NCBI GenBank assembly: GCA_050693035.1
Contig: JBOGWB010000061.1
Span: 6,834 to 70,833, forward strand
DNA: 64,000 nt
Source: Actinomycetota bacterium
Lineage (GTDB): Bacteria > Actinomycetota > UBA4738 > CALAEC01
Direction of reading: 5' to 3'
Shown here: in pieces, positions 1 to 64,000 of the stretch
Position numbering within the stretch: position 1 is the stretch's first letter
Layout of the letters: each line of letters starts with the position of its first letter
Program-made: the position numbers and the translations under genes
The notes under the pieces: generated by a model
The model's database searches: none
What the model was told of the DNA's origin: nothing
Seen by the model: the letters and a program-made list of their open reading frames with translations, nothing else

Positions 1-194
1 AGTGGATCCAGCAGGCCACCCGGGTCGGTCTCTCGCCAGACAACCCAAAGAAGGGGAAGGCCGATGAGTGAGGTCGGCCACCACCAGAACCCGGCTACGG
101 CCAGGGCGAGCGCGGTTGCGGTGAGCGTGCCGACCAGCACACCGAGCCGGAGGAGCTTCCGACGGGAGTAGTCACCAGCCCTCTTCTGCACCAC
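1..194 (-). CDS. partial ORF (3' end runs off the window): small membrane protein
   Basis: Not in the ORF track because it has no stop in the window. The minus frame from GTG at 194/191 reads VQKRAGDYSRRKLLRLGVLVGTLTATALALAVAGFWWWPTSLIGLPLLWVVW with two hydrophobic stretches. The start overlaps the end of the 172..471 ORF. Confidence 0.3.
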   Translation of the reverse strand, partial: MVQKRAGDYSRRKLLRLGVLVGTLTATALALAVAGFWWWPTSLIGLPLLWVVWRETDPGGLLDP

Positions 195-471
195 CCTGCA
201 GGAATCGGCATCGACTCTCCAGCGCTTGATCGAGGAAAGGGACGGAAACATCCCAGTCAGTGGAGACGCTGCGGAGCTCATCAGGAGACCAGTCGGCAAG
301 TATCTCGCCCTCAAGCCTCAGAACCTGGACGACTTGGCCATTCACGAATAGCTCGCATGTCATTGGGCCGCTGCGACCGGAGGGCGTCTCCGCGAGTCCC
401 ACGAAGACGGTCCTCCCATCCTCCAAGAGGAACACCTCGTCAATCTTCATCATGAAGGATCGTGGCACCAT
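172..471 (-). CDS. small hypothetical protein (99 aa)
   Basis: Track ORF 172..543. The internal ATG (M25, MVPRSFMMKIDEVFLLEDGRTVFVG...) lies 2 nt after the stop of the upstream 474..1451 ORF, giving a tight operon spacing. No family recognised. Confidence 0.45.
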   Translation of the reverse strand: MVPRSFMMKIDEVFLLEDGRTVFVGLAETPSGRSGPMTCELFVNGQVVQVLRLEGEILADWSPDELRSVSTDWDVSVPFLDQALESRCRFLQGGAEEGW

Positions 472-473
472 GG

Positions 474-1451
474 CTAGAGGAGAAGCCGTTCCCGGACGGC
501 TGTTCCGAAACTTGGCCGATGCGCAACGAAGCGTTCCGCGCACTCACCCACGAGGAGGTCTCCAGAGTAGTGGCAGACCAGCGCTTCGAACACGGCCATA
601 ACTCCCTCTAGCGTCACCAAGAGGGCATCCAGAAACGACCGGGCCTCGGAGGGAAGTGCGATGCCCTCAAGGAACGCATCTACGTCGCGGTAGTCAGTTC
701 GTGTCCGGAGACGCCAAAGGAAGTCGAAGATGGTCGTGGGCCGGAGCCCCTCCGCGATCCTCTCCCGCTCTCCATTCGGCAGCCGGCGGCGTCGGTTCTT
801 CTCCTTCCACTCCGCCGCTAACCGATCGACCTCCTTCTCACGGGTCGTCTTGAGGAGCCGACAGAGCGCCCCCCAGTTGGTTTCGGGATCAGGGGCCTCC
901 CAGTTATGAGGGAGCGTGATGTTCGCCCCGTGGGGGAGACCATGGAAGCGGTTGGGCTTGTACGCAGGCACACCGACACAGGTGAGACTCCAAGGAGGGG
1001 GGAAGAGTCCTCTCTGAACGCAATCCACGAGAGAACGAAGCAGAGCGGCATGGTTCCTCGGTCTTCCCGCACCGGAAGCCACGTGGAACGCCAGCGCGGC
1101 ATGGAACATGGCGTAATAGGCGTCTGTCGCCGTACCCGGTAGAAGGTCGGGGAGGTCCTCAACGGGGTGTTCCCGAAGGGCCTGGATCCGCCCCTCCCGG
1201 TGCCACGCCTGGCGGAGGTGGCGTTCGAGGTCCTGGGACTGTTCAGGGCTCAGTCGACGCAACCTGATCCGCTGAATAGAGGGGAGACCGTTAACGGTCT
1301 GGCGGACTCCCAAGGGGAGATCGTGGCCTAGCCCATAGTAGCCCCCGAGGAAGACGCCGAGGTTCTCAAGGTAACGTCGGTACGTCGTGAATGCCGCCGC
1401 AGCTTCGGGGTCGGTCGGCCGGATGTCGCCAAAGAAGACCCGGATGGGCAT
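474..1451 (-). CDS. hypothetical protein, 325 aa, alpha-helical; possibly YaaC-like/HEPN-like (unverified)
   Basis: Long ORF with no competing frame. Segments AYYAMFHAALAFHVASGAGRPRNHAALL and LWRLRTRTDYRD recall YaaC-type proteins. This is from memory only and needs an HMM check. Confidence 0.55.
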   Translation of the reverse strand: MPIRVFFGDIRPTDPEAAAAFTTYRRYLENLGVFLGGYYGLGHDLPLGVRQTVNGLPSIQRIRLRRLSPEQSQDLERHLRQAWHREGRIQALREHPVEDLPDLLPGTATDAYYAMFHAALAFHVASGAGRPRNHAALLRSLVDCVQRGLFPPPWSLTCVGVPAYKPNRFHGLPHGANITLPHNWEAPDPETNWGALCRLLKTTREKEVDRLAAEWKEKNRRRRLPNGERERIAEGLRPTTIFDFLWRLRTRTDYRDVDAFLEGIALPSEARSFLDALLVTLEGVMAVFEALVCHYSGDLLVGECAERFVAHRPSFGTAVRERLLL

Positions 1452-1782
1452 TTCCTGTCGCTCTTCCCGATTGGATTGCTTTCTAGATTAACATCCCGGC
1501 CCTCAGCCCCCACTGGGCACGCCGAACTCCGAGAAAGGGGTCGTCAGACCGCGACCAGTCGAGCAGCAGGGCGCGCGGTATCCCCCCAGAATGTCGCGAA
1601 AACAGGTGGGTTGGGCGCAGGGCTGGCTCTCGATCACTGTGGTGCGGCCCGCTCGGAAGCCGTACGGTCCTCGGTGGGCCGCGACCCCAACAACCCCGAG
1701 AACGCGGTACTTGGTGCTGGTGAATCCGCCGGATGACCCGCTCGATCTCCCCGTACCCCGGATCCTTTCGTCACGCCGTCCT

Positions 1783-2745
1783 CTAAGCACCCAGGCTATC
1801 CAGCCACTCGAATGCCATGGGGACGGACTGGACGGCAATCCGCGCCTCCCGCTCGTCGATCCGAGCCGCTGTGTGGGCCACAGCGTTGCGCAGTTCAAAG
1901 AGCCTCTCCAGCTGCTTGTAAGCGTTCCGACGTTCCTCGCGAAGGCTTCGCCCCGCAACTGCCCGCGCCACCTTGTCGAACAGGTCGATGGCCGATTGCG
2001 GGAACGCCCGCGGATTCTTGAAGAGGACATCCAGCAACGGCTGAGTTTCGGGTGAGACGACAGCTTCCCAGGTCCGTTTGGCCTTCACTTCAGCGGCCAC
2101 CGCTGCGAGTAGCACGGCCAGTTCCGGCTGGACCACTTTCCCGCGCTGATGGATGAGGAGGCCGCGTGCCTGTGACAGCAGTGTCTCCGGCTCGGGTGGT
2201 TCGATGAGCCCGGCGAGACTGGGGGCAAGATTTTCGAAGTCCTGCGAGCTCAGGGCCGTCTCCTCTGTCGGCCTGGAACCGTACAGGGTGATGGTTGGCG
2301 CCACTGGGATGTCTCGGCCCGTTTCCTTCTCCCGTATCTGATCGGACCACAACCGTGGGGGCAGCTCCCCGCTCGGCCCGAGGTCGGGCTGGCGGACGAA
2401 TATCCAGCGCCTCAACCGCGCAGCGGTTTCCACGGCCAGGCGGTCCGCCTCCGTGATGGCGCCCGCGAGCGCGTCGTAATCTTCAGCCTCTGAGTCACCG
2501 GTCAAAGCCGCAGCACTGACGTCTGCCTCAAACTCCACAGTGACGGAGAAGTAGTGGACCGCGTAAACCCGGGGCTCTTCGTGGACCCGCAGTATCACCC
2601 TTGCTCCCAGCTCCAAATGGGGCCCCCATGTAAGCGACAACTGGTCCCCGACGGAGGGGAGGGCGATCCGCACTCGAGAACCTTCAACGGAAAACTCCGT
2701 CGACTCGGTGTTCCTGTCGGCTTCTACCTGAATCGCAAGCCCCAA
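1783..2745 (-). CDS. HEPN-like (Rx4H motif) protein, start uncertain
   Basis: The C-terminus reads ERLFELRNAVAHTAARIDE, with R-N-A-V-A-H matching Rx4H. The ORF is open to 3063, but that would overlap the anti-sigma gene by 190 nt. The first canonical start after that gene's stop is TTG at 2745. Confidence 0.55.
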   Translation of the reverse strand: MGLAIQVEADRNTESTEFSVEGSRVRIALPSVGDQLSLTWGPHLELGARVILRVHEEPRVYAVHYFSVTVEFEADVSAAALTGDSEAEDYDALAGAITEADRLAVETAARLRRWIFVRQPDLGPSGELPPRLWSDQIREKETGRDIPVAPTITLYGSRPTEETALSSQDFENLAPSLAGLIEPPEPETLLSQARGLLIHQRGKVVQPELAVLLAAVAAEVKAKRTWEAVVSPETQPLLDVLFKNPRAFPQSAIDLFDKVARAVAGRSLREERRNAYKQLERLFELRNAVAHTAARIDEREARIAVQSVPMAFEWLDSLGA

Positions 2746-2872
2746 GACATCGCTGCCAGCGCTTCGCGGAGAGGGAAGCCCGGCGACTGAACGCAGCAGC
2801 CCCGAACCCCGGCCGCTGCGGACCGGGGTTCGGTGGCTGAGGTGGGGACAAATGGCTGCGAGCGCGGCTCGT

Positions 2873-3760
2873 CTAGCAACCTCGATCCAACATGGCGGTG
2901 ACGGCGGGGTCGAAGTTGGGGGGTTCGGGGGAGACCCAGATCCACACCTCTCCCTCAGCACGGGGTTGAGCGTCCACGACGTATGCGTCTGCGATGGTAA
3001 CGGGATTGATTCCCTGGACGTCGTCTCCTTCCTCAATGGCTCTCCAAGTGGCTCTGACACCACGGTCAGCGAGGACGGGCAGCGCCTCCCTCACGGTCTT
3101 GCCGCGCACACCACTGCAGTGCAGAATCTCGCCCGGAGCGAAGGCCTCCGTCGCGATCTCGTATGTTTCCCCCGACCTCGCTGTCCGGCCGATCTCGATA
3201 GTCACCTGTCCGACGAAGTCGGTAGGAATCTTGAGGCCGACAGGGCATTGGAAGCCACCGCCCTGCGTGAAGCACGCCCCTTCCTCGTACAGTATCTCGA
3301 GGTTGGAAGGTCCGGTGGGCCCGTCGGGATACATGGCTCCAACAGTTCCAACCAGGCTGGGGGAGGCTGGTACCAGGGTGGCCCGAACGTCTAGGCCATG
3401 CTGGGAAAAAGCCGCCTCCAACTCCTGCTGCGTCGCCGCTGGATCGACGATCCGGGCCACGATGTAGTCGCCTTCGGTGGTGAAGGCGACGGCCTCCGGC
3501 GCCCGCACCAGCTGAGGGCCGACTACCAGACCGACGACGAGAAGCATTACGGCGGCCGCAGCCATGCCCACCCGGACGGGTCCAAGGCGGGCGCCGGCGA
3601 GGCGCGAGGCAAGGCCAGCGTGTTCGGACCGCGGCGTGGAGACGATCTCCTCGAAGAGGGCCTGTGCGGCAGGCGTGGCCGACAGCGAGGCCAGATCCTC
3701 GTCTTGGACCGACGCGAAGCTCGCAACGACCCCATTCAGCCGATCATTTCGTTCACTCAC
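2873..3760 (-). CDS. putative anti-sigma factor / single-pass membrane protein
   Basis: Sits directly downstream of the ECF sigma gene. GTG at 3760 forms a GTGA overlap with the sigma stop. It has one TM segment (VGMAAAAVMLLVVGLVVGP) and an extracytoplasmic domain of unknown family. Confidence 0.55.
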   Translation of the reverse strand: MSERNDRLNGVVASFASVQDEDLASLSATPAAQALFEEIVSTPRSEHAGLASRLAGARLGPVRVGMAAAAVMLLVVGLVVGPQLVRAPEAVAFTTEGDYIVARIVDPAATQQELEAAFSQHGLDVRATLVPASPSLVGTVGAMYPDGPTGPSNLEILYEEGACFTQGGGFQCPVGLKIPTDFVGQVTIEIGRTARSGETYEIATEAFAPGEILHCSGVRGKTVREALPVLADRGVRATWRAIEEGDDVQGINPVTIADAYVVDAQPRAEGEVWIWVSPEPPNFDPAVTAMLDRGC

Positions 3761-4389
3761 CTGGCATCCCTCCCATCCTGGGAGTCGACCGTCCACCTAT
3801 GACCCACATGTCCAGACGAGGCGTCTGGTTTCAGGTCGACGCCGTGTCGAGCCAATTCGCGCAACAGGCGTCGACGGGCTCGGTGGAGCCGAATCTTCGC
3901 GGCGTTGGGAGAACAGCCCAGCGCCGCGGCCAGCTCCGCCGTGCCGAGCCCCTCCCACGTGGCGAGGCCAAGTATCTCCCGATCCGCGGGGCGCAGCGCT
4001 TCGAACGCGGAGCGTGCGCCGACGCCGTCGGGCGTCGGGGTTGCGAGCCGATCAAATCGGGCAATGTCCTCCGCGAGGCGACCGGTGAGCTTGGCCCGCC
4101 GCAGCACACCACGACGATGATTCCCGAGCACCCGCCGAGCAACTCCATAGAGCCAGCTGCGGGCTTCCTCGCCTGCAGGGACCTGCTCGAGTCGCCTCCA
4201 TGCCACGAGGAACGTCTCCGCCGCTACATCGGCGGCGTCTTCAGCCGATGCTCCCCGGCGCAGCGCATATCCCAGGATGCGCTCATAGTTCGCTTGGTAG
4301 AGCTCTCGGAACCTGTTGCGCTCCTTACCTTCCGAGCCTTCCCGCATCTCCCTCACACCATGGCTCCCGTACGACACCCCACCTCGCAA
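3757..4389 (-). CDS. ECF-type RNA polymerase sigma-70 family factor
   Basis: Region 2 reads FRELYQANYERILGYALRR...AEDAADVAAETFLVAWRR. Region 4 reads REILGLATWEGLGTAELAAALGCSPNAAKIRLHRARRRL. Confidence 0.85.
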   Translation of the reverse strand: MRGGVSYGSHGVREMREGSEGKERNRFRELYQANYERILGYALRRGASAEDAADVAAETFLVAWRRLEQVPAGEEARSWLYGVARRVLGNHRRGVLRRAKLTGRLAEDIARFDRLATPTPDGVGARSAFEALRPADREILGLATWEGLGTAELAAALGCSPNAAKIRLHRARRRLLRELARHGVDLKPDASSGHVGHRWTVDSQDGRDAR

Positions 4390-4522
4390 GGCCGATGAGC
4401 ACCCCCCTCACACCCAAAGAGAGGCCAGGCCGGCATCTCTCGTTATCCATGTCCGGATAGCACGGGTAGGTTTCACGGCCGCCGACATTTTCCCGTCTTT
4501 GTCTTGGATACGGGGGGAAGTC

Positions 4523-5530
4523 CTATCCTTGAGCAAGGAGTCGCTTGGCCCTAGCGACAGCTTGTTCTTGCAGCTCACGCCAGGCGGCATACTGCCCTTC
4601 CCTCTCTCCCAAGAGCACCCGCGTGTACCTCCGCTCGAGTTGCTTCGCGATCCGCACCACCCCGGCACGCGCCGCGCATCTGGCATCCGACACGGCAATG
4701 CTGATCTCCCCGGACCTCGCATCTGCAGCTGTCTTGCCCGGAGAATCGTAGAAAGCCTGTGCCGCAGCTATCGCGTCGGCGCGTTGCTCGAAGCGATACC
4801 CATTTTCCCTCATGCACTTGCGCCATACAGATAGGGCGCTCGTGTACCTCGGGTCAGCCGCCACCCTCTGATCAACTTCAGGGGCTATCTGCATCATGGC
4901 TACCCGCAATTCGAGATACTTCCTGAGGTCGCCATATACCTGTCGGTCGGCCCCGGCGTTGCAGCCCTCTCCTGGCATGGAGAACTCCGCGCCGTTAGGA
5001 AGCCGTAGCCTTATCCTGTTCTCCCAGCGACCGGAGAATGCCAATTCCCATCTTGCTCGATCGTCAGGGGACAGCGAGGACAGGTACCCATAGTTGGGAT
5101 CCACCCAGTTCTCCCAGAAGTCCTTCTCCGAGAGCCCGTACCCATGTTCACGTGCAACGCTGACATCATCGATCCCCCATTGATCGTTTTGCGACTCCGG
5201 GGGCAGTTCGTTCGGGGACACCGTGTTGAAGGGGAAGCCCTTCTGCTCCATACAGCGCTTGGTGAGCTCATCGGTCGCGAACGCCAAGAACCTCTCATCG
5301 GACATCCGGGCGGAAGCGGCAAGGAGGGAACTCGAATGTGATCCTCCTCTCGTACCTGTGCAAGCCTGGAGTACGACCGTAACGACTAGCAGGCAGTCGA
5401 ACCTTGTAGGTCTTCCTGTCCTTCTCCGTGCGATCGTGCAGTTGTCTTCCTGAGGTTTCCCGTCGTCTTTCCGAGGTTCCACCCTCCAGCCAGTAAGGAT
5501 GGGAAATGCCCCGTTGCGTAGAGTAGGCAT
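4523..5530 (-). CDS. hypothetical secreted protein, possible lipoprotein
   Basis: Has a lipobox-like LLVVTVVLQAC motif. The rest has no recognised family. The exact start is uncertain. Confidence 0.55.
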   Translation of the reverse strand: MPTLRNGAFPILTGWRVEPRKDDGKPQEDNCTIARRRTGRPTRFDCLLVVTVVLQACTGTRGGSHSSSLLAASARMSDERFLAFATDELTKRCMEQKGFPFNTVSPNELPPESQNDQWGIDDVSVAREHGYGLSEKDFWENWVDPNYGYLSSLSPDDRARWELAFSGRWENRIRLRLPNGAEFSMPGEGCNAGADRQVYGDLRKYLELRVAMMQIAPEVDQRVAADPRYTSALSVWRKCMRENGYRFEQRADAIAAAQAFYDSPGKTAADARSGEISIAVSDARCAARAGVVRIAKQLERRYTRVLLGEREGQYAAWRELQEQAVARAKRLLAQG

Positions 5531-5555
5531 GTGCGGATTTCGCTTCCCGAGCTCA

Positions 5556-5945
5556 CTACCCGCCCGGATTCGAACACGCAGTACTGCTCCACCTATGCGA
5601 GTCGCCGGAATCGTCTGGAGTCACCAGGGGCGCTGCGAGGCCCTCCGGAAGACAAGAGATCACCGTTCCCGAGAAGTTAATGCCAGTATACGTTCTGAGC
5701 GCCGCCAGGCCGGCCGTCCCGTGATTGTAGTGCGAGTCGTCCATGTTGGCGATGGTTGAGGGCCAGTCTTCATCAGCGGCTGCATTGGAGTAGGGCAAGC
5801 CTTGTGGACGGAAATGCGTGTCGACCCACGCGCAGAAGCGAGTCGCTGGGCAGTCCTCTGTTCCAGCATATGCTGGTTCTTCAGTCGCAGGAACCATGAG
5901 AGACAGAGTCACGACTACAAGCGCGATCCTTCCCGAGGCGTTCAT
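5556..5945 (-). CDS. secreted peptidase-inhibitor I36-like / beta-gamma-crystallin-like protein
   Basis: Signal peptide (IALVVVTLSLMVPA), then CPATRFCAWVDTHF and NMDDSHYNHG ... DDSGDSHRW. This is the pattern I associate with the I36 (SMPI-like) family. Confidence 0.55.
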   Translation of the reverse strand: MNASGRIALVVVTLSLMVPATEEPAYAGTEDCPATRFCAWVDTHFRPQGLPYSNAAADEDWPSTIANMDDSHYNHGTAGLAALRTYTGINFSGTVISCLPEGLAAPLVTPDDSGDSHRWSSTACSNPGG

Positions 5946-6166
5946 TGCCCACTCCCTTCAGGTCGCCGATATCTCCCAGGCAAACAGTGGCTCCGACCCA
6001 TGCAGGCATGTTGGCGTCGATCCAGGAGCCTGGTCAAGGACGGGAGATAGGCAACTCGTGGACACATTCAGGCCCGTGATCTGTGCAGATTCTCGGAGAT
6101 GCGATTCACACCGACTCCCTTGTCCGACTCGCCGCCCCCCTCGAGAATTCCTCACGGAACTGGCAA

Positions 6167-6748
6167 TCACCTTTTGGTCCTCAGGAAGCGTCTGAGACGC
6201 CCGGAAGGACTCGCGAGACGAAATCCCACGCCACGAACCGACTCGATCGTTAGTCTGACGCCATCGGCTCGAAGCTTCCTCCGCAAGCGTTTCACGGCGG
6301 CATGGATGGCCTCGATGTCACCGTAAAACGCCGCACCCCAGACCCTCTTGTAGAGATCACTGAAGGTGCACGCTCGCCCTGGATTCTCCGCCAGGACGAC
6401 CAGGAGCTGGAACTCGTGATCAGTGAGATCCAGTGGCGTTCCAAACCACCGAACCCTCCGCTCGGTCAGGTCGATCTCAAGATGGTCAACCCGGAGGATG
6501 ACGCGAGGAAGATCCCGCTCGCTTCGGAGTCCTAAGGCTTGTGGGAGCCATAGGCGTGCGATCTCGAGGCTCGGCGCGAGCACAACCAGAGAACCGCGGT
6601 CGACCAGGTCGTCGATGCGAGGATGATCCTTGGTCTCCTCTCCGATAAGAAGCACGAGAGGTGGCGATCTCGACAGCGCGGCTGTCCGGGAGGGCGGTGC
6701 AGGACCAGGCATCGTGAGCATCCTGACTCTAGGCCACTCAATAAGCAT
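6167..6748 (-). CDS. OmpR/PhoB-type winged-helix DNA-binding regulator with atypical N-terminal region
   Basis: The C-terminus reads LEIDLTERRVRWFGTPLDLTDHEFQLLVVLAENPGRACTFSDLYKRVWG...AVKRLRRKL...IESVRGVGFRL. The N-terminal part is short and shows no clear receiver acidic pocket. Confidence 0.7.
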   Translation of the reverse strand: MLIEWPRVRMLTMPGPAPPSRTAALSRSPPLVLLIGEETKDHPRIDDLVDRGSLVVLAPSLEIARLWLPQALGLRSERDLPRVILRVDHLEIDLTERRVRWFGTPLDLTDHEFQLLVVLAENPGRACTFSDLYKRVWGAAFYGDIEAIHAAVKRLRRKLRADGVRLTIESVRGVGFRLASPSGRLRRFLRTKR

Positions 6749-7483
6749 CCGAGTATCGGTCGCATGGACGATTTCTCGTCCGAGACTGTCGGCCAGTTAG
6801 AGGGGCTGGACGTAGATAAGGTTCGCTACCTCTGTCTGCTCTCTTCGGGTAGTAGTCATCGCCACAGAAACCCTGGGCAGAGGCCGACACACCTGGGAAA
6901 CAGTCACCGCCTAAGAGAGAGATGCCGCGGACTCTCTGTCCGAACGGAGAGGGTAGCCAGGATCGCTGGGCGTCTGATGCGAGGCTGCCTCAGCCCACAG
7001 GGAGCCACTCGTCTTTCCCTAGTATCAGGCCATGCTCGGGGCTCCGTTTGACTTCGAGGACCTTGAGGCTCTCATCGCGTTCCAGTGGAACAGGTCAATC
7101 CCCTCCCCCGCCAAGAACGCGATCGCCCTCGTCCTATGCTCGCTGGCCGGCGACGATCAAGCGGCGAAGGTTCTGCTCCTGAGGCTGTACGTCCCCGGGG
7201 TTGACCCGGCGGTGGTCCGAGCTACGCAAGAACGTCCTCCCGGAAGACGAGGTCGCGGCGGAGCTGGTCACCGGGTTCCTCATACGAGTGACCAAGACCG
7301 ATCTGGGATCGGAGGATCTCTCCAATCGGCTTATGGGTGCGGCCAGAGGGCATCTTAATGTTCAGACTGGGATAAGAAAGACGCGACCATCGAGTGACCA
7401 AATGCGGGGCCACCGCTAGGGCACATTCCATCCGGGTCGTCACGCAATAGGCTCGAACAAGCCGCTGACCTGCGCTTTCCCTG

Positions 7484-7525
7484 TGGGGCGGGGAGGACTC
7501 GAACCTCCGGCCGACGGATTATGAG
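7484..7525 (-). other. tRNA-Met/Ile2(CAU)-like 3' half with no 5' half: tRNA fragment, possible att-site remnant
   Basis: The minus strand reads CTCATAA-TCCGT-CGGCC-GGAGG-TTCGAGT-CCTCC-CCGCCCC-A. That is an anticodon loop (CAU), 3' anticodon stem, 5-nt variable loop, T-arm, 3' acceptor strand and discriminator, all at canonical lengths. The 5 nt upstream (TCAAA) cannot pair with TCCGT, and there is no D-arm or 5' acceptor strand. Confidence 0.6.
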
Positions 7526-8097
7526 TTTGATCCCGCCAGGCCTGTGGCCTGCCGGATCGGAGACGATGTGGCCTCCGACCAGGGTTTTCTCGCCCCAAGA
7601 CCGACCGGCATTTCTCATCGTTTCGCAGTCCATCGCGGGGCCAATGCGGGGGCACATAATCCTCCCCTGCCGCTACATAAGACGCTCAGACTTCAGGTCA
7701 GCCCCATCGCCGTACTCAAGTACACGGGACCGCCTCCGGCTCACCCCGCCGTCACACCCGAGAATGTTGATGAAACAGGTGCCTGGCTGGGTAGTCGTAA
7801 GCGCGCTTACTCCGGGGTTTCGATGAGCCGCTGGCCCCGATCGGTCGCAGGGCCGCTGGATGGCCTCGGTGAACGCCTGCCCCGAGGGCGGGGGGACCTG
7901 GACGAACGCGTACCGATCACGCAGGAGGAGCCCGCAGCCGTTCTAAGCGCCCTCCATCGAGGAGTTAGCGGCGAGTGCGCCGCTCCCTCAAACGGTAGTC
8001 TCGTCCACCTATCGCCTCTTCCAGCGGATGCCGGCGAACCGAGGCGAACAGCGGCCCTTGGGGCCACAAATGGGGCCAGCCGGCGACAGGCGAGCAA

Positions 8098-10131
8098 TCA
8101 TGCGCGGGGCAAGGGAAGCGAGGCCCGACGAACCCCATCGAGGGCGCTGGCGACCGCATCCAGCGTCAACTTGCTGGCCAGACCCCAGGTCAATGCCCCA
8201 ACGTAGTCGAGGGGAGTGCCGAAGGGCTTGCCTACGTAGACGGTCTGCATCCCCAGGTAGATGGCACCCACCAGCAGAAGCGCAAAGATGACCCTAGTCC
8301 ATGTCCGAATGCGTTGCTCAAGCCACGAGGCTCTGGCTGCCGGCTCTGAAGGCTCGCGCTTGAGATCCGCAAGGAGGTTCCTCCAACGAGGCTCCCGTTC
8401 CTTAAGACGGCTTCCGATCGGCTGCGGAGCGATCAGAAATGACATCTGGGGCTGGGCAGTGAGGAACTCCCGGAGTGCCTCCTCCTCTGGACGGAGATGG
8501 TAGCTAAGTCGGGCGATACTCTGCTCGATCCGATCCATGTCCCGCTCGGTTTCCCTGGCCAGGAAGTCACCCGGATCCACGGCGTACCACAAATCCCACC
8601 TGGCCTCACTAAAGAGGCCATCCAAGCTTCGGAGTGACTTCCGCTCCTCCTCGGTCCAAGGGTCGCTTGGCCGGTCGGCCTGCCCGGCATCCGCGCGCAA
8701 GCGCTTAGCCAACTCCTCCAAGTCATCAAGCTGTGCATCAACTTCGACCCACGCGTTGGCCAGGACCGTCCACTTCGCGACGCTCTCCGCGAGAGCCGGC
8801 AGCGTCTTCAGATCAGTCCTCCCCAAGTCAGGGACGGTGGCGGGGCGGAGGACTTCCTGGGCCCGTTTCAGAAGAGCGGGCCTAATCGGCGAGGTAGGAT
8901 CAACGCTGGGAGGTCGCCTTTCAGGGCGATCGCCCACGTCTCGGACTTTGTTGAGAGCGTCGTCCAAGGCGACCAGCTTCTTTCCGAAGTCCTTCCAGAC
9001 CGTCGCTTGTTCATCGAGTGTCTTCATGTTGGACAGTGCGCCCTTATAGGTCTGGTCCTGCTCATCGAGCACGAAGAAGAACGACTGCTCTACGGCCTTC
9101 AAGTCTGCATCCACCTCGTTGGCGGACTTCTTGAGACGCTGAGCAATCGAGGGGAGGTTGAAACGACGGGCTGCGACATCCTTCTGAAACGCGTCGTCGG
9201 CCTCCTGGATACGCTCTATAGCGCGCGCGAGTTGAATGCGAAGCCTGGAGATCCGCGCGCGGACACCGATGAATCGCTGGATGAGCCATGCCGCTGCCAC
9301 CCCCAAGGCCAACGCGAGCAGTGGGAGAAAGGGTCGGTCCTTGATTACCACGGTAAGCGTGGCCTCGCCGGCCTCGTCATCCTCTGGGAGAAGGTCGACC
9401 TCCCCCTTGTAGGTTCCCGCGTCATAGGATCCGTCGATGCTGAGGTCGAGCGCGGGGACGCCTCCGATGACCTCAGAGGTCTCTCCCATCGATGAGACTT
9501 CGAGGGCACCCTCGCCCCCGGACCGGAGCAGAATCCCGAGCACAGTACCTTCGGGCGGCGGAGAGATGGGTGTGTCCGCTTCCTTCACATCGAGGGGTAG
9601 ACGTGCTTGGTCCATCGAGAGACGGCCCTCGGGGAAATAGAACCACGAACGATACGAGGTGAAGGCATACTCGGAGACAAGAGGACTGTTTGAGGGAGGG
9701 GATGGCTCAGTGACTTCGAGCTCCACTCGTTTGTGGATCACTGGGCCGGTTGGAACCTCCTGCACGCTTAGGGTGCCCACGTATTTCCCAGGTTCAGGCG
9801 TTTGACCCTGATTACCTAGAACTTCGAGCGCAGCGCTGCCCCGTGGGGGCAGCCTCACTCGCCCGAATACCCGAAGGGTAGTTGCCCTCGCTTCCCGAGG
9901 AAGGCCGAATAGGGTCACCCTCGCTCTGAGGAAGCGGACTCGGCCGCTGGAGTTCCACAAGAGCACTTGCTCTATCTCAGGAGGCCACGTATCGGTTGAG
10001 ATGACAAGCGGATCCCGGTCGGCAAACCGGAAGGCCCGCGCTGCCGCCGCAGGGTCGGTCGCGAGAATTCCGACGACAAGACCGAGTGAGGCCGAAAACG
10101 AGAGAGCCAGCCGTCCGAACCTGGGGGCCAC
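8098..10131 (-). CDS. large hypothetical membrane protein, 677 aa
   Basis: Signal peptide (LALSFSASLGLVVGILA), about 270 aa of beta-rich ectodomain, a TM segment (FLPLLALALGVAAAWLI), about 330 aa of charged coiled-coil-like region, and C-terminal TM segments (VIFALLLVGAIYLG, ALTWGLASKL). GC is visibly lower than in the core. Confidence 0.75.
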   Translation of the reverse strand: MAPRFGRLALSFSASLGLVVGILATDPAAAARAFRFADRDPLVISTDTWPPEIEQVLLWNSSGRVRFLRARVTLFGLPREARATTLRVFGRVRLPPRGSAALEVLGNQGQTPEPGKYVGTLSVQEVPTGPVIHKRVELEVTEPSPPSNSPLVSEYAFTSYRSWFYFPEGRLSMDQARLPLDVKEADTPISPPPEGTVLGILLRSGGEGALEVSSMGETSEVIGGVPALDLSIDGSYDAGTYKGEVDLLPEDDEAGEATLTVVIKDRPFLPLLALALGVAAAWLIQRFIGVRARISRLRIQLARAIERIQEADDAFQKDVAARRFNLPSIAQRLKKSANEVDADLKAVEQSFFFVLDEQDQTYKGALSNMKTLDEQATVWKDFGKKLVALDDALNKVRDVGDRPERRPPSVDPTSPIRPALLKRAQEVLRPATVPDLGRTDLKTLPALAESVAKWTVLANAWVEVDAQLDDLEELAKRLRADAGQADRPSDPWTEEERKSLRSLDGLFSEARWDLWYAVDPGDFLARETERDMDRIEQSIARLSYHLRPEEEALREFLTAQPQMSFLIAPQPIGSRLKEREPRWRNLLADLKREPSEPAARASWLEQRIRTWTRVIFALLLVGAIYLGMQTVYVGKPFGTPLDYVGALTWGLASKLTLDAVASALDGVRRASLPLPRA

Positions 10132-10254
10132 CTTCAGGTCTCCGTGCGCCCGATTGCCGGGACGGTAGCCTCACCGCGCTGAAAGGTCAACCCCTGCGTT
10201 GGGATCGTTCGGGTCCCTCGCTGCCCGGTTCCCACCGGCCCCAACAGGAGAGCC

Positions 10255-10524
10255 GTGCCCCTGACGCTTCTGGCACTCTCTGCTCCGTGCACGTCGTGGC
10301 CCAAGGTGTACGTTTCTGTCGGTCCGCCCTGGGAGACGCGCTCGAAGGCGGGCATGCACCCAATGGCTGTGAAGGAGATGATGGGCCACTCAAGCATCCG
10401 AGTGACCTACGACGTCTACGGCCACCTGTTCCCGACGATGCACGAAGCCAGCATCGCCTCCTTAGAAGCCGCTTTCCCCAGCGCCAAGCACCGAGAGGAG
10501 AAAGGCCAGCAGCGTTACGAGTAA
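10255..10524 (+). pseudogene. tyrosine recombinase (phage integrase) C-terminal remnant
   Basis: AGMHPMAVKEMMGHSSIRVTYDVYGHLFP matches the integrase C-terminal box (LGHSSI..T..Y.H) including the catalytic Tyr. The upstream LLALSAPCTSW looks like a degraded H.LRHT.AS box. No N-terminal or core-binding part is present. Confidence 0.6.
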
Positions 10525-10890
10525 CAGCGATCCCTCGCGGCTCGCGCAGTGGAGGAAGTTTGGTGAATTGACGAGGCATACAGGTTGAGAGGTACCGACT
10601 GAGAAGAGACGTGCGTCCGGGACAAGTGCAGACCACCATCGTCGAAGACCGCGATGCCTGCCACGATCACCTCTTGCATCGAAGCTGGCCACTCTCCGAA
10701 GCGTGAACCGCCCGATACCGAGACTCTTCCCGAATGCGGGACATCCATTCCAGGTCTAGCCAATTCTGACTATTGACAGTTCCTCCCCCTCCATAGCAGA
10801 AACCGAGCAAGCGGGACGGCACCGCCGAGCTTGAGGCCGCTTCGTCCTTCCCCACTCTGGTTGCGGGGTGCCCGGAGGGAGGGAGCTGAA

Positions 10891-13800
10891 ATGGCTCTGC
10901 GGCGCTTGCTGGTGGTCCTCATCATCCCATTGATCGTCTTCGAGCTGCCCCCGCTCCCAGGGCTTGACAGATCACCCCAGCCCGCTTGGGCGGACGGACC
11001 CGGCACCAGTCTCGTCTCTATCGGGGACGCCGAAGAGTTCCCGAACGGTACAGGGGAATTTGGATCGATCTCATCAGATGGTCGCTACGTGGCGTTCGAG
11101 TCCGCCGCGTCTAACCTGGTCGCAGGGGACACCAACTCGAAACTCGATGTCTTTGTGCGCGACCGCGTGGCCGGCACGAGCCGGCGGGTTTCGATCTCCT
11201 CCTCAGGGGAGCAGGGCAACGGTCACAGCGGCGGCCCTCCGTCGATTTCCGGCGATGGTCGATTCGTGGTCTTTACGTCTCAGGCGACAAACCTCGTGTC
11301 TGGCGACACCAACGGAATTACTGACGTCTTCGCTCATGACCTTGTCACGGGTACCACCACCCGGGTTTCGGTCGACTCCTCAGGCAACCAGAGCAACGAC
11401 ATAAGTAGCTTGCCGCGTATCTCGGGAGACGGCCGCTACGTCGTCTTCCAGTCCGATGCATCAAACCTCGTTCCAGAGGATACCAATGGCGGCGTCTTCG
11501 GTCAAGACATCTTCCTGCATGATCGCGTTACGGCGGAAACATCGCGCATGTCCGTGGGTCCATCGGGGCAGCAGTGCGACTGCGACAGCTCCGATCCCTC
11601 CATTTCCAGCGACGGCCAGTTCGTCGCGTTCCGATCGGATGGCCTTACTCCTGGAGAGAGCCATGTCGGATTCGCCATCTACGTGAGACAGGTGTCGCCA
11701 TACGACATAGAAATTGTCTCCAATGGCCCCGAGGACACCCCTGCGAACGGGAACACCGGGGAGCTATCTTGGATCTCGGCCGATGGCCGCTACGTCGCCT
11801 TCGCGTCCTGGGCAACGAACCTGGTCCCAAACGACACGAACGAGTTGGAGGACATCTTCCTCCACGACCGACTGACTCGCTCTGCGAAGCGCGTAAACCT
11901 GAGCTCTTCGGGTGCCCAAGCCAATAACTACGACTTTGGAGCCGTACGTCGAATCTCCGTCTCGGCTCACGGGAGATTTATCGCCTTTGCATCCGACGCC
12001 ACGAATCTCGTGCCCTTCGACACGAACATGCAAAGAGATATCTTCGTACGGGACGTCGTAGCAGGCACCACGACTCGTGTATCTGTCGACAACTCCGGGA
12101 ATCAGAGCAGCTCGGCGAGTGAGCGGCCAGCGATCTCCTCGAACGGTAGGTACGTTGTCTTCGACAGTCGCATGCTATCGGGCGGTTCCCTGCAGGTGCA
12201 TATCCGCGACCAGGGACCGCTGCTTTCGATTCCGGATGCTCAGACTTTCGGCCCCTGCCAGAGCGCCACGCACGCCGCCAACCCGACCGACTGCCAGTCC
12301 GACCCGGTCAACAGCGCCACAGGTAGTTTCGTTACCTCCGCAACGGATATAGCTCTGCCCGGAATCGGGATTCCGTTCGTATTCTCCCGCTCGTATACGT
12401 CTGCGGATACGAGTCCAGGACCCCTGGGCATTGGCTGGACCCACAACTACGGGGTGTCGCTGACTATACAGCCCAACGGGGATGCGATCTTCAGAGCCGA
12501 AACCGGGCAGCAGATCCCTTTTACCCTTCAAGCCGACGGGTCGTTCCTTCCCCCCTCCGGCGGCCGCTCGACCCTCCGCGCGGTCCAGGGTGGATACGAA
12601 CTCCTCACCCGGGATCAGATTCGTTACCGGTTCGACACTCAGGGGCGGGTCACGAGCCTCAAGGAGCGCAACAACCAAGGCCTTACCTTCTCCTACGATG
12701 CCGATGGTCGGCTCAACGTGATCACGGACAGCGTGGGCCGAGCGATCTCCCTCACGTACAACCCCTCCGGGCTGCTTTCCGGGGTCAGCGTGCCTGATGG
12801 CCGAAGCGTAGCCTACGGGTACACTTCGGGGCGGCTCAGTTCGGTCACGGACGTCCGCGGGGGAACGAGCTCGTATACGTATGACGCGAACGGTTGGCTC
12901 GAAGCGGTCGTCGACGCTAACAGCCACACCGTTGTCACGAACACCTACGGATCCGGAGGCCGGGTCATCCGCCAGGTAGACGCCCTGGGGAATCCGAGCA
13001 CGTTTTCTTGGGATTCCGCGACTCAGACGCAGACCATGACCGATGCCCGGGGCAACACCTGGCAGGACGTCTACTCGGGCAATGTCCTGATCCGCCGCAT
13101 CGATCCTCTAGGTAACACCATCACATTCGATTACGACGACGACCTCAACCTCATGAGCATCACCGACCCTCGCGGCAACACCACTTTGCTTGCATACGGG
13201 CAGGCGGGCAACCTCATCAGTCGGACGGCGCCCCGTCCGCTCGCCTACAAGGAAACGTTCAAGTACGACGCCCAGAACAACCTTGTGAGTCGCCGGGACG
13301 GTCGAGGGAACACGACGAGATATGACTATGACGCCGCTGGAAACCTGATCAGGGTCACCGAACCCGGGAATGTGGTTACTGAGTATGGGAGGCACCCGGA
13401 CGGAACAGGTCAGTTGGTAAGCATAACGGATCCTCGACTTAAGGTCACCCGATTCGACTATGACACCTCCGGGAATCTGACGACAATCACTTCTCCGCTA
13501 GGGAATGTGATCAGGATCTGTTACGACTCGGCGGGACGCATGACCAGCCTGGTCGAACCTCGAGGCATCACATGCGCAAACCCAGACGACTATCGGTGGG
13601 TCTACACCTACGACGCTGCGGGTAACATGCTGACCGAGACCGATCCCTTGGGAAACCGGACGACGTGGGGGTACGATTCCGCCGGGAATCTGACGAGCCG
13701 GATCGACGCTAAGGATCGGACGACCAGTTGGGCGTATAACGCGGCCAACGAGCTCACATCTGTGACGGCTCCCGGAAACATCATTACAAGCTATGATTAT

Positions 13801-15753
13801 GACGCCGTAGGAAACCTCAGGACTCGCACCGACGCCAAGACGCACGTGACCACGTACGGTTACGATCAAGCCAACCGTCTCTCAAGCGTCACGTTGCCCC
13901 TGAACCGGCAATGGACCTACGACTACGATGCGTCGGGCAACCTCACAACGACCATCGATGCGGCAGGAAGCGCGACTCCCCAAACTGGAGACGGCACGAC
14001 CACCTACTCGTACGATGCGCTGAACAGGCTCACCGGCATCGACTACAGCGACGCCACTCCCGATGTCACCTTTGGTTACGATGCCAACTCAAACCCCACC
14101 TCGATGACCGACGGAGCCGGGACCGAAACATACACATTCGACGATCTCGACCGCCTCACGCGAGTTACCCGCGGAAGCCAAACCTTTTCTTACGAGTACG
14201 ACGCCGCCGGGAACGTTACCAAGAGGACCTACCCCGACAGTACTGTAGTGGACTATTCGTATGATGACGATGGCCGTCTCTTGAACATCACTTCCGGTGG
14301 AGCCACGACGACCCACGGCTATGATGTGGCTGGGAATCTCACACAGATCACGCTGCCTTCCGCGAACGGATATGGCGAAACCCGCACTTATGACCGTGCG
14401 GGACGGCTTACAGAAGTGAAGAATGCGAAGGGGACGGATGTCCTCTCGCGGTTCACCTACACGCTCGATGCCGTAGGCAACCCGACCCAGGTCGTCACGC
14501 CAACGGAGACAATCACCTATCAGTACGACAACATGGATCGCCTGACCGAAGTCTGCTACCAGGCGAGCTGCCCCGGGGCCAATGACCCCTTCATTCGACA
14601 CAGTTACGATAACGTTGGGAACAGGTCAACCGAGACTCGACCGGCCGGAATCACGACGTACAGCTACAACGACGCCGATCAGCTCACCTCACGTAGCGGG
14701 CCGAGTGGGACCACCTCTTACTCCTATGACCCCAACGGGAATCAGACCGCCGCAGGCAACACGACCTTCACCTATGACCTGGCAAACCGGATGAAGTCCG
14801 CCACGACAGGCCCCACGACCATCACCTACACATACGATGGCGCAGGGAAGCGCCTGCAGGCTTCATCCGGGAGCCAGGCTTCCAAGAAGACAAACTACCT
14901 CTCGGACGTCAATGGAATTCTTAGCCAGCTTGCCCTTGAGCGTGATGGCAGCGACCGGCTGCTCCGACGATATGTGCATGGACACGATCTCGTTTCCATG
15001 AGCACCGGAGGCGCCCCATACTACTATCACCACGACGGACTGGGGAGCATTGCCAATCTCACTTCAGACAAGGGCGTGCTTCAGTGGACATACTCGTACG
15101 AGCCCTTCGGCGTTGTCCGTAGCGAGATCAAGAACAACCGCAACGCACCCACAAACCTGATGCGCTTCGCCGGCGAGCTGCTTGACACGACCACGGGCCT
15201 CTATCATCTCCGGGCCCGAGAATACGATGCAACCACGGGACGGTTGCTCAGGATTGATCCGCTACCTGCTCCAATCTCGGCACCCTACACGGGACGATAC
15301 GTATACGTCGGCAACCGGCCGACTGTTCTAGTCGATCCCAGCGGGCTTCGGGGAGTCGACAAGTCAGGCTGTCCCTACTGGGGACGGCTGTTAACCTTCG
15401 GGGAGTGGGAGAACGTCTACTGCGAGGGCTTCCAGAGCATGAGCCCAGGGTGGCAGGCGGCTCTGGGTGGGAACTGGAACTTTAGTGCCTGCTGGTACGG
15501 CTGTATTACCGTGGGGGCCGAGGGCATTTCCATCGGGTTCTTCCAGTTTGGGCCCGGCAAAACACGAATTCGACAGGGCTTCGGCTTCGCCGCTTACGCG
15601 ACGATTGGATCAGAGCCTGAGAGCGGACTGTCTGCCATGGTCTGCAATGGCGTTTGCCTAGGCGGGTACGGGAATGTTGGGGCGCCGGGAGGAGGCGCGC
15701 AGGTGGGAATCGGCACGCCCGGCGTATTTTTGGGCGGGAATATCGAACCGTGA
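10891..15753 (+). CDS. secreted RHS/YD-repeat polymorphic toxin (WapA-like)
   Basis: ATG at 10891 gives the signal peptide MALRRLLVVLIIPLIVF. It has seven PD40-like repeats, then DPVNSATGSFVTSATDIALPGIGIPFVFSRSYTS, dozens of YD repeats (Y.YD..GNL...TDP.GN) and the RHS core YYYHHDGLGS...GLYHLRAREYDATTGRLLRIDP...VLVDPSGL, followed by a 134-aa variable tail. Confidence 0.9.
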   Translation: MALRRLLVVLIIPLIVFELPPLPGLDRSPQPAWADGPGTSLVSIGDAEEFPNGTGEFGSISSDGRYVAFESAASNLVAGDTNSKLDVFVRDRVAGTSRRVSISSSGEQGNGHSGGPPSISGDGRFVVFTSQATNLVSGDTNGITDVFAHDLVTGTTTRVSVDSSGNQSNDISSLPRISGDGRYVVFQSDASNLVPEDTNGGVFGQDIFLHDRVTAETSRMSVGPSGQQCDCDSSDPSISSDGQFVAFRSDGLTPGESHVGFAIYVRQVSPYDIEIVSNGPEDTPANGNTGELSWISADGRYVAFASWATNLVPNDTNELEDIFLHDRLTRSAKRVNLSSSGAQANNYDFGAVRRISVSAHGRFIAFASDATNLVPFDTNMQRDIFVRDVVAGTTTRVSVDNSGNQSSSASERPAISSNGRYVVFDSRMLSGGSLQVHIRDQGPLLSIPDAQTFGPCQSATHAANPTDCQSDPVNSATGSFVTSATDIALPGIGIPFVFSRSYTSADTSPGPLGIGWTHNYGVSLTIQPNGDAIFRAETGQQIPFTLQADGSFLPPSGGRSTLRAVQGGYELLTRDQIRYRFDTQGRVTSLKERNNQGLTFSYDADGRLNVITDSVGRAISLTYNPSGLLSGVSVPDGRSVAYGYTSGRLSSVTDVRGGTSSYTYDANGWLEAVVDANSHTVVTNTYGSGGRVIRQVDALGNPSTFSWDSATQTQTMTDARGNTWQDVYSGNVLIRRIDPLGNTITFDYDDDLNLMSITDPRGNTTLLAYGQAGNLISRTAPRPLAYKETFKYDAQNNLVSRRDGRGNTTRYDYDAAGNLIRVTEPGNVVTEYGRHPDGTGQLVSITDPRLKVTRFDYDTSGNLTTITSPLGNVIRICYDSAGRMTSLVEPRGITCANPDDYRWVYTYDAAGNMLTETDPLGNRTTWGYDSAGNLTSRIDAKDRTTSWAYNAANELTSVTAPGNIITSYDYDAVGNLRTRTDAKTHVTTYGYDQANRLSSVTLPLNRQWTYDYDASGNLTTTIDAAGSATPQTGDGTTTYSYDALNRLTGIDYSDATPDVTFGYDANSNPTSMTDGAGTETYTFDDLDRLTRVTRGSQTFSYEYDAAGNVTKRTYPDSTVVDYSYDDDGRLLNITSGGATTTHGYDVAGNLTQITLPSANGYGETRTYDRAGRLTEVKNAKGTDVLSRFTYTLDAVGNPTQVVTPTETITYQYDNMDRLTEVCYQASCPGANDPFIRHSYDNVGNRSTETRPAGITTYSYNDADQLTSRSGPSGTTSYSYDPNGNQTAAGNTTFTYDLANRMKSATTGPTTITYTYDGAGKRLQASSGSQASKKTNYLSDVNGILSQLALERDGSDRLLRRYVHGHDLVSMSTGGAPYYYHHDGLGSIANLTSDKGVLQWTYSYEPFGVVRSEIKNNRNAPTNLMRFAGELLDTTTGLYHLRAREYDATTGRLLRIDPLPAPISAPYTGRYVYVGNRPTVLVDPSGLRGVDKSGCPYWGRLLTFGEWENVYCEGFQSMSPGWQAALGGNWNFSACWYGCITVGAEGISIGFFQFGPGKTRIRQGFGFAAYATIGSEPESGLSAMVCNGVCLGGYGNVGAPGGGAQVGIGTPGVFLGGNIEP
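11053..12217 (+). repeat. seven tandem ~58-aa PD40/TolB-like beta-propeller repeats (protein-level) inside the RHS gene
   Basis: The unit S(S/G)DGR(Y/F)V(A/V)F.S.A.NLV..DTN...D(V/I)F..D recurs near RHS ORF residues 83, 140, 199, 259, 317, 378 and 437. Confidence 0.7.
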
Positions 15754-15974
15754 GTAAGCCGAACAGACCTCGATTCAGCCGTACCGCAGGAATCGTGGCC
15801 ACAATTGCAGTGGTAGCGGTTGCCGGGTTCGTGCTTACGCGCTCTATCCCAGGTGTCTGGTGGAGAATTGTCTATGTCGGCATGGTCTTGCTGGTCCTGA
15901 TTAACATCGCTGTTGGGGAGCGCGACGGTCTCTACGATCGCGCCACGAGATGGCTTAGGCGGTTCCGTCAATAG
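15750..15974 (+). CDS. putative RHS immunity protein, 74 aa, two TM helices
   Basis: GTG at 15750 forms a GTGA overlap with the RHS stop (15751-15753). It is in frame with track ORF 15654..15974. The sequence is VSKPNRPRFSRTAGIVATIAVVAVAGFVLTRSIPGVWWRIVYVGMVLLVLINIAVGERDG... Confidence 0.5.
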   Translation: MSKPNRPRFSRTAGIVATIAVVAVAGFVLTRSIPGVWWRIVYVGMVLLVLINIAVGERDGLYDRATRWLRRFRQ

Positions 15975-16203
15975 GCAGCTGACCATCAGACTCGATGACC
16001 CTGGGTTTCTGGGTGGGTCGAATCGGAGCGGGGGGACCGTTTCCGTTGTGGCGATGCCACGACGATCAAGTGGGTCGCGTTAGGCGGGTCCGGATCGGGT
16101 CCATCCTCCAGTACGTTCGGAACCTCCCCTGGGAGCGGGCCGTCCTCCGGGACTTCTTCCCCTCCGAGTTCCACGACTGGCCGGAGCCATGGTGGCCGGG
16201 ACC

Positions 16204-16527
16204 ATGAGCATCGAGATCACGGTGGCCATCATCGCCGCGTCCCCTCCCACCCTTGCCGCCATCCTGGCCTTCCTCCAGAGCCGGTCCGTCCGCCGGCAGG
16301 TGGCGACCAGCGGGAAGGCCCCCATCGGGGCGGTGGTGGAGCGCCTCGAGCGAAGGGTGGAGCGGCTGGACGAGAAGGTGTCGGGGATCGCGGACCGCCT
16401 CGCGCACATGGAGGGGCGGGAGGTCCTTCCCCTGCGGCTCGACCGGCGCGTGGAGCGGCTGGACGAGGAGCTGCGCGCCCTGGGCGAGCGTGTGGCCCGG
16501 ATCGAGCCGAAGGGCGGGACCCCCTGA
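16204..16527 (+). CDS. small membrane-anchored coiled-coil protein
   Basis: MSIEITVAIIAASPPTLAAILAFL is a TM segment, followed by the duplicated heptad-like motif RLERRVERLDEKV / RLDRRVERLDEEL. Its stop overlaps the ATG of the next ORF (TGATG). Confidence 0.45.
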   Translation: MSIEITVAIIAASPPTLAAILAFLQSRSVRRQVATSGKAPIGAVVERLERRVERLDEKVSGIADRLAHMEGREVLPLRLDRRVERLDEELRALGERVARIEPKGGTP

Positions 16528-16787
16528 TGGACGCGGACCGGCGGATACGCGGCGGCACGAACGAGGACGTGCCGAGAGGAACGGCGAAGGAGCGCAACCT
16601 TCTGATGTCCGTTCAGGAGGGGGTGCTGCTCCGCGTCGAGGCGGCGGCGATCTTGCTCGGCATCGGCAGAACGACCATGTACGAGCTGATCAGGCGCAGA
16701 GCGATCCCCGTGGTGCGGATCGGACGCCGTACCCTCGTCCACCGCGCGGACTTGGAGCGATTCGCACAGGCCCAGCGCGGTCGGTAG
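16527..16787 (+). CDS. excisionase-family / MerR-like helix-turn-helix DNA-binding protein
   Basis: LLRVEAAAILLGIGRTTMYELIRRRAIPVVRIGRRTLVHRADLERF is a typical xis-type HTH. An alternative start is ATG at 16605. Confidence 0.7.
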   Translation: MDADRRIRGGTNEDVPRGTAKERNLLMSVQEGVLLRVEAAAILLGIGRTTMYELIRRRAIPVVRIGRRTLVHRADLERFAQAQRGR

Positions 16788-16960
16788 GGATCGATGTCCG
16801 CACGACCGCGTGGCTCGCTCACCATCCGACCGCCACGCCAGCCGGGTGGTCGTGCGGCACCGGCCGACGCTCCATCTCGGCAGAGATGTCATAGGAGTGC
16901 CGGACCATCCCCGCTACGGACCGGCCCCGAGTCGGGGCCGAAGGCGCAGGAGAACTGGTC

Positions 16961-18169
16961 GTGAGTAGGCGGCGTGGATACGGCGACGGAACGGTCAGGC
17001 AGCAGGGCCGACGATCGTGGCAAATCAGGGTCCCACTGGGTGCGGATCCGCTGACCGGAGCGTGGCTCAGGCACACCGAAACAATCACCGGAACCAAGGC
17101 TGAGGCGGAGAGAAGACGGCGGGAACTCCGCCTCGAGCGAGACAGAGGAACCCTTGCGACCCCGGGCAACAAGACCCTGGAGGAGTACCTCAGGAAGGAG
17201 TGGCTCACAGCCGTCTCCCATGTGTCGAAGCGCGGCCAGCCACTCGCTCCCACCACGCGCAGGCGATATGGGGACGTCGTCGACCACGTCTGCCGGTTGA
17301 TCGGCGACGTGAAGCTGGCCTCCCTGCGCACCGCCCACGTCGAGCGGCTCCGGGACGAGATGCTCAGCGAGACGCTGGAGCGGAAGAGCGGTGAGGTCAT
17401 CCCTCGCTTCAGCCCCCAGACCGTGGGCGACATCCTGCGAGTGCTGTCGCAGGCCCTGCGCAAGGCCGAGGCCAAGGGGCTGATCTCCAGGAACTGGGCG
17501 GACCCGACCCTCGTCGATCGTCCCGCCGGTCAACCCAGGGAACTGCCCCCGATGGAAGAGGATCTGGCGAAACGCATCCTGGAAGCGGTCCGGGGGGAGG
17601 ATCCCTGGGACGCGGCGGTTCATCTGGCATTGGGCCTGACGATGCGCCGAGAGGAGGTTCTCGGCCTCCGCTGGCCAGACGTCGACCTGCGGGAAGGGAT
17701 CCTCACCGTCAGGAACACGATCACCTACACGCCCAGACAGATGCACGAAGGGGGACCAAAGACGGAGGCTGGGAGGCGGACGGTCCCCGTGCCAGCGTTC
17801 GTGGGCGAGGCCCTTCGCCGCCATCGGAAGCAGCAGTCGAGGCGGCGCCTCCGCCTAGGGTCGGCTTGGCGGGACGGGTGGGACGTGGTGGTAGATCGGG
17901 GCGACGGTGCACCTTGGCTGCCCCCCACGTTTTCCAGAGCGTGGACGTCCTTCGCCAAGAAAGCGGGCTTCCCTGACATCGGGTTCCACGAGCTCCGACA
18001 CGGCGCTGCGACCCTCATGCTCGCCGCGGGGATCCCGGACGCGGTCGCCATCAAGTTGATGGGCCACCGAGACACCCGCATCCTCAGGCGCTATCAGAAA
18101 GTCGTCGACCGGCTCAAGCGAGAGGCTGCTGGGAAGTTGGACGAGCTGCTGGGCGGCCCGGGGAGCTGA
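16961..18169 (+). CDS. tyrosine-type site-specific recombinase (integrase)
   Basis: The GTG start gives a 402-aa protein. The N-terminus GYGDGTVRQQGRRSWQIRVPLG is SAM-like. Catalytic motifs are GLRWPDVDL, HELRHGAATLMLAAGIPDAVAIKLMGHRDTRILRRYQKV. Confidence 0.9.
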   Translation: MSRRRGYGDGTVRQQGRRSWQIRVPLGADPLTGAWLRHTETITGTKAEAERRRRELRLERDRGTLATPGNKTLEEYLRKEWLTAVSHVSKRGQPLAPTTRRRYGDVVDHVCRLIGDVKLASLRTAHVERLRDEMLSETLERKSGEVIPRFSPQTVGDILRVLSQALRKAEAKGLISRNWADPTLVDRPAGQPRELPPMEEDLAKRILEAVRGEDPWDAAVHLALGLTMRREEVLGLRWPDVDLREGILTVRNTITYTPRQMHEGGPKTEAGRRTVPVPAFVGEALRRHRKQQSRRRLRLGSAWRDGWDVVVDRGDGAPWLPPTFSRAWTSFAKKAGFPDIGFHELRHGAATLMLAAGIPDAVAIKLMGHRDTRILRRYQKVVDRLKREAAGKLDELLGGPGS

Positions 18170-18313
18170 GCCGAGAATGCGGCGAAGCGTGCTGCAATCA
18201 GTTCCCATCGAGAGGTGGCTTGTCGTTGAATTCCGGCATCCTTCACCAAATTGGGTTTGAATTGGATAGCGGACCACCGACTCCCGGCTCCGAAGCCACT
18301 CCTCCAGGGCTAC

Positions 18314-19603
18314 TCATTTGTCTCCCTCAATGATCCGCAGATACTCCTGGTAGCGTCGACGGGCGTTCTCGATCATGTCTTGGTAGGTCCACAAGACCGG
18401 GTAGTCTCGCATGTCAGCGAGCTCCCGAGCCTCATCAGAAATCTTGCGGCCAATAAGGTAGATAAGCGGGTTCTTCTTCTGACCCTGGTGCTTTCTAATC
18501 AAGCGTAGGTACAACTCGGCCTGGTCCACCTCCGGTTTCTTTATCTCCACGGATGGACGCTTGATTTCCACTAAGACCGGCCGCTTTCCAACGAGATCTA
18601 CACAAGCGAAGTCCGGACGATTCTTGGCATACTTGCGATCTGATTTCGCCAGCTCTTGCCCAATGATCTTCCTCAAGCTCCGGTTGGACTGCGCGATCCA
18701 GTACTCATCGTTCAGCAGCCACATGCTCTTCTCGAGTGTGCGGTGAATGGACTTGTCCCCCTTTAACTCGTATGTGTTGTCATCCAGCACAAGATCTTCC
18801 AGCGTGTCAATCGTGTTAATGCGTGATACCAGGATGTTGACGAGCGCGGTGACCTGCAGCAGATTCCACTCCTCCATCAGGTCAGTCAGTTCATCCAGCG
18901 CCTTGGCCGGCTCTTTAGCCAAGCGCTTGATAACGTCTTGGAAGGCGACCTGGATGCGCTTCTGACCCTTCGGAATCGCCGCATCGACGGAACTGAGGAG
19001 ATCAAATGCGAAATCGGCTCCCTGCCTCTCCACGAGATCAGCGATTCGTTCGGGGAGCTTCTTCCGCTCCCTCTTTGGTATAGCCTCGGCGGCTTCGGGC
19101 AAGCGGCTTAGAACCCGCTTGACTTCCTTCGTTTCAGGAAGGACATCATCAGATGTTCTGGTGAAGGTCTCCGGAAACGCCTCATTGAGGAACTGAGTTG
19201 CCGTTCGGAGGCCCGTCTGTCGGTAAACCTCAAAGAAGCGTGCCTGGCCCGCCTCTCGAAATGCCTCGTAGTTGACTACTACTCGTTTCGCTCCTATGGA
19301 CGACTCTCCGTCGGATAGCACGAGCGCGCAATCGGACCCGAGCTCTGCACGAATCAATTCGATAAGGTGCTTTCCACCGCGGAACCCTCTAAGGAGTAGG
19401 GCGTCGTAGGCTCTGGTGCCATCTCGGAACTTTCGCTTCTCCAGGTCCTTCTTCAGATCCGCGCTGATAAACAGCGGCTGGTCCTTCAGCGCTCCATAAC
19501 TGCGATTCTGAATCTCGATCGGAATGGGTTGCGCCAAGCCCGCTTGCGTACGTCGCTTGCGTCCTCCAGAAGGCTGCTTTGGTGATGTCCGTTTCCGCGT
19601 CAC
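18314..19603 (-). CDS. DUF4263 / Shedu (SduA)-like PD-(D/E)xK nuclease-domain protein
   Basis: The C-terminal part reads IHRTLEKSMWLLNDEYWIAQSNR...NRPDFACVDLVGKRPVLVEIKRPSVEIKK...QAELYLRLI. This fits the D...E.K core and flanking pattern I associate with DUF4263. It has the lowest GC sampled in the window (48% and 55% in two hand-counted lines). Confidence 0.6.
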   Translation of the reverse strand: MTRKRTSPKQPSGGRKRRTQAGLAQPIPIEIQNRSYGALKDQPLFISADLKKDLEKRKFRDGTRAYDALLLRGFRGGKHLIELIRAELGSDCALVLSDGESSIGAKRVVVNYEAFREAGQARFFEVYRQTGLRTATQFLNEAFPETFTRTSDDVLPETKEVKRVLSRLPEAAEAIPKRERKKLPERIADLVERQGADFAFDLLSSVDAAIPKGQKRIQVAFQDVIKRLAKEPAKALDELTDLMEEWNLLQVTALVNILVSRINTIDTLEDLVLDDNTYELKGDKSIHRTLEKSMWLLNDEYWIAQSNRSLRKIIGQELAKSDRKYAKNRPDFACVDLVGKRPVLVEIKRPSVEIKKPEVDQAELYLRLIRKHQGQKKNPLIYLIGRKISDEARELADMRDYPVLWTYQDMIENARRRYQEYLRIIEGDK

Positions 19604-19658
19604 TTGTGGTTCCTGCCTGCTCTCTTCTTGAAAGCGATTAGCGGATACATGTGCGAGG

Positions 19659-20780
19659 TCACCTCTTGTCGGTGGGCCAATGAATCGGCTTTTTGAGATC
19701 GTTGAGGTGCGATCGCGGCACCTTGGCGTCCCGTTGAAGCCGGCCTACAACAATCCCGGGAGCAATTTCCTGGGCCTGCGCGAAGACACGAATAGCGCTG
19801 GCGCTGAAATCGCCCGCATCGACGAACGCCTGGTACTCGTGTGGTGGCAGCAGAACGTCTCGGGCGAACCGGTTCGCCGTCTCCTCGTCAGCGTCGGAAT
19901 CCGGGGGAAACTCCAGGTCGACCGGGTCGACGAACTCTCGCTTTCGAGAAGAGGTGAGGACATGGCCAGCCTCATGGAAGAAAGTGAACCAGAAGTGATC
20001 GTCCGACTTATGGCGCGCGCTGAGCTGGATGACTGGACTGCCACCGACCCAGCGGATAGCGCCGCTGATGTGCGTGCCCTCGAACTCAGGGGTTAGGAGA
20101 ACGATGACGCCGGCCTTGGCGCACATCGTTATGACCCGATTGAGAATCTGCATGAATGGACCACGGCGCGTCATTGGTCGAATCTGTTCCAGGACCTGCC
20201 GGAATCCATGGGCATCAAAGGGCGGCAGATCAGCAATCTCGGCGGCTAGGATCTCGCCCCAGCGCAGCCAGGCGGCCACCGCCTTAGGTGATGCCATGAA
20301 CGCCGGTGACGAACGGTAGGCCGCCTCCGGAGCAAGCCAATGCCGCTCGAAGGCTTCGGGGCTGCTCACCTGGAAGAAGGAGAGCAGCTCGGCCAGCGTT
20401 CCCGCTTTCGTAGCACCACGCCGGATCAGGTCGCGCCGGATGAGATCCTTGAGTGGGAAGCCATCGGCCCAACTGGCATTGGCCTCAAGTTCCTTCTGGG
20501 CCTCCTGACGGGCCGCATGTTCGCGAAACCTGGTCTCCAGCCCTGTCCAGAACCTCGCCGAGATGCCGAGGGCCCGCTCAAGCTGGATCGCCGTCTCAGC
20601 GGTGATCGCTGCCTTGCCCTTGATGATCTCGTTGATGGTCTTCAGGGGGCGCGCCATCCGGCGGGCCAGCTCGGACTGTGTCATCCCGCGATCCTGCAAG
20701 GACTCAAGGAGGATCTCGCCGGGCGGGACGGTCCAATCGGGCTGCCAGCCCGACGTTGGGTCATTTGCCATGGTAGTCAA
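19659..20780 (-). CDS. HigA-type XRE HTH fused to ImmA/IrrE-type zinc metallopeptidase
   Basis: The N-terminus PGEILLESLQDRGMTQSELARRMARPLKTINEIIKGKAAITAETAIQLERALGISARFW is a HigA/VapI HTH. The C-terminus FWFTFFHEAGHVL carries HExxH. The start overlaps the upstream HigB-like gene. Confidence 0.8.
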   Translation of the reverse strand: MTTMANDPTSGWQPDWTVPPGEILLESLQDRGMTQSELARRMARPLKTINEIIKGKAAITAETAIQLERALGISARFWTGLETRFREHAARQEAQKELEANASWADGFPLKDLIRRDLIRRGATKAGTLAELLSFFQVSSPEAFERHWLAPEAAYRSSPAFMASPKAVAAWLRWGEILAAEIADLPPFDAHGFRQVLEQIRPMTRRGPFMQILNRVITMCAKAGVIVLLTPEFEGTHISGAIRWVGGSPVIQLSARHKSDDHFWFTFFHEAGHVLTSSRKREFVDPVDLEFPPDSDADEETANRFARDVLLPPHEYQAFVDAGDFSASAIRVFAQAQEIAPGIVVGRLQRDAKVPRSHLNDLKKPIHWPTDKR

Positions 20781-21072
20781 CGACCTCCTTGATCACGATT
20801 TTCGTCACTCGGGCCCGGTCGGTGCCTCCAGCGGGCAACCGGGGCAACGGATCGTGATCGGGTTCGAAGATCAGTCGATACGAACCCCACAGGTCGACAG
20901 CGAACTCGCCGGCACGGTCTGCACGAAGCTGATGGCAGTTGCCCGGCACCCCTTCCATGTCCCGCAAGGTCGGAGCGGCCATCAACGACGCCAGCCGAAG
21001 CTTGAGCCGCCGCCAGTTTTCCGCGCCCCAACGCTTCGCTCCCCGTCGATCGTCGGAACACGTCTTCTCCAA
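20761..21072 (-). CDS. HigB-like (RelE/ParE superfamily) toxin; true 5' end unclear
   Basis: LRLASLMAAPTLRDMEGVPGNCHQLRADRAGEFAVDLWGSYRLIFEP...VIKEVVDYH matches the plasmid-maintenance killer HigB pattern. Homology continues upstream of the TTG at 21072 (KIEISWSNRRLEK, to about 21110), where no canonical start is present. Confidence 0.65.
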   Translation of the reverse strand: MEKTCSDDRRGAKRWGAENWRRLKLRLASLMAAPTLRDMEGVPGNCHQLRADRAGEFAVDLWGSYRLIFEPDHDPLPRLPAGGTDRARVTKIVIKEVVDYHGK

Positions 21073-21165
21073 CCTACGGTTGGACCACGAAATCTCGATT
21101 TTCGCTCCCTTGACTTCTTCACCCTTGGGGTTAATACTACACTACCCCTAGGGAGGAATACCAGG

Positions 21166-22302
21166 GTGGCCAGGAGGTGGGTTCAACAGGCATTCGAGGA
21201 CGTGGATTTCGTCCCGGTGCCCGGTGGCAGCGGTCACTACGTCGCGGCCGTCCAGAACAAGTCCGGCGAATTGGATGCACTCCGCAACGCTTCGGCGGAG
21301 ACGTGGAGCCGGCTGACCCCGCTCGTCCAAATCGTGGGCCCCAAAAAGCGGCCTGAAGCACACAAGCGAGACACGGTCGCCGGCTGGGTCAAGCGCATCT
21401 CCCAGGCGGTTGGTCATCGGCCATGTTTCCTAGACGTCCTCCGCCTTCGTCCAGGACATCCCACGACGACATCCGGGGGAGCCGAGCCGATTCTCAGCGT
21501 CATCCACGCGGCGGCTCGGAAACGCGGCATGGTCTTCGTCCCGGTCCTGCCCATCGGCCGTTCCGACGGCAGAGATTACGTGCGCCTCGCCGGCGAGGCC
21601 GTGGCCTGCGATGGACGAGGCGCCGCGCTGCGGTATCCGATACGGCGCTTCGCGCTGGAACCAGGCGAGACCCACGCGACCGTGCTCGCCGAGGCCCTCA
21701 GGGACCTGGGGATCGACGTGACTCGTGCAGACGCCCTCGTCGATCTCGGCTACCTCTCAGGGGACGAGGAGCTGCACCTCGAAGATGTGGACGAAGCCCT
21801 CAAGGAGGTGACTGCCGTCGGTCCGTGGCGCAGCCTCGTGCTGCTCGGCACCTCGATGCCATCCATGCTCGGAGGGACGGTCGGCGAGGGAACGATCGGC
21901 GAGCTGCCGCGCCGAGAGTGGGAGCTATGGTCCGCGCTTCAGCAGGATACCTCTAGGCGAATGCCAACCTACGGCGACTACGTCGTTCAGCATCCTGATC
22001 CGCCACGCGACGAGGATGGTGGTGGCCCCGGCATGCGAGCCAACATCCGTTACACAATTACGAGCACCACGCTCGTTGCTCGGGCGCGCGGGCCGCTAAT
22101 CCAGGAGGGCCGGGAGCAGTACCGGGACCTCTGTCAGCAACTCGTCGCCAGACCGGAGTTCTCGGGCCCCGACTTCAGTTGGGGAGATTCAGTGATTGCT
22201 GCATGTGCCAGCGGGGAAAGCGAGCCCGGATCGCAGAACCAGTGGCGAGGAGCAGGATCATCCCACCACTTCCGCGTTGTGACACAGGCGCTCAGCCGCT
22301 GA
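21166..22302 (+). CDS. beta-protein family (PF14350-like; sce7725-like) protein
   Basis: GTG at 21166 is preceded by GGGAGG. HYVAAVQNKSGELDALRNASAETWSRLTPLVQI matches the Y.P.L+.K.GE..AL...TPL.E. opening of the T4 beta-protein family as I recall it. The upstream 200 codons of track ORF 20563..22302 are antisense to higBA and were ignored. Confidence 0.6.
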   Translation: MARRWVQQAFEDVDFVPVPGGSGHYVAAVQNKSGELDALRNASAETWSRLTPLVQIVGPKKRPEAHKRDTVAGWVKRISQAVGHRPCFLDVLRLRPGHPTTTSGGAEPILSVIHAAARKRGMVFVPVLPIGRSDGRDYVRLAGEAVACDGRGAALRYPIRRFALEPGETHATVLAEALRDLGIDVTRADALVDLGYLSGDEELHLEDVDEALKEVTAVGPWRSLVLLGTSMPSMLGGTVGEGTIGELPRREWELWSALQQDTSRRMPTYGDYVVQHPDPPRDEDGGGPGMRANIRYTITSTTLVARARGPLIQEGREQYRDLCQQLVARPEFSGPDFSWGDSVIAACASGESEPGSQNQWRGAGSSHHFRVVTQALSR

Positions 22303-23083
22303 CGTCAACAGTGCAGAACCGACGCGTGGGGATGCGAGCGAGACCGGGATCCCGCGCGAGAATGGCCCTGCGGACCACCTCTTTCAACCGATCGACGTCA
22401 ACCAGGCTGATCAGGTGGCCCCACATCGACGACCGACTGGCCTGAGCATCGGGTTCATGCCCGAGCGCGGCCAGAACCGCGCGAACCTCCTCTCGCCAGA
22501 GGAGCCGAACCAGCGTCTCGGGATCGACGCCGTGGTTGGGAGTCGCCGATCGCACGGAGCGGAAGGACGGCTGCCCCTCGTCCGTGACGATGGTCACGAT
22601 ACCCCACCACTCGGGCAGCATCTCCATCGCGGCAGCGACATGGCGTTCCGCTAGGACGATGGTGCACCGATCGAAAAGACGAGCGTAAGCGGTCGCCTGA
22701 CGTGGGAGTCGCTTGAGGGTATCTCGCTCTGTCTTTATTTCGAAGGCCGACATGTGGCCGCCGACAACCACGACATCGGCTCTCTCATTCGAGCGCGGCA
22801 CCCAGAATTCGTAGATGGTCTCGCTCGGAGTCTTGGCTGAGGCGACTATCTCAGCGCGCAGCCGGTCTCGGACGATCGCCTCAGTCGCCTCCACAGGCCG
22901 ACCCAGCCTCGGAGGTGGGAGGGCCAGCCATCGGAGTTCACGCACGTGAGTGAAGCTGTCGTGAGGTCCCGCGCATTCCTTGGCAAGGTCAGAGCAGGAC
23001 GCCGCTCCGAACATACGTTCGAGTATGGGAGGGGCCACCGACACGCCGGCTAGTCGACCATAGGGGCGCCTCCGACACCACAT
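22292..23083 (-). CDS. PD-(D/E)xK nuclease-fold protein (sce7726-like / MmcB-like)
   Basis: ERADVVVVGGHMSAFEIKTERDTLKRLPRQATAYARLFDRCTIV carries D-x11-E-I-K. The likely start is ATG at 23014 (MFGAAS...). The 3' end overlaps the convergent beta-protein gene by 11 bp. Confidence 0.6.
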   Translation of the reverse strand: MWCRRRPYGRLAGVSVAPPILERMFGAASCSDLAKECAGPHDSFTHVRELRWLALPPPRLGRPVEATEAIVRDRLRAEIVASAKTPSETIYEFWVPRSNERADVVVVGGHMSAFEIKTERDTLKRLPRQATAYARLFDRCTIVLAERHVAAAMEMLPEWWGIVTIVTDEGQPSFRSVRSATPNHGVDPETLVRLLWREEVRAVLAALGHEPDAQASRSSMWGHLISLVDVDRLKEVVRRAILARDPGLARIPTRRFCTVDVSG

Positions 23084-23312
23084 CTTGAGGCGAAAAACCC
23101 TCCCGGGATGGACCCCCTGGGATCGCCCAACCGATCGGCCGCCTTGATTGCTCCATCGATTCGAGGACGTGTCGCCGAGGCCAGTCGTGGGCCATCTCTG
23201 CCGTCTTCGGGAGGAAGCAAATAGGGCGGAACATAGGGCGAGAATTACTCGGAGGAACAGACGTTCGAATCGCGAAGTCAGGGAAACCGCAGTTCAAGAG
23301 GGTTCTTCTTTG

Positions 23313-23385
<73 letters not shown>

Positions 23386-23409
23386 GTGGCTCCAAGTCTA
23401 CCAAGGGCC

Positions 23410-23841
23410 CTACCGGCCCGTGGACCCGAACCCTCCCCCGCCTCGGTCCGATCCGGGCAGCTCGGGAACCTCCACCGGTTCCACCTGGGCGAACGGGACC
23501 ACTAGGAGCTGGGCGATGCGGTCTCCCCGGCGGATCTCCACGGCATCTTCCCGGTCCAGGTTCACCACGGCCACGATGATCTCCCCCCGATACCCGGCAT
23601 CGATCAGGCCCGGCGCGTTGGCCAGCGTGAGCCCGCGCCCGGAGGCCAGCCCGGACCGGGGAAGGACCAGTCCGGCATGGCCCGGGGGGATGGCCACGGC
23701 CAGGCCCGTGGGGACCAGGGCCCGGTCCCCCGGTTTCACCGTGACGTCCTCGTTGGACCGCAGATCGAGCCCGGCGTCGCCTTCCTTCGCGTAGGAGGGA
23801 AGGTCGACGGCCCGGTCGAGCCGCTTGAACTCGAGTCTCAC
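23410..23841 (-). CDS. dut: dUTP diphosphatase
   Basis: GDAGLDLRS, RSGLA...GL.LANAPGLIDAGYRGEI, GDRIAQLLV and C-terminal GGFGSTGR are canonical trimeric dUTPase motifs. Confidence 0.93.
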   Translation of the reverse strand: MRLEFKRLDRAVDLPSYAKEGDAGLDLRSNEDVTVKPGDRALVPTGLAVAIPPGHAGLVLPRSGLASGRGLTLANAPGLIDAGYRGEIIVAVVNLDREDAVEIRRGDRIAQLLVVPFAQVEPVEVPELPGSDRGGGGFGSTGR

Positions 23842-23944
23842 ACCGCGGGAAGCCTACCGGTCGGGACCACCATCAATCCACGCCGAGAGGAAAACTCGCC
23901 CGGCTTTGACCGTCCGCCGGGCGCCCCATATCCTGCCACGGCCG

Positions 23945-24916
23945 ATGACCGCTCAGACCTGCACCCGATGCGGGGCTGCCCTGCGTGGCGGGGTGTGCCC
24001 GAACGGCCACCCGCAGAGGGTGGCTCGGCGACGACGTCGGGGCCGGCGATGGGGCCGGGCTCTGTCCCTGGCCATCCTGGTCATCCTGGTCGCGGGGTCC
24101 GTGTACGGGGCATTCGCCTGGTACCCGCGGCAAGTCGCCGGGCAAGCCGTCGGCCCGACATCGCGGGCGTTCTCCGACGGTCTCGAGGCGTTCCAGGGGA
24201 TGCTGGCCGGCTACCCCGTCCGGCCCCGGCGCGGGGCCATCGAGGCCGGAGCAGAGGCCATCCTGGAGCGCGCCGATCCCACGCGACAGGCACTGGGGGC
24301 GGGCCAGGGCGAGCTCGTGGAGCACCGGCTCCCCTCCCTTCCGGTCATCGGGACCCGCCCGCCCCTCTCGATCGCCGCGGGCGTCCAGGACGAGATGGCC
24401 TTCTTCTACACGGGGGCGCTCGAAGTGGTGGCCGATCTCGAGGGGATAGCCCGATACCTCACCCAGATCGATCCGACGCTTCCGAAGCTCGACAACCTGA
24501 GGGAGGAGCTCGGGAACCCGAGGACGCCGGGAGAGATCGCCCGTGCCGCCGCGGGGGCCCGAGCGGTGGCCCGCCAGCTGATCGCCGACCTCAGGGCCGT
24601 CACGCCACCGGAGGAGGTGGGCCCCATCCACGCCGCTCTGCTCGCAACGGCCCAGGCCATTCGCCGGGACCTCGATGACATCGACCGCATCAGCAGGCAG
24701 GGCCGCTCTCCGGTGCTCCGGGCGCTCATCGAGGACGTGGAGAGCCGGATCGGGTCATACCGCGACACCTTCACGACCGCCCCCGGGGAGACCATGGACG
24801 CGGCATTGGAACCTGCCATCGCCGCGGTGAACCGGTCCGTCCGGCGGATCGTCCAGAACCTCACCGTGCTCCGGGAGGAATACGGGGTCACGGGCCTCAC
24901 CGTGCCCCGAGGCTAG
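23945..24916 (+). CDS. hypothetical zinc-ribbon membrane protein
   Basis: MTAQTCTRCGAALRGGVCPNGH is a zinc ribbon, followed by the TM segment ALSLAILVILVAGSVYGAFAW and an extracytoplasmic helical domain. ATG at 23945 was chosen to avoid overlapping the divergent dut. Confidence 0.6.
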   Translation: MTAQTCTRCGAALRGGVCPNGHPQRVARRRRRGRRWGRALSLAILVILVAGSVYGAFAWYPRQVAGQAVGPTSRAFSDGLEAFQGMLAGYPVRPRRGAIEAGAEAILERADPTRQALGAGQGELVEHRLPSLPVIGTRPPLSIAAGVQDEMAFFYTGALEVVADLEGIARYLTQIDPTLPKLDNLREELGNPRTPGEIARAAAGARAVARQLIADLRAVTPPEEVGPIHAALLATAQAIRRDLDDIDRISRQGRSPVLRALIEDVESRIGSYRDTFTTAPGETMDAALEPAIAAVNRSVRRIVQNLTVLREEYGVTGLTVPRG

Positions 24917-24926
24917 ACTGCTTCTC

Positions 24927-26153
24927 GTGCGCGAGCCCGGCTTCAGGGCGAGAGTGTTTGGTGACGCGTCGGGCGCCGTGGCCGATCTGGGGCTCCTGAT
25001 CCCAATCGCCGCGGCACTCATCGTCGAGAACGGTCTCGATGCAGGGACCGTGTTGGTGGGAGCGGGCGCGCTCTACGTCGGGGCCGGAATGTACTTCAAG
25101 GTTCCGGTGCCGGTGCAACCGATCAAAGCGGCGGCGGCCATCGCCATCGCCAGGGACCTGCCTCCGGCAACGATCGGGGCGGCCGGGCTCCTGTTGGGGT
25201 TCATCCTGGTGACCCTGTCGGCAACCGGTGCGGCGCGGTTCCTCGTTCGCGTGTTCACGAGGCCCATCGTCCGGGGCCTGCAGCTGGGGGTGGGGCTGCT
25301 CCTCCTCGAGAGCGCCTTGCGCCTTCCCAGGCCGCCCGTCGGGCCCGCGACCTGGACGGCCGTAGCCCTCACCGTCCTTCTCCTCGTCATGGCCGCCCGC
25401 AACCGGCGCTGGCCGCTGGCGCTAGGGATCGTCGCCGGCGGCGTCCTGTGGTCTGTCCTCAGCGGCCCGTATGCCGTGTCGCTGGAGCCGGAGCTGTGGC
25501 GTCCCACCTTCCTCACCGAGGTCTTCCACCCGGCCGTGCTCCTGTCGGCCCTGACGCTCCTCGTCATCCCGCAGATACCGCTCACATTCGGCAATGCCGT
25601 CGTGGCCCTCACCGACCTGGAGCATCGGTACTTCGGAGATCAAGCCCGGCGGGTGAGCCCCACCAGTGTCAGCCTGTCGTGCGGACTGGCCAACGTCGTG
25701 GTGGGAAGCCTCGGCGGGATGCCCCTGTGCCACGGTTCGGGGGGGCTGACCGCTCATTACCGTTCCGGCGCACGAACCTACCGAATGAACCTGCTGATCG
25801 GGCTTCCCCTCTTGGTCTTGGGGCTGGGTTTCGGCGCCACGGCGTTCTCCGCTCTGGGGCTCATCCCGGTGGTCGTGCTGGCAGGGCTCCTCGCGTTCAC
25901 CGGCGTCATGCACTCCCTGCTCGTCGCCGATCTGCGCGGATACGACCTCGCCGTCGCTCTCGGGATGGGAGCGGTCGGTCTCTGGACCTCGAACCTGGCC
26001 GTCTCGTTGGGACTCGGCCTAATGCTCGTGTGGCTGCCTTCCGTGGTGCAAGAGATGCGCCGACGGCGGAAGCGGGTGCGGCGGAGTGACGGTGGGGTCG
26101 GCCGAGTTGCGTCTGCGAAACTGAATCAGACCTCGGATCGGCAGAGGCCCTAG
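24927..26153 (+). CDS. putative sulfate/molybdate (MOT1-like) family transporter
   Basis: About 10 TM segments. The N-terminus FGDASGAVADLGLLIPIAAAL...YFKVPVPVQPIKAAAAIAIA resembles the molybdate-transporter-1-like family. Confidence 0.65.
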   Translation: MREPGFRARVFGDASGAVADLGLLIPIAAALIVENGLDAGTVLVGAGALYVGAGMYFKVPVPVQPIKAAAAIAIARDLPPATIGAAGLLLGFILVTLSATGAARFLVRVFTRPIVRGLQLGVGLLLLESALRLPRPPVGPATWTAVALTVLLLVMAARNRRWPLALGIVAGGVLWSVLSGPYAVSLEPELWRPTFLTEVFHPAVLLSALTLLVIPQIPLTFGNAVVALTDLEHRYFGDQARRVSPTSVSLSCGLANVVVGSLGGMPLCHGSGGLTAHYRSGARTYRMNLLIGLPLLVLGLGFGATAFSALGLIPVVVLAGLLAFTGVMHSLLVADLRGYDLAVALGMGAVGLWTSNLAVSLGLGLMLVWLPSVVQEMRRRRKRVRRSDGGVGRVASAKLNQTSDRQRP

Positions 26154-26258
26154 CCTCAGCCCGCAGGGGCCCAGCCAAGACCCTGGGTCCTGCTGGTTCT
26201 TCCCTCGCACACGAGCGCTCTAATGCGCGAGGCCGAATCCGGAACCTCACAGGGTGTG

Positions 26259-27716
26259 TCAGTTACTCCTTCCAGCGGCTCCTGCTTCTACCCAGGCTGT
26301 GGAAATCGCCAGCTCTGGAACAGCCGCTCTGAGTTTCTTCAAGCAGACGGTCTTCTTTGGGCCGTCTCCGCACCTGCGAAGCGAAAGTATGAGAGCCCTC
26401 CTCAGATGAGCGTCCCCGATCGTCAGGGCAAGCTCCGTCGCGTGGACGGGTCTCCAGCCTGGACCTCGTGCTCTCGCCTCCACACCCCAAGACCGACGGG
26501 GAACATATTGAGAAACGTCCCCTCCTAGGGACGTTTGCTCAACCTCGGCGGCCTCGACTTCACCGAGCCGTCCGCTGGAAAGGGCTCGCAGAAGGTGGAG
26601 CTGTTGAGCTGCGGAACGATCGTCGCAGGGCAAAGATGCCTGTCCTACAATCCACGCAGCATCGATGCGACGGGCAGCCAACAACCGCCCAAGGTAGGAA
26701 CCGCACTCGCGGGGAGCGATCGTCAAGATGTCGGGTCGAGATTGAAGAAGCGGGAAGGCAAACGGGTCGTCTCTCGCTCCCAGAACCTTGAGGCAAAACC
26801 GAACTCGTCTCGGGCTTGGCTCCTGCTCACCAAACCCCGACTCCAGCAGCGCTTTGACATGGCGGATGCCGTCTCCTGCCTGGAGAGCCTCGCTGACACG
26901 ACCGAGTGCAGGGTCCAGTAGAAAGTGCTCCGCCGGTAATGCGCCTTCGATAAGGTGAGTCTTCTCCTCGTTTAGCTGAAGACCGAGATTCGACACCTCC
27001 ATCCCGATCACGCCACGGATAGCTTCCCAGTCATAATCTCCGGAGAGATAGATCCGCACGTCGTCGGTGTAACGATCGAATGAGTGCCCCCATCCCCGCA
27101 GAGCGTGGTCCACAGAGACGAGAGCAGCGTTGCCCAGGATTCCAGACCCTTCCAGTCCGATAGGCAACCCCCGAACCCCCACATCTCCCGCATGGTCTGG
27201 AGCCATCCCAATAGGTCGGTGATCGCCCCACGATCGCACCCGACCCTTAGAAGCGCCCGAGAAAGGGCTTCGGAAGTAAGCGATGGATAATATTCTCGGA
27301 TGTCCACGGTTCCGAGGGCCGCGAAGGAAGGGTCAGAGAGAATCTGCTTGGCTCGATCTCGTCGAACCCGGTTCGCGTAAGCTGTGGCCCTACAGGACCA
27401 ACCTGGAGGCCATCGGACCAGCCGATAGGATAAGTTTTCCGGGCCCCATCTCCGCTTCGACAGAGGCAGCGACCCTCCCAACAAGCCATCGATATCCGAT
27501 CTCATCAATTGGTTCCGGCACGACCATCCGTCTCAGGCTGGGAGAGCTCTCTTTAGGCAACGGGAACGTGTGGCACGGAGCAGGCAGTGGTTGCTTGAGT
27601 CTCCTCAAAGCCGAAAGGGCGGCACGCTCGTCGAAGGCTGCATAGTCAGCCCAACCGACGACGTCGGGAACGGTCCCGCTCCCTTGTCCAGGGCCGCCCA
27701 GCGTGGAGAGTCTTGA
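26259..27716 (-). pseudogene. reverse transcriptase (UG/Abi-like, non-retron) read across three frames; pseudogene or homopolymer assembly errors
   Basis: Frame X (to 27390) reads FPLPKESSPSLRRMVVPEPIDEIGYRWLVGRV, RT motifs 1-2. Frame Y (27008..27508) reads LSYRLVRW...GTVDIREYYPSLTSEAL, motif A. Frame B (26259..27239) reads RGLPIGLEGSGILGNAALVSVDHAL, FDRYTDDVRIYL (YxDD) and GLQLNEEKT, then about 230 aa of helical tail. The Y-to-B shift lies at two G5 runs (27168-27180). Confidence 0.7.
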
Positions 27717-27798
27717 CTATCTCAGAGACGGCGCGTCCTGAGCCTTCCTTCCCCGTTCTAAACGCGATTCCTGAGAAGACGCCTTCCTATCTCTTTCC

Positions 27799-30588
27799 CT
27801 ACGAGCAGCCGCTGGTCGATCCGCAGGAGGAGCACACGTAGCACGATCCCGCGGGCTGCATCTTGGAACCGCACGAGTAGCACAGCGGGGCGTCGATTGC
27901 CTTCAGCTCGGGACGCTCTTTGGACGCCTCCCCCGCGGGCGCCACCGACGACGACGGCATGGACGGACCCACGCCCGCGACCGGCTCCCCACCGGTTGCG
28001 GGCGTGCTCGCGGCAGCGGCGCCTCCACTCGTACCGTTCGCCGCCTTGCGCTCGCCCACGGACTGGATCCCCAGTGCCGCTCGCTTCTCCGCGGGCAGAT
28101 ACTCCAGAGCCAGCCGGCGGAAGATGTAGTCCACGAGCGAGGCGGCGAACCGGATCTCCGGGTCGGCGGTGATCCCGGAGGGCTCGAAGCGCATGTTGAC
28201 GAACTTCTGCACGTACGCCTCGAGCGGAACGCCGTACTGGAGTCCCAGCGACACGCTGATGGCGAAGGCGTCCATCACCCCGGAGAGCGTGGAGCCCTGC
28301 TTGGCGACCTTCAGGAAGATCTCGCCGATCCCGTCGTCGGGGTACTCGCCGGCGATGATGTAGCCCTCGGCGTCGCCGACCCCGAACGAGATGGTCTTGG
28401 ACGGACGCGTGGCCGGCAGCCGGCGCCGAACGGGGCCGCCCTCAGGAGCTGCCGCCGCTGCCTGCTTCACCTTGCTGTCGGCCGACAGCGGCTGGGCGAC
28501 CTTGCTGGCGTTCCGGTAGATGGCCACGGCCTTCAGGCCGAGCTGCCATCCCTCCACGAGCAGCTGCTCAACCTCTTCCACGGTCACGTCCTCGGGCATG
28601 TTGACGGTCTTGGAGATTGCCCCGGAGATGAACGGCTGCACCGCGGCCATCATCTTCACGTGGCCCATGTAGTGGATGGCCTGCTCGCCCATGGACGTGT
28701 CGAACACCGAGTAGTGCTCCTCCTTGAGGTGCGGCGCCGCGGCCACGGAGTTGTGCTCGGCGATGTAGTCCACCACGTCTCGGACCTGCTCGTCGGTGTG
28801 CCCGAGCCGGCGAAGGGCCCGGGGCACCGTCTGGTTGACGATCTGCATCGTGCCCCCGCCGACCAGCTTCTTCGTCTTCACCAGGGCCAGGTCGGGCTCG
28901 ATGCCGGTGGTGTCGCAATCCATCATCAGCCCGATGGTCCCGGTGGGTGCGATCACCGACGCCTGGGCGTTCCGGTAGCCGTGCTGCTCGCCGAAGGCGA
29001 TGGCGTGGTCCCAGGCATTCCTGGCCGCGGACAGCAAGCCCTCCGGCACCAGCTCGGCGTCGATCTCGTCGGTCGCGGCCCGGTGCTTGCGCATCACCCG
29101 GAGCATGGGGTCCCGGTTCGGCGCGTAGCCGGCGAAGGGACCCATCTTCTCGGCCACCCGTGCCGACGTGGCGTAAGCGTGCCCGGTCATGAGGGCGGTG
29201 ATGGCGCCGGCCCAGGCCCGACCGCCGTCGGAGTCGTACGGCAGACCTCGGGCCATCAGCAGAGCGCCGAGGTTCGCGTATCCCAGGCCGAGCTGCCGGA
29301 ACGCCTTGGCGTTCCGCTCGATCTTCTCCGTGGGGTAGCTCGAGTTGCCCACGATGATCTCCTGGGCGGTGAACACGACCTCCACGGCGTGACGGAACGC
29401 GGGGATGTCGAAGTTGCCGTCCGCGTCGATGAACTTGAGCAGGTTCAGGCTGGCCAGGTTGCACGCCGAGTTGTCCAGGTGCATGTATTCGGAGCACGGG
29501 TTGCTCGCGTTGATGCGCCCGGATGCCGGGCACGTGTGCCAGTCATTGATGATGGTGTCGTACTGCATGCCCGGGTCGGCGCACTCCCAGGCGGCCTGGG
29601 CCATCTGACGCATGAGGTCCCGGGCCCGCAGCGTCTTCAGGGTCTCGTCGCCGGCGATCGCCTTCAGCTTCCAGTCGCGATCGTCCAGGTACGCCTGCAT
29701 GAACTCGTCGGTCACCCGGACGGAGTTGTTGGCGTTCTGGTACTGGGTCGAGTGTGAGTCCTTGCCGTCGAGGTCCATGTCGAAGCCGGCGTCCCGGAGG
29801 ACCCGGGCCTTCCGCTCCTCCACGGCCTTGCACCAGATGAAGCCCTCCACGTCCGGATGATCCACGTTGAGGACGACCATCTTCGCCGCCCGGCGGGTCT
29901 TGCCCCCGGACTTGATCGTCCCGGCCGAAGCGTCGGCCCCGCGCATGAAGGACACCGGCCCGGAAGCCAGACCACCCGCGGACAGCCGCTCCTTCGACGA
30001 GCGGATCGGGGACAGGTTGATCCCCGAACCCGACCCACCCTTGAAGATGGTCCCTTCCTCCACGTACCAGTTGAGGATGGAGCTCATCGTGTCGTCGATG
30101 GCGAGGATGAAGCACGCCGAGCACTGCGGGTGGGCCTCGACCCCGACGTTGAACCACACCGGAGAGTTGAACGCGGCCTTCTGGGTCACCAGCAGATGGG
30201 CGAGCTCGGAGGCGAACACGTCGGCGTCGCCCTCCACGGCGAAGTACCCACCTTTCAGGCCCCAGCCCTTGATGGTGTCGACGACCCGGCCGATCATCTG
30301 CCGGACCGAGGACTCCCGCTGGGGAGTGCCGAGGGGGCCACGGAAGTACTTCTGGGCGACGATGTTCGTGGCGTTCTGCGACCAGGACTTCGGAAACTCC
30401 ACCCCGCGCTGCTCGAAGGCGTTGCCGCCCTCCTTGTAGTTCGGGATGACCGCGTCGCGGGTCTCCCATTCGACCTCGTCGAAGGGATGCACACCCTCCT
30501 TCGTGAAATACCGACGGAAGGTCAGCCCCTGACCCTGGGTCCCGATGTCGCCTTCCTTCGTCGCCACGGCGCCCTTCCCCCCTTCCAT
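27799..30588 (-). CDS. nrdJ: class II (adenosylcobalamin-dependent) ribonucleotide reductase
   Basis: LTFRRYFTKEGVHPFDEVEWETRDAVI, NPCSEY, and a C-terminal Cys-rich tail CYSCGSKMQPAGSCYVCSSCGSTSGCS. ATG at 30588 (MEGGKG) was chosen because it lies downstream of the NrdR boxes. Confidence 0.92.
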   Translation of the reverse strand: MEGGKGAVATKEGDIGTQGQGLTFRRYFTKEGVHPFDEVEWETRDAVIPNYKEGGNAFEQRGVEFPKSWSQNATNIVAQKYFRGPLGTPQRESSVRQMIGRVVDTIKGWGLKGGYFAVEGDADVFASELAHLLVTQKAAFNSPVWFNVGVEAHPQCSACFILAIDDTMSSILNWYVEEGTIFKGGSGSGINLSPIRSSKERLSAGGLASGPVSFMRGADASAGTIKSGGKTRRAAKMVVLNVDHPDVEGFIWCKAVEERKARVLRDAGFDMDLDGKDSHSTQYQNANNSVRVTDEFMQAYLDDRDWKLKAIAGDETLKTLRARDLMRQMAQAAWECADPGMQYDTIINDWHTCPASGRINASNPCSEYMHLDNSACNLASLNLLKFIDADGNFDIPAFRHAVEVVFTAQEIIVGNSSYPTEKIERNAKAFRQLGLGYANLGALLMARGLPYDSDGGRAWAGAITALMTGHAYATSARVAEKMGPFAGYAPNRDPMLRVMRKHRAATDEIDAELVPEGLLSAARNAWDHAIAFGEQHGYRNAQASVIAPTGTIGLMMDCDTTGIEPDLALVKTKKLVGGGTMQIVNQTVPRALRRLGHTDEQVRDVVDYIAEHNSVAAAPHLKEEHYSVFDTSMGEQAIHYMGHVKMMAAVQPFISGAISKTVNMPEDVTVEEVEQLLVEGWQLGLKAVAIYRNASKVAQPLSADSKVKQAAAAAPEGGPVRRRLPATRPSKTISFGVGDAEGYIIAGEYPDDGIGEIFLKVAKQGSTLSGVMDAFAISVSLGLQYGVPLEAYVQKFVNMRFEPSGITADPEIRFAASLVDYIFRRLALEYLPAEKRAALGIQSVGERKAANGTSGGAAAASTPATGGEPVAGVGPSMPSSSVAPAGEASKERPELKAIDAPLCYSCGSKMQPAGSCYVCSSCGSTSGCS

Positions 30589-30680
30589 CCGGCCGTCCGG
30601 CCCCGGGGAAGCGGAGCCGAACGGAGGAAATGACAGTGGTGTGATTCTACGCCCGTCGTCCGAACCTGGCAACCATGATA

Positions 30681-30733
30681 CGCCGAGATGTTGTGGCTGA
30701 CCAGCCCACATACCACAACATGTTGTGGTATGT
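30681..30733 (-). promoter_or_regulatory. tandem NrdR boxes upstream of nrdJ
   Basis: A perfect 26-bp palindrome ACATACCACAACA|TGTTGTGGTATGT (30708-30733) has the core CCACAACATGTTGTGG. A second half-conserved box cgccgagATGTTGTGG (30681-30696) sits 32 bp centre to centre from the first. Confidence 0.75.
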
Positions 30734-30750
30734 CCCGGAAGGGGCGCTGG

Positions 30751-31224
30751 TCAGCGACGGGCTCGCTTGGGCTCTTTTTTCTGGAGCAGGAGCCCGAGCT
30801 CTCGCTCGAAATCGGTGAGCTCCTGGAAGTCCTTGTAGACCGAGGCGAATCGCATGTAGGCGACCTCGTCGACGCCCCGAAGCCCCGACAGCACCTCCAG
30901 GCCGACCTCCTGTGTGGTGACCTCGGGGCCGCGCCGGCGGAGCTGCTCCTCGACCCGGGAGGCCAGGCGCTCCACCTCTTCCTCGGAGACCGGGCGGTTC
31001 TTGATCGCCTTGACCACTCCCGCGACCAGCTTGGCCCGGTCGTAGGGCTCCCGGCCGCCGTCGCGCTTGATCACCGCCAAGCGGAGGCCCTCGGCCCGCT
31101 CGAACGTCGAGAACCGCCGTCCACAACTCGAGCACTCCCGGCGACGCCGGATGGCCTGCCCGTCCTCCGACGGGCGGGAATCCACCACCCGAGTATCGGG
31201 GCTCCCACACCAGACGCAGCGCAT
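30751..31224 (-). CDS. nrdR: transcriptional repressor NrdR
   Basis: MRCVWCGSPDTRVVDSRPSEDGQAIRRRRECSSCGRRFSTFE is the zinc ribbon, followed by an ATP-cone. The protein is 157 aa from the ATG at 31224. The longer track ORF is an upstream read-through artefact. Confidence 0.93.
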   Translation of the reverse strand: MRCVWCGSPDTRVVDSRPSEDGQAIRRRRECSSCGRRFSTFERAEGLRLAVIKRDGGREPYDRAKLVAGVVKAIKNRPVSEEEVERLASRVEEQLRRRGPEVTTQEVGLEVLSGLRGVDEVAYMRFASVYKDFQELTDFERELGLLLQKKEPKRARR

Positions 31225-31320
31225 CACGGCCCTCCGCCACAGCATCCTGGACCCGCCGCGTGCCGAACACAAGATGTGGGGGGCTCCACGCCGAGAGCCC
31301 GCCCCGGGCCATAATCGGGC

Positions 31321-32004
31321 ATGCCCCAGGAGTGGGAGCTCGTGCTGCGGCTCGTGGTGGCCGCGCTGCTCGGCGGGGCAGTCGGGCTCGAGCGCGAGAT
31401 CTCCGACCAGCCGGCAGGCTTCCGGACCCACCTCCTGGTGTCCCTGGGGTCGTGCCTGTTCGCCCTGGTCTCGGCGTTCGGGTTCAGCACGTTCCTCGGG
31501 GACCAGCCGCCCCAGGTCACGTTCGACCCATCCCGGGTGGCCGCCCAGATCGTCAGCGGGATCGGCTTCTTGGGGGCCGGGGCCATCATCCGCTACGGGA
31601 TGACCGTCCGGGGGCTCACCACCGCCGCCAGCCTCTGGGTGGTGGCCGCCATCGGGCTCGCCGCCGCCCTGGGCGCCTATCTCACCGCCGCGGTGACCGC
31701 AGGGATCACCCTGCTGGCCCTGTGGGGGCTGAAGAGGATACGGCCGCTCTTGGTGCGGGGCCTGAAGGAGGAGCACGAGGAGCTCGTCCTGGACGTGGAG
31801 CACAACCTCCAACTCGACTACCTGGTTCGGGCGCTGTCCCGGGAGGGGATCACCGTCGACCATCTCAGGGTCGAGGAGGAGGAGGGGGAGGGGAGCCGCC
31901 AGATCGTCCTGTTCGTCAAGCTCCCGCCGGGCGTGCGACCCGAGCAGGCCGTATCGTTCATCGACAACATGCCGGGCGTCCGCAACGTGGACTGGACCCC
32001 GTAG
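31321..32004 (+). CDS. MgtC/SapB family membrane protein
   Basis: LVLRLVVAALLGGAVGLEREISDQPAGFRTHLLVSLGSCLF is the MgtC family signature. The C-terminal domain is ACT-like. Confidence 0.85.
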   Translation: MPQEWELVLRLVVAALLGGAVGLEREISDQPAGFRTHLLVSLGSCLFALVSAFGFSTFLGDQPPQVTFDPSRVAAQIVSGIGFLGAGAIIRYGMTVRGLTTAASLWVVAAIGLAAALGAYLTAAVTAGITLLALWGLKRIRPLLVRGLKEEHEELVLDVEHNLQLDYLVRALSREGITVDHLRVEEEEGEGSRQIVLFVKLPPGVRPEQAVSFIDNMPGVRNVDWTP

Positions 32005-32008
32005 GTCG

Positions 32009-32314
32009 CTAGCCTTGCGGCACCAGCAGGGAGGCACCGGGGAGCAGCGGCTCCGACGGGGCCAGGGCGTTTGCCGTGCGGATCCGCTCCACGAATGGTC
32101 GGGGATCTCCCTCTGGCCCCACCGCGGCCCGGGCGATCTCCCACAGCGTGTCGCCCGGCCTCACGACGTACCGCTGGACGGCGGGGCTGCGGCCGGGTGG
32201 GGCTCCGCCGCCGCCACCCAGAGCGACCCGTCCGGTGGCCAGCACCAGGCTCCCCACCAGGGAGAGTGAGACGCCGAGCCGGACCCATCGAACCCGTGTT
32301 CGACCCACGGGCAC
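32009..32314 (-). CDS. LysM-domain membrane protein divergent from lexA; start uncertain
   Basis: YVVRPGDTLWEIARAAVG...FVERIRTANAL...LLPGASLLVP is a LysM domain, and a TM segment precedes it. GTG candidates lie at 32314 and 32308, and the ORF is open to 32368. The position mirrors the LexA-regulated LysM gene next to lexA in mycobacteria. Confidence 0.65.
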   Translation of the reverse strand: MPVGRTRVRWVRLGVSLSLVGSLVLATGRVALGGGGGAPPGRSPAVQRYVVRPGDTLWEIARAAVGPEGDPRPFVERIRTANALAPSEPLLPGASLLVPQG

Positions 32315-32362
32315 AGTATGGCGAACGTGTGTTCGACCGTCAAGGGTCGAACAGGTGTTTGA
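32288..32362. promoter_or_regulatory. three LexA (SOS/Cheo-type) boxes in the lysM-lexA divergent region
   Basis: TCGAACCCGTGTTCGA (32288-32303), CGAACGTGTGTTCG (32322-32335) and TCGAACAGGTGTTTGA (32347-32362). All fit GAAC-N4-GTT(C/T). Confidence 0.8.
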
Positions 32363-32377
32363 TTCCATGCTCCGGGG

Positions 32378-33010
32378 ATGCTACCGTCCCTCACTGACAT
32401 GGACGAAGTGACGCCCCGCCAGCGGCGCATCCTGGAGTTCATCCAGCGGACCGTCAGAGACCGGGGGTACCCCCCGACCGTCCGCGAGATCGGCGAGGCC
32501 GTGGGGCTGACGTCGTCCTCGAGTGTCCATGCCCAGCTCGAGAACCTGGGCCGCAGGGGCCTCCTTCGGAAGGACCCGTCCAAGCCCCGGGCCATCGAGG
32601 TGGCGGGGGTGCGTCCGGCCACGGCCGTGGAGGTCCCGGTGATCGGCAGGATCGCCGCGGGTGCCCCGATCCTGGCCGAGGAAAACGTGGAGAGCTACCT
32701 GCCCGTCGCCGACGAGCTGGCCGGCTCCGGGGAGCTGTTCGCCCTTCGGGTCCAGGGAGACTCCATGATCGAGGCGGGGATCCTCGACGGCGACCTGGTG
32801 GTGGTGCGCCGCCAAGACGTCGCCGGGGACGGGGCCGTCGTGGCCGCCCTGGTGCCGGGCCCGGCGGAGGACGAGGCCACCGTGAAGCGCCTGCGCCGAA
32901 ACGGAGGGAAAGTCGTCCTGGTTCCGGAGAACGAGGCCATGGAGCCGTTCGACATGCCCCCGGGGGGACGCCTGCTGGGCGTGGTCGTGACCGTCCTCAG
33001 GAAGGTCTGA
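32378..33010 (+). CDS. lexA: SOS repressor LexA
   Basis: [52 protein letters not shown], followed by an S24 peptidase domain ([19 protein letters not shown]...TVKRL). Confidence 0.93.
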
Positions 33011-33026
33011 CCACGACCCGGACCCC

Positions 33027-34358
33027 TCAGCCCGGCAGCCGCATGCGGGTCCTCGCCGGTTCCACGGCAAATTCCCGCATCCACTCGAGCTGATCCTCGC
33101 GGACCCGGGCCAGGAGGAAGGTACCCTCGTCCTCCGTGCGAGATTCCAGGACCTCGGCCTCCTCGTACAGTCGGGCCACCACGCGCTGCTGGTCATACGG
33201 CACGAACAGCCGCACCTCGACCGGAGGTGCGGGGAGCGTGGCGGCCACCCGGTCGAGCAGCTCTTCCAAGCCGTCTCCGGTCAGTCCCGAGACGAGGACC
33301 GCGTCAGGGAACCACCGCTGGGCCCGGGCTCGGTCCACCTCCGAGAGCAGGTCGGCCTTGTTGAGTGCCAGGACCTCCGGGATGCCGTCAGCCCCGATCC
33401 GGCCCAACACCTCCCTCACCGCCTGGACCTGTTCCTCCACATCCGCAGCGGAAGCGTCGGCCACGTGGAGCACCAGCGATGCCAGCCCCACCTCCTCGAG
33501 GGTGGAGCGGAACGCCTCCACCAGGTCGTGGGGAAGCTTCCGCACGAAGCCCACCGTGTCCGAGATCGTCGCCCGGCGGCTCCCCGGCAGCTTCAAACGG
33601 CGCACCGTCGGGTCGAGGGTGGCGAACAGCTGGTCGGCCACGAGGACCCCGGCGCGGGTGAGGGCGTTCATGAGCGTGGACTTCCCGGCGTTCGTGTAAC
33701 CGACCAGCGAGATCTGCGGCACCCGGGAACGCTCCCGGGCGGCCCGCTTGACCCGACGGGCCTTGGTGAGCGTGGCCAGGTCTCGACGGAGCTTCGTGAT
33801 CCGCCGCCTGATGTGCTGCCGGTCCACCTCCAGCTTCGTCTCACCGGGACCTCGAGTCCCGATGCCGCCGCCGAGGCGCGACATGGCCTCGCCCCACCCT
33901 CGCAGCCGGGGCAGGAGGTAGTTCAGTTGCGCCAGCTCGACCTGAACCTTCCCCTCCCTGCTCCGGGCGTGCTGGGCGAAGATGTCGAGGATCAGCGCCG
34001 TACGATCGACCACCTTCACCCCCAGGCGCTCCTCGACGTTCCGCAGCTGCGCCGGGGTGAGCTCCTCGTCCAAGACGACCAGCCCGGCGTCGAGCCCATG
34101 GATCATCCCGTGAAGCTCGTCGAGCTTGCCCCGCCCGATGAACGTCGACGGGTCCGGCTCGCTTCGCTTCTGGGCGATGCGTCCGACGACCTCCGCGCCC
34201 GCCGTGTCCACCAGCGCGGCCAGCTCGTCGAGGGCTGAGTCGTCACCGGCGCTGTTCCAACCGGCGAGGACCGCTCGTTCCCGGTACGCCGGGCGCCACC
34301 GCTCGGACAGCGGTGACTCGGTGACTGCGCGGCGTCCGCGCCTCCGACGATCGCTCAT
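33027..34358 (-). CDS. hflX: GTPase HflX
   Basis: The protein is 443 aa from the ATG at 34358, in an ATGA overlap with the upstream gene. Motifs are GRGKLDEL, GPGETKLE, GYTNAGKSTLMNALT, DTVGF and NKAD. The 748-aa track ORF is an artefactual extension. Confidence 0.92.
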   Translation of the reverse strand: MSDRRRRGRRAVTESPLSERWRPAYRERAVLAGWNSAGDDSALDELAALVDTAGAEVVGRIAQKRSEPDPSTFIGRGKLDELHGMIHGLDAGLVVLDEELTPAQLRNVEERLGVKVVDRTALILDIFAQHARSREGKVQVELAQLNYLLPRLRGWGEAMSRLGGGIGTRGPGETKLEVDRQHIRRRITKLRRDLATLTKARRVKRAARERSRVPQISLVGYTNAGKSTLMNALTRAGVLVADQLFATLDPTVRRLKLPGSRRATISDTVGFVRKLPHDLVEAFRSTLEEVGLASLVLHVADASAADVEEQVQAVREVLGRIGADGIPEVLALNKADLLSEVDRARAQRWFPDAVLVSGLTGDGLEELLDRVAATLPAPPVEVRLFVPYDQQRVVARLYEEAEVLESRTEDEGTFLLARVREDQLEWMREFAVEPARTRMRLPG

Positions 34359-35512
34359 GAGAGCGCTTCTCGGACCCGGTCCATCGCCTCGCCCAGACGG
34401 TCGTCCGGGACGGTCAGCGAGATCCGAGCGTAGCCCTCCCCCACCGACCCGTATCCGCTCCCGGGCGACACCACCACGCGGGCCCGCTCCACCAGCAGGT
34501 CGGCCAGCGCAGCCGAGGTCATCCCGTCTGGCGTGGAGAACCACACGTAGATGGAGCCCTTCGGAGGCTCGAGCGACCACCCGAGCTCGTTGAGGGTGCC
34601 AACCACGAGGTCGCGGCGGCGCCGGTATGTCTCCCGCAGCTCCTCGACGTGGTCCTGGGGACCGGTGAGCGCGGCGATGGCCGCCCGCTGAACCGCGTTC
34701 CAGATGCCGGAGTCCCAGTTCGTCTTCAGCGCGGACAGCGCCCCGATCGCCGAGGCGTTGCCCACCACCCAACCAACGCGCCAGCCCGTCATGTTGTGGG
34801 TCTTCGACACGGACCCGAACTCCAGGGCCACGTCCTTCGCGCCGGGAGCCTGGAGAGCGCTGGGAGCGACGTAGCCGTCGTAGGTCAGCTCGGTGTAGGC
34901 GGCGTCGTGAGCCAGGAGCAGCCCGTGCTTCCGGGCGAAGGCAACGGCTTCTTCGAAGAAGGGAAGATCCGCCACCCCGGCGGTGGGGTTGGACGGATAG
35001 TTCAGCCACAGCACCTTGGTCGCATCCGACACTGGGGCCCGCGAGAGGTCGGGTAGCCAGCCCCGGTCGGCATCGAGGGGCAGGGACACCGGCGTCCCCC
35101 CGGCGAGCAACGTGCCCACCCCGTAGATCGGGTACCCCGGGTCGGGGACCAGAGCCTCGTCTCCGGGATCCACGAACGCGAGGGCAAGGTGGGCGAGGCC
35201 CTCCTTGGAGCCGATGAGTGGCAGAACCTCGGTATCGGCGTCGATCTCGACCCCGAATCGCTTCAGATACCACTCCGCCACGGCCTGCCGGAATTCCGGC
35301 ATCCCCGTGTAGGACGGGTACCGGTGGGTGCTGGGATCCTCCACGGCCTCCTTGACCGCCTCGATGACGTGACGAGGCGTGGGATGGTCCGGATCGCCGA
35401 TGCCCAGAGAGATGACGTCGATGCCGGCGGCTCGCTTCTCCCGTATCTTCCGATCGAGCTCGGCGAAGACGTACGGAGGAAGGGACCGGATGCGCCGGGC
35501 GGCCTCGGTCAC
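34355..35512 (-). CDS. dapL: LL-diaminopimelate aminotransferase-type class I aminotransferase
   Basis: SLPPYVFAELDRKIREKRAAGIDVISLGIGDPDHPTP, NYPSNPTG-like NYPSNPTAG and SVSKTHNMTGWRVGW. It sits immediately downstream of dapF. The start is GTG at 35512. Confidence 0.75.
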   Translation of the reverse strand: MTEAARRIRSLPPYVFAELDRKIREKRAAGIDVISLGIGDPDHPTPRHVIEAVKEAVEDPSTHRYPSYTGMPEFRQAVAEWYLKRFGVEIDADTEVLPLIGSKEGLAHLALAFVDPGDEALVPDPGYPIYGVGTLLAGGTPVSLPLDADRGWLPDLSRAPVSDATKVLWLNYPSNPTAGVADLPFFEEAVAFARKHGLLLAHDAAYTELTYDGYVAPSALQAPGAKDVALEFGSVSKTHNMTGWRVGWVVGNASAIGALSALKTNWDSGIWNAVQRAAIAALTGPQDHVEELRETYRRRRDLVVGTLNELGWSLEPPKGSIYVWFSTPDGMTSAALADLLVERARVVVSPGSGYGSVGEGYARISLTVPDDRLGEAMDRVREALS

Positions 35513-35522
35513 GCGTCCCCCG

Positions 35523-36398
35523 TCATGACGCCCAGGGGTCGTCCACTCCCACCGCGGCGATCCATGCCGGTGTGAGCTCGCCTTCGAATACCAATGTGGC
35601 CGGGCCCTCCAGGTAGACGGGTCCTCCCTCGTCCCACTCGACCCGGAGCGTGCCCCCCGGGAAACGCACCTCGCCCTTCCGGTCCACCAGACCCGCCTGA
35701 GCCGAAGCAACCAATGACGCGCACGCTCCGGTGCCACAGGCCATGGTCTCCCCGACGCCCCGCTCCCACACCCGGACGTCCACGCCCCCGTCCCGTACCC
35801 GGACGAACTCGACGTTGGTTCGCTCGGGGAATTCGGGATGCGTCTCGAGTCTGGAACCGATACCGGCCACGTCGATGGCCGCGGGGTCGGTTTCCCCGAT
35901 CAGTACGAGATGCGGATTGCCCATGGATAGGGCGGTGGCCCGGAACTCCAGTCCTCCTTCCGACATCGGCTGTCTCTCGAACGTCTCGCTGGGCGGCCCG
36001 GTCATCGGGATCAGCTTGCGCTCGAACACCGGCGGGCCCATATCCACTCGAACCGAGGCGGCCATCTCGTCGGCCACTTCCATGAACACGTGCTTCTCTC
36101 CGGCTCGGGTATCCACGGCGAGCTCGGTTCGCCGGGTCAGTCCTCGGTCGTACACGTACTTCGCGAGGCAACGGATCCCGTTCCCACACATCTCGGCGAT
36201 CTCGCCGCTGGCGTTCCAATAGTCCATGAAGAAGTCCGCCGTCTCGGATGGAGCGATGCGGATCACGCCATCAGCGCCGATCCCATGGTGCCGGTCGCAC
36301 AGCGCCGCCACCAGGGTGGCGTCCAGGCTCAGTCGCCCTTCGAGATCCTGGACGATCACGAAGTCGTTGCCGGTGCCGTGGTACTTGGCAAACCTCAT
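35523..36398 (-). CDS. dapF: diaminopimelate epimerase
   Basis: MRFAKYHGTGNDFVIV, MCGNGIRC and ACGTGA are the catalytic Cys motifs. Confidence 0.92.
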   Translation of the reverse strand: MRFAKYHGTGNDFVIVQDLEGRLSLDATLVAALCDRHHGIGADGVIRIAPSETADFFMDYWNASGEIAEMCGNGIRCLAKYVYDRGLTRRTELAVDTRAGEKHVFMEVADEMAASVRVDMGPPVFERKLIPMTGPPSETFERQPMSEGGLEFRATALSMGNPHLVLIGETDPAAIDVAGIGSRLETHPEFPERTNVEFVRVRDGGVDVRVWERGVGETMACGTGACASLVASAQAGLVDRKGEVRFPGGTLRVEWDEGGPVYLEGPATLVFEGELTPAWIAAVGVDDPWAS

Positions 36399-37378
36399 CC
36401 GCCCTTCCTTCCGGCGGTCTCGTCCACCTCGCGCTGCTCCTTCCCCGCGTGGAGGAACCGCTCGATGTCATCGATCCGCCCTCTGGCCCCTTCGGTCCCC
36501 CCATCGAACCATCGGATCCGAGGGTCCCGCCGGAACCACGCCATCTGGCGGCGGGCCAGGGCCTTGGTTCGGCGCTCCGCGCGGCGCGCCGCCTCGTCCA
36601 GGGAGATCGCTCCCCGGAGGTGCTCCGCCACCTCAAGGTAGCCGATGGCCTGGGAGGACGTCAGGAACCGCCCCAGTCCCCCGTCCAGCAGGCTGCGGAC
36701 CTCCTCCACCAGCCCCTCCTCCTCGATCATCCTGCGCACCCTGGCCTTGATCCTCTCGCCGAGGATGGCGGGTGCCAGTCGAATGCCGGCGGCGCGAACC
36801 CGGCCGGGCGGGAGCCGCTCCCAGGTCTCCGAGAAGTGCGAGAAGGGCCGCCCGGTGAGGGCGGCGACCTCCAGGGCCCGGACGGTCCGGCGGACGTTCC
36901 CCGGCTCGATCTTCGCCGCGGCTGCGGGGTCGGCCTCGCGGAGCCGGGCGTGCATCCGGGCCGGGCCCAGGGCGGCGGCCTCCCGTTCCAATCCGGCGCG
37001 CGTGGCGGGATCGGTTCCCGGAAACACCAGGTCGTCCACGACGGCCCTGAAGTAGAGCCCCGACCCGCCGACGAGGAGAGCCAGGTGGCCACGCGATCGG
37101 ATCGCCTCGAGAGCGTCCCGGGACAGGACCTGGAACCTGGCCACCGAGAACGGCTCCGCCGGATCGGCCACGTCGATGAGGTGGTGGGGAACGGCCGCGC
37201 GCTGCTCGAGCGTGGGCTTCGCCGTACCCACGTCCATGCCTCGGTAGACCACCATGGAGTCCACGGCGACGATCTCGGCGCCGAGTCGCCCGGCGAGCTC
37301 GAGGGAGGCCTCGGTCTTTCCGCTCGCGGTCGGTCCCACCAGGGCAAGGAGCGGGCCCGGAGCGTCCCGCCGCATCAC
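36395..37378 (-). CDS. miaA: tRNA dimethylallyltransferase
   Basis: LVGPTASGKTEASLELAGRLGAEIVAVDSMVVYRGMDVGTAKPT, VPHHLIDV. It overlaps its neighbours by 4 nt. Confidence 0.92.
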   Translation of the reverse strand: MMRRDAPGPLLALVGPTASGKTEASLELAGRLGAEIVAVDSMVVYRGMDVGTAKPTLEQRAAVPHHLIDVADPAEPFSVARFQVLSRDALEAIRSRGHLALLVGGSGLYFRAVVDDLVFPGTDPATRAGLEREAAALGPARMHARLREADPAAAAKIEPGNVRRTVRALEVAALTGRPFSHFSETWERLPPGRVRAAGIRLAPAILGERIKARVRRMIEEEGLVEEVRSLLDGGLGRFLTSSQAIGYLEVAEHLRGAISLDEAARRAERRTKALARRQMAWFRRDPRIRWFDGGTEGARGRIDDIERFLHAGKEQREVDETAGRKGG

Positions 37379-38712
37379 GCCGACACCGGAGCCGCCACCG
37401 GCTCACCGAGCAGGTGGTGGGGACGTCCGCGGGTCACTCGAACGTCCACGAAGTCCCCGGGCCGGTAGGGCCCCTCGAAGTTCACCACCTTGTTCGAGCG
37501 GGTCCGGCCCTGGACGCCCCCCTTGCGCCCGGCTCCCTCCACCAGGACCTCGGCGACCGATCCCTCCAACGTGCGGCTGTGCTCGAGGGAGATGGCCTCC
37601 TGGAGCGCCACCAGCCGGTCGAACCGCTCCTGGACAACTTCCTTGGGAACGAAGTCCTCCTCCCATCTTGCGGCCACCGTTCCCGGACGCGGGGAGTACT
37701 GGAACGTGTAGGCGGCGTCAAAGCGCGCCTCACGGACCACTCGGAGCGTCTCCCGGAAGTCGTCCTCGGTCTCGCCCGGGAACCCCACGATGATGTCGGT
37801 GGTCACCGCGATCTCCGGGATGCCCGCCCGGATCCTGGCGAGCCACTCGAGGTAGCGGGCCTGCGTATACGACCGCCTCATCCGCCGGAGCACGCCGTCG
37901 GAGCCCGACTGGAGCGGGAAGTGGATGTGCTCGCACACCGCGTCGCCCTCCGCCATGGCCTCGATCACGTCGGGGGTGAAGTCGTGTGGGTGCGGGCTGG
38001 TGAACCGGATGCGACGGATCCCCTGCACCTCGTTCACCGCTCGGAGCAGGTTGGCGAACAGCGGGCGGCGACGGTGGCCCCGCGGCACCAGGTCCCGGCC
38101 GTAGGTGTTCACGTTCTGGCCGAGGAGCGTGACCTCGACGACTCCGTTCTCAACGAGCCCCTGGACCTCGGCGAGGATCTCCCCGAGGGGGCGAGACCGC
38201 TGGGCCCCGCGCACGAGCGGCACGATGCAGAAGGTGCACTTGTTGTCGCATCCCACCGACACCGAGACCCACGCGTGGTGACGCAGCTCCCGGCGCGCCG
38301 GGAGAGCGCTCGGGAAGACCTCGGTGTACTCCCGGACGTCCATCTGGGGGCCCTCTCGCTCAGCCCGGTCCAGGAGGTCGAGGACGTACGGTAGCGCGTA
38401 CGTCCCCACGACCACGTCCACCCAGGGGGCCCGGAGCTGGATCTGCCCGCGATCCTTCTGGGCGAGGCATCCCGACACGACGATGCGCAGCCGGGGGTTC
38501 CGCTGCTTGATCGCTCGGAGCTGGCCGAGGTTCCCGTACAGGCGGTTGTCGGCGTTCTCCCGGACCGCGCAGGTGTTCAGCACCACCACCTCGGCCTCAC
38601 CCACCCGCTCGGTGGGCGCGTAGCCGTCCGACTCCAGCAGCCCGGCGATGCGCTCGGAGTCGTGCTCGTTCATCTGGCACCCGAAGGTGCGGATCAGGTA
38701 CCTGCGGTCCAC
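37375..38712 (-). CDS. miaB: tRNA (N6-isopentenyladenosine-37-C2)-methylthiotransferase
   Basis: TFGCQMNEHDSE and the radical-SAM motif GCDNKCTFCIVP, with a C-terminal TRAM domain. Confidence 0.92.
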   Translation of the reverse strand: MDRRYLIRTFGCQMNEHDSERIAGLLESDGYAPTERVGEAEVVVLNTCAVRENADNRLYGNLGQLRAIKQRNPRLRIVVSGCLAQKDRGQIQLRAPWVDVVVGTYALPYVLDLLDRAEREGPQMDVREYTEVFPSALPARRELRHHAWVSVSVGCDNKCTFCIVPLVRGAQRSRPLGEILAEVQGLVENGVVEVTLLGQNVNTYGRDLVPRGHRRRPLFANLLRAVNEVQGIRRIRFTSPHPHDFTPDVIEAMAEGDAVCEHIHFPLQSGSDGVLRRMRRSYTQARYLEWLARIRAGIPEIAVTTDIIVGFPGETEDDFRETLRVVREARFDAAYTFQYSPRPGTVAARWEEDFVPKEVVQERFDRLVALQEAISLEHSRTLEGSVAEVLVEGAGRKGGVQGRTRSNKVVNFEGPYRPGDFVDVRVTRGRPHHLLGEPVAAPVSA

Positions 38713-38722
38713 GGCCTCCAGA

Positions 38723-40255
38723 TTACTTCGCGTACTCGATCGACCGCGTCTCCCGGATCACGGTGATCTTGATCTGTCCCGGGTACTGGAGCTCTTCCTC
38801 GACCTTCTTGGCGATGTCCCGGGCCAGGACCTGGGCGGTCAGGTCGTCCACCTCCTCGGGCTTCACCATCACCCGGACCTCCCTCCCCGCCTGCATGGCG
38901 AAGGTCTTGGCCACACCGGGGTAGGACTCGCAGATCTGTTCCAGGCGCTCGAGTCGCTTCACGTACTGCTCGATGCTTTCCCGCCTGGCCCCCGGACGTC
39001 CCCCCGAGATCTGGTCGGCCGTCTGCGCCAGCACCGCGATGACGGTCCGCTGCTCCACCTCGCCGTGGTGGGACTCGATGGCGTGGACCACCTCGGGTGG
39101 CTCCTTGAGCCGGCGGGCCAGCTCCGCCCCGATCAGCGCGTGGGACCCCTCCACCTCGTGGGTCAAGGCCTTGCCGATGTCATGGAGCAACGCCGCCCGC
39201 TTGACGAGCGCGGGGTCGATCCCCAGCTCGCCGGCCAGGGCCGCGCCGATGTGAGCCGACTCGATCAGGTGGAGGAGGACGTTCTGCCCGTACGAGGTCC
39301 GGTACTGGAGCCTTCCCAGGACTCGGACCATCTCCGGGTGGATGTCCGTGATCCCGGTCTCCTGGATGGCCCGCTCCCCGGCCCGCTTGATCTCCTCCTC
39401 CACCTCGGCCAGGGATCGCTGGTGCATCTCCTCGATCCGGGCGGGGTGGATCCGCCCGTCCGCCACGAGCTTCTCGAGCGTCTGGCGGGCCACCTCTCGG
39501 CGGACGGGGTCGAAGCAGGACAGCACGACCGCCTCGGGGGTGTCGTCGATGATCAGGTTCACCCCGGTGAGGGCCTCGAACGCTCGGATGTTCCGGCCCT
39601 CCCGGCCGATGATCCGGCCCTTCATGTCGTCCGAGGGAAGGGCGAACACCGCCACCGAGGAATCCGCCGTCTGCTCGGAGGCGACCCGCTGGATGGCGAT
39701 GGTGACGATCTTGCGGGCGCGCTCCTCGCCTTCCTCTCGGGCCCGTTCCTCGATCTCCCGGACACTGGCCAGGGCCTCCCGCTTGGCCTCGTCGACCAGC
39801 TGGGCCATGAGGGCATCCTTGGCCTCCTGAGCCGTCATCCTGGCCACCTGCTCCATCTGGCGACGATGCTCCTCCGCCAGACGGCCCATCTCCTCCTGCT
39901 TCCGTTCGAGTTGCTGCTTCGTCTCGAGGAGGCTTCGCTCGGACTTCTGGAGCTGGGCGCTCTTCGCGTCGATCTCCTCCTCCCGCCGGGTCAAGCGAGC
40001 GTCCCGGCGTCGGGATTCCTCGCGGCGGGAGCGCACGTCCTCCTCGGCCTCTCGCCGCATCCCTGCGATCTCTTCCTTGACCTCAACGAGGGCCCTCCGG
40101 ATGGTGTCCTCCGCCTCCTGCTCGGCATCGGCCACCAGCCGCCGGGCCCGGCTCTCGGCGTCGGAAACGGTGCGAGAGACCAGATGACGGCGAACCAGGT
40201 AACCGATGGCCGCGCCGGCGACGAGGGCCGCCAGGGCCGCTAGCCAGAGTTCCAT
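38723..40255 (-). CDS. rny: ribonuclease Y
   Basis: N-terminal TM segment, coiled coil, KH domain (GRIIGREGRNIRAFE) and HD domain (LLHDIGKA...HH). ATG at 40255 is preceded by AGGAGGAGAG. Confidence 0.92.
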   Translation of the reverse strand: MELWLAALAALVAGAAIGYLVRRHLVSRTVSDAESRARRLVADAEQEAEDTIRRALVEVKEEIAGMRREAEEDVRSRREESRRRDARLTRREEEIDAKSAQLQKSERSLLETKQQLERKQEEMGRLAEEHRRQMEQVARMTAQEAKDALMAQLVDEAKREALASVREIEERAREEGEERARKIVTIAIQRVASEQTADSSVAVFALPSDDMKGRIIGREGRNIRAFEALTGVNLIIDDTPEAVVLSCFDPVRREVARQTLEKLVADGRIHPARIEEMHQRSLAEVEEEIKRAGERAIQETGITDIHPEMVRVLGRLQYRTSYGQNVLLHLIESAHIGAALAGELGIDPALVKRAALLHDIGKALTHEVEGSHALIGAELARRLKEPPEVVHAIESHHGEVEQRTVIAVLAQTADQISGGRPGARRESIEQYVKRLERLEQICESYPGVAKTFAMQAGREVRVMVKPEEVDDLTAQVLARDIAKKVEEELQYPGQIKITVIRETRSIEYAK

Positions 40256-40610
40256 CTCTCCTCCTAAAAGCACGAACGGCCGAGCCGAAGCCCGGCCGGT
40301 CCCTGTCGGAGAGCGGCTACGGCGAGGCAGGAAGGTGGGCGCTCTTGTCTGCCGGGCCCTCGATCAGGGTCCCGCTCGCCACCTCACCTGGTTCGATCGG
40401 ACTGGGGTCACGTTTGTCGTTGGTCTGGTCGTCCGGTCGTTCGTCGTTGGCTCTTCTCCGATAACGGGTCGTGTACGGGCTATCTCTTGTTCACAATGTA
40501 CGGCGCGGAGGGTGCGAACGCAATACAGGCGGGCCCTCGGCCACGACCGGAACGGGGTGGTTCGTCATGATTCGTACCACCGAGCGGACGGCCCACGGGC
40601 GAGCCCACCC

Positions 40611-41273
40611 CTAGACCCCCTTCACCTCGTTTCCTCGTCCCGCAGCCCTCGCCCGGTGTCGTCCGCCTCGCTCGGGCTTGCCGGGGCCCGGCACAGGCGG
40701 GCCCTCGCCCAGGGTGAGGAACTTCCGGAGGAGCGGCGCGAGCATCGTCCCCAGGGCGGCCAGGACCGCCGTGGCGCCCAGCGCACGGCCGGCTGTCTCG
40801 GGCGGGTCGATCTCCGTGATGATCACTCCGATCAGCGCGCCGGCGATGGCCAGGACGAGAGCGACCGTCAACCAGACCACCAGGTTCACCGAGCGGTACC
40901 GGCCCCGGGCCAGCAACACGAGCGAGGTGTAGGCCAGCGCCACGGCCACCACGCCGAGCGACAACGGCGGCTTGAGATCCGTGAACCCCTCCACCGGGAT
41001 CACCTCCCAGATGAGGAGCTCCCCGTAGGCGAGTCCCGCCACCGAGACCAGGACCCCGAGCCAGCCGAGCCACGAGAGGCCCCGCTCGAACCGAAGGGAC
41101 GAGCACAGCCCGGTGAGGCTGAAAAACCCCAGGAGGAGCACGGCGAGGAGGACCCGGGCCTCCAGCTCGCCGGTCCTGCCGACAACGAAGATGGTCGCCC
41201 CCACGATCGCCGCGGCGACGAGCGAGGCGATCACGACGATCAGGAGGAAGCGCTTCAGCCGCGGGTGAGCCAC
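40611..41273 (-). CDS. hypothetical polytopic membrane protein
   Basis: Six hydrophobic segments (for example FLLIVVIASLVAAAIVGATIF and WLGWLGVLVSVAGLAYG). No family recognised. Confidence 0.6.
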   Translation of the reverse strand: MAHPRLKRFLLIVVIASLVAAAIVGATIFVVGRTGELEARVLLAVLLLGFFSLTGLCSSLRFERGLSWLGWLGVLVSVAGLAYGELLIWEVIPVEGFTDLKPPLSLGVVAVALAYTSLVLLARGRYRSVNLVVWLTVALVLAIAGALIGVIITEIDPPETAGRALGATAVLAALGTMLAPLLRKFLTLGEGPPVPGPGKPERGGRHRARAAGRGNEVKGV

Positions 41274-41317
41274 GCCGGGATGCTAACGCGACCAAAGGCT
41301 TCGATCGGGGAAGGGGG

Positions 41318-41827
41318 TCAGCCTTCGTCGAGCTCCATCACCCGGCGGCAGGCGGTCCTGGCGGTCTCGCCCGAGTAGCCGCGGCGCTGGAGGAAGCTCA
41401 ACAGGCGGCGATACGCCGCCTCGGGCGGGAGCCCCCTGAGCCGTCCGAGGCGCGAACGGGCGAGCTCCTCCGCCCGGGCCTCCTCGCCTTCACCCGAGGC
41501 TTCTTCCACGGCGCGCTCGGCCACGTCGCGCGAGACCCCCGCTTTGCGCAGCGACGCCAGCGCCGCCCGGCGTCCCGCCAGGCGACGATCCACCTCGTGC
41601 GCGGCGAGCTCCCGGGCGAACCGCTCGTCGTCGATCAACCCGACGGCCTCGAGGTCAGCCAGGCCGTCCTCGATGTCCTGCTCGTCGAAGCCGGCCATGC
41701 GCAGGCGACGGAACAGCTCCGCGTGGCTCCGGGACCGCACCGAAAGGAGCCGGAGCGCGCGGTCCTTGGCCCGGGCGGGGGTGGACTCGATCTCCTTGCC
41801 TCTCGCCGGCCGTCCTCCGAAGCTCAC
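41318..41827 (-). CDS. recX: recombination regulator RecX
   Basis: Directly downstream of recA. AKDRALRLLSVRSRSHAELFRRLRMAGFDEQDIEDGLADLEAVGLIDDERFA is the typical RecX repeat. Confidence 0.88.
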   Translation of the reverse strand: MSFGGRPARGKEIESTPARAKDRALRLLSVRSRSHAELFRRLRMAGFDEQDIEDGLADLEAVGLIDDERFARELAAHEVDRRLAGRRAALASLRKAGVSRDVAERAVEEASGEGEEARAEELARSRLGRLRGLPPEAAYRRLLSFLQRRGYSGETARTACRRVMELDEG

Positions 41828-41838
41828 CGCGGGATCCG

Positions 41839-42927
<1,089 letters not shown>

Positions 42928-43023
42928 GACATGAACCTCCTCGGTCGATCTCGCCGCGAGGCTAGCGGGTAGGTACGACATGAATTACACCTCTGTCGTT
43001 CTCAGATAACAAGGGGAGGCTAC

Positions 43024-43039
43024 TCGAACAGATGTTCGA
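43024..43039. promoter_or_regulatory. LexA box upstream of recA
   Basis: TCGAACAGATGTTCGA is a perfect GAAC-N4-GTTC with palindromic flanks, about 100 nt upstream of the recA start. Confidence 0.8.
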
Positions 43040-43053
43040 GGTCAAGCACCCAC

Positions 43054-43647
43054 TCACCCACCGAGCGGGAACGCCTCCAGCACCTCGTACCGGGCGCCGC
43101 GAGGCGACAGGTAGCTCTGATACAGCAGGAGCGTCGAGACTCGGAACGGGCGGGCTTCCACCGCGAACTCCTCCAGCTCCGCGGCGACGTCGGAGAGGTC
43201 GGCGGGGGGGTCGAACCGCGCTACGGTGAGGTGCGGGGTGAACCCCCGTTTCTCCGGAGGGAAGTCCTCGGCCAGCGCCGCGTCGAGGGCCTTGGACAGC
43301 GCCGACAGGCTGCCCTCCGGGTCCTCGAGCCCCACCCACAGCACCCGGGCCCGGGTGGCGCGAGGGAACACGCCCAGCGCGTCGAGCGACAGCGTGAACG
43401 GACGGATCCCGGCGGCCGCCTCCCGGCACGCCTCGTGCACCGAGTCCACGAGGCGTGGCCACGTCCGTCCCAGGAACTTCAGGGTCAGGTGCCAGTTCTC
43501 CGGCCGGACCCACCGCCCTCGCGGAAAGCGTTCCCGCCACGGCCCCAGCGCACCGTCCGCGGAACGAACGACATCCGGCGCCGGATCGACCGCCACGAAC
43601 AGCCGAAGGGGCTTCGCCTCGGGCCGGGCGGCGCGGTTCCGGGCCAT
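43054..43647 (-). CDS. thpR: RNA 2',3'-cyclic phosphodiesterase (2H family, LigT/ThpR)
   Basis: Two HxTx motifs are present: WHLTLKFLG and PHLTVARF. The protein is 197 aa from the ATG at 43647. Confidence 0.85.
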   Translation of the reverse strand: MARNRAARPEAKPLRLFVAVDPAPDVVRSADGALGPWRERFPRGRWVRPENWHLTLKFLGRTWPRLVDSVHEACREAAAGIRPFTLSLDALGVFPRATRARVLWVGLEDPEGSLSALSKALDAALAEDFPPEKRGFTPHLTVARFDPPADLSDVAAELEEFAVEARPFRVSTLLLYQSYLSPRGARYEVLEAFPLGG

Positions 43648-44933
43648 CAGCCCTCGTCGGCGGGCTGGACCTGCCGCTGTCTGACCCGCTCCCCCGCCTG
43701 TCGCAGCAGGGACTTCCGGACCAGATCGAGGGCCTGGACCTGGGCCCACCGTCGAACCTGGACCCGGTCCCCGGGGGCCCGGAAGTGTCGGGCCTCCTCG
43801 CCCTCTCCCGACACCGCCGCCACCCACAGCTCTCCCGGCACGTGGCCCTCCAGAGGTTCCGGACCGGCGACGCCGGTGGTCGAGACGCCGACGTCCGCCC
43901 CGAACAGCTCCCGGACCCCCCGAGCCATCTCCAGCGCACACGCCTCACTCACCATCCCGACATCCGTGAGCGTCTCTTCCGAGACCCCCAGGACCCTCCT
44001 CTTCGCATCGAGGGAGTAGGCGACCACTCCCCCCGCCAGGTACGCGGAGGCGCCGGGGGCGTCGGCCAGCCGGGAGGCGAGGCCGCCTCCCGTGAGGGAC
44101 TCGGCGAAGGCGATGGTCAGTTGCGACCGGACCAAGAGCTTCCCGACAGCGGCCTCCAGGGTCTCGTCGTCCACCCCGACGACGTGGTCGCCCAGGCGGT
44201 CGCGGACCTCTCGCTCCACCGGCTCGATAAGGGTCAGCGCCGCCGCCCGGCCTCCGGCCTTGGCGGTGATCCGTACCCGGACCTCCCCCTCCGAGGCCAG
44301 GTAGGCCAGGGTCGGGTTCGAGGATTCCCGGAACAGATCGTCGAGCAGCTCGCCTACGCTGGCCTCGGCGATGCCCACCACCCGAACGATCCGCGAGACG
44401 ATGGCCCCCTCGCCGGCGACGGCGGAGAGCTCGGGGACGATCGTCCCCTCCAGCATCTCCCGCATCTCGGCGGGCACCCCTGCCACGGCGTACAGACGCT
44501 TCCCGTCGTCGAGCTCGAGGACCAGTCCGGGCGCGGTGCCCCGGTCGGGAAGGACGTACCGGGCCCCTTCGGGCACGTCGCACTGGACGAGGTTCGATTC
44601 GGGCATCTCTCGCCCCATCCGCCGGAACTTCTCTCGCAGGAAGTCTTCGATCTCGGGATGACGGCGGAGCGGCCGCCCCAGCGCCTCGGCGATGCCGTCC
44701 CTGGTGACGTCGTCGCCGGTCGGGCCCAGACCGCCGGTGAGGATGACCACATCGGCGCGCGGCACCGCCAATCGGATGGCCTCGGTGATCCGCCCGACGT
44801 TGTCCCCCACGGCTTGGTGGTGAAGGACGTCGGTCCCGATGTCGGCCAGGCGAGCGGAAATCTCGGCCGCATTCGAGTTGACGATCTGCCCGAGGAGGAT
44901 CTCCGTGCCGATCCCCACGACTTCCGCTCTCAT
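43647..44933 (-). CDS. cinA: competence/damage-inducible protein CinA (MoCF-binding domain plus PncC-like domain)
   Basis: MRAEVVGIGTEILLGQIVNSNAAEIS...ILTGGLGPTGDDVTR and the C-terminal AFAESLTGGGLA. The ATG at 44933 overlaps the pgsA stop. Confidence 0.9.
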   Translation of the reverse strand: MRAEVVGIGTEILLGQIVNSNAAEISARLADIGTDVLHHQAVGDNVGRITEAIRLAVPRADVVILTGGLGPTGDDVTRDGIAEALGRPLRRHPEIEDFLREKFRRMGREMPESNLVQCDVPEGARYVLPDRGTAPGLVLELDDGKRLYAVAGVPAEMREMLEGTIVPELSAVAGEGAIVSRIVRVVGIAEASVGELLDDLFRESSNPTLAYLASEGEVRVRITAKAGGRAAALTLIEPVEREVRDRLGDHVVGVDDETLEAAVGKLLVRSQLTIAFAESLTGGGLASRLADAPGASAYLAGGVVAYSLDAKRRVLGVSEETLTDVGMVSEACALEMARGVRELFGADVGVSTTGVAGPEPLEGHVPGELWVAAVSGEGEEARHFRAPGDRVQVRRWAQVQALDLVRKSLLRQAGERVRQRQVQPADEG

Positions 44934-45508
44934 CCGGGACGGGCCGCCTTGAGCGCGTAATCGAGCCCCGACCACAGCGTGAGCGCTACAGCGACCACCA
45001 GGGTCAAGAAGAGGAGTGGGCCCGCCCCCGGCCCGAGCGGGAGGAGATGCAGGAGAACCGTGACCATCTGCGCGGCCGTCTTCGCCTTCCCCCATCCGGA
45101 CGCCGGCATGGGGCGCCCGCGGCTCCCCAGCCATGCGCGAAGGAGCGACACCCCGAGCTCGCGGGCAACGATGATCACCGCCGCCCACAGAGGAAACCGA
45201 CCGAGCGCGGTGAGCGTCACGACCGGCGCGGCAATCAGGATCTTGTCCGCCAGCGGGTCGAGCCACTGCCCCGTGGCCGTGGTGGCTGCGTACCGGCGAG
45301 CGAGATAGCCGTCCAGCCCGTCGGTGCCCGCGGCGATGACGAAGAGTGCGGCGGCGATCACCTCACCGGCGGGACGGTTCCACAGGATGAGCAGCGCCAG
45401 CACCGGGGCGAGCAGGATGCGGGCGACGCTGATGACGTTGGGCCAACCCAGTCCCAGCGGTGCTAGGGCTCCTCGCCGGCCTTCTTCCGGTAGCTGGTCG
45501 GCTCGAAC
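44930..45508 (-). CDS. pgsA: CDP-diacylglycerol--glycerol-3-phosphate 3-phosphatidyltransferase; start uncertain
   Basis: NVISVARILLAPV...DGLDGYLARRY...GQWLDPLADKIL is the CDP-alcohol phosphatidyltransferase motif. The ORF is open to 45589, and the GTG at 45508 is one candidate start. Confidence 0.85.
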   Translation of the reverse strand, partial: VRADQLPEEGRRGALAPLGLGWPNVISVARILLAPVLALLILWNRPAGEVIAAALFVIAAGTDGLDGYLARRYAATTATGQWLDPLADKILIAAPVVTLTALGRFPLWAAVIIVARELGVSLLRAWLGSRGRPMPASGWGKAKTAAQMVTVLLHLLPLGPGAGPLLFLTLVVAVALTLWSGLDYALKAARPG

Positions 45509-46200
45509 GTCTCCAGGAACGGCTGATTCGACTGACCGGGCATCCCGAGGTCGCTCCCGTTCACCGTTAGGCGGACGCTCTTGCCCCATTCCAGCTCCAC
45601 GTCGATCCGGCGCTCCGCCTCGAAGGAGCGGACGTCGCCCCGATCAAGCCTACCCGAGAAGGCGACCTGGCCATCCGTCTCGATGACGGCGTGCACGCTC
45701 GTGCGGGCCGCGAGGTCCACGCGCACGCCCGGCGGCAGGACCGGGACCTTGGGGGGCGCCGACAGGGGCGCAGCGGTGGGCGTCGACGCCGACCGGTTCA
45801 GCAGCCCGACCGCGGCCGCCGAGAGGAAGACGATCAGCGCGGCCACGGCGGCGAGCGGCCAGCTGGGCCGGCGGTGGAGGAGGACCCGCACCTCGCTGCC
45901 GGACTTCGGGCTCCCCGGCGGGGAATCCATGGGCAGCGGCACCGGCGCGGGGCGGCCGAAGGCATGGTCGTACACGGCGAGGACCTTCTCCGGGTTGAGC
46001 CCCAGGTAGCGGGAGTAGGAACGCAGGAAGCCTCGCACGTAGACCTCCCCGCCGAGGGACTCGAAGTCCTCCCGCTCGAGACCCTGGAGATAATCGATGC
46101 GGAGCATCGTGTCGCGGCTCGCCTCTTCCAGCGACTTCCTGCGGCGGCGGCGAGCCTTCTCCAGGGCCCCGCCGATCCCAATCTCCGTTTTCGTCTGCAT
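45463..46200 (-). CDS. RodZ-like HTH / DUF4115 membrane protein
   Basis: IGGALEKARRRRRKSLEEASRDTMLRIDYLQGLEREDFESLGGEVYVRGFLRSYSRYLGL, then a TM segment and a C-terminal beta domain. Confidence 0.8.
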   Translation of the reverse strand: MQTKTEIGIGGALEKARRRRRKSLEEASRDTMLRIDYLQGLEREDFESLGGEVYVRGFLRSYSRYLGLNPEKVLAVYDHAFGRPAPVPLPMDSPPGSPKSGSEVRVLLHRRPSWPLAAVAALIVFLSAAAVGLLNRSASTPTAAPLSAPPKVPVLPPGVRVDLAARTSVHAVIETDGQVAFSGRLDRGDVRSFEAERRIDVELEWGKSVRLTVNGSDLGMPGQSNQPFLETFEPTSYRKKAGEEP

Positions 46201-46282
46201 TGCCCAAACTCTCTAGGGGTGGGGTTGCCGGGATTATAGGTCGGCCGGGGGGGCCAAGCGAGGGGAGCGCCCGGGAGGTCCC

Positions 46283-47353
46283 TCAGTGTGGGACGGAGAG
46301 GGGGGCTCGCCGGCGCCGGCTCGGGACCGCGGCCGCCGCCCACGGGATCGCCAGGCCGAACGTGGCGCCCCCGCCCGGCCGGCTCTCCACCCACACTCGG
46401 CCGCCGTGGGCTTCCGCGATGGTGCGGGTGATGTACAGCCCCAGGCCGTGTCCCCCCGCACCGCTGCGGGGCAGCCGGGAGAACTTCTGGAACAGGGCCT
46501 CCCGGTGGCGGGGGTCGATGCCGGGGCCCTGGTCAGCGACGGTGATCCGGACCTCGCCCTCGGCGGCCTCCGCCGCGAGGCGGATCGGCGACCCCGGCGG
46601 CCCGTGCTTCACGGCGTTGGAGAGGTAGTTTCCGACGGCCTCGTGAACCGCGCCCGGATCGATCCGAACCGTCGGGAGCTCGGCGGGAACCGAGAGCTCG
46701 AAGCGGTGGCTCGTTGCACCGGAGCGTGCCTGCGCCACGGCCTCCTCCAGGATCGGGGCGATCTCCTGGGCGGTCCGCTCGCCGACCAGTCCCCCGCGGC
46801 CGTCCGTGCCCGACCGGACCAACCGCTCCACGAGCCGGGCGAGCTCCCGCCCGAGCCCGGCGATGCCCTCCAGGGCCCGCCGCCGCTCCCGCTCGTCGAA
46901 CCGTTCCCAGTACCGCAGGAGCATCTCGGCGACCGCGGTCACCGAAGCCGCCGGCGCCACGATGTCGTGAGCCAGGACCGCCAGTTCCTCCTCCGCCGGA
47001 GGCTCCCGGCCCGACCAGGCTACCCGCAACACCTCGGCGAGCCGCCGCACGTCGGGAGCCCCGAGTCCTCCGTTCGGAAACCACAGCTCGAGGGGAGTGA
47101 GGACCACCGGAACCGCCGGCGCCATCCGGAGGAGGGCGGGGAAGACCCACCGGGCATCCTTCTCCGTGGTGGGTGCGGCGAGGAGGACCGCGTCGGGCCG
47201 GAGACCCGCGCTCATTAGGGCAGCGGTTCGGACGTCGGCCGCTTCGCCAACCACCTGGACCCCGCTCACGGCCTCGAGCGCGGATCGCAGACGGCGCCGG
47301 GCGGTGGGGCCGGGGGCGGCGACGACCAGGCGGATATGACGCTCGGGGTCCAT
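46283..47353 (-). CDS. histidine kinase with N-terminal receiver-like domain
   Basis: HisKA box LAHDIVAPAASVTAVAEML. The ATPase domain has NAVKHG, DQGPGI and GGHGLGLYITRTIAEAHGG. The N-terminal IRLVVAAPG...PDAVLL region is REC-like. Confidence 0.85.
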   Translation of the reverse strand: MDPERHIRLVVAAPGPTARRRLRSALEAVSGVQVVGEAADVRTAALMSAGLRPDAVLLAAPTTEKDARWVFPALLRMAPAVPVVLTPLELWFPNGGLGAPDVRRLAEVLRVAWSGREPPAEEELAVLAHDIVAPAASVTAVAEMLLRYWERFDERERRRALEGIAGLGRELARLVERLVRSGTDGRGGLVGERTAQEIAPILEEAVAQARSGATSHRFELSVPAELPTVRIDPGAVHEAVGNYLSNAVKHGPPGSPIRLAAEAAEGEVRITVADQGPGIDPRHREALFQKFSRLPRSGAGGHGLGLYITRTIAEAHGGRVWVESRPGGGATFGLAIPWAAAAVPSRRRRAPLSVPH

Positions 47354-47410
47354 GGGGATCGAAACGGTACAAGCAGGGACGCCCCAGGTGTGGGATTTCC
47401 GCCGACCCCG

Positions 47411-48327
47411 CTAGCCCGTCTCCCGGGCCCGCGGGCGGTTCACGAGCAGGACCCCGCCGATCACGGCCGCAAACCCCACGGTGAACAGGAGCGAGAGGCG
47501 CTCCTCGAGCAGGAGAGCGGCCAAGGATGCGGCGACGAGCGGGTTGATGTTCACGTACACAGCCACCTGGGTCGGCGTGAGGCGTGACAGCGCCGAGGTC
47601 CATAGGAAGAACCCCACGGCTCCGCCCAGGACGGCCACGAACAGCACCAGCCCGAGTGTCGTGCCGCCGAGATCGGCCGCCGCCGAGGGGAGCCCTCCAC
47701 CATGGCAACGGGAAGCAGGTAGGCCGTGCCGATCAGCATCGGGTAGGCGGTCACCGTGAGGGGCGAGTGCCGAGCGAGCGCGCGCTTCGAGAGCACCCCG
47801 TACAGCGCTCCCCAGAACGCCGTGAGAAGAAGAAGCGCGTCACCGAGGATCGCCCGGCCGTTCTGGGGGAGGAACAGGCCCCGTTCGGCGAAAGCGAGGG
47901 CGATTCCGGCCACGCTCAGGAAGACACCGCCGATCTGGTGGGGAAGGAGCCGCTCGCCCACCGCCTTCCGGGCCATCACCGCGCTCCATACGGGCATCGT
48001 GGCGAGCATCAGGGCTCCCCGTGAGGCCTCCGTGAACTGGAGCCCCACGTTGAAGCTCAGGGGGAACAGCGCGTAGAAGACCAGAGCGAGCAGCGCAAAG
48101 CGAGGGAGGATCCGCCGATCCAGCCTCAGAGCGTCGCGGCGCCAGGTCGCCGCCACGAGGAGTAGCAGCAGCCCTCCTATACCGAACCGGAGAACCGCCA
48201 AGCTCACCGGCGGGACGTCGCGGACGGCGACACGAACCGCGACCACGGAAGCGCCGAAGAATACGGCGGCGACCGCGGCGCCCAGATTCGCGCCGAGGGC
48301 GCCGTGGACTTCAGTCTTCGCTGGCAA
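47411..48327 (-). pseudogene. EamA/DMT-family transporter interrupted by one frameshift (or an assembly indel)
   Basis: Track ORF 47551..48663 carries the first EamA half (...AYLLPVAMVEGSP). ORF 47411..47647 carries the second half in another frame (LVLFVAVLGGAVGFFLWTSALSRLTPTQVAVYVNINPLVA). The frame change lies near a C4/G4 run at about 47687-47690. TTG at 48327 is the candidate start. Confidence 0.7.
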
Positions 48328-51300
48328 GCTCGTCGAGAAACTCCCGGGCCCGGCCGGCGGAAACGACGTTCCCCTTCTGCTCGAAGGCGGCGAGGCCCCG
48401 GCGGGCCGCCTCCGCTGCCTCTCCGGTCCGCCCCACCGCGCGGAGGACCTCGGCGAGAGCGAACCTCGTGTCGCCGATCTGATTGAGGTGATCGGTGGCG
48501 TCGGAGATCTCAACGGCCTTGCGGGCCAGTGACTCTGCCTCTTCGATCCGTCCGGTTGCCGCGTAGATCTTGGCCCTGACGGATCGCCAACCCGCCTGCG
48601 AGGCGACGTCACCGGGGGCCGCGTTCTCCTCGCTGAGCCTGCTGGCTTCCAACGCCTCCTCATAGCGGCCCTGCTCGAACAGCGCGTCGGCCAGCCACAC
48701 GGCGGAAGTGGACAGGTATCCTGTCTCCCCTCCCGCCTGGAGGGTCTTCATCCCCTGGCGCATGCGGCGCTCGACCCCTGTGTGATTCTCGGCCAGCCCC
48801 TCGACCAATCCCCAGACGTGAGCGGCCGCGTACGTGAGGGTGAGTCCGAGCTCCAGCTGCGCCCGGTCGGCGCGCTCGCAGTACGCCCGGGCCCGTTCGA
48901 ACTCCCCCTTCATGGCGTGCATGGACGCGAGAGCGGCCACCGCCCATGCCTCCAGGGCTCCACTCGCGCCAACGAGGATCTCCTCCCACCGGGAGATACC
49001 CTTGTCCACAGGCACGCGGCCCCACACAGTGGCGCTGAAGAGGGCTCGGTAGAGCTCGAAGATCTGGCCCAGTCCGGCCTGGTGGGCTCGGGCGATGGCT
49101 CGCTCGGACAGCTCCTCGGCTCTGGCCGAGTCCCCGGTCCAGAACACGGAGAGAGCCACGATCCGAAGGGCCTCCACCAGGATCCTCGGATCGCCCAACT
49201 CCTCCGCCTCCCGCAGGACCTCCTGCGCCTCCGCCAGCCCCTCGGCGTACGGCGCGGTGGGGTCGGTGGCGAAGCGCTGGAGGACGAGGGTCATTCGGGA
49301 CTTGAGCTCGGTGGGGCGGTCTCCCATCTGGAGCGCCAGATCCTTTGCCTGCTGCAGGACCTGGCCCGCCTGGTCGAACCGCGCGGTGTCCTGGAACGCC
49401 ACCCCGAGGATCGGAAGGATCCGGAGCCGCTGAGGGTCTTCCCGTGGGAAGAGTGCTGCCGCCCGCTCCAGGAGGTTGGCCGCCCCCGCGGCGTCGCCGC
49501 GTGCGGAGGCTCGTTTCCCCGCCTGTGCCAGGAGCTCTCCAGCCCGGGCGGCCAACTCTCGGCCCCGGCCGTCGATCGGCCCCAGTTCCGTACGGTACCG
49601 ATGCGCCTGTTCCAGGTGGTATCCGAGGAACTCCTCGTACTCGCGCAAGCGTTCTCCCGCCCGCGCTTCGAGCCATGTCGCAAACCGCTCGTGGAGATCC
49701 GCTCGGGTTTCCTTGGGCATCGCCTCATACGCGGCGTCCCGGATGAGGATGTGCCGGAAACGGTACGTCTCGTCGGAGAACTCCGTGGCGTGCGGCCGGA
49801 TGAGTTCCCGCCGCACCAGAGTGGTGAGGTGAGAGCCAACGGCCTGCCGATCGGGCTCCGGCGAGAGCTCCGCCACGGCCCCTCGGTAGAAGATTCGACC
49901 CACGACAGACGCGCGCTGGATGACCGCCCGCTCCTCCCCTTCCAGCTGCTCGAGCCGGGCCGCCAGCAGCGCCTGGATGGTGGGCGGAACGGACACCGTG
50001 GAGAGGTCGGATGTCGGAACCCAGTCCCCGTTCTGCCTCACCAACAGGCCCTCGTCGATGAGCATGGACAGCATCTCTTCGACGAACAGGGCATTTCCCT
50101 CGGCGGCCTCCACAATCCGGTCGCGAGCCTCATCCGAGAGCCGGGCCCTGCCGAGGAGGTTGTCGATCAGGACATCGCACTCCTTCTCGTCGAGAGGCTC
50201 GAGGAGCATCGTGGTGGCATTGACCTTGCCTCCTCCCCACCCCTGCCGGCGGTCGAGGAGCTCCTGCCGACTGAGACAGACCAGCAGCAACGGAGCGTCC
50301 CGCGAGAAATCGGCCAGGTGCTCCACCAGGTCCAGGAAGGTCGGCTCTCCCCAATGGATGTCGTCGAACACGACCACGAGGGGGGCCCGACGGGCCACTG
50401 ACTCGAGGAGCTTGCGGATTGCCCAGAAGGTCTCCTCGGGCACGGCGCTGTCGCTGGTGAGGCCCAGCACCTGTGCGACACGCTCGAAGATGAGGTCCCC
50501 GCTCTCCTCACCAGCGCAAAGCGCTTTGAGCTTGGCCCGAGCGTCGTCCGCCGGTTCCTCCTCTCCGATCCCAGCCGCACCCCGAATCACCTCACCTACC
50601 GGCCAGAACGTGATGCCCTCACCGTAGGGGAGGCAGCGTCCCCGGAGGACCGAGATGTCATCGGCCAGCGACCTCAGGAACTCCTCGATGAGCCGCGACT
50701 TCCCGACCCCTGCCGACCCGAGCACCGTGACCAGGTGACACGTCTTTTCCTTCACAGCACGATCGAAGGCGAGACGCAACAGCTGCCCCTCGCGCTCCCT
50801 ACCGACCATCGGGGAGTCCAACCGCCGGGGGATCGCCTCCGCTTCAGGCAGGACCTCCCGCAAACGGAACGTTTCTACCGCCCCCTCCTTGCCCTTCAGC
50901 TCGAGGGGTTCCATCGTGTCGACCTTCACGCCATCACGGACCAGCCGGAACGTGGGCGCGCCGAGGAGGATCTCCCCGGGCCCGGCCGCCTGCTGGAGCC
51001 GGGCGGCCGTGTTGATGGCGTCGCCGGTGGCCAGCGTCTGGCCGCGAGAAGGGTCTCCGGCGACGACCTTCCCGGTGTTGACGCCGGTGCGCGCTTCGAC
51101 GGTCACCCCGTGATCCCGCGCGAGCTCCAGGTTCAGGTCCGCCAGCGCCGCCCGCATCTCCGCGGCCGCCCGGACGGCTCGCAGCGCATCGTCCTCGTGG
51201 ACCGCGGGGATGCCGAACACGGCCATGACCGCGTCGCCGATGAACTTCTCCACCACCCCGCCGTGGCGTTCCACGACCCTCTTCATCGTGTCGAAGTACC

Positions 51301-51496
51301 GGGACATCAGGCGGCGGAGGGCTTCGGGGTCGAGCCGCTCCCCCAGTGGCGTGGAGCCAACCACGTCGCTGAAGACGACGGTGACCGTCTTTCGCACATC
51401 CTGTGGCGCCGCGGTCCCGCCGAGGAGCGCCCCGCAGGCCATGCAGAACCGCGCGGCATCCGGGTTCTCCGTCCCGCACTGCGCGCAGACCGGCAC
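48311..51496 (-). CDS. zinc-ribbon + class III adenylate/guanylate cyclase + STAND/AAA ATPase + TPR regulator
   Basis: CAQCGTENPDAARFCMACG; RKTVTVVFSDVVGSTPLGE...EKFIGDAVMAVFG; P-loop VLGSAGVGKSRL; a long TPR-like tail. The GTG at 51496 was chosen to avoid overlapping the divergent patatin gene, but the start is uncertain. Confidence 0.85.
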   Translation of the reverse strand: MPVCAQCGTENPDAARFCMACGALLGGTAAPQDVRKTVTVVFSDVVGSTPLGERLDPEALRRLMSRYFDTMKRVVERHGGVVEKFIGDAVMAVFGIPAVHEDDALRAVRAAAEMRAALADLNLELARDHGVTVEARTGVNTGKVVAGDPSRGQTLATGDAINTAARLQQAAGPGEILLGAPTFRLVRDGVKVDTMEPLELKGKEGAVETFRLREVLPEAEAIPRRLDSPMVGREREGQLLRLAFDRAVKEKTCHLVTVLGSAGVGKSRLIEEFLRSLADDISVLRGRCLPYGEGITFWPVGEVIRGAAGIGEEEPADDARAKLKALCAGEESGDLIFERVAQVLGLTSDSAVPEETFWAIRKLLESVARRAPLVVVFDDIHWGEPTFLDLVEHLADFSRDAPLLLVCLSRQELLDRRQGWGGGKVNATTMLLEPLDEKECDVLIDNLLGRARLSDEARDRIVEAAEGNALFVEEMLSMLIDEGLLVRQNGDWVPTSDLSTVSVPPTIQALLAARLEQLEGEERAVIQRASVVGRIFYRGAVAELSPEPDRQAVGSHLTTLVRRELIRPHATEFSDETYRFRHILIRDAAYEAMPKETRADLHERFATWLEARAGERLREYEEFLGYHLEQAHRYRTELGPIDGRGRELAARAGELLAQAGKRASARGDAAGAANLLERAAALFPREDPQRLRILPILGVAFQDTARFDQAGQVLQQAKDLALQMGDRPTELKSRMTLVLQRFATDPTAPYAEGLAEAQEVLREAEELGDPRILVEALRIVALSVFWTGDSARAEELSERAIARAHQAGLGQIFELYRALFSATVWGRVPVDKGISRWEEILVGASGALEAWAVAALASMHAMKGEFERARAYCERADRAQLELGLTLTYAAAHVWGLVEGLAENHTGVERRMRQGMKTLQAGGETGYLSTSAVWLADALFEQGRYEEALEASRLSEENAAPGDVASQAGWRSVRAKIYAATGRIEEAESLARKAVEISDATDHLNQIGDTRFALAEVLRAVGRTGEAAEAARRGLAAFEQKGNVVSAGRAREFLDELASED

Positions 51497-51526
51497 GGGG
51501 CAAGGGTACGGCGATAATGGGCGCCG

Positions 51527-52393
51527 ATGCGAGCCTCGCCGGTGCGTCGCCGCCGGAAGCCCAGGGTCGCCTTCGTCCTCGGCGGCGGCGGGCACATGGG
51601 CGCCTACCAGGTGGGGATGCTGAGGGCGCTCCTCGAGCGAGGGGTCCTGCCCGACGTGGTGGTGGGAACCTCCGTCGGTGCCCTGAACGGCGCGGCCGTG
51701 GCCTCCGATCCCCGCCCCGATGTGGTCGACCGCCTGGAAGAGGAATGGCTGAGCATCGTGAAGCGCGGCGTGTTCGCCGGCTCGCTGTTAACCGGGGCGG
51801 TGAACCTCTTCCGCTCCCGGACCGCGATGCACTCCAATCGGCCGCTCCGGGAGCTGATCGAGCGGGTCATCCCCGCTCCCCGCTTCGAGGACCTCCAGCT
51901 GAACTTCGAGTGTGTGGCAGCGAGCATCGAGCGAGCGGCGGAGCACTGGTTCGCAACCGGCCCGTTACCGCAGGCCATCCTGGCCTCCTCGGCCGTCCCC
52001 GGGTTGCTGCCAGTGGTGGAGATCGATGGCGAGCACTTCATCGACGGAGGCATCGTGAACAGCATCCCCGTCGGGAGGGCGGTCGAGCTGGGAGCTCGGG
52101 AGATCTACGTCCTTCACGTCGGGCGGATCGAACGGGCCCTGGACCCGCCGACCAATCCCTGGCAGGTGGCGATGGTGGCGTTCGAGATCGCCCGGCGGCA
52201 TCGCTTCGCTCGAGACATGGCCACCCTGCCGCGGGGGGTGACCGCACACGTCCTCCCGACCGGGGAGCGGACTCCGCCGCGCTACGACGACCTCTCGCAA
52301 CTCCGGTACCGCGACTTCTCGCAGGTTGAACGGAGGATCCAGCACGCTCATCGGGCAACGCTCGCGTATCTGGACGACATGGGATCACCGTGA
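51527..52393 (+). CDS. patatin-like phospholipase
   Basis: VLGGGGHMGAYQVG (oxyanion hole), GTSVG (GxSxG) and FIDGGIVNSIP (the DGG catalytic Asp). Confidence 0.88.
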   Translation: MRASPVRRRRKPRVAFVLGGGGHMGAYQVGMLRALLERGVLPDVVVGTSVGALNGAAVASDPRPDVVDRLEEEWLSIVKRGVFAGSLLTGAVNLFRSRTAMHSNRPLRELIERVIPAPRFEDLQLNFECVAASIERAAEHWFATGPLPQAILASSAVPGLLPVVEIDGEHFIDGGIVNSIPVGRAVELGAREIYVLHVGRIERALDPPTNPWQVAMVAFEIARRHRFARDMATLPRGVTAHVLPTGERTPPRYDDLSQLRYRDFSQVERRIQHAHRATLAYLDDMGSP

Positions 52394-53400
52394 TCCCTCT
52401 CCCCCCACGGATCGTCCGCCGCACCGTCTTCGCGCCGCTCGTCTTCCTCTTGTCCGTGGCTCTCCTCCTTCTCTCCCCGGTCGCCCTCCTGGTGGCGTTC
52501 CTCGCCGACCTGGTGCTCCCGGGACGCTGGCAGGCGGTGCGCCTGGTGACCCTGGGCCTCGTGTTCGCGGCGTACGAGGCGGCCGTCCTGGTGGCGCTGT
52601 TCGTGCTGTGGATCGCCGGCGGATTCGGGGCCCGGCTCGGGTCTCCACGCTTCCAGGAGGCCCATTACCGGCTGGTGCGGTGGTGGCTGGGCGGCCTCGC
52701 CGGGGCCGCGATTCGCCTGCTCCAGCTCGAGATCGAGGTCGAGGACCGGCCCGAGCCCCAGGCCGGTCCGGTGCTCGTGTTCTGCCGTCACGCCGGGCCC
52801 GGGGACTCCATCTTGCTCGCCCACACCTTGCTCTCCGGCTACGAGCGCCGGCCGAGGATCGTCATGAAGGCGGCCCTCCAGTGGGACCCGGCCATCGACA
52901 TCGTGGGGAACCGCCTGCCGTGCGCGTTCATCCGCCCGCACTCCGAGGATCCCCGCCATCACCTCCTCGCCATCGAGCGCCTGGCCCAGGGCCTGGGCGA
53001 CCGCGACGCCCTGGTCCTGTTCCCCGAGGGCGGCAACTTCACCGAGCGCCGGCGGCTCGCCGCGATCGCCAGCCTCAAGCGGAAGGGATTCCGCGAGGAA
53101 GCGATCCTGGCAGAGAAGATGCTCACCGTCCTGGCCCCGCGTCCCGGCGGCGCGTTGACGGCGATCCGCACGGCGCCCCAGGCCGACGTGGTGTTCGTTG
53201 CCCACACCGGCCTCGAGTTCATGAACTCGCTGGTCGCAACGTGGCGAATCCTCCCACTCGAGGGCCCCATCCTCGCGCGGTACTGGCGGATCGGTCCCAC
53301 CGAGATCCCTCTCGACCAGGACGCTCAGGTCGATTGGCTATTCGGGTGGTGGGGACGGGTGGACGAGTGGATCCGCAGCCGCCGGCCTACCCTCAGGTAG
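52390..53400 (+). CDS. membrane lysophospholipid acyltransferase (PlsC/AGPAT-like)
   Basis: GTGA overlap with the patatin stop. N-terminal TM segments, then an HX4D motif (CRHAGPGD) and FPEGGNF. Confidence 0.75.
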   Translation: MIPLPPRIVRRTVFAPLVFLLSVALLLLSPVALLVAFLADLVLPGRWQAVRLVTLGLVFAAYEAAVLVALFVLWIAGGFGARLGSPRFQEAHYRLVRWWLGGLAGAAIRLLQLEIEVEDRPEPQAGPVLVFCRHAGPGDSILLAHTLLSGYERRPRIVMKAALQWDPAIDIVGNRLPCAFIRPHSEDPRHHLLAIERLAQGLGDRDALVLFPEGGNFTERRRLAAIASLKRKGFREEAILAEKMLTVLAPRPGGALTAIRTAPQADVVFVAHTGLEFMNSLVATWRILPLEGPILARYWRIGPTEIPLDQDAQVDWLFGWWGRVDEWIRSRRPTLR

Positions 53401-54427
53401 TAGGCCGCGAGGATTGGAGAGCGAGGGCCACGGCCCCGTCGTCGGCCAGAGCACGTCCCTCGGCCCACAGAGCTTCGAACGAGCCGGCTCCGAGCCCTTC
53501 CCGGACCACGCTCACCGCGCGGTCGAACTCCAGCTGGTCGTCCGGGTCCAGGACCGTTCCGCCCGCTTGGAGCCGGGCCTCCGCGGCACCGAAGAGGCGA
53601 GCTGCCCGCTGGAGATCCTTGCGGGTTGCCGCGGTGCAACCCAGTCCGGCCAGGCAGTCGGGAACCATGCTCGCGTTGCCTCGCGCCAGCCCGAGCCGGA
53701 GGGCCTCCTGGAAGAGTTCCTCCGAACGCTCGTGGTTCCCGCGGTTCCGCTCGACGTGACCCAGGTTGATGAGCTCGACGCCGATCACGTAGTGGTCCTT
53801 CAGCTCGCGATGGAGCGCCAGGCTCTCCTCGTAGAGCTCGCGGGCCCGCTCCAGGTCCCCCTCCACGCGCGCCGCGGCGGCCAGCATGTGCAGCGGCCGG
53901 CCCTCTCCCTCCTTGTCCCGCATGTCTCGAGCCAGGGTCCGCGCCCGCTCCGCATGCTCCCGGACGATGCGCACGTCCCCCTGGAGAAGGGCCACTCGAG
54001 CCAGGCCGACCAGGGCGAGCATCTGGGCGCGCCAGTCGTCCGCCGCTCGGGCGATGCGGAGGGCTTCCTCGTTTCGAACCTGGGCGGTGTGCCGATCACC
54101 TTGGTTGAAGGCCAGCATCCCCGCTCCGGAGAGCGCCTTCGCCCGGGCCGCGCTGGGCACGTCAGCTCCCGGCGCCGCGAGCACCGACTCCATCCACTCG
54201 CGGCCCTCCCCGACCCGCTCGGATTGGCGCCAGAAGGAGGTGAGGGCTGCGGCAAGGCGGAGTGCCCGCTCCGGTTCCCCGTGTTGGAGGAACCACGCCG
54301 CCGCGCCCCGGAGATCCCCGAGGCGCCTATCGAGGTTCTCGATCCATCGAGCGGACTCGGGCCCGGACAGGCCCACCTCCGCGTCCTGGGCCAGGGCCAG
54401 CAGGGAGAGGGCCAGTTCACTGTCCAC
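53393..54427 (-). CDS. stand-alone TPR-repeat protein
   Basis: GTG at 54427 lies 2 nt after the GNAT stop. Repeated A..L....G.......EEAL.IAR-type helices resemble the TPR tails of the two STAND proteins in this window. Confidence 0.6.
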   Translation of the reverse strand: MDSELALSLLALAQDAEVGLSGPESARWIENLDRRLGDLRGAAAWFLQHGEPERALRLAAALTSFWRQSERVGEGREWMESVLAAPGADVPSAARAKALSGAGMLAFNQGDRHTAQVRNEEALRIARAADDWRAQMLALVGLARVALLQGDVRIVREHAERARTLARDMRDKEGEGRPLHMLAAAARVEGDLERARELYEESLALHRELKDHYVIGVELINLGHVERNRGNHERSEELFQEALRLGLARGNASMVPDCLAGLGCTAATRKDLQRAARLFGAAEARLQAGGTVLDPDDQLEFDRAVSVVREGLGAGSFEALWAEGRALADDGAVALALQSSRPTT

Positions 54428-54429
54428 GA

Positions 54430-54948
54430 TCAACCCCGTCGCCAGCGAGCGCGGTCGATCGCGTACCAGACGTGCTCGCCGTTGCGCCAGAACCGCTGGC
54501 CGCGGCGGGTCAGGCCGAGCTTCTCCATGACCCTCCGCGATGCCGCGTTGTCCGGATCGGTGATGCTGATGACCCGATCGAGCCCGAGGACCTCGAACCC
54601 GTGTCGAAGGCTCGCCGCCCCTCCCTCGGTGGCCAGCCCACGTCCCCAGAGCGATCGGTCGAGGGTCCATCCCACCTCGACCGGCTCGCCCGGCCAATCA
54701 ACGTGTCGCAGGAGGCCGATCCGGCCGATGAACCTGCTGGTCTCAGCTTCGACCGCCCAGGTCCCGAACCCCTCGTGTTCCCAATGAGCAACGAGATAAG
54801 CCACGTGGTCCTCGGTGCCGGTTCGGTCCACCGGCTCCAAGTAACGCTCCACGTCGGGTTGCGCGTAGATCCTGGCGAGCTCGTCGATGTCGTCCCACCG
54901 CCATTCTCGGAGGCGAAGGCGCCGTGTCTCGATCATCGGCACGTCCAC
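54430..54948 (-). CDS. GNAT-family N-acetyltransferase (RimJ/RimL-like)
   Basis: IETRRLRLREWRWDDIDEL...WGRGLATEGGAASLRHGFEVLGLDRVISITDPDNAASRRVMEKLG. Confidence 0.85.
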   Translation of the reverse strand: MDVPMIETRRLRLREWRWDDIDELARIYAQPDVERYLEPVDRTGTEDHVAYLVAHWEHEGFGTWAVEAETSRFIGRIGLLRHVDWPGEPVEVGWTLDRSLWGRGLATEGGAASLRHGFEVLGLDRVISITDPDNAASRRVMEKLGLTRRGQRFWRNGEHVWYAIDRARWRRG

Positions 54949-55039
54949 GGCAGTTCAGGGTACGCCAGGTGGCGTCTCGGCTTGACCGAAGAATGGGCCG
55001 ATGCTACGGAGGCCTTACGACCCAGAGAGGAGGGCGACG

Positions 55040-55414
55040 ATGCCAGCGCAGCCGCGGGTGGTGAGGGCGGAGGACCGAGTCCGACCCGATCAGCAGTCGG
55101 CCGGGATGCTCCGGGAAGAAGCGTTCTCGGGCGAGAACTTGTGGATCGGCGTGGTGCGATCAGAGCCGGAGCAACTGACGGCGTGGCATCACCATGGAGA
55201 GTGGGACACGTACGCGTTCGTGCTCTCGGGAGCCCTGCGGCTCGAATCAGGGCCTGGGGGTGGGGACGAGCACGAGGCCGGAGCGGGCGATTTCCTGTTC
55301 ATTCCCAGGAACGCGGTCCATCGCGAGGGCAGTGGAGGTCCCGGTTTCGAAGCGATCGCCATGCGGGTCGGAAGCGGCCCCATCCTGTTCAACACGGAGG
55401 GGCCGGAGTCCTGA
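55040..55414 (+). CDS. cupin-domain protein
   Basis: The ATG is preceded by GGAGG. WHHHGEWDTYAFVLSG...GDFLFIPRNAVHRE carries cupin motifs 1 and 2. Confidence 0.75.
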   Translation: MPAQPRVVRAEDRVRPDQQSAGMLREEAFSGENLWIGVVRSEPEQLTAWHHHGEWDTYAFVLSGALRLESGPGGGDEHEAGAGDFLFIPRNAVHREGSGGPGFEAIAMRVGSGPILFNTEGPES

Positions 55415-55519
55415 CAGGTGAGCGTCAAGATTCCCGTTCCCGCGAACTCTAGACGGGTGAGACGTTCAAGCGCCTCCGAGAGCGGGAAGGATGAACGGAG
55501 TGACGAAAGGAGCGTCAAC

Positions 55520-55585
55520 ATGTACATCGGCGTTGGGCTGGGGACGCTGATCCTCATCATCGTCCTGATCGCGCTGCTCACATAG
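55520..55585 (+). CDS. candidate 21-aa hydrophobic micro-protein
   Basis: Below the ORF-track size cut-off. GAAAGGAGcgtcaacATG precedes MYIGVGLGTLILIIVLIALLT and a stop. It lies in the gap between the cupin gene and the 3' end of ftsK. Confidence 0.3.
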   Translation: MYIGVGLGTLILIIVLIALLT

Positions 55586-55612
55586 CTCACACTTCGCGCG
55601 GGCTGGCGCGGG

Positions 55613-57832
55613 CTACGCGCCGGCCCGCGACCGGCTCTCGGCCCACTCGTCCCAAGACAGCAAGACCTCTCGAGGCTTGGAGCCCTGCGACGGACCCACC
55701 GTCCCCCGCTCCTCCAGCAGATCCATGATCCGGCCGGCTCGGGCGAATCCCACCTTCAGCTTCCGCTGAAGCATCGACGTGGATCCGAGCTGTGACCGGA
55801 TCACCAACTCCGCTGCCTGCTCGAGGAGCGGGTCGTCGCCCTCCATCCCCTCCTCATCGTCGGTTGGAGGCTTGCCCAGGCCCTCGATCCCCTGGACGTA
55901 CTCTGGCTCCCGCTGCTTGCGGACCCAGTCCGTGACCTCCTCGATCTCCTTCTCGGTCACCCACGCGCCCTGGATCCGCGGCGCCTTCGACGCCGACGAC
56001 GGAAGGAACAGCATGTCGCCGTGGCCGACGAGCTTCTCCGCGCCGCCGACGTCGAGGATGACCCGGGAGTCGGCCTGGCTCGCGGTCATGAACGCGATCC
56101 GCGACGGAATGTTCGCCTTGATCAGCCCGGTGACGACATCCACCGACGGCCGTTGGGTCGCCACCACGAGGTGGATGCCCACCGCGCGAGCCATCTGAGC
56201 GATCCGGCAGATGGCGTCCTCCACGGCCCGGGGAGCCACCATCATCAGGTCGGCGAGCTCGTCGATGACCACCAGGATGTAGGGAAGGGGCTGGAAGTCG
56301 TCCTCCCTGCCGGGGGGGATCCGAAGGGTTCCTTCTCCGAGGGCTGCGTTATAGGTGTCGATGTCCCGCATGCCGACGGTGGCCAGAGACTCGTAGCGGG
56401 CCTCCATCTCTCGGACCACCCAGCCGAGAGCCTCGGCCGCCCGCTTCGGGTGGACGATCACCGGCGAGAGCAGGTGCGGGAGATCCGCGAAGTGCGACAG
56501 CTCCACCCGCTTGGGGTCGATGAGGACCATCCGAACCTGCTCCGGCGTGGCCCGCATCAGCACCGACGTGACGAACGCGTTGATGAGCGAAGACTTCCCC
56601 GCGCCCGTCGCCCCCGCGATCAGCAGGTGCGGCATCTGGTTCAGGTGGCACAGCACCGCGCGGCCCTGGATGTCCTTGCCGAGGCCGACCGAGAGTGGGT
56701 GCCGGTCGTCACGGGCGGTGCGGGATCCCAGCACGTCGCCGAGCATCACGAAATCGCGCACCTTGTTGGGAACCTCGATGCCGATGGCCGACTTGCCGGG
56801 GATGGGGGCGATGATCCTCACATCGGGGGTGGCCAGAGCGTAGGCGATGTCGTCGGCGAGCGACAGGACCTTGTTGACCTTCGTCCCGGCCGACACCTCG
56901 ACCTCGTACAGCGTCACGGTGGGGCCACGCGTGGCGCCCTTCACCGACGCGGCCACGCCGAAGTTCCGGAGCGTTCGCTCCAGCGCCGCGATGATCTCCT
57001 GCTCGTCCCGGCCGCCTCCCGCCGAGGGGGGAGCCTTCCGCAGGAGATCGTGCGGCGGCAGCTTGTACCCCTTGCCGGTCACCCGGGGAACCTTCACCTC
57101 CGCGGCGTCCTCCTCGAGTTCGGGCTCCTCCAGCTCCGACAGATCGAGGATCTCGGGCTCCTCGATCTCGGCCCGACGCCACCGGCGCCGGCGCCGCGGC
57201 CGCTCCTCCTCTTCCTCCTCTTCGTCCTCTTCCTCGAGCTCGACGAGCTCGTCGCGCTCCTCGATGAAGAAGTCCTTCAGGGCCCGGCCGACGGAAGCGA
57301 GCGGGGTGGCGGTGAACACCAGAATTCCCAGGGCGAACAGGCCCAGACAGACGACGACCGCCCCGTAGCCGGACAGCAGGCGGGACAGGGGCCACGCGAC
57401 CAGGGCCCCCGCGAGCCCGCCGGCGTCCCCGAATCCGGAGAGGCCGGCCGCGGGGGAGGGGTTTCCTCGCAGGAGCGAAACGAGTCCCAGGCCGCCCATG
57501 GCCGTGAACCACAGTCCGAGCAGCATCCGCCCGCGCTCCTCCCGGACGGTGCCCCGGACCAGGACGAGACCCCACCACAGGGCCACCACGGGGAAGGCGT
57601 AGCCCGCCAGCCCGAACGTGCCCAGGACGAGGACCGCCAGGAACCGCCCCACCGGGCCCGCGGCGTCGAGCCAGAGCCCCAGAACCGAGAGCGCCGCAAG
57701 CACCATCAGTCCGATGCCCACGGCATCGGCGATCTGGGGCCCGAGATGCTCGACGACCTTCCGGCCGGCGCCGGAGATCGCGCCGGCGCGCTCTCTCTGC
57801 TTCGGCTTCTTCCTCTTGCTCTTCGTCGCCAA
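55613..57832 (-). CDS. ftsK: DNA translocase FtsK/SpoIIIE
   Basis: N-terminal TM segments, an acidic linker, HLLIAGATGAGKSS (Walker A), VVIDELADLM and a C-terminal gamma wHTH (STSMLQRKLKVGFARAGRIMDLLE). Confidence 0.93.
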   Translation of the reverse strand: MATKSKRKKPKQRERAGAISGAGRKVVEHLGPQIADAVGIGLMVLAALSVLGLWLDAAGPVGRFLAVLVLGTFGLAGYAFPVVALWWGLVLVRGTVREERGRMLLGLWFTAMGGLGLVSLLRGNPSPAAGLSGFGDAGGLAGALVAWPLSRLLSGYGAVVVCLGLFALGILVFTATPLASVGRALKDFFIEERDELVELEEEDEEEEEEERPRRRRRWRRAEIEEPEILDLSELEEPELEEDAAEVKVPRVTGKGYKLPPHDLLRKAPPSAGGGRDEQEIIAALERTLRNFGVAASVKGATRGPTVTLYEVEVSAGTKVNKVLSLADDIAYALATPDVRIIAPIPGKSAIGIEVPNKVRDFVMLGDVLGSRTARDDRHPLSVGLGKDIQGRAVLCHLNQMPHLLIAGATGAGKSSLINAFVTSVLMRATPEQVRMVLIDPKRVELSHFADLPHLLSPVIVHPKRAAEALGWVVREMEARYESLATVGMRDIDTYNAALGEGTLRIPPGREDDFQPLPYILVVIDELADLMMVAPRAVEDAICRIAQMARAVGIHLVVATQRPSVDVVTGLIKANIPSRIAFMTASQADSRVILDVGGAEKLVGHGDMLFLPSSASKAPRIQGAWVTEKEIEEVTDWVRKQREPEYVQGIEGLGKPPTDDEEGMEGDDPLLEQAAELVIRSQLGSTSMLQRKLKVGFARAGRIMDLLEERGTVGPSQGSKPREVLLSWDEWAESRSRAGA

Positions 57833-57906
57833 CGTCCAACCTCCCCCGGGGGGTCAGACACCCTGCCCCATCGGGCCGCCGCGCGGATCGGGCGGCCTCA
57901 GACCTG

Positions 57907-59562
57907 TCACACCTCCATGATGACGGGAACGATCATCGGTTTCCGGCCAATCGTTTCGAAGAAATAGCGGCCCAGGGTTCGGCGGATGTGCTGCTTCAGG
58001 ATATTCGGGTCGCCCACCGCCTCTTCCTCGACCTCCTTGAGTGAGAGCAGAACCCGGTGGCGGGCCTCCTCCAGGATCTCCGCGGAGGCCTCGCCCTCGA
58101 TGAACCCACGGGTGATGACGTCGGGCCCCGCCAGCACCTCGCCGTTGTGGGCATCGGCCGTGACCACCACGATGGCAACCCCGTCGCCGGCGAGCCGGCG
58201 ACGGTCGCGCAGGATGACTTCCCCCACGTCCCCGATCCCCAGTCCGTCGACGAGCACCATTCCCGACTGCACGCGGTCGCCCAACCGGACGTCCTCGTCG
58301 ATCTCGACCGTGTCGCCGTCCTCGCAGATCAGGATGTGCTGCGCGGGGATCCCCACGTCTCTGGCGAGCCGGGCGTGATGCGCCAGATGCCGCCGCTCGC
58401 CGTGGATGGGGATGAACCAGCGCGGCCGAACGAGGTTCAGCATCAGCTGGAGCTCGGCGGCGGCGGCGTGCCCCGACACGTGGACGTGCGCGATGCCGTC
58501 GTGGAACACGTCGGCGCCGGTTCGATAGAGCCCGTCGATGGTTCGGTGGATGTTCACCTCGTTGCCGGGGATCATCGACGAGGACAGCACGACCACGTCG
58601 CCCTCCTCGAGCTTCACCCACTTGTGCTCGTGGGCCGCCATGAGGGCCAGCGCGGAGAGCGGCTCCCCCTGGCTCCCCGTGCACACCACGACCACGTCGC
58701 GAGGCGAGGCCTGGGGAAGCTTCTCCAGATCGATGACGTCTCCTTCCGGCACGTGCAGGTAACCGAGGGCCCGTGCCTCCGTCGTCGACTGGTTCATGCT
58801 CCGGCCGATGAACACCACCTTCCGGCCCACCGCCCTGGCCGCGTCGCAGATCTGCTGGATCCGGTGGATATGGCTGGCGAAACAGGCCGTGACGATGAGC
58901 CGGGGAGCCTCCGAGAAGATGTCGAGCAGCTCGGGCCCCACCGAGCGTTCGCTGTCCACCACGCCGGGGTCCTCGGCGTTGGTCGAATCCGACAGGAAGA
59001 CGTGAACGCCCCGGCGGGCCTCTTCCGCCAGCCCGGCCAGATCGGTGAGCTTCCCGTCGATGGGGGTGGGGTCGAGCTTGAAATCCCCCGAGTGGAGCAG
59101 GACGCCGTGCGGGGTGTCCACCGCCAGGGCCACGCCGTCGGGGATCGAGTGCGTGACGCGATGGAACCGCACCCGGAACGGCCCGATCTTGGCCTCGTCG
59201 CCGGCATGCACCTCGTGGAAGGTCACGTTCTCGGTGACGCGGTGTTCCTCGAGCTTCGGACGGAGGAGTCCCACGGTGAGTGGCGTGGCCCACACCTCGA
59301 GCCGCATCTCGCGCAGGATGAAGGCCAACGCGCCGACGTGATCCTCGTGGCCGTGAGTGAGGACCACCCCGGCCACCCGGTCCTTCCGCTCTCGCAGGTA
59401 CTCGAAGTCGGGAAGGACGAGGTCGATGCCGGGCATGTCCTCTGTGGGGAACGACAGCCCGGCGTCGATCACCAGGACCCGGCCGTCCATCTCGAGGCAG
59501 GCCATGTTTCGGCCCACCTCGCCGAGCCCGCCGAGGAAGACGAGCCTACAGGGCGCCGGCAT
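57907..59562 (-). CDS. rnj: ribonuclease J
   Basis: Metallo-beta-lactamase motif HGHEDHVGAL plus a beta-CASP region and C-terminal domain. GGLGEVGRNM lies at the N-terminus. Confidence 0.92.
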   Translation of the reverse strand: MPAPCRLVFLGGLGEVGRNMACLEMDGRVLVIDAGLSFPTEDMPGIDLVLPDFEYLRERKDRVAGVVLTHGHEDHVGALAFILREMRLEVWATPLTVGLLRPKLEEHRVTENVTFHEVHAGDEAKIGPFRVRFHRVTHSIPDGVALAVDTPHGVLLHSGDFKLDPTPIDGKLTDLAGLAEEARRGVHVFLSDSTNAEDPGVVDSERSVGPELLDIFSEAPRLIVTACFASHIHRIQQICDAARAVGRKVVFIGRSMNQSTTEARALGYLHVPEGDVIDLEKLPQASPRDVVVVCTGSQGEPLSALALMAAHEHKWVKLEEGDVVVLSSSMIPGNEVNIHRTIDGLYRTGADVFHDGIAHVHVSGHAAAAELQLMLNLVRPRWFIPIHGERRHLAHHARLARDVGIPAQHILICEDGDTVEIDEDVRLGDRVQSGMVLVDGLGIGDVGEVILRDRRRLAGDGVAIVVVTADAHNGEVLAGPDVITRGFIEGEASAEILEEARHRVLLSLKEVEEEAVGDPNILKQHIRRTLGRYFFETIGRKPMIVPVIMEV

Positions 59563-60430
59563 CCTCCAGCGCCTTCCTGATCTTCGCCGTCTCTTCGTCC
59601 GTGGCGGGGACGAGGGGAAGGCGAGGGGGCCCGGCGGGTTGGCCGAGCAACGCCATGGCCGCCTTCACCGGGATCGGGTTCGTGGTGAAGAACAGGACGT
59701 CGTACAAGGGAAGCAGCTCGTGGTGGATCTTCCGCGCCCCCGCGAGGTCTCCCCCCTCGACCAGGTCGATCATCTCCTTCATCCGCTGCCCCACCACGTG
59801 GGCGGCCACGGAGATGACGCCAACGGCGCCGATGCATACGGCCCCGAACGTCGCCCAGTCGTCGCCGGTGTATACCTCGAAGCCCTCGGGGGCCGCGGCG
59901 ATGAGGTGGGAGAGGCCGTCGAAGTCGGCGGTGGAGTCCTTCACCCCGACGATGTTGTCGACCTCGGCCAGTCGCAGGAGGGTGTCATTGGATATGCGAA
60001 CGGCCGTGCGGCCCGGGATGTTGTAGACCAGCATGGGCAGCGACGTCGCCCCGGCCACGGCCGAGAAGTGCTCGTACAGCCCCGATTGGGGCGGCTTGTT
60101 GTAGTACGGGGACACCACCAGGAGGCCGTCGCACCCGGCCTTCTCGGCTTCCTCGGTGAGATGGATCGAGTGGCGGGTGTCGTAGGTGCCGCTTCCGGCG
60201 ATGATCGGGCCCTTGCCTCGAGCGGCTTCCACCGCGGCCCGCCACAGGCCGGCCTTCTCGTCGTCGGTGAGCGTAGCCGCTTCGCCGGTCGAACCCGCGA
60301 TCACCAGCCCGTCGCTCCCGTGGTCGAGGAGCCACGCGACCAGCTCCTGGGCCCGGTCGAGGTCGAGGGAGCCGTCATCTCGGAAGGGGGTGACCATCGC
60401 GGTGATCACCGAGCCGAACCTACCGGCCAT
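59546..60430 (-). CDS. dapA: 4-hydroxy-tetrahydrodipicolinate synthase
   Basis: ITAMVTPF...GSTGEAATLT...YNKP...YNIPGRT. Confidence 0.92.
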   Translation of the reverse strand: MAGRFGSVITAMVTPFRDDGSLDLDRAQELVAWLLDHGSDGLVIAGSTGEAATLTDDEKAGLWRAAVEAARGKGPIIAGSGTYDTRHSIHLTEEAEKAGCDGLLVVSPYYNKPPQSGLYEHFSAVAGATSLPMLVYNIPGRTAVRISNDTLLRLAEVDNIVGVKDSTADFDGLSHLIAAAPEGFEVYTGDDWATFGAVCIGAVGVISVAAHVVGQRMKEMIDLVEGGDLAGARKIHHELLPLYDVLFFTTNPIPVKAAMALLGQPAGPPRLPLVPATDEETAKIRKALEDAGAL

Positions 60431-60533
60431 CGCTACCTCCTATTCCGGCCGGCAGCGCTGTCGCGGGGACCGGCCGGGCCCCGGTCGGGCGTCCCGCCTT
60501 GCCCGGCCGGCCCGCCCCGCTACCGGCATCCTA

Positions 60534-60547
60534 GCATTACGTAATGC
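60534..60547. promoter_or_regulatory. perfect AT-rich 14-bp palindrome in the dapA / adenosyltransferase divergent region (candidate operator)
   Basis: GCATTACGTAATGC is its own reverse complement. It is flanked by a direct repeat ATCCTAGC at 60528-60535 and 60589-60596. No binding factor is assigned. Confidence 0.3.
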
Positions 60548-60602
60548 AAAGCACAAGGGTGTAAGCCGGGGGCTGAGCCCTGCAGGGTTATCCTAGCCGG
60601 GC

Positions 60603-61166
60603 ATGCGCATCTACACACGGTCCGGGGACGACGGGACCACCGGGCTGCTGTACGGGGGACGGGTGTCCAAGGCCGACCCGGCCGCCGAGGCCTACGGGAC
60701 CACTGACGAAGCCGTCGCCGCCATCGGCCTCGCCCGGGCCCTCTCCGACCAGCCGGCCCTCCAGGCGGACCTCCTCCGGGTGCAGCGGGACCTGTTCGTG
60801 GTCGGCGCCGACCTGGCCACCAATCCGTCCCAGCGAGCCAAGCTCCAGCCGGAGGTCTCCCTGGTCACCCCGGGGATGGTGGGGGCCCTGGAGCAGCGGA
60901 TCGACGAGAGGGTCGAGGACCATCCCCTGCCCGGGGAGTTCGTCGTCCCGGGTGGCAACCCTGTCTCCGCGGCCCTGGACGTCGCCCGCACGGTGGTGCG
61001 CCGGGCCGAACGCCGGGCGGTGGAGCTCCAGGCGTCGGGCGGGGAGGTCAACGTGGAGGCCCTCAAGTACCTGAATCGCCTCTCGGACTTCCTGTTCGTG
61101 ATGGCCCGGTGGCAGGCCGGCGGCCCCGAGGAGCCCAGCCGCAGGCGGGGAGACCAGGCGGGGTAG
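60603..61166 (+). CDS. PduO-type ATP:cob(I)alamin adenosyltransferase
   Basis: MRIYTRSGDDGTTGLLYGGRVSKADPAAEAYGTTDE...FVVPGG...ARTVVRRAER. Confidence 0.88.
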   Translation: MRIYTRSGDDGTTGLLYGGRVSKADPAAEAYGTTDEAVAAIGLARALSDQPALQADLLRVQRDLFVVGADLATNPSQRAKLQPEVSLVTPGMVGALEQRIDERVEDHPLPGEFVVPGGNPVSAALDVARTVVRRAERRAVELQASGGEVNVEALKYLNRLSDFLFVMARWQAGGPEEPSRRRGDQAG

Positions 61167-61176
61167 CTCGCCAGGG

Positions 61177-64000
61177 TTAGAGGGTCAGGCCTTCTCCGGC
61201 CAGCAGGTCCCGGCACCGCCCCAACTCCCGGGCCGAGGACAGCCGCTGGAACACCGGATAGGCCCTGCCGAGCTCTTCCCTGGCCTCGGCGATCCGCCTC
61301 GCCGCGAGGAGAGCTTCGGCCAGGGGCAGGCGGGCGCGGGCCTCCTCCCAGGTCGCTTCGAGCGAGGCGAAGCCCTCGGCCGAACGCTTGAGCGTGTTCT
61401 CCGCCACCAACCGGCGCCCGGCGGCCAGCGCGGCCCGGCCCTCCAGGCGATCCGCGAAGAACGGCAAGGCCACCAGGCCGCCCTCGGCGGCATACGCCCT
61501 GGCCTGCTCGAGGAGGGCGGGGACCTCGTCCCACGCCTCCATCTCCCCCAGGAGGTCGCAGCGAGCCTCCATGATGACGGGGAAGGATTCGCGCCACCTC
61601 TCCATGAGCGGCTTCCAGAGCCGGCTCCGGGCCTCCTCGAACGCTCCTCGCCGGGCCAGGGTCCAGGCGATCCACGGATCTCGGGCCGTGGCCTTGGCCT
61701 CGCCCTGTCGCTCGTCGATCAACTGGATGAGAGCGATGAACCGATCCGCGGCGGCCCTGTTCCCCTGGATCTCGTGGACCAGAGCGGCGGCGGCGAACGG
61801 GCGGGCCGCGAAGTACGGGGGCTCCGCGCCTCGCTCGCCCATGAACTCCTGTGCCCTCGCAAGGTCCGCGAAGAAGCCGTCCCAGTCGCCGAGACGGAGC
61901 CTTCCCATGGCCCGCCAGGCGACACAGTGAAGCCTCATGCTGTGGGCATCCTGGGGGAGCTGCTCCATGGCGGCGTCGGCGTAGTTGAACGACTCCCGGT
62001 ATCGCCCCATGTGGTAGCTGTTCCATGCCGCGCCCGCGTAGATGTCGCCGAGCTCCCAGGGGTCCTCGAGCTTCGGGATGAGCTCGACCCGGCGTTCGCT
62101 CGCCCGGACTCCCTTCTCCGCCAGACCGAGAGCGGTGAAGACGCCGGCAACCCCATCAAGGGCTGCCGAAGCCAGCGAGGGACGGTTCAGGCGAAGGGCC
62201 ATCTCGTTGGCCCGTTCCCCCGACTCGATCGCCTTCGCCAGCTCCTCGTCTGAGAACGGACGATCTCGCAGGAAGGCGAAGGGCCAGAACGCCCGGAGCG
62301 AGAGCAAGTGGGCGAGGGTGGGGCTGTCCTTCTTCCCCACGTTCTCGAATCCCACGTCCATGTACCTGGTAGCCAGTTCCTCGGTCGGAATATCCGTCAT
62401 GGACCCCGGCCACCGGGTGGTCACCTCCACCGCCCAGGCGCAGATCCGGGCGATGGCTTCCCTGTCCCCGGGAGCCGCCTCCAACCGGGCATCGACCGCC
62501 TCGGTGAAGTGCTTCCACGCCAGGTCGCCCTGATAGTCGTTCATGTAGGCGGCCCCGAGCGCCTCGAGGGCCCGGGAGCGCTCGAGCGTCTCCGTCGCCA
62601 GGGTCAGCGCCTGTTCGGCCAAGCGCTGGGCCTTGGCCAGGACCAGCTTTCGGCGGGCATCCCCCGAGGCCAGCAGGAGGTACTCGAAGGCCTTCGAGCG
62701 GAGATCCTCAACCACGTCGACGACTGCCTCCGGGCCCTGCGCGGCCCCCCGACGGGACGTGACGATCCGCGGTCCTTCGGCGGCACCCCGGTGAGCCTCC
62801 ACGAAGTGGTGCGCGAGGAGCTCCACGAACTCCATCCGTCGCTCTCCGACCGTGCGCTCGATCCACCGGGCCACCCGGGCGTGAGCCTCGGCGCGGTCGC
62901 GCCGAGGAAGGCTCTCGTAGGTCACGTCGCGAGTGAGGCCATGTTTGAAGATGTACTCCCGCTCACCGGCCATCGAGGAGCTCAGCCGAGAAAGCACCAG
63001 CTCCCGCCGCTCCACCCGCTCGAGGAGCTCGTCGACCGCATCCGGCGGACCTTGTCCGTCGACGACCACGCCAACGGCGCCGGTCCAGAAGATCCGCCCG
63101 ACCACGGCCGCCGCCTGCAGGGCACGCTTCTCCTCCGGGACCAGCAGGTCGATCCGGGCTGCCAGCACCCCCTGGATGGTGTCGGGGATGGTCACCTCTT
63201 CCACCCCGGGCTTCGCCCGCCACCGATCGGCCTCGCGGACGATCCCACCCGCGTCGATCAGCTGTCGGATGATCTCTTCCAGGAAGAACGGGTTGCCCTC
63301 CGCCCGCTCGAGGATCCGGCTTCGGAGCTCGCCGGGAAGCTCCTCCACCGCCAGCAGCAGCCCCACCAGGCGGGCAGAATCCTCGGAGGTGAGGGGGGCG
63401 AGAAAGATGCTGGAGTAGTTCCGCTTGCCTCCTCCCCACTCCGGGCGGCGATCGGTCAGCTCGGGCCGAGCCGGGCACACGAACAGCACCGGGCCTTCCA
63501 CCCGATCCGCCGTCTCCTCGAGCAGATCGAGCAGGGCAGGGTCGGCCCAGTGGATGTCCTCCACTACGACGACGACCGGACCGCGCCTCGCCAGAGCCGA
63601 GAAGAACGAGCGCCATGCGCCGTGGGTCTCCATCCGGACCTGCCGGGGCTGCATCTCCGCGAAGGCGAACCCCGGAGCCGTCACCCCCATCGTGTAGGCG
63701 AGCGCGGCGATCGTCCGCTCCGGGTCGGGCGCCAGGTCCGTGGTCACCAGGTCCCTGCCCACCTTCTGGATCTTCTCCAGCACGAGCTCTGGCGGGTCGG
63801 TGTCCAGCACCCCGGCCATGACCTTGAGGATCTCGGCCAGCGGCCAGTAGGTGACCCCTTCTCCGTAGGGCAGGCAGCGTCCCCGGACCGTCGTGGGCGA
63901 GGGTTGGCGGCCCTCCACCCGTTCCAGGAATTCGGCGGTCAGCCGGCTCTTCCCCACTCCGGGATCACCGGAGATCGTGACAAGGTGAGGAGTGCGTTCT
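61177..64000 (-). CDS. STAND/AAA ATPase + TPR regulator, 5' end beyond the window
   Basis: The ORF stays open to 64000: the minus strand reads ...HLVTISGDPGVGKSRLTAEF, which is the P-loop. It is a paralogue-like match to the ATPase-TPR part of 48311..51496 (CLPYGEG.T.WP, DIHWA.P..LDL.E). Confidence 0.85.
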   Translation of the reverse strand, partial: ERTPHLVTISGDPGVGKSRLTAEFLERVEGRQPSPTTVRGRCLPYGEGVTYWPLAEILKVMAGVLDTDPPELVLEKIQKVGRDLVTTDLAPDPERTIAALAYTMGVTAPGFAFAEMQPRQVRMETHGAWRSFFSALARRGPVVVVVEDIHWADPALLDLLEETADRVEGPVLFVCPARPELTDRRPEWGGGKRNYSSIFLAPLTSEDSARLVGLLLAVEELPGELRSRILERAEGNPFFLEEIIRQLIDAGGIVREADRWRAKPGVEEVTIPDTIQGVLAARIDLLVPEEKRALQAAAVVGRIFWTGAVGVVVDGQGPPDAVDELLERVERRELVLSRLSSSMAGEREYIFKHGLTRDVTYESLPRRDRAEAHARVARWIERTVGERRMEFVELLAHHFVEAHRGAAEGPRIVTSRRGAAQGPEAVVDVVEDLRSKAFEYLLLASGDARRKLVLAKAQRLAEQALTLATETLERSRALEALGAAYMNDYQGDLAWKHFTEAVDARLEAAPGDREAIARICAWAVEVTTRWPGSMTDIPTEELATRYMDVGFENVGKKDSPTLAHLLSLRAFWPFAFLRDRPFSDEELAKAIESGERANEMALRLNRPSLASAALDGVAGVFTALGLAEKGVRASERRVELIPKLEDPWELGDIYAGAAWNSYHMGRYRESFNYADAAMEQLPQDAHSMRLHCVAWRAMGRLRLGDWDGFFADLARAQEFMGERGAEPPYFAARPFAAAALVHEIQGNRAAADRFIALIQLIDERQGEAKATARDPWIAWTLARRGAFEEARSRLWKPLMERWRESFPVIMEARCDLLGEMEAWDEVPALLEQARAYAAEGGLVALPFFADRLEGRAALAAGRRLVAENTLKRSAEGFASLEATWEEARARLPLAEALLAARRIAEAREELGRAYPVFQRLSSARELGRCRDLLAGEGLTL

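Follow-up and report, generated by a model that had tools for sequence, protein, structure and literature searches.

A glycine- and cysteine-rich, putatively membrane-directed toxin domain with a two-helix immunity candidate at the tip of an actinobacterial RHS protein

Polymorphic toxins, including those of the RHS type, are a main source of new antibacterial activities. To our knowledge, nearly all characterised cargo domains of RHS and other polymorphic toxins are enzymes, and those few that act on membranes are helical, hydrophobic proteins of Gram-negative bacteria. Among these is Tse5 (RhsP1, PA2684) of Pseudomonas aeruginosa, an RHS toxin with a membrane-inserting, pore-forming C-terminal fragment and the immunity protein Tsi5 (PMC10684867). 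In the CDI ionophores, CdiA-CT of E. coli EC93 and its relatives with the immunity protein CdiI, the membrane domain is preceded by an entry domain (PMC11630599). The 2012 survey of polymorphic toxins includes one pore-forming domain, Tox-WTIP, which consists of a pair of hydrophobic helices bearing the motifs RxxR and W-TIP and occurs in proteobacteria only; also described there is Ntox38, paired with Imm56, a three-stranded domain of 33-43 aa with an invariant C-terminal PXhhG that is usually placed behind a WXG domain and a linker rich in glycine in T7SS substrates (PMC3482391).

Here, an RHS gene and the small gene that overlaps its end are described from a window (the whole stretch of DNA analysed, 64,000 nucleotides) of an uncultured soil Actinomycetota lineage. 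The two genes are most likely a toxin/immunity pair used in bacterial competition; the toxin/immunity family is new, and the system itself is of an already known kind. The features of the locus are listed in Table 1.

Table 1. Features of the RHS gene, its tail and the downstream gene (positions within the window)
Feature	Position	Strand	Details
RHS polymorphic toxin gene	10891..15753	+	1620 aa counted from ATG
Predicted N-terminal Sec-type signal or signal-anchor	10891..10992	+	MALRRLLVVLIIPLIVFELPPLPGLDRSPQPAWA, read from translation
PD40/TolB-like beta-propeller repeats	11068..12026	+	Units SxDGRxVxFxSxAxNLVxxDTN
DUF6531 domain, upstream of RHS repeats	12301..12522	+	Pfam PF20148, E 3.9e-21
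RHS repeat-associated core domain	15097..15348	+	NCBIfam Rhs_assc_core TIGR03696, E 5.1e-15, residues 1423-1506
Module A, 36-aa Cys-pair adaptor	15349..15456	+	RGVDKSGCPYWGRLLTFGEWENVYCEGFQSMSPGWQ; tail residues 1-36
Module B, 98-aa Gly/Cys-rich putative toxin domain, predicted all-beta	15457..15750	+	Tail residues 37-134; family alignment A1
Immunity candidate, 74 aa, two-helix membrane hairpin	15750..15974	+	GTG start; predicted N-in/C-in
Predicted TM1	15783-15839	+	74-aa ORF
Short outer loop with GVWWR	15840-15866	+	74-aa ORF
Predicted TM2	15867-15917	+	74-aa ORF
Basic amphipathic C-terminal tail	after TM2	+	GERDGLYDRATRWLRRFRQ, 74-aa ORF

The RHS carrier and its two-part tail

The open frame of the carrier begins at 10831, and its likely true start is the ATG at 10891, as called on an identical Logan contig (L016). 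The NCBI annotation of the metagenome-assembled genome (MAG) places the start 7 codons further in than this ATG, and the annotated protein, MGH2682722.1 ('MAG: DUF6531 domain-containing protein [Actinomycetota bacterium]'), equals the RHS protein over the 1613 shared residues, the start-codon residue excepted. The N-terminus is of the Sec type and probably a signal peptide, since it combines a basic n-region with a hydrophobic core and with an AWA motif; the carrier has no PAAR domain. The propeller region that follows is matched by Pfam PD40 (E 2e-10) and weakly by the NCBIfam TolB propeller, and contains five direct repeats of 68 nt (repeat family D1). DUF6531 occupies residues 491-564 of the 1640-aa frame, and RHS/YD tandem repeats are recognised in 20 stretches by Pfam RHS_repeat (E 1.2e-115) and by TIGR01643 (E 5e-89). 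The host envelope is presumably monoderm, judging from the MAG label 'Actinomycetota' and gene order alone. No tRNA-derived direct repeats were found flanking the island.

The DPSGL motif at 15334-15348, which the sequence-only reading had taken as the end of the RHS core, coincides to the base with the C-terminal limit of the TIGR03696 core, after which the variable C-terminal domain follows. That reading had also described a 134-aa tail with many aromatic residues, and its counts agree with the translation of 15349-15750: 31 Gly (23.1%, versus 9.8% in the RHS core), 6 Cys (4.5% versus 0.5%), 5 Trp, 9 Phe and 5 Tyr.

Its view of the tail as a C-terminal toxin domain is supported for the larger part of the tail, but the tail is bipartite and not a single domain. 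The first part, module A, is 68-69% identical to the segment directly after DPSGM in two close RHS relatives (P0009 and P0011), which match tail residues 1-41 only and both end in another C-terminal domain. Module A is read as an adaptor because it is present in two RHS proteins with a different terminal domain. The second part, module B, accounts for 15 of the 17 HMMER matches to the tail, which cover residues ~37-134 only and are always C-terminal. Module B, carried behind the adaptor, is the putative toxin proper. It contains CxxxC motifs at 15490-15504 and 15643-15657 and ends with G-I-G-T-P-G-V-F-L-G-G at 15706-15738, which in the family takes the form G[VI]GTPGVFxG. An internal duplication of the two CxxxC halves gave a weak signal (12 aligned columns, P 0.003, probability 10%).

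The module B family and its downstream gene

The earlier statement that the tail is of unrecognised type is borne out, as no confident toxin-family match was obtained from any search made. Neither the tail nor the 74-aa ORF has a match with a meaningful score in Pfam or NCBIfam; module B has none in PADLOC or among PDB sequences, and its profile has none in viral contigs, plasmids or phages. In the PADLOC profile search nothing relevant was returned for the toxin or for the 74-aa ORF, the sole match of the latter (ZorA, E 0.008) being dismissed as one of transmembrane composition. Judged by sequence, module B is thus a rare, previously unnamed domain without a known family. It occurs in only ~17 clusters among 1.84 billion proteins, a figure that counts cluster representatives, with RHS-borne copies hidden by clustering on the core, and every module B contig that could be traced is a metagenome assembly. 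Searches with the single tail sequence against genome and metagenome contigs gave no match, and a word-indexed protein search, a method that under-samples this case, did not return even the RHS protein itself. A profile scan of metagenome contigs gave a single match, a decayed copy (L001). The sole match in 185,579 species genomes (L002, Deinococcus saxicola) is a false positive in which the motif lies antisense in a 437-aa ORF; by eye we take this opposite-strand ORF to encode argininosuccinate synthase.

Module B is found at the end of a full-length RHS protein of 1450 aa (P0016) and of three further RHS ends (P0015, P0003 and P0007), and on an orphan RHS tip (L003) that starts with ...FVDPSGL and has kept its small downstream gene. 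At L014 the order ...VVDPLGL-linker-module B is in frame, while at L004/L005 and L010 module B is out of frame with the RHS end; a programmed frameshift was considered and rejected, as the shift sites differ between these loci and L014 is in frame.

Conservation within the family is of a non-catalytic type. The invariant columns of alignment A1 are G, C and F only, the nearly invariant ones are C, Y, N, G and P, and none of the columns conserves Asp, Glu, His, Lys or Ser. Four Cys are conserved in the two CxxxC motifs and most linkers carry Cys pairs, which together would fit a disulfide-bonded protein outside the cytoplasm. Charged residues make up 4.5-14% of module B across the family versus 18.9% of the RHS core, and GRAVY is +0.03 to +0.63 versus -0.49. 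Along the predicted strands hydrophobic positions alternate with conserved tiny-residue positions (G/S/T/C/N); over the whole module the period-2 signal is marginally above shuffles (123/2000). Two conserved motifs of the glycine-zipper form GxxxG, G116xxxG120 and G125xxxG129, are located in predicted strands with a conserved Pro between them. No 19-residue segment has a Kyte-Doolittle mean above 1.22, too low for a classical transmembrane helix.

The AlphaFold model, built on an alignment of only 19 sequences, is all-beta with long hairpins and one 7-residue helix; its mean pLDDT is 69.7, with 84-92 at tail residues 81-130 and values below 70 in the N-terminal half. Modelling from the single sequence was unusable (pLDDT 39). 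Foldseek comparison of the module B model with PDB and BFVD gave no E below 0.18.

The GTG of the downstream ORF at 15750 and the RHS stop (15751-15753) overlap as GTGA, and the product of the ORF has two hydrophobic segments at about residues 12-30 and 40-56, as the sequence-only reading had described; an identical protein (P0022) is encoded on Logan contig L016. The expectation that such an ORF would be conserved beside homologous tails is met by the data, as a small two-helix membrane ORF lies downstream of module B in 10 of the 10 other distinct loci that retain sequence there. Its start ranges from a 22-nt overlap with the toxin to ~60 nt downstream (L001, L003, L004/5, L006, L008, L009, L010 and L014), the ORF at L007 having been taken from a six-frame piece with an undefined start. 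No other conserved neighbour of module B was seen on its contigs.

At least five of the downstream ORFs are detectably homologous to the 74-aa ORF of the window. Leave-one-out profile searches gave E 0.018 for the window's ORF (among 1991 six-frame pieces), 4e-4 for L010, 7e-8 for L004, 2.6e-10 for L009 and 6e-3 for L001, and the ORFs of L003, L007 and L008 resemble it in architecture but not detectably in sequence. Beside the closest toxin homologue (P0005, on L006; 64% identity) the neighbouring ORF has 44% identity to the 74-aa ORF across 41 residues (E 7e-7). In global alignment the two closest homologues of the 74-aa protein are this neighbour (32% identical) and that of L010 (33%), and toxin and immunity identities are weakly correlated across loci (Mantel r 0.36, p 0.055). 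A short loop, GV.W[KRQ], is common to the immunity candidates, as is a predicted cytoplasmic motif after TM2, G-R-[DS]-x-L-[FY]. Orphan immunity homologues without a toxin were found at L015 and L017, as is usual for immunity genes.

Proposed action and competing explanations

The best reading of module B is that of an extracytoplasmic, membrane-directed, non-enzymatic toxin, because the family lacks catalytic-type conservation, has few charges and has dyad-patterned beta strands. The cassette as a whole would then pair a hairpin antidote with a membrane-acting module B that caps a Sec-exported RHS protein; to this reading we assign a probability of about 0.6. The sequence-only reading had proposed a membrane-targeting or pore-forming toxin rather than an enzyme: conservation, charge and strand pattern speak indirectly for the first part of this, and pore formation is unproven, because the toxin is predicted to be all-beta and not a hydrophobic helical pore-former.

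In the proposed mechanism, the RHS shell would enclose the C-terminal fragment and cleave it after DPSGL, as characterised RHS toxins do. The fragment would be released near a neighbouring cell, where module B may fold into a disulfide-stapled, glycine-rich beta structure with its hydrophobic face outward. From the outer side it would then attack the cytoplasmic membrane, where it would insert and dissipate the membrane potential or else jam a target embedded there. The producer cell would be protected by the 74-aa hairpin, which, its conserved loop oriented outward, would meet and block the toxin within the membrane plane. A more specific version, which we hold only tentatively and consider doubtful as it stands, makes module B the first beta-structured, disulfide-stapled, membrane-permeabilising RHS cargo, in which a small barrel lined with glycine, or an oligomer of hairpins, would enter the cytoplasmic membrane of monoderm neighbours from outside and be countered by a two-helix antidote in the bilayer.

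Several Gram-positive bacteriocins bind envelope targets and are countered by small membrane immunity proteins. Module B could likewise be a receptor-binding, bacteriocin-like toxin that blocks or opens a target on the outer face of the envelope (lipid II or a membrane transporter) and forms no pore of its own, the two-helix protein protecting by shielding the target or capturing the toxin. The non-catalytic conservation, the conserved Cys and the small membrane immunity protein suit this account as they suit the membrane-directed one, and the fold predicted for module B, a compact beta domain, does not obviously span the membrane. Yet the strands present a hydrophobic variable face and the domain has very few charges, which would be unusual in a soluble binder, no bacteriocin family similarity was found in Pfam, and no candidate receptor can be named; we regard this explanation as unlikely, though the most substantial of those that compete with the membrane-directed toxin. 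An action in the cytoplasm, as an enzyme or an intracellular binder, is improbable. It would agree with the cytoplasmic enzyme activity of most characterised RHS tails (PMC3482391), and the two-helix protein might neutralise such a toxin through its cytoplasmic C-terminal helix, where the motif after TM2 is conserved, or might not be an immunity protein at all. However, acidic, basic, His or Ser residues conserved for catalysis are lacking, the paired Cys would be reduced in that compartment, no enzyme family or fold is matched, and the contigs offer no alternative conserved neighbour.

The least probable account, to which we give very little weight, is that module B serves at the cell surface as a structural, adhesive or amyloid-like domain and that the small membrane ORF is an unrelated accessory. 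The composition, rich in Gly and hydrophobic residues, and the all-beta prediction would be compatible with it, and the [ST]PGV motif may resemble glycine/valine-rich actinobacterial surface proteins. Against it, module B occupies the toxin position after DPxGL of RHS proteins and is exchanged for a different C-terminal domain behind the same adaptor, the downstream gene varies together with module B and is retained even by the orphan RHS tip, and 0 of the 15 members match a chaplin or other surface-protein family in Pfam.

If the membrane-directed reading is true, a beta-rich, Cys-stapled, non-enzymatic cargo with a 74-residue membrane antidote widens what RHS proteins are known to deliver, here from a Sec-exported carrier, and offers a compact pair for the study of membrane-toxin neutralisation within the bilayer.

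Comparison with known systems

The best compact Foldseek matches of module B are Vap proteins of Rhodococcus (Prescottella) equi, which like it are small, secreted and actinobacterial (PMC4118825, PMC10100859). The matches to the eight-stranded barrels of VapD and VapB (E 0.55-0.71, prob 0.57-0.80, TM 0.38-0.50) are not significant and come from the model of mean pLDDT given above. Homology was rejected, as hhalign of A1 against the Vap alignment A6 gave 0.4% probability and none of the 15 members has a Pfam Vap match; Vap proteins, moreover, lack CxxxC motifs, do not occur as RHS cargo and have host membranes as their target.

Ntox38 is likewise actinobacterial, all-beta and non-catalytic, and the P-G-V-F-x-G at the end of module B (P-G-V-F-G in P0004) resembles its PXhhG without being equal to it. 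Module B is set apart by description, with ~98 aa, two CxxxC motifs and an RHS instead of a WXG/T7SS carrier, and its partner is a two-helix membrane protein whereas Imm56 is soluble alpha+beta. Tox-WTIP is comparable as a small non-catalytic toxin domain on RHS and other scaffolds, but the tail contains neither its RxxR nor its Wx[ST]IP motif, and no membrane helices are predicted there.

The CDI ionophores share with the tail a two-part C-terminus in a polymorphic toxin with immunity, and some of their variable N-terminal entry domains are predicted to contain a disulfide. The separate adaptor hints, only by analogy, at a similar entry-plus-toxin layout in actinobacterial RHS tails, in which module A would be the entry domain. 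[quoted passage not shown]

Tse5 is similar in having an RHS-encapsulated C-terminal fragment of ~14-16 kDa, an aspartyl-protease release site and an adjacent immunity gene, with release at the present locus assumed by analogy, and in a non-enzymatic action on the cytoplasmic membrane that is known for Tse5 and proposed for module B. Unlike module B, Tse5-CT is an integral-membrane toxin that is delivered by the T6SS via a PAAR domain from a diderm host; module B in turn is predicted to be all-beta with four conserved Cys, and no sequence similarity between them was detected. The hydrophobic transmembrane helices of the helical depolarising toxins (Tse5-CT, Tse4, EsxX and the CDI ionophores) have no counterpart in module B, and its lack of any stretch of transmembrane-helix grade sets it apart from all depolarising polymorphic toxins characterised to date. 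Should the beta-barrel or hairpin-oligomer reading be true, its mechanism would be distinct from those of all helical glycine-zipper and colicin-like depolarising toxins.

Organization of the RHS gene and its tail

The locus consists of one long RHS ORF and a small ORF that follows it directly; the sequence-only reading had described an RHS end, a 134-aa tail and an overlapping ORF, and all of these were found where it placed them. The RHS gene likely starts at the ATG at 10891, the start called for it on a Logan contig of identical sequence, and the resulting N-terminus resembles a Sec signal or signal-anchor (MALRRLLVVLIIPLIVF...AWA). The protein is deposited as NCBI MGH2682722.1 ('MAG: DUF6531 domain-containing protein [Actinomycetota bacterium]'). 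The tail, which begins after DPSGL, contains 31 Gly, 6 Cys, 5 Trp, 9 Phe and 5 Tyr; Gly makes up 23% of it against 9.8% of the core, and Cys 4.5% against 0.5%.

Features of the RHS locus and its surroundings (window coordinates)
Feature	Position	Strand	Details
tRNA-Ser	6393-6476	-	left border of RHS stretch
677-aa ORF	8098-10131	-	just upstream of RHS gene, divergent; no Pfam or PADLOC match
RHS ORF	10831-15753	+	one long ORF
PD40-type propeller repeats	within 10831-15753	+	seen in translation
DUF6531	within 10831-15753	+
20 RHS repeats	within 10831-15753	+	Pfam E 1.2e-115
RHS repeat-associated core, end	15334-15348	+	NCBIfam; ends exactly at DPSGL, frame residues 1502-1506
Immunity candidate, 74 aa	15750-15974	+	two hydrophobic segments; starts GTG, within GTGA also containing RHS stop
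ORF after immunity gene	16189-16527	+	70% GC stretch
Tandem repeat in that ORF	16341-16473		93-nt spacing
Tyrosine integrase	16961-18169		right of RHS locus
HTH_3 + Peptidase_M78 ORF	19659-20780	-
'Beta protein' ORF, 579 aa	20563-22302	+	Pfam E 4e-60; PADLOC PD-Lambda-2_C E 4e-44
tRNA-Gly	23312-23385	-
326-aa ORF	26259-27239	-	weak reverse-transcriptase (RVT_1) match, E 3e-6, below Pfam cut-off

The tail was used as a HMMER query in an exhaustive search of 1.84 billion representative proteins and matched 17, a number that is a lower bound, with RHS-borne copies under-counted, if the clustering is driven by the RHS core. Such core-driven clustering of whole proteins at 50% identity likely explains why the window protein is absent as its own representative and hence from the 17. 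Two matches, P0009 (an RHS end) and P0011 (a 1835-aa RHS protein), cover tail residues 1-45 only; the matching segment is 68-69% identical and immediately follows the DPSGM of each protein. Because both keep this part and then continue into a different C-terminal domain, tail residues 1-36 (module A, with one Cys pair) are an adaptor common to RHS proteins with different payloads. Module A may be a plug lodged in the shell, or an entry or receptor-binding element as in CDI ionophore toxins (PMC11630599). The remaining 15 proteins match residues ~37-134 only (module B), always at the extreme C-terminus, and module B is the predicted payload. The domain that ends P0009 and P0011 is a candidate second unrecognised payload of this RHS lineage; it is another unnamed domain, with a hydrophobic stretch and a His/Trp-rich end (...WHLFLNWWLKGV...IPFPW and ...FQINWWLDGV...IPLPFK).

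The module B family

Complete or partial RHS proteins carry module B in the window, in P0016 (1450 aa, with an fn3 N-terminus) and in the RHS ends P0015, P0003 and P0007. Contig L003 holds an orphan RHS tip, whose frame opens with ...YVANQPLSFVDPSGL and continues into module B, and in L014 a single frame joins ...VVDPLGL, a Cys-rich linker and module B; a Cys pair is present in most linkers that join DPxGL to this module. On L004/L005 and L010 the end of the RHS core (DPLGL) lies in another frame than module B. Since the shift positions differ, these are evidently decayed orphan copies or assembly errors, and programmed frameshifting was rejected on the same ground and because the close relative L014 is in frame. 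The N-terminal parts of P0004, P0008 and P0012 have no Pfam match, and P0014 stands alone after an ATP synthase epsilon gene. Traceable module B contigs originate from metagenome assemblies (ENA, JGI or Logan), and most of them have ~59-62% G+C.

The alignment of module B is marked by two CxxxC motifs, GGYxN and a terminal G[VI]GTPGVFxG. Only Gly, Cys and Phe occupy invariant columns, further Cys and Gly columns and one column each of Pro, Tyr and Asn are nearly invariant, and the payload is without catalytic-type conservation. The strands show an alternating pattern, with conserved tiny or polar positions (G, S, T, C, N, Y) interleaved with hydrophobic positions that vary. Charged residues make up 4.5-14% of module B against 18.9% of the RHS core, and GRAVY is above 0 in all 15 members. 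No 19-residue window of the tail reaches the hydropathy of a transmembrane helix. AlphaFold with a 19-row alignment predicts an all-beta fold in which two 17-residue strands form a hairpin (mean pLDDT 69.7, rising to 84-92 across tail residues 81-130, with agreement among four of the five models); from the tail sequence alone pLDDT is 39.

The expectation that the tail would match no known toxin family held throughout. Pfam gave nothing significant for the window tail (best Pom, E 0.2), and individual scans of the 15 members, with E allowed up to 10, gave two isolated matches (E 0.13 and 8.6, one member each). NCBIfam and PADLOC returned no match to the tail, the module B profile gave noise only against all PDB sequences, and there was no module B match in plasmid and phage collections or viral contigs. 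Foldseek with the model found nothing significant (best E 0.36 in PDB, 0.18 in BFVD); its sole compact matches were small barrels of eight strands, in particular VapD and VapB of Rhodococcus equi (probability 0.57-0.80, TM 0.38-0.50). By these comparisons module B belongs to no named family. Among 185,579 species-representative genomes the sole profile match, in a Deinococcus, is a false positive, lying antisense within an opposite-strand ORF that by eye is argininosuccinate synthase.

The membrane neighbour and the genomic setting

It had been proposed that the small ORF would accompany homologous tails, and indeed a same-strand protein of 55-87 aa with two hydrophobic helices lies downstream of module B in every locus retaining sequence there; contig L011 stops at the toxin stop codon. 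Its start, where readable (window, L001, L003, L004/5, L006, L008, L009, L010, L014), lies between a 22-nt overlap with the toxin ORF and ~60 nt downstream; for L007 no start is defined, as the ORF was read from a six-frame piece. Leave-one-out profiles, run on a set of 1991 six-frame pieces, recovered the neighbours of L009 (E 2.6e-10), L004 (7e-8), L010 (4e-4), L001 (6e-3) and the window (0.018); L008 reached E 0.23, not significant, and L003 and L007, which were not recovered, have the architecture only in common. P0005 on L006, the nearest toxin homologue (64% identity across the matched part), adjoins one of the two closest immunity homologues (44% over 41 residues, E 7e-7, with SGVWWRV aligned to PGVWWRI). 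Toxin identity tracks immunity identity weakly (Mantel r 0.36, p 0.055, n = 8).

The immunity proteins share a basic N-terminus, a short inter-helix loop with GV.W[KRQ] and a basic amphipathic tail beginning G-R-[DS]-x-L-[FY]. By the positive-inside rule, both ends of the candidate would be cytoplasmic and the short loop alone outside. The family profile finds 14 clusters in 5.8 billion proteins, and among those followed up L014 has the toxin. Homologues without module B nearby, as orphan immunity genes, occur on L015 (4149-4373) and L017 (3179-3352), and the commonest subfamily is MNTRTANRISGVLGMLA... (P0025-P0032).

The RHS stretch (~6000-16000) has about 59-65% G+C, mostly ~60%, against 66.6% for the window. 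The longer low-GC stretch of 6000-23400 (about 54-65%) holds the RHS locus, many ORFs without Pfam match and the integrase; it lies between tRNA-Ser and tRNA-Gly and so probably represents one or two genomic islands. No direct repeats flanking it were found. The 'Beta protein' and HTH_3/Peptidase_M78 pair (19659-22302) looks like an anti-phage defence module. Logan contig L016 equals window 7814-16352 at 100% identity and includes the 677-aa ORF and the RHS locus. The repeat after the immunity gene encodes RLERRVERLDEKV-like heptads (coiled coil), and its ORF shows no relation to either the toxin or the immunity profile. Elsewhere the window contains rnj, ftsK, cinA, rny, miaB, hflX and a class II ribonucleotide reductase, a gene set and order resembling a chromosomal recA-region neighbourhood of a Gram-positive lineage, fitting the MAG's Actinomycetota label.

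Putative mode of action and comparison with known systems

By analogy with RHS proteins already characterised, Tse5 (PMC10684867) among them, the RHS shell would enclose a ~14-kDa fragment, which aspartyl protease activity would free. The paired Cys of module B would, from composition, form disulfides, indicating that the toxin works outside the cytoplasm; the hydrophobic variable face, almost without charge, would indicate lipid or intramembrane contacts; and an immunity protein showing few residues outside would have to meet the toxin at or in the membrane. The preferred reading is therefore a non-enzymatic toxin that is directed at the membrane and attacks neighbouring monoderm cells from outside (probability roughly 0.6). 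For such a toxin, permeabilising the membrane directly is somewhat likelier than blocking a receptor.

Tox-WTIP was ruled out by its motifs. Ntox38, which is actinobacterial and all-beta with a PXhhG end (PMC3482391), is a lead compared by description only, and module B differs from it in length, carrier and immunity type. Of the Vap proteins, VapD displays a 'bald', glycine-rich surface (PMC4118825), and VapA makes liposomes permeable (PMC10100859). Profile-profile comparison with six Vap proteins of plasmid pVAPA1037 gave 0.4% probability, and membership was rejected; the model hints faintly at structural resemblance instead. In way of working the pair is likened to Tse5/Tsi5 and CdiA-CT(EC93)/CdiI, yet it falls outside those families, as module B has no transmembrane helices, is predicted to be all-beta with twin CxxxC, and is carried by a Sec-type RHS protein in Actinomycetota. 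The pair represents a new toxin/immunity family of the already known RHS polymorphic-toxin kind. New cargo families are common, but one that is beta-rich, cysteine-stapled and apparently membrane-acting, with a 74-aa antidote, is unusual and easily tested.

What the first reader, a model, noticed from the sequence alone, without database searches (positions are those of the whole stretch)
18314..21110. Co-directional HigB-like / HTH-ImmA / DUF4263-nuclease block: possible regulated Shedu-type module
Three minus-strand genes run head to tail. The HigB-like gene overlaps the start of the HTH-peptidase gene. The latter ends 55 nt before the DUF4263-like gene (RPDFACVDLVGKRPVLVEIKRPS).

The nuclease gene has the lowest GC sampled in the window, while the TA-like pair has higher GC, so the block may be a composite. 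Shedu is usually described as a single-gene system. A dedicated XRE-HTH/Zn-peptidase immediately upstream could be a sensor or regulator, or it could be an independent neighbouring system.
Basis: partly seen in the sequence, partly recalled or inferred. Interest (0 to 1): 0.62.

Follow-up and report, generated by a model that had tools for sequence, protein, structure and literature searches.

The report
Two separate defence modules, not one
The three head-to-tail genes are real but are not one system. The HigB-like and Xre-peptidase genes belong to a conserved four-gene PD-lambda-2-type anti-phage cassette that continues on the other side. The nuclease is a separately acquired, single-gene Shedu-like enzyme with an unusual catalytic core.

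Summary
Observation confirmed. Three minus-strand ORFs run head to tail: the HigB-like and HTH-M78 genes overlap by 11-20 nt, a 55-nt spacer follows, and the nuclease gene has the lowest GC in the window (55%).

The interpretation as one "regulated Shedu module" is not supported.
- The HigB-like/HTH-M78 pair is the A/B half of a PD-lambda-2-type cassette.
- Its other half lies outside the finding: a divergent P4 Beta gene (21166-22302) and a convergent P4 cII-like gene (22292-23083).
- This roughly 3.3-kb four-gene block is 78-84% nt-identical in four related soil contigs (70% in a fifth).
- The homology stops at the HTH-M78 stop codon. What follows there differs in every relative: AbiV, DarTG or unknown ORFs.
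- In 17 loci with nuclease homologues, none carries a homologue of the cassette genes.

The 429-aa protein misses Pfam DUF4263 (15.8 vs 27 bits).
- Its N-terminal domain is shared with 112 of 120 bona fide DUF4263 Shedu proteins.
- Its PD-(D/E)xK core is a remote DUF4263 relative (hhalign 96.9%). The same core is also found fused to GHKL ATPases and to LRR-Roc-COR.

Best reading: two adjacent, independent defence systems in an integrase-linked island. No RNA data exist, so co-transcription across the 55-nt spacer cannot be excluded.

The parts
18314..19603 (-). Stand-alone Shedu-like nuclease gene, 429 aa from GTG preceded by AGGA. An alternative TTG start at 19537 gives the 407-aa database form.
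   Evidence: ORF. The family of 89 homologues is about 400 aa long and patchily spread over bacterial and archaeal phyla. Homology to relatives is confined to the ORF. It has the lowest GC of the window.
19004..19525 (-). N-terminal domain (about aa 27-200) of the nuclease. It is a Shedu-type N-terminal (regulatory) domain.
   Evidence: 35% identical over aa 27-197 to P0087, whose C-terminus is a full SduA_C domain of 86 bits. phmmer hits 112 of 120 bona fide DUF4263 proteins, with E down to 1.5e-40. hhalign gives 99.8%. AF2 pLDDT is above 90 for aa 30-120.
18317..18961 (-). C-terminal helical linker plus PD-(D/E)xK nuclease core (aa 215-429). Family-invariant residues are E279, D331, E346, K348 and Q361.
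   Evidence: Invariant columns. NF050001 BbrUII/HgiDII C-terminus 3.3e-11 and phrog_6203 5.4e-28. SduA_C is below threshold. hhalign to the DUF4263 core gives 96.9%, E 1.7e-10. The AF2 domain model has pLDDT 89, and the top Foldseek hits are NucS/EndoMS, MspJI and Cdn1. There are 426 representative clusters, with the core always C-terminal.
19604..19658 (-). 55-nt spacer between the HTH-M78 stop and the nuclease start. This is the break-point of synteny.
   Evidence: blastn homology to relatives ends at 19652-19675, and downstream sequences cannot be aligned. No promoter, terminator or operator copy was found.
19659..20780 (-). PD-lambda-2 B-type protein: a HigA-like Xre HTH fused to an ImmA/IrrE M78 metallopeptidase (HEAGH at 269-273).
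   Evidence: Pfam HTH_3 plus Peptidase_M78. PADLOC PD-Lambda-2_B 5.8e-32 and capP 1.2e-7. TIGR02607 HigA 1e-15. More than 3,800 homologues, up to 83% identical.
20761..21099 (-). HigB/RelE-like small protein (PD-lambda-2 A position). It probably starts at the non-canonical ATC at 21099 (112 aa) rather than TTG at 21072 (103 aa).
   Evidence: phrog_3066 toxin 4e-10. Pfam HigB-like E=0.07-0.1. PGAP names the equivalent gene RelE/ParE toxin on plasmids. Across 5 loci, eight of the nine codons upstream of TTG differ only at synonymous third positions and the ninth varies Arg/Lys; a GGAG lies 5-8 nt before ATC and the sequence upstream of it varies in length.
21100..21165 (.). 66-nt divergent control region. 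It holds the palindrome core ACCC-N3-GGGT (21121-21131) and overlapping -10-like elements. On the + strand, TTGACT-17-AATACT lies at 21110-21138.
   Evidence: Promoter scan. The palindrome is conserved in 5 related loci. It is also present upstream of the HigB-like gene on Deinococcus (TTCACCCCTGGGGTGAA) and Gloeocapsopsis plasmids that lack Beta. It is the only such site within 11 kb of the locus; one other lies at 9869.
21166..22302 (+). P4 Beta-family protein (PD-lambda-2 C), 378 aa from GTG with a GGGAGGA Shine-Dalgarno sequence. It is transcribed divergently from the A/B pair.
   Evidence: PF14350 1.3e-60. PADLOC PD-Lambda-2_C 1.6e-44 and beta 5.1e-7. The position is conserved in L016-L020.
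22292..23083 (-). P4 cII-like / sce7726-family protein, convergent with Beta and overlapping it by 11 nt.
   Evidence: NF033832 7e-42. PADLOC cll 6.5e-24. tblastn with P4 cII 1e-10. The same convergent pairing occurs in P4 and Rac-SA53 and in L016, L017 and L019/L020 (PF26915).
16527..18169 (+). Excisionase (HTH_17, 16527-16787) and tyrosine integrase (16961-18169), convergent with the nuclease gene. This is mobile-element context.
   Evidence: Pfam.
23312..23385 (-). tRNA-Gly(GCC), the right-hand border of the low-GC island.
   Evidence: ARAGORN. GC rises to 69-72% beyond it.

Best explanation
The stretch holds parts of two independent anti-phage modules that lie side by side in an integrase-linked, low-GC island next to tRNA-Gly.

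Module 1 (19659-23083) is a four-gene PD-lambda-2-type cassette.
- A HigB-like protein and a HigA-HTH/M78-peptidase fusion form one autoregulated operon.
- A P4 Beta-family gene is transcribed divergently from the same 66-nt control region.
- A P4 cII-like gene converges on Beta.
- Inferred: the Xre HTH of the fusion binds the conserved palindrome at the promoter of its own operon and so represses the overlapping divergent promoters.
- By analogy with E. coli PD-lambda-2, B is the toxic component, A neutralises it, and Beta is needed for defence, which acts by abortive infection (PMC9519451).

Module 2 (18314-19603) is a single-gene Shedu-like nuclease.
- A Shedu-type N-terminal domain is fused to a divergent PD-(D/E)xK core (D331, E346, K348).
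- Inferred from Shedu: the N-terminal domain holds an oligomeric nuclease inactive until it meets a phage-specific DNA feature, and the enzyme then cuts DNA.

The nuclease was acquired separately. It occupies a variable slot just downstream of the cassette, which in relatives holds other defence genes. It may still be read through from the upstream operon, but it is not a functional partner of the HTH-peptidase.
For: Cassette identity:
- PADLOC PD-Lambda-2_B 5.8e-32 and PD-Lambda-2_C 1.6e-44, cll 6.5e-24.
- Beta_protein 1.3e-60; sce7726 7e-42.
- Published PD-lambda-2 composition and genetics.

Conservation:
- Five loci with 73-83% identical HTH-M78 proteins all show Beta divergent from HigB-like followed by HTH-M78. 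Four of them also have a called cII.
- blastn shows 78-84% identity over 3.23-3.29 kb from 19652-19666 to about 22900. The left end sits at the HTH-M78 stop codon.
- The genes downstream differ in each locus: a 75-aa ORF plus DarT/DarG, HEPN_AbiV, a 225-aa ORF plus resolvase, and a 215-aa ORF.

Nuclease independence:
- 17 loci with nuclease homologues (34-66% identity) were examined: L001/2, L003/5, L004, L006-L015 and L030-L032. None has a tblastn match to the HTH-M78, HigB-like, Beta or cII proteins.
- Nucleotide homology is confined to the nuclease ORF.
- Family sizes differ strongly: 89 nuclease homologues against more than 3,800 for HTH-M78.
- The nuclease GC is 7 points below the pair.

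Shedu-like nature:
- The N-terminal domain is shared with 112 of 120 DUF4263 proteins.
- hhalign of the cores gives 96.9%.
- D/ExK/Q residues are invariant.
- The core occurs C-terminally behind varied N-termini: GHKL, LRR-Roc-COR, a Zn-ribbon, or little N-terminal sequence. This matches the modular architecture described for Shedu.
- Homologues sit in RM loci and beside integrases, as reported for Shedu.

Operator:
- The palindrome travels with the HigB/HTH-M78 pair across phyla, whatever the neighbouring genes.
- There is no copy in front of the nuclease gene.
Against: - The spacer is only 55 nt, and neither a promoter nor an intrinsic terminator was detected in it. Co-transcription with the HigB/HTH-M78 operon is therefore plausible and untested; only DNA runs from a cave metagenome exist.
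- One nuclease homologue (L030, 66% identity) also lies next to an Xre HTH plus M78 peptidase pair. That pair is split, divergent and not detectably homologous to the window's protein.
- HigB/HTH-M78 pairs elsewhere do have tightly coupled downstream genes, for example a Fic gene overlapping by 4 nt in Deinococcus.
- The window protein itself fails the DUF4263 threshold. Foldseek ranks NucS/EndoMS first, and no Shedu chain appears in the top 50.
- The HigB-like protein does not match any PADLOC model, PD-Lambda-2_A included.
- All functional statements are by analogy. Nothing was tested at the bench.
Confidence: 0.8

Rival explanations
1. First reader's model. The three co-directional genes form one regulated Shedu-type system. 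The Xre-HTH/M78 peptidase, with its HigB-like partner, acts as sensor or transcriptional switch for the downstream nuclease, in the way CapH/CapP regulates immune operons.
For: - The genes are co-directional, with a 55-nt gap and no detectable terminator.
- The M78 domain matches the capP model at 1.2e-7. CapH/CapP-type regulators are reported to control many immune operons.
- L030 has an Xre plus M78 pair adjacent to a 66%-identical nuclease.
- HigB/HTH-M78 pairs do associate with varied defence genes.
Against: - The arrangement is not conserved in 17 nuclease loci or in 5 close HTH-M78 loci.
- Cassette homology ends at the HTH-M78 stop codon.
- The only operator-like palindrome lies upstream of the HigB-like gene, with none near the nuclease.
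- GC differs between the genes.
- The L030 pair is not homologous to the window's protein and lies in an int/xis context typical of ImmR/ImmA element regulators.
Confidence: 0.07
2. Transcriptional passenger. The nuclease is functionally autonomous but lacks its own promoter, so it is expressed by read-through from the autoregulated HigB/HTH-M78 promoter. Its level then follows the state of that repressor without any protein-level coupling.
For: - No promoter-like or terminator-like site was found in the spacer or at the end of the HTH-M78 gene.
- There is a good AGGA Shine-Dalgarno sequence 7 nt before the GTG.
- The spacer RNA folds only moderately (z = -2.3) and lacks a U-tract.
Against: - The consensus scan covers sigma-70-type promoters only, and actinobacterial promoters are poorly captured by it.
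- In relatives the same slot holds genes in either orientation, with gaps of 180-560 nt. The slot therefore does not generally depend on read-through.
- There are no RNA data.
Confidence: 0.25
3. The 429-aa protein is not Shedu-like in function. It is instead a restriction-type endonuclease: a truncated relative of BbrUII/HgiDII-family type II enzymes, or a type IV enzyme that acts on a DNA sequence or modification.
For: - The best curated sequence match is the C-terminus of NF050001, BbrUII/HgiDII restriction enzyme, at 3.3e-11.
- Foldseek hits include MspJI, AspBHI and Nt.BspD6I.
- 44 of 53 family members give HSDR_N_2 hits.
- One homologue follows hsdM/hsdS.
Against: - The match covers only the C-terminal 200 residues and scores 42 bits against a cut-off of 550.
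- No methyltransferase is adjacent in the window.
- The N-terminal domain is the one used by bona fide Shedu proteins.
- Shedu genes are themselves often embedded in RM loci.
Confidence: 0.1

Closest known systems
Shedu (SduA, DUF4263/PF14082). Mechanistic work: Loeff et al. (bioRxiv 10.1101/2023.08.10.552762) and Gu et al. (bioRxiv 10.1101/2023.08.10.552793).
   Same: - It is a single gene.
- The architecture is an N-terminal domain, a helical linker and a C-terminal PD-(D/E)xK nuclease.
- The N-terminal domain is homologous to that of more than 100 bona fide DUF4263 proteins.
- The core is remotely homologous to DUF4263 (hhalign 96.9%), including the C-terminal TY-D-L helix.
- It is found in RM loci and beside integrases.
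- Its taxonomic spread is patchy.
   Different: - The window protein and most of its family fall below the Pfam SduA_C threshold, typically 15-25 bits against 27.
- The core lacks about 27 residues that DUF4263 has between the ExK and Q motifs.
- Foldseek ranks NucS/EndoMS above any solved Shedu structure.
- Oligomeric state and activity are untested.
PD-lambda-2 (Vassallo et al. 2022, PMC9519451; E. coli ECOR42 RCO93357-RCO93355)
   Same: It has a HigB-like small protein, a HigA-HTH plus ImmA/IrrE peptidase fusion and a P4-Beta-like protein. The PADLOC B and C models match strongly.
   Different: - In ECOR42 the three genes are consecutive within 2.6 kb and are described as an operon. Here Beta is transcribed divergently and is paired with a convergent P4 cII-like gene.
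- The A protein does not match any PADLOC model.
- The host is an uncultured high-GC bacterium from a cave metagenome.
P4 gop-beta-cII (Rousset et al. 2022, PMC9122126)
   Same: The Beta and cII (sce7726) homologues are arranged convergently, exactly as in P4 and in prophage Rac-SA53. They lie next to an integrase-bearing element.
   Different: There is no gop homologue in the window. The toxin position is taken by the HigB-like/HTH-M78 pair, on the opposite strand.
CapH/CapP transcriptional regulators of immune operons (Lau et al., bioRxiv 10.1101/2022.04.27.489752; PMC13228613)
   Same: An Xre HTH plus M78 metallopeptidase is encoded beside defence genes, with a palindromic operator in the adjacent promoter region.
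   Different: - Here the two domains are fused in one protein and are preceded by a HigB-like gene.
- In E. coli PD-lambda-2 the fusion protein is itself toxic rather than purely regulatory.
- No evidence links it to the nuclease.

Membership tests
Shedu (SduA) | DUF4263 / SduA_C domain above Pfam's gathering score | tested here: not met
   PF14082 scores 15.8 bits (cut-off 27), E=0.016, covering only profile positions 5-57. PADLOC SduA scores 12.6 bits. 22 of 53 family members give hits at E<=0.01. Among the 20 family members and core-bearing representatives scanned individually, the only one above the cut-off was P0087, which carries a genuinely different C-terminus.
Shedu (SduA) | Nuclease core homologous to DUF4263 (profile-profile) | tested here: met
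   hhalign of the family's C-terminal alignment against 120 bona fide DUF4263 C-termini: probability 96.9%, E 1.7e-10, 137 columns. No control against NucS_C or HSDR_N profiles was possible, so this shows superfamily relatedness, not subfamily membership.
Shedu (SduA) | PD-(D/E)xK catalytic residues | tested here: met
   D331, E346, K348, Q361 and E279 are invariant in 53 sequences.
Shedu (SduA) | Type 1 architecture: an N-terminal regulatory domain in front of the nuclease | tested here: met
   Residues 25-205 hit 112 of 120 DUF4263 proteins by phmmer, E down to 1.5e-40. BLASTP to P0087 gives 35% identity over aa 27-197. hhalign gives 99.8%.
Shedu (SduA) | Single-gene system with no obligatory partner | tested here: met
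   The neighbours differ in all 17 homologue loci, and homology is confined to the ORF.
Shedu (SduA) | Fold closest to solved Shedu structures; tetrameric assembly | tested here: inconclusive
   Foldseek with the domain model (pLDDT 89) puts NucS/EndoMS, MspJI, Nt.BspD6I and Cdn1 on top, with no Shedu chain in the top 50. The profile search of PDB sequences gives Shedu 8ps4 at E=0.31 only. Oligomer state was not modelled.
Shedu (SduA) | Anti-phage activity dependent on the nuclease residues | not testable with these tools
   Needs phage challenge.
PD-lambda-2 | B component: Xre/HigA HTH fused to an ImmA/IrrE peptidase | tested here: met
   PADLOC PD-Lambda-2_B 5.8e-32 over residues 27-353. HTH_3 plus Peptidase_M78. 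HEAGH motif.
PD-lambda-2 | C component: P4 Beta-like protein | tested here: met
   PADLOC PD-Lambda-2_C 1.6e-44 and 2.9e-43. PF14350 1.3e-60.
PD-lambda-2 | A component: HigB-like protein upstream of and overlapping B | tested here: inconclusive
   The position and the 11-nt overlap fit. phrog_3066 toxin 4e-10. Pfam HigB-like scores only 13.5-14.1 bits, and no PADLOC model matches even at E<=10.
PD-lambda-2 | Co-directional A-B-C operon as in ECOR42 | tested here: not met
   In ECOR42 the three proteins are consecutive in 2.6 kb and are described as an operon. Here, and in 5 relatives, C is divergent from A/B.
P4 gop-beta-cII | beta and cII homologues, convergent | tested here: met
P4 gop-beta-cII | gop toxin gene upstream of beta | tested here: not met
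   tblastn of P4 gop against the window gives nothing below E=1.9.
CapH/CapP regulator pair | Separate HTH repressor and M78 peptidase proteins controlling an adjacent immune operon | tested here: not met
   The domains are fused in one 370-373-aa protein. The capP model matches the peptidase part only, at 1.2e-7. Control of neighbouring genes was not testable.

The most novel reading that the evidence does not exclude
The HigB-like/HTH-M78 pair may be a portable, autoregulated switch that couples to whatever effector lies beside it. It carries a phylum-spanning operator (TTCACCC-N1-3-GGGTGAA). Observed neighbours are Beta/cII here, multiubiquitin-E1 operons on Streptomyces and Rhodococcus plasmids, and a translationally overlapping Fic on a Deinococcus plasmid. 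In this window it could then control both the divergent Beta/cII genes and, by read-through, the Shedu-like nuclease, giving a two-effector system under one sensor.
Probability: 0.1. Interest if true: 0.6.

Novelty: new variant of a known kind. Interest (0 to 1): 0.35.

Why it matters
For annotation, the locus should be split. The HigB-like/HTH-M78 pair should be read together with Beta and cII as a PD-lambda-2-type cassette, in a rearranged divergent form that is conserved at 70-84% nt identity in soil and cave actinobacterial-type contigs. The nuclease should be read as a separate single-gene system.

The more interesting point is the nuclease family.
- The same Shedu N-terminal domain is found on two different nuclease cores: canonical DUF4263 and this shorter variant.
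- The variant core is in turn fused to GHKL ATPases (the BbrUII/HgiDII type), to LRR-Roc-COR, to Zn-ribbons, or occurs with little N-terminal sequence.
- This suggests sensor and effector domains of Shedu-type enzymes are exchanged as cartridges. It also means HMM-threshold searches for DUF4263 undercount such systems.

The slot directly after the cassette's stop codon, filled by AbiV, DarTG or this nuclease in different genomes, is a small example of a defence-gene insertion hot spot.

Tried and rejected
- A direct repeat of tRNA-Gly, to define island ends: no exact repeat longer than 13 nt and no convincing local alignment.
- RNA evidence for co-transcription: only DNA runs from cave and soil metagenomes hold the stretch.
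- Whole-protein AF2 model against PDB: pTM 0.49, and only weak hits to the NucS C-domain.
- The domain-only model improved confidence (pLDDT 89, pTM 0.78) but still put no Shedu chain in the top 50.
- PDB sequence-profile search: nothing significant.
- Extending the HigB-like ORF to the ATC start barely improved the Pfam HigB score. The extension therefore rests on codon-level conservation only.
- The idea that the nuclease travels with int/xis was rejected. The L030 integrase is only 29% identical, and nucleotide homology is limited to the nuclease ORF.
- The idea that L030's 98-aa/HTH/M78 trio is a split PD-lambda-2 A/B was rejected. There is no HigB-like signal and no tblastn similarity.

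Full report
**Observation.** The three minus-strand ORFs are present as described.
- 18314-19603 encodes 429 aa.
- 19659-20780 encodes 373 aa, or 370 aa from the ATG at 20771.
- 20761-21072 encodes 103 aa.
- The small ORF overlaps the start of the middle one.
- The middle ORF stops 55 nt before the GTG of the third.
- The quoted peptide is residues 329-351 of the 429-aa protein.
- The GC statement holds. The nuclease gene has 55.0% GC, against 62-66% for its four neighbours, 67% for the integrase and 69-72% for flanking core genes.

**What the HigB-like/HTH-peptidase pair belongs to.**
- The 373-aa protein carries HTH_3 and Peptidase_M78 and an intact HEAGH motif. It matches the HigA antitoxin model.
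- It matches PADLOC's PD-Lambda-2_B model at 5.8e-32.
- Divergently upstream, outside the finding, lies a 378-aa Beta_protein gene at 21166-22302. It matches PF14350 at 1.3e-60 and PD-Lambda-2_C at 1.6e-44.
- Converging on Beta is a 263-aa sce7726/P4-cII-like gene at 22292-23083 (NF033832 7e-42; PADLOC 'cll' 6.5e-24).
- Vassallo et al. describe PD-lambda-2 as exactly this trio: a HigB-like protein, a HigA-HTH/peptidase fusion and a P4-antitoxin-like protein. In their system B is toxic alone, A rescues it and C is required for defence.
- P4 itself has gop, then beta, then a convergent cII, followed by int. Prophage Rac-SA53 has the same convergent beta/cII pair. gop-beta-cII is a reported anti-phage system.

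**Comparative test of the pair.**
- The five contigs that encode 73-83% identical HTH-M78 proteins all show Beta divergent from HigB-like followed by HTH-M78. cII is called in four of them.
- At the nucleotide level the window aligns to these contigs at 78-84% identity (70% for L018), from 19652-19675 to about 22750-22920. The conserved unit therefore begins at the stop codon of the HTH-M78 gene (19659) and excludes the nuclease.
- Beyond that point the sequences cannot be aligned, and the gene content differs in each: a 75-aa ORF plus DarT/DarG/UvrD, HEPN_AbiV, a 225-aa ORF plus resolvase, and a 215-aa ORF.

**Comparative test of the nuclease.**
- It has only 89 homologues in the word-indexed search, against more than 3,800 for the HTH-M78 protein.
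- I examined 17 independent loci. tblastn with the window's HTH-M78, HigB-like, Beta and cII proteins found nothing in any of them.
- Nucleotide similarity to the closest relatives (62-66% aa identity) is limited to the ORF itself.
- Contexts include a type I RM locus (L031), integrase neighbourhoods (L001, L030) and ordinary chromosomal genes. This matches what Gu et al. report for Shedu.
- One locus (L030) has a split Xre HTH plus M78 pair next to the nuclease. That pair is divergent, lacks similarity to the window's protein, has no HigB-like partner and sits beside int/xis, like an ImmR/ImmA element regulator. I count it as a weak hint only.

**What the nuclease is.**
- Pfam gives no hit above threshold. 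SduA_C scores 15.8 bits (cut-off 27) and HSDR_N_2 15.6 bits.
- The best matches cover residues 220-423: the C-terminus of NF050001 (BbrUII/HgiDII restriction enzymes, 3.3e-11) and phrog_6203 (5.4e-28).
- The family alignment has invariant E279, D331, E346, K348 and Q361, a PD-(D/E)xK signature.
- The one family member with a full SduA_C domain (P0087, 86 bits) proved informative in an unexpected way. It resembles the window protein in the N-terminal domain (35% identity over residues 27-197), not in the nuclease.
- A search seeded with P0087's C-terminus returned 269 proteins at E <= 1e-5, of which the best 120 were listed and nearly all carry PF14082. The window's N-terminal domain hits 112 of those 120 (E down to 1.5e-40). 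Its C-terminal half hits none.
- Profile-profile comparison gives 99.8% for the N-terminal domains and 96.9% (E 1.7e-10, 137 columns) for the nuclease cores. The catalytic motifs and the C-terminal TY-D-L helix align, and DUF4263 has an extra segment of about 27 residues.
- AF2 models have pLDDT 79.7 for the whole protein and 89.1 for the domain. The nearest solved folds are NucS/EndoMS, MspJI, Nt.BspD6I and Cdn1, not Shedu.
- An exhaustive search finds this core in 426 representative clusters, always at the C-terminus. Protein lengths are about 230-290, 360-440, 590-700 and more than 1,000 residues.
- Sampled members carry HATPase_c_3 or LRR-Roc-COR in front. They give SduA_C scores just below threshold, 21.7-25 bits.
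- The protein is therefore a Shedu-type enzyme in architecture, with a bona fide Shedu N-terminal domain and a divergent, shorter nuclease cartridge. I do not file it as a DUF4263 member, because that test failed. I do think it works like Shedu: N-terminal-domain-controlled DNA cleavage, as shown for EcSduA and B. cereus Shedu.

**Control region.**
- The 66-nt interval between the probable HigB-like start and the Beta start holds a palindrome with core ACCC-N3-GGGT (21121-21131). It lies between the hexamers of a + strand promoter-like site, TTGACT-17-AATACT.
- Just downstream of a TAnnAT element in the HigB direction, the palindrome is conserved in all five related loci.
- The same motif lies upstream of the HigB-like gene on a Deinococcus plasmid (TTCACCCCTGGGGTGAA) and a Gloeocapsopsis plasmid, neither of which has Beta. 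Other palindromes occupy that position in Streptomyces, Rhodococcus and an Achromobacter phage.
- It is thus most simply the pair's own operator. There is no copy near the nuclease gene.
- No promoter or terminator consensus is found in the 55-nt spacer, and its RNA fold has no U-tract. Read-through into the nuclease gene is possible. No RNA data exist for this cave-metagenome organism.

**Conclusion.** The finding's observation is correct, and its cautious alternative, an independent neighbouring system forming a composite block, is right. The headline idea of a regulated three-gene Shedu module is not supported. An earlier follow-up on the adjacent stretch (e1-2777259) reached the same four-gene cassette reading, and I re-derived it independently here.

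What remains of interest:
- the cartridge-like exchange of nuclease cores behind a common Shedu N-terminal domain;
- the rearranged PD-lambda-2 plus cII cassette;
- the variable defence slot immediately after the cassette.

Noticed in passing
window 21072-21099 (-): The HigB-like gene probably starts at a non-canonical ATC at 21099, 9 codons upstream of the listed TTG. Across 5 loci, eight of these nine codons differ only at synonymous third positions and the ninth varies Arg/Lys. A GGAG lies 5-8 nt upstream, and the sequence before it varies in length. Gene callers disagree (73, 74 or 103 aa). A weak start codon would keep the A component low.
   Followed up: partly
window 21117-21134; L026 about 3668-3684; L024 about 3631-3648: The palindrome TTCACCC-N1-3-GGGTGAA upstream of HigB-like/HTH-M78 pairs is conserved between this actinobacterial-type contig and plasmids of Deinococcus radiophilus and Gloeocapsopsis dulcis, whatever the neighbouring genes. 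It is probably the operator of the Xre domain.
   Followed up: partly
L025 (Streptomyces coelicoflavus plasmid) 1559-5110; L027 (Rhodococcus aetherivorans plasmid) 1451-5074: HigB-like/HTH-M78 pairs (about 38% identity) lie divergent from operons encoding a multiubiquitin-domain protein and a ThiF-family E1 (plus DUF6527 in Streptomyces, an unnamed 124-aa ORF in Rhodococcus). The geometry is the same as with Beta here. The pair seems to associate with different effector operons.
   Followed up: no
L026 (Deinococcus radiophilus pRadio3) 3709-6507: A Fic-family gene overlaps the end of the HTH-M78 gene by 4 nt, inside a type I RM/DUF262 locus. This is an example of a tightly coupled downstream gene for this pair.
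   Followed up: no
proteins P0459 (1118 aa), P0379/P0432 (605-655 aa): The variant nuclease core of the 429-aa protein also occurs at the C-terminus of an LRR-Roc-COR (ROCO-type GTPase) protein and of GHKL (HATPase_c_3) proteins. Each gives a SduA_C score just below Pfam's cut-off.
   Followed up: partly
L016 6247-10092; L017 6692-7240; L018 6400-7754: The position directly after the HTH-M78 stop codon is a variable slot. In different contigs it holds DarT/DarG plus a UvrD helicase, HEPN_AbiV, or an unknown ORF plus resolvase.
   Followed up: partly
L018 79-2668: In the 73%-identity relative, a 523-aa NucS_C-domain protein and an integrase sit next to the Beta side of the cassette. cII was not called there, although the DNA still aligns at 70% identity.
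   Followed up: no
window 19538-19603 (-): The nuclease and its closest relatives (60-67% identity) carry a 20-40-residue Lys/Arg-rich N-terminal tail that is absent from the rest of the family. The database copy of the window's protein starts after it (407 aa).
   Followed up: no
L030 3342-7897: The closest long-contig relative of the nuclease (66% identity) lies between an int/xis pair and a 98-aa/Xre/M78-peptidase trio fused to an Inhibitor_I42 domain. None of these is homologous to the window's neighbouring genes.
   Followed up: partly

What the first reader, a model, noticed from the sequence alone, without database searches (positions are those of the whole stretch)
21166..23083. Convergent beta-protein / PD-(D/E)xK (sce7725/sce7726-like) pair abutting tRNA-Gly: candidate uncharacterised two-gene defence module
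Two ORFs converge and overlap by 11 bp at their 3' ends (22292-22302). The 378-aa plus-strand protein opens with HYVAAVQNKSGELDALRNASAETWSRLTPLVQI, the signature I associate with the T4 'beta protein' family (Pfam Beta_protein). The minus-strand protein carries a clean D-x11-E-I-K nuclease core (ADVVVVGGHMSAFEIKTERD).

From memory, NCBIfam lists 'sce7725' and 'sce7726' family proteins as recurrent neighbours with no assigned function, and these sizes fit. The pair sits between a TA-like/Shedu-like block and a tRNA gene, which is a typical defence-island position. I know of no experimental characterisation of this pair.
Basis: partly seen in the sequence, partly recalled or inferred. Interest (0 to 1): 0.72.

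Follow-up and report, generated by a model that had tools for sequence, protein, structure and literature searches.

The report
Beta/cII core of PD-lambda-2-like defence cassette
The two converging genes are real, but they are not an unknown pair: they are the "beta" and "cII" genes first seen in satellite phage P4, and here they form half of a four-gene, PD-lambda-2-like anti-phage cassette together with the neighbouring HigB-like and Xre-peptidase genes.

Summary
A 378-aa Beta_protein gene (21166-22302, +) and an sce7726/Phage_P4_cII gene (22292-23083, -) converge with an 11-bp overlap. The cII gene probably starts at 22894. Its D-x11-E-x-K core is invariant across the family.

This is the beta-cII arrangement of satellite phage P4, part of the tested gop-beta-cII anti-phage system. 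The Beta protein also matches PADLOC PD-Lambda-2_C (1e-44). The neighbouring Xre-HTH/M78-peptidase gene matches PD-Lambda-2_B (6e-32), and the 112-aa gene beside it is HigB-like.

All four genes recur together in about 56 distinct loci. They share a 66-nt control region with a covarying palindromic operator, and their divergence is correlated (r 0.79-0.92).

Across 170 loci from many phyla, beta and cII always converge, and their 3' ends overlap in 158. In loci found through Beta alone, cII was present in 82 of 82. The upstream partners vary: gop, HigB plus Xre-M78, FRG, or none.

So beta-cII is a conserved core shared by two named defence systems. The window carries an actinobacterial variant with an inverted A-B unit, a different HigB family and a conserved AUC start codon. 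The mechanism is still inferred. No sce7725 match was found.

The parts
19659..20780 (-). Gene B: Xre-type HTH (HigA-like) fused to an M78 (ImmA/IrrE) zinc peptidase. The mechanical ORF is 373 aa. The gene caller's version is 370 aa, starting at the ATG at 20771.
   Evidence: Pfam HTH_3 2.4e-8 and Peptidase_M78 5.5e-8. TIGR02607 HigA 1e-15. PADLOC PD-Lambda-2_B 5.8e-32. HEAGH at residues 269-273; HExxH is invariant in 59/59 homologues.
20761..21099 (-). Gene A: 112-aa HigB-family (RelE-fold) protein. Translation starts at a conserved non-canonical ATC codon (21099-21097). The mechanical TTG start at 21072 would remove a conserved N-terminal strand.
   Evidence: A profile of 25 homologues hits HigB 'killer protein' structures: 6f8s 1.4e-8, 4mct 2e-5. 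H56, R75 and the C-terminal D-Y-H are conserved. PF05015 is matched by 13/25 members. phrog_3066 'toxin of TA system' 1.1e-10. Start codon in 68 distinct loci: ATC 57, ATA 5, ATG 4, GTG 1. No PADLOC PD-Lambda-2_A hit even at E<=10.
21100..21165 (.). Shared divergent control region. It contains the SD of A, a promoter-like site for C (TTGACT at 21110-21115, 17-nt spacer, AATACT at 21133-21138), the palindrome TTCACCC-TTG-GGGTTAA (21118-21134) and the SD of C (GGGAGG).
   Evidence: This is the only sigma-70-like site in 20700-23420. The palindrome is present with at least 7/8 complementary arms in 59 of 66 distinct homologous control regions. Its arms change together: TTCACCC/GGGTGAA, TATAACCC/GGGTTATA, TTTAACCC/GGGTTAAA.
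21166..22302 (+). Gene C: Beta protein (P4 beta family), 378 aa, predicted TIM-barrel-like fold.
   Evidence: PF14350 1.1e-60. PADLOC PD-Lambda-2_C 1.3e-44 and beta 4e-7. 20% identity to P4 beta over 252 aa, E=1e-6. AF2 pLDDT 90.5; Foldseek hits are only generic TIM barrels. Y25, R156, D193 and D271 are invariant across 22 diverse members, including P4.
22292..22894 (-). Gene D: cII/sce7726-family PD-(D/E)xK protein, about 200 aa from the GTG at 22894. The open frame continues to the ATG at 23083.
   Evidence: NF033832 7e-42. PADLOC cll 6.5e-24. Precomputed Pfam PF26915 Phage_P4_cII. E92, D103, E115 and K117 (numbering of the 263-aa ORF) are invariant, including in P4 cII. AF2 pLDDT 91.2; BFVD hits to MmcB-like and PD-(D/E)xK phage proteins.
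22292..22302 (.). 11-bp overlap of the convergent 3' ends of C and D (TCAGCCGCTGA).
   Evidence: C and D are convergent in 170/170 loci, and their 3' ends overlap by 4-140 nt in 158/170.
23312..23385 (-). tRNA-Gly(GCC). This is context: the probable integration target of the island that carries the cassette.
   Evidence: ARAGORN.
16961..18169 (+). Tyrosine integrase. This is context: the other end of the roughly 6.5-kb island. An HTH_17 excisionase-like gene lies just upstream.
   Evidence: PF00589 2.1e-19. HTH_17 gene called in L001. GC drops to 0.57 at 18-20 kb.

Best explanation
The pair is the conserved beta-cII core of a four-gene, PD-lambda-2-type anti-phage/toxin-antitoxin-like cassette. 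The cassette sits on a small integrase-bearing island next to tRNA-Gly. Beta is a TIM-barrel-like protein and cII is a PD-(D/E)xK nuclease-fold protein.

Shown here:
- The four genes are A (HigB-like), B (Xre-HTH plus M78 peptidase), C (beta) and D (cII).
- They are inherited together, while the flanking genes differ between loci.
- A-B and C share a 66-nt control region with a conserved palindromic operator that overlaps the C promoter.
- C and D are always convergent and nearly always overlap at their 3' ends.

Inferred working model:
- The HTH of B binds the palindrome and sets the expression of both transcription units.
- A and B form the toxic/neutralising pair, as measured for E. coli PD-lambda-2. 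There B alone is toxic and A rescues.
- Beta couples infection to release of toxicity. It is required for defence in PD-lambda-2 and restrains Gop in P4.
- The obligatorily linked cII nuclease is either the DNA-directed effector or a DNA-sensing partner of beta.
- Convergent, overlapping transcription may make cII and beta expression mutually antagonistic.
- The expected outcome is growth arrest or death of the infected cell (abortive infection).

The confidence of 0.7 applies to the identity and the four-gene composition (about 0.9 on their own) combined with a defence role by homology (about 0.65). The detailed regulatory and effector steps are much less certain (about 0.25).
For: Family membership.

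P4 has the same convergent beta/cII layout.

Experimental precedent:
- gop-beta-cII protects against lambda and P1 (PMC9122126).
- It is triggered by phage orf184 (bioRxiv 10.1101/2023.04.06.535777).

Linkage:
- In cII-retrieved genomic loci, Beta is adjacent and convergent in 79/80; the exception is cut off by the contig end.
- In Beta-retrieved metagenomic and viral loci, cII is present in 82/82 with enough downstream DNA.
- RefSeq plasmids annotate the two as neighbours in 15/17 hits.

Four-gene unit:
- A and B lie divergent from C in 56 distinct loci, and A-B-C or B-C are co-directional in 26 more.
- Identity to the window is correlated across 80 loci, r 0.79-0.92.
- Flanks differ in L001, L002 and L003.
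- The operator arms covary.

Defence context:
- The L003 cassette lies next to a Gabija-like OLD-TOPRIM/UvrD pair.
- The window cassette is on an integrase island beside another nuclease-like gene.

Active-site-like residues are conserved in all four proteins.
Against: - No experiment exists for this clade.
- Identity to the tested E. coli and P4 proteins is low (beta about 20%).
- A does not match any PADLOC PD-Lambda-2_A model. It belongs to a different HigB Pfam family (PF05015-like, versus PF09907 in E. coli).
- The gene order differs from the E. coli operon.
- The E. coli PD-lambda-2 clone had flanks under 400 nt, so it worked without a complete cII gene. cII may therefore be dispensable for defence.
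- No biochemical activity is known for Beta. Its fold matches are generic.
- The regulatory role of the 3' overlap is pure inference.
Confidence: 0.7

Rival explanations
1. Beta-cII is a self-sufficient two-gene defence module. The adjacent HigB-like/Xre-M78 genes are an independent TA system that merely sits next to it.
For: - 26 of 116 distinct loci have no B-type gene within 1.8 kb, including 8 of 9 viral contigs.
- E. coli phage-plasmid pSTEC1024_3 and a Rhodococcus plasmid carry the pair without A or B.
- The partner genes are interchangeable: gop, FRG-domain and others.
Against: - In the window's own clade, A and B accompany C and D in essentially every locus with enough sequence.
- The two units share a conserved operator-bearing control region.
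- The four genes diverge in step.
- In E. coli the Beta homologue is genetically part of the A-B-C system.
Confidence: 0.15
2. The cassette is mainly an addiction/stabilisation module for the integrative element. Post-segregational killing would keep the island at tRNA-Gly. Any anti-phage effect would be incidental.
For: - The HigB/HigA-like pair.
- Its location on an integrase-bearing island, on plasmids and on prophages.
- P4 gop/beta was historically read as a toxin-antitoxin pair.
Against: - Two homologous systems were isolated or validated by phage challenge.
- A phage gene triggers gop-beta-cII toxicity.
- A simple addiction module does not explain an obligately linked nuclease and a TIM-barrel protein with conserved catalytic-looking residues.
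Confidence: 0.15
3. cII is a lysogeny or transcription regulator of a mobile element, as its historical P4 name suggests, and Beta is a passive antitoxin. Neither would be an enzyme.
For: - The P4 gene name, and Vassallo et al. calling component C 'related to a P4 phage antitoxin'.
- No PDB sequence match for either protein.
Against: - The E...D...ExK residues are invariant across the family, and the fold matches MmcB-like and PD-(D/E)xK phage proteins.
- Solo family members in Herelleviridae phages sit among replication and recombination genes and are annotated as nucleases.
- Beta has a confident TIM-barrel model with invariant Y/R/D/D/H residues.
Confidence: 0.05

Closest known systems
PD-lambda-2 (Vassallo et al. 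2022, E. coli ECOR42; PADLOC/DefenseFinder 'PD-Lambda-2')
   Same: - Three of the four proteins correspond: a HigB-type small protein, an Xre-HTH plus M78 peptidase (PADLOC B model 5.8e-32) and a Beta_protein (PADLOC C model 1.3e-44).
- Canonical co-directional A(PF09907)-B-C operons found here in many phyla also carry the convergent cII gene.
   Different: - A belongs to another HigB family (PF05015-like) and hits no PD-Lambda-2_A model.
- A-B is transcribed divergently from C, from a shared operator region.
- A uses an AUC/AUA start codon.
- A fourth gene (cII/sce7726) is always present. It was not part of the published three-gene definition or of the tested clone.
gop-beta-cII of satellite phage P4 (Ghisotti 1990 as cited in Rousset et al. 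2022; DefenseFinder 'Rst_gop_beta_cll', PADLOC 'gop_beta_cll')
   Same: - Beta and cII homologues (PADLOC beta 4e-7, cll 6.5e-24; NCBI gives the P4 genes the same product names).
- The same convergent tail-to-tail arrangement.
- The PD-(D/E)xK residues are conserved in P4 cII.
   Different: - There is no gop homologue anywhere in the window.
- The toxin slot is filled by HigB-like A plus Xre-M78 B.
- P4 cII has a C-terminal extension of about 60 aa.
- P4 has a 27-nt gap with a terminator instead of an overlap.
- One survey reports the DefenseFinder-defined system only in Proteobacteria. The beta-cII core found here spans Actinomycetota, Chloroflexota, Acidobacteriota, Planctomycetota, Patescibacteria, Nitrospirota, Myxococcota and others.
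HigBA type II toxin-antitoxin systems, and ImmA/IrrE-type (CapP-like) protease-controlled repressors
   Same: - A has the HigB fold and the catalytic-region residues.
- B has a HigA-like HTH and an M78 HExxH peptidase domain (capP model 1.2e-7).
- There is a palindromic operator in the promoter region.
   Different: - The HTH and the peptidase are fused in one protein.
- In the E. coli relative the roles are reversed: B is toxic and A rescues.
- The pair is tied to two further genes.

Membership tests
Pfam Beta_protein (PF14350) / P4 beta family | Full-length match to the family HMM above the gathering score | tested here: met
   206 bits against a cut-off of 27, profile positions 1-338 of 342. 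NCBI names the identical protein 'beta family protein'.
NCBIfam sce7726_fam (NF033832) / Pfam Phage_P4_cII (PF26915) | HMM match above the curated cut-off; conserved D...ExK core | tested here: met
   143 bits against a cut-off of 70. PF26915 is precomputed for the identical protein. D103, E115 and K117 are invariant.
NCBIfam sce7725 family | The + strand protein matches the sce7725 model | tested here: not met
   No NCBIfam family at E<=0.01 for the window Beta protein or for 6 other Beta proteins, including two from myxobacterial loci. I did not verify that an sce7725 model is in the library.
gop-beta-cII system | A gop gene upstream of beta | tested here: not met
   No similarity between A and P4 gop. 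tblastn of gop against the whole window gives nothing below E=1.9.
gop-beta-cII system | Beta and cII homologues, convergent | tested here: met
PD-lambda-2 | Component B: Xre HTH fused to an M78 peptidase | tested here: met
   PADLOC PD-Lambda-2_B 5.8e-32 over residues 27-353. Pfam HTH_3 and Peptidase_M78. HExxH conserved.
PD-lambda-2 | Component C: Beta_protein | tested here: met
   PADLOC PD-Lambda-2_C 1.3e-44 and 2.4e-43.
PD-lambda-2 | Component A: HigB toxin of the PF09907 type, matching the PD-Lambda-2_A models | tested here: not met
   No PADLOC hit at E<=10. A is instead a PF05015-type HigB. Functionally analogous, but a different family.
PD-lambda-2 | Single co-directional A-B-C operon | tested here: not met
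   A-B is on the - strand and C on the + strand, divergent from a shared 66-nt region. Co-directional relatives exist: L035, L041, L050, L053.
PD-lambda-2 / gop-beta-cII | Protection against phage; toxicity relationships among the components | not testable with these tools
   Needs cloning and phage challenge.
PD-(D/E)xK nuclease superfamily (for cII) | Restriction-endonuclease-like fold carrying the E/D/ExK residues | tested here: inconclusive
   The motif is invariant. BFVD structural hits include MmcB-like, Mrr and PD-(D/E)xK proteins at E 6e-6 to 3e-3. PDB hits are not significant (best E=0.04).

The most novel reading that the evidence does not exclude
Beta-cII is a universal two-gene core onto which interchangeable toxin modules are plugged: Gop, HigB plus Xre-M78, FRG-domain proteins, or none. 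This would make PD-lambda-2 and gop-beta-cII two faces of one large, phylum-spanning superfamily that has not been recognised.

In this reading Beta is a true TIM-barrel enzyme acting on a nucleotide or nucleic-acid substrate. The near-universal convergent 3' overlap would be a built-in transcriptional-interference or antisense switch between Beta and the cII nuclease.

In the actinobacterial branch, the conserved AUC/AUA start codon of the HigB-like gene would make its translation sensitive to IF3 and to the state of translation initiation. Phage takeover of translation would then feed directly into the toxin/antitoxin balance.
Probability: 0.2. Interest if true: 0.65.

Novelty: new variant of a known kind. 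Interest (0 to 1): 0.4.

Why it matters
Two separately named defence systems, PD-lambda-2 and gop-beta-cII, share an obligately linked beta-cII gene pair. Current system definitions ignore this: PD-lambda-2 is defined without cII, and gop-beta-cII requires gop.

Recognising the core would let defence finders detect many more loci. The Beta family has about 3,500 clusters at 50% identity. It would also direct mechanistic work to the two least understood proteins, a TIM-barrel-like protein and a PD-(D/E)xK nuclease.

For this window specifically, the finding is a routine annotation of a variant of known systems, not a new kind of system.

Tried and rejected
- Island boundaries: direct-repeat searches over 9000-23500 found no tRNA-derived att repeat. 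The boundaries remain undefined.
- Sequence searches of PDB with profiles of Beta and cII found nothing at E<=1.
- PDB fold search for cII gave only non-significant nuclease-like hits.
- PDB fold search for Beta gave only generic TIM barrels, with no specific enzyme family.
- A 22-sequence diverse Beta alignment was too divergent to seed collection scans. A 9-sequence alignment worked.
- gop was looked for and is absent.
- sce7725 was looked for via NCBIfam and not found.
Whether that exact locus has a cII neighbour is therefore unknown. Only the size of the clone is known.
- The idea that the 429-aa nuclease-like gene (18314-19603) belongs to the cassette was rejected. It is absent from L002, L003 and the other loci.
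- Literature searches for PF14350 and sce7726 gave no mechanistic work.
Full report
**1. Observation**

The + strand gene is best placed at 21166-22302. Its GTG start is preceded by GGGAGG, and it encodes 378 aa. The - strand ORF 22292-23083 encodes 263 aa. The two stop codons interlock as TCAGCCGCTGA, an 11-bp overlap. tRNA-Gly(GCC) is at 23312-23385 on the - strand.

- The + protein is a full-length Pfam Beta_protein (PF14350, 1.1e-60).
- The - protein is an NCBIfam sce7726-family protein (7e-42, 143 bits against a cut-off of 70). The collection's precomputed Pfam label for it is PF26915, Phage_P4_cII.
- Identical proteins exist in a public Actinomycetota MAG, named 'beta family protein' and 'sce7726 family protein'.
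- An alignment with 17 homologues, including P4 cII, shows that the first 63 residues of the 263-aa ORF are not conserved. Most homologues are 190-200 aa. The real start is therefore probably the GTG at 22894, giving 200 aa.
- The Beta protein matched no NCBIfam model. Neither did six other Beta proteins, two of them myxobacterial. 'sce7725-like' is therefore unsupported.

**2. What the pair is**

PADLOC models named the locus at once:
- The Beta protein hits PD-Lambda-2_C (1.3e-44) and 'beta' (4e-7).
- The cII-like protein hits 'cll' (6.5e-24).
- The neighbouring 373-aa HTH_3 plus Peptidase_M78 protein (19659-20780, -) hits PD-Lambda-2_B (5.8e-32).

The P4 genome record shows gop (133 aa, +), beta (355 aa, +, 'beta family protein') and cII (264 aa, -, 'sce7726 family protein'). 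Beta and cII are tail-to-tail there, 27 nt apart. The 'convergent Beta/sce7726 pair' is thus the classic P4 beta-cII arrangement.

Published experiments:
- gop-beta-cII protects E. coli against lambda and P1, and gop is toxic without beta (PMC9122126).
- Its toxicity is triggered by phage orf184 (bioRxiv 10.1101/2023.04.06.535777).
- PD-lambda-2 has a HigB-like A, an Xre-peptidase B that is toxic alone and rescued by A, and a C 'related to a P4 phage antitoxin' that is required for defence (PMC9519451).
- Its Pfam labels are PF09907, PF06114 and PF14350.

**3. The unit in this window has four genes**

The small gene between B and C was listed mechanically as 103 aa from a TTG and gave no hits. 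Comparison of about 70 homologous loci shows a conserved peptide, I-E-I-S-W-S-N-R, beginning 9 codons further upstream. It is immediately preceded by a conserved AAGGAG at variable spacing and in variable frame. That sequence is therefore a ribosome-binding site, not coding.

The codon at that position is ATC in 57, ATA in 5, ATG in 4 and GTG in 1 of 68 distinct loci. Many loci, including the window, have no canonical start available. Co-directional orthologues have ATG at exactly this aligned position. All versions are 111-112 aa.

With the corrected N-terminus:
- A family profile hits HigB 'killer protein' crystal structures (6f8s 1.4e-8; Proteus vulgaris HigB 4mct 2e-5). H56 and R75 align to the HigB His and Arg, and the C-terminal D-Y-H is conserved.
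- 13 of 25 members hit PF05015.
- The window protein hits a PHROG annotated 'toxin of TA system' (1.1e-10).

B carries an HExxH motif that is invariant in 59/59 homologues.

**4. Conservation of the cassette**

Two Beta homologues (65% and 57% identical) looked up in long contigs have the same layout: B and A on one strand, C divergent from them, and D convergent with C. D had not been called by the gene finder there, but tblastn found it. The flanking genes are completely different.

A scan of 185,579 species-representative genomes with a cII alignment found 484 relatives. For the best 80 I built HMMs of A, B, C and D and searched six-frame ORFs. A Beta gene is adjacent and convergent in 79 of 80; the remaining contig ends at cII.

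The reciprocal test is unbiased with respect to cII. It used metagenome and viral contigs retrieved with a Beta alignment. cII was convergent and immediately downstream in 82 of 82 loci that had at least 650 nt downstream.

Over all 170 loci with both genes, the orientation is convergent in 170 and the 3' ends overlap by 4-140 nt in 158. RefSeq plasmids show 'beta family protein | sce7726 family protein' as neighbours in 15 of 17 hits.

**5. Variable partners**

Among 116 distinct loci with at least 1.5 kb upstream of Beta:
- 56 have A plus B divergent, as in the window. These are mostly Actinomycetota, with some Chloroflexota.
- 6 have the same A family in a co-directional A-B-C operon.
- 20 have co-directional B-C. 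In the two checked, the upstream 94-aa gene is a genuine PF09907 / PD-Lambda-2_A protein (4.5e-40).
- 8 have a B-like gene plus an unknown gene of about 200 aa.
- 26 have no B. Their partners include FRG-domain proteins or nothing recognisable, and they include 8 of 9 viral contigs and an E. coli phage-plasmid.

P4 has gop in this position. Canonical PD-lambda-2 operons therefore also carry the convergent cII gene, at least among the loci retrieved here. The published E. coli clone had flanks of under 400 nt and so cannot have held a complete cII.

More distant sce7726-family genes in Herelleviridae phages are solo. They sit among replication and recombination genes, and some are annotated as nuclease. 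Obligate pairing therefore applies to the clade with roughly 30% identity or more, not to the whole superfamily.

**6. Evidence that A-B and C-D are one system here**

- Percentage identity to the window proteins is correlated across 80 loci: r = 0.79-0.92, and 0.92 for C with D.
- The true A-C intergenic region is only 66 nt (21100-21165). It contains the sole sigma-70-like site in 20700-23420: TTGACT at 21110, a 17-nt spacer, and AATACT ending at 21138.
- Across the spacer and the -10 element lies the palindrome TTCACCC-TTG-GGGTTAA (21118-21134).
- The palindrome is present with at least 7/8 complementary arms in 59 of 66 distinct control regions. Its arms change together: TTCACCC/GGGTGAA, TATAACCC/GGGTTATA, TTTAACCC/GGGTTAAA. 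This is the signature of a dimeric HTH operator. The obvious candidate binder is the Xre domain of B, but that is an inference.

**7. Structure-based clues**

AlphaFold2 models are confident: Beta pLDDT 90.5, cII 91.2.

Beta is an alternating beta/alpha protein. Its PDB neighbours are all TIM barrels (aldolases, triosephosphate isomerase, dehydroquinase, Endo IV/UVDE and others), at E 7e-5 to 1e-3 and a TM-score normalised to the query of 0.3-0.4. No specific enzyme family stands out. Y25, R156, D193 and D271 are invariant across 22 diverse members including P4 beta, and E35, D189, R249, Y296 and H368 nearly so. Several of these residues lie on or just after predicted barrel strands. This hints at a catalytic or ligand-binding site rather than a passive antitoxin.

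cII has no significant PDB neighbour; the best are Bax1, AF1548 and VC1899, all nuclease folds, at E >= 0.04. It does match predicted viral structures, including MmcB-like DNA repair proteins, Mrr and PD-(D/E)xK proteins, at E 1e-13 to 3e-3. PDB sequence searches gave nothing for either protein.

**8. Mechanism**

Shown: the composition, the linkage, the shared operator region, and the conserved catalytic-type residues in all four proteins.

Taken from experiments on relatives: B is toxic and A rescues; C is needed for defence; beta restrains Gop; a phage protein triggers the P4 system.

Inferred:
- B represses both promoters through the palindrome.
- Infection perturbs the A/B/beta balance. 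The M78 peptidase is a plausible signal-responsive element by analogy with ImmA/IrrE/CapP (capP model 1.2e-7).
- HigB-type mRNA cleavage, cII-mediated DNA cleavage, or both, then arrest the cell.

Because beta-cII is constant while the toxin-like partner varies, I favour beta-cII as the sensing/regulating core and the upstream genes as exchangeable effectors. The reverse is not excluded.

The conserved 3' overlap suggests reciprocal transcriptional interference or antisense control between beta and cII. The AUC/AUA start of A suggests tightly limited, IF3-sensitive translation. Both are hypotheses.

**9. Context**

The cassette lies between a tyrosine integrase (16961-18169, with an HTH_17 gene upstream) and tRNA-Gly. 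GC content dips to 0.57 at 18-20 kb, against about 0.70 further into the window. No att repeat was found.

The adjacent 429-aa gene (18314-19603) has a C-terminal domain like that of BbrUII/HgiDII restriction enzymes (3e-11) and only a marginal Shedu SduA_C hit (0.016). It is not part of the conserved cassette. One homologous cassette (L003) sits beside a Gabija-like OLD-TOPRIM/UvrD pair.

**10. Novelty and verdict**

The pair is known and named. The window holds a variant of PD-lambda-2 that differs in three ways:
- a different HigB family for A, with a non-AUG start;
- an inverted A-B unit with a shared operator;
- the cII gene as a constant fourth member.

Two things did not turn up in the searchable literature, which treats the systems separately and reports gop-beta-cII only in Proteobacteria. 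One is that beta-cII is an obligate, convergent, 3'-overlapping core common to PD-lambda-2 and gop-beta-cII. The other is that it is spread over many phyla; the Beta family has 3,520 representatives at E<=1e-3 among 1.84 billion clusters.

That generalisation is moderately interesting. The window locus itself is ordinary. Rating: new variant of a known kind, interest 0.4.

Noticed in passing
window 21097-21099 (- strand); homologous loci L002, L003, L006-L033, L086-L150: The HigB-like gene A starts at a conserved non-canonical codon: ATC in 57, ATA in 5, ATG in 4 and GTG in 1 of 68 distinct loci. A strong AAGGAG lies 5-8 nt upstream. Co-directional orthologues have ATG at the same aligned position. 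Gene callers and the mechanical ORF list start the gene 9 codons too late. A near-cognate start conserved across a whole clade is unusual and may make toxin translation sensitive to IF3.
   Followed up: partly
window 21118-21134: The palindrome TTCACCC-TTG-GGGTTAA overlaps the spacer and -10 element of the Beta promoter. Its arms covary across 59 of 66 homologous control regions, so it is probably the operator of the Xre-HTH of gene B.
   Followed up: partly
window 18314-19603 (- strand): A 429-aa protein with a C-terminal domain similar to BbrUII/HgiDII-family restriction enzymes (3e-11) and phrog_6203 (5e-28), and only a marginal Shedu SduA_C hit (0.016). It is probably a separate nuclease-type defence gene on the same island, and it is absent from the other cassette loci.
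   Followed up: partly
window 26259-27508 (- strand): A 326-aa ORF carries the YxDD part of a reverse-transcriptase domain (RVT_1 3e-6, only profile positions 116-192). An overlapping 166-aa ORF lies upstream in another frame. This may be a frameshifted or split RT gene (retron, DRT or group II-like), 3 kb beyond the tRNA.
   Followed up: no
window 10831-15753 (+ strand): A 1640-aa RHS-repeat protein (RHS_repeat 1e-115, DUF6531, PD40 repeats). It is a polymorphic-toxin-type gene just upstream of the integrase island. The direct repeats at 11068-12026 and 12085-14749 are its internal repeats.
   Followed up: no
L005 (Mycolicibacterium phage Mycofy1, PQ356897.1) 4881-6579: An unannotated cII-like ORF (45% identical to the window protein) converges on and overlaps an annotated 'hypothetical protein' that is a Beta protein. 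It lies right after the lysis cassette of a mycobacteriophage, so the pair is also carried by actinobacteriophages.
   Followed up: partly
L003 11235-14410: A Gabija-like pair (AAA_15/OLD-TOPRIM followed by a UvrD helicase) lies 2 kb from a homologous four-gene cassette. This is defence-island context.
   Followed up: no
L175, L176 (Staphylococcus phage S25-3, Bacillus phage Zuko) and 546 phage records: Distant sce7726-family genes are widespread as solo genes in Herelleviridae, next to exonuclease and replication genes, with no Beta partner.
   Followed up: partly
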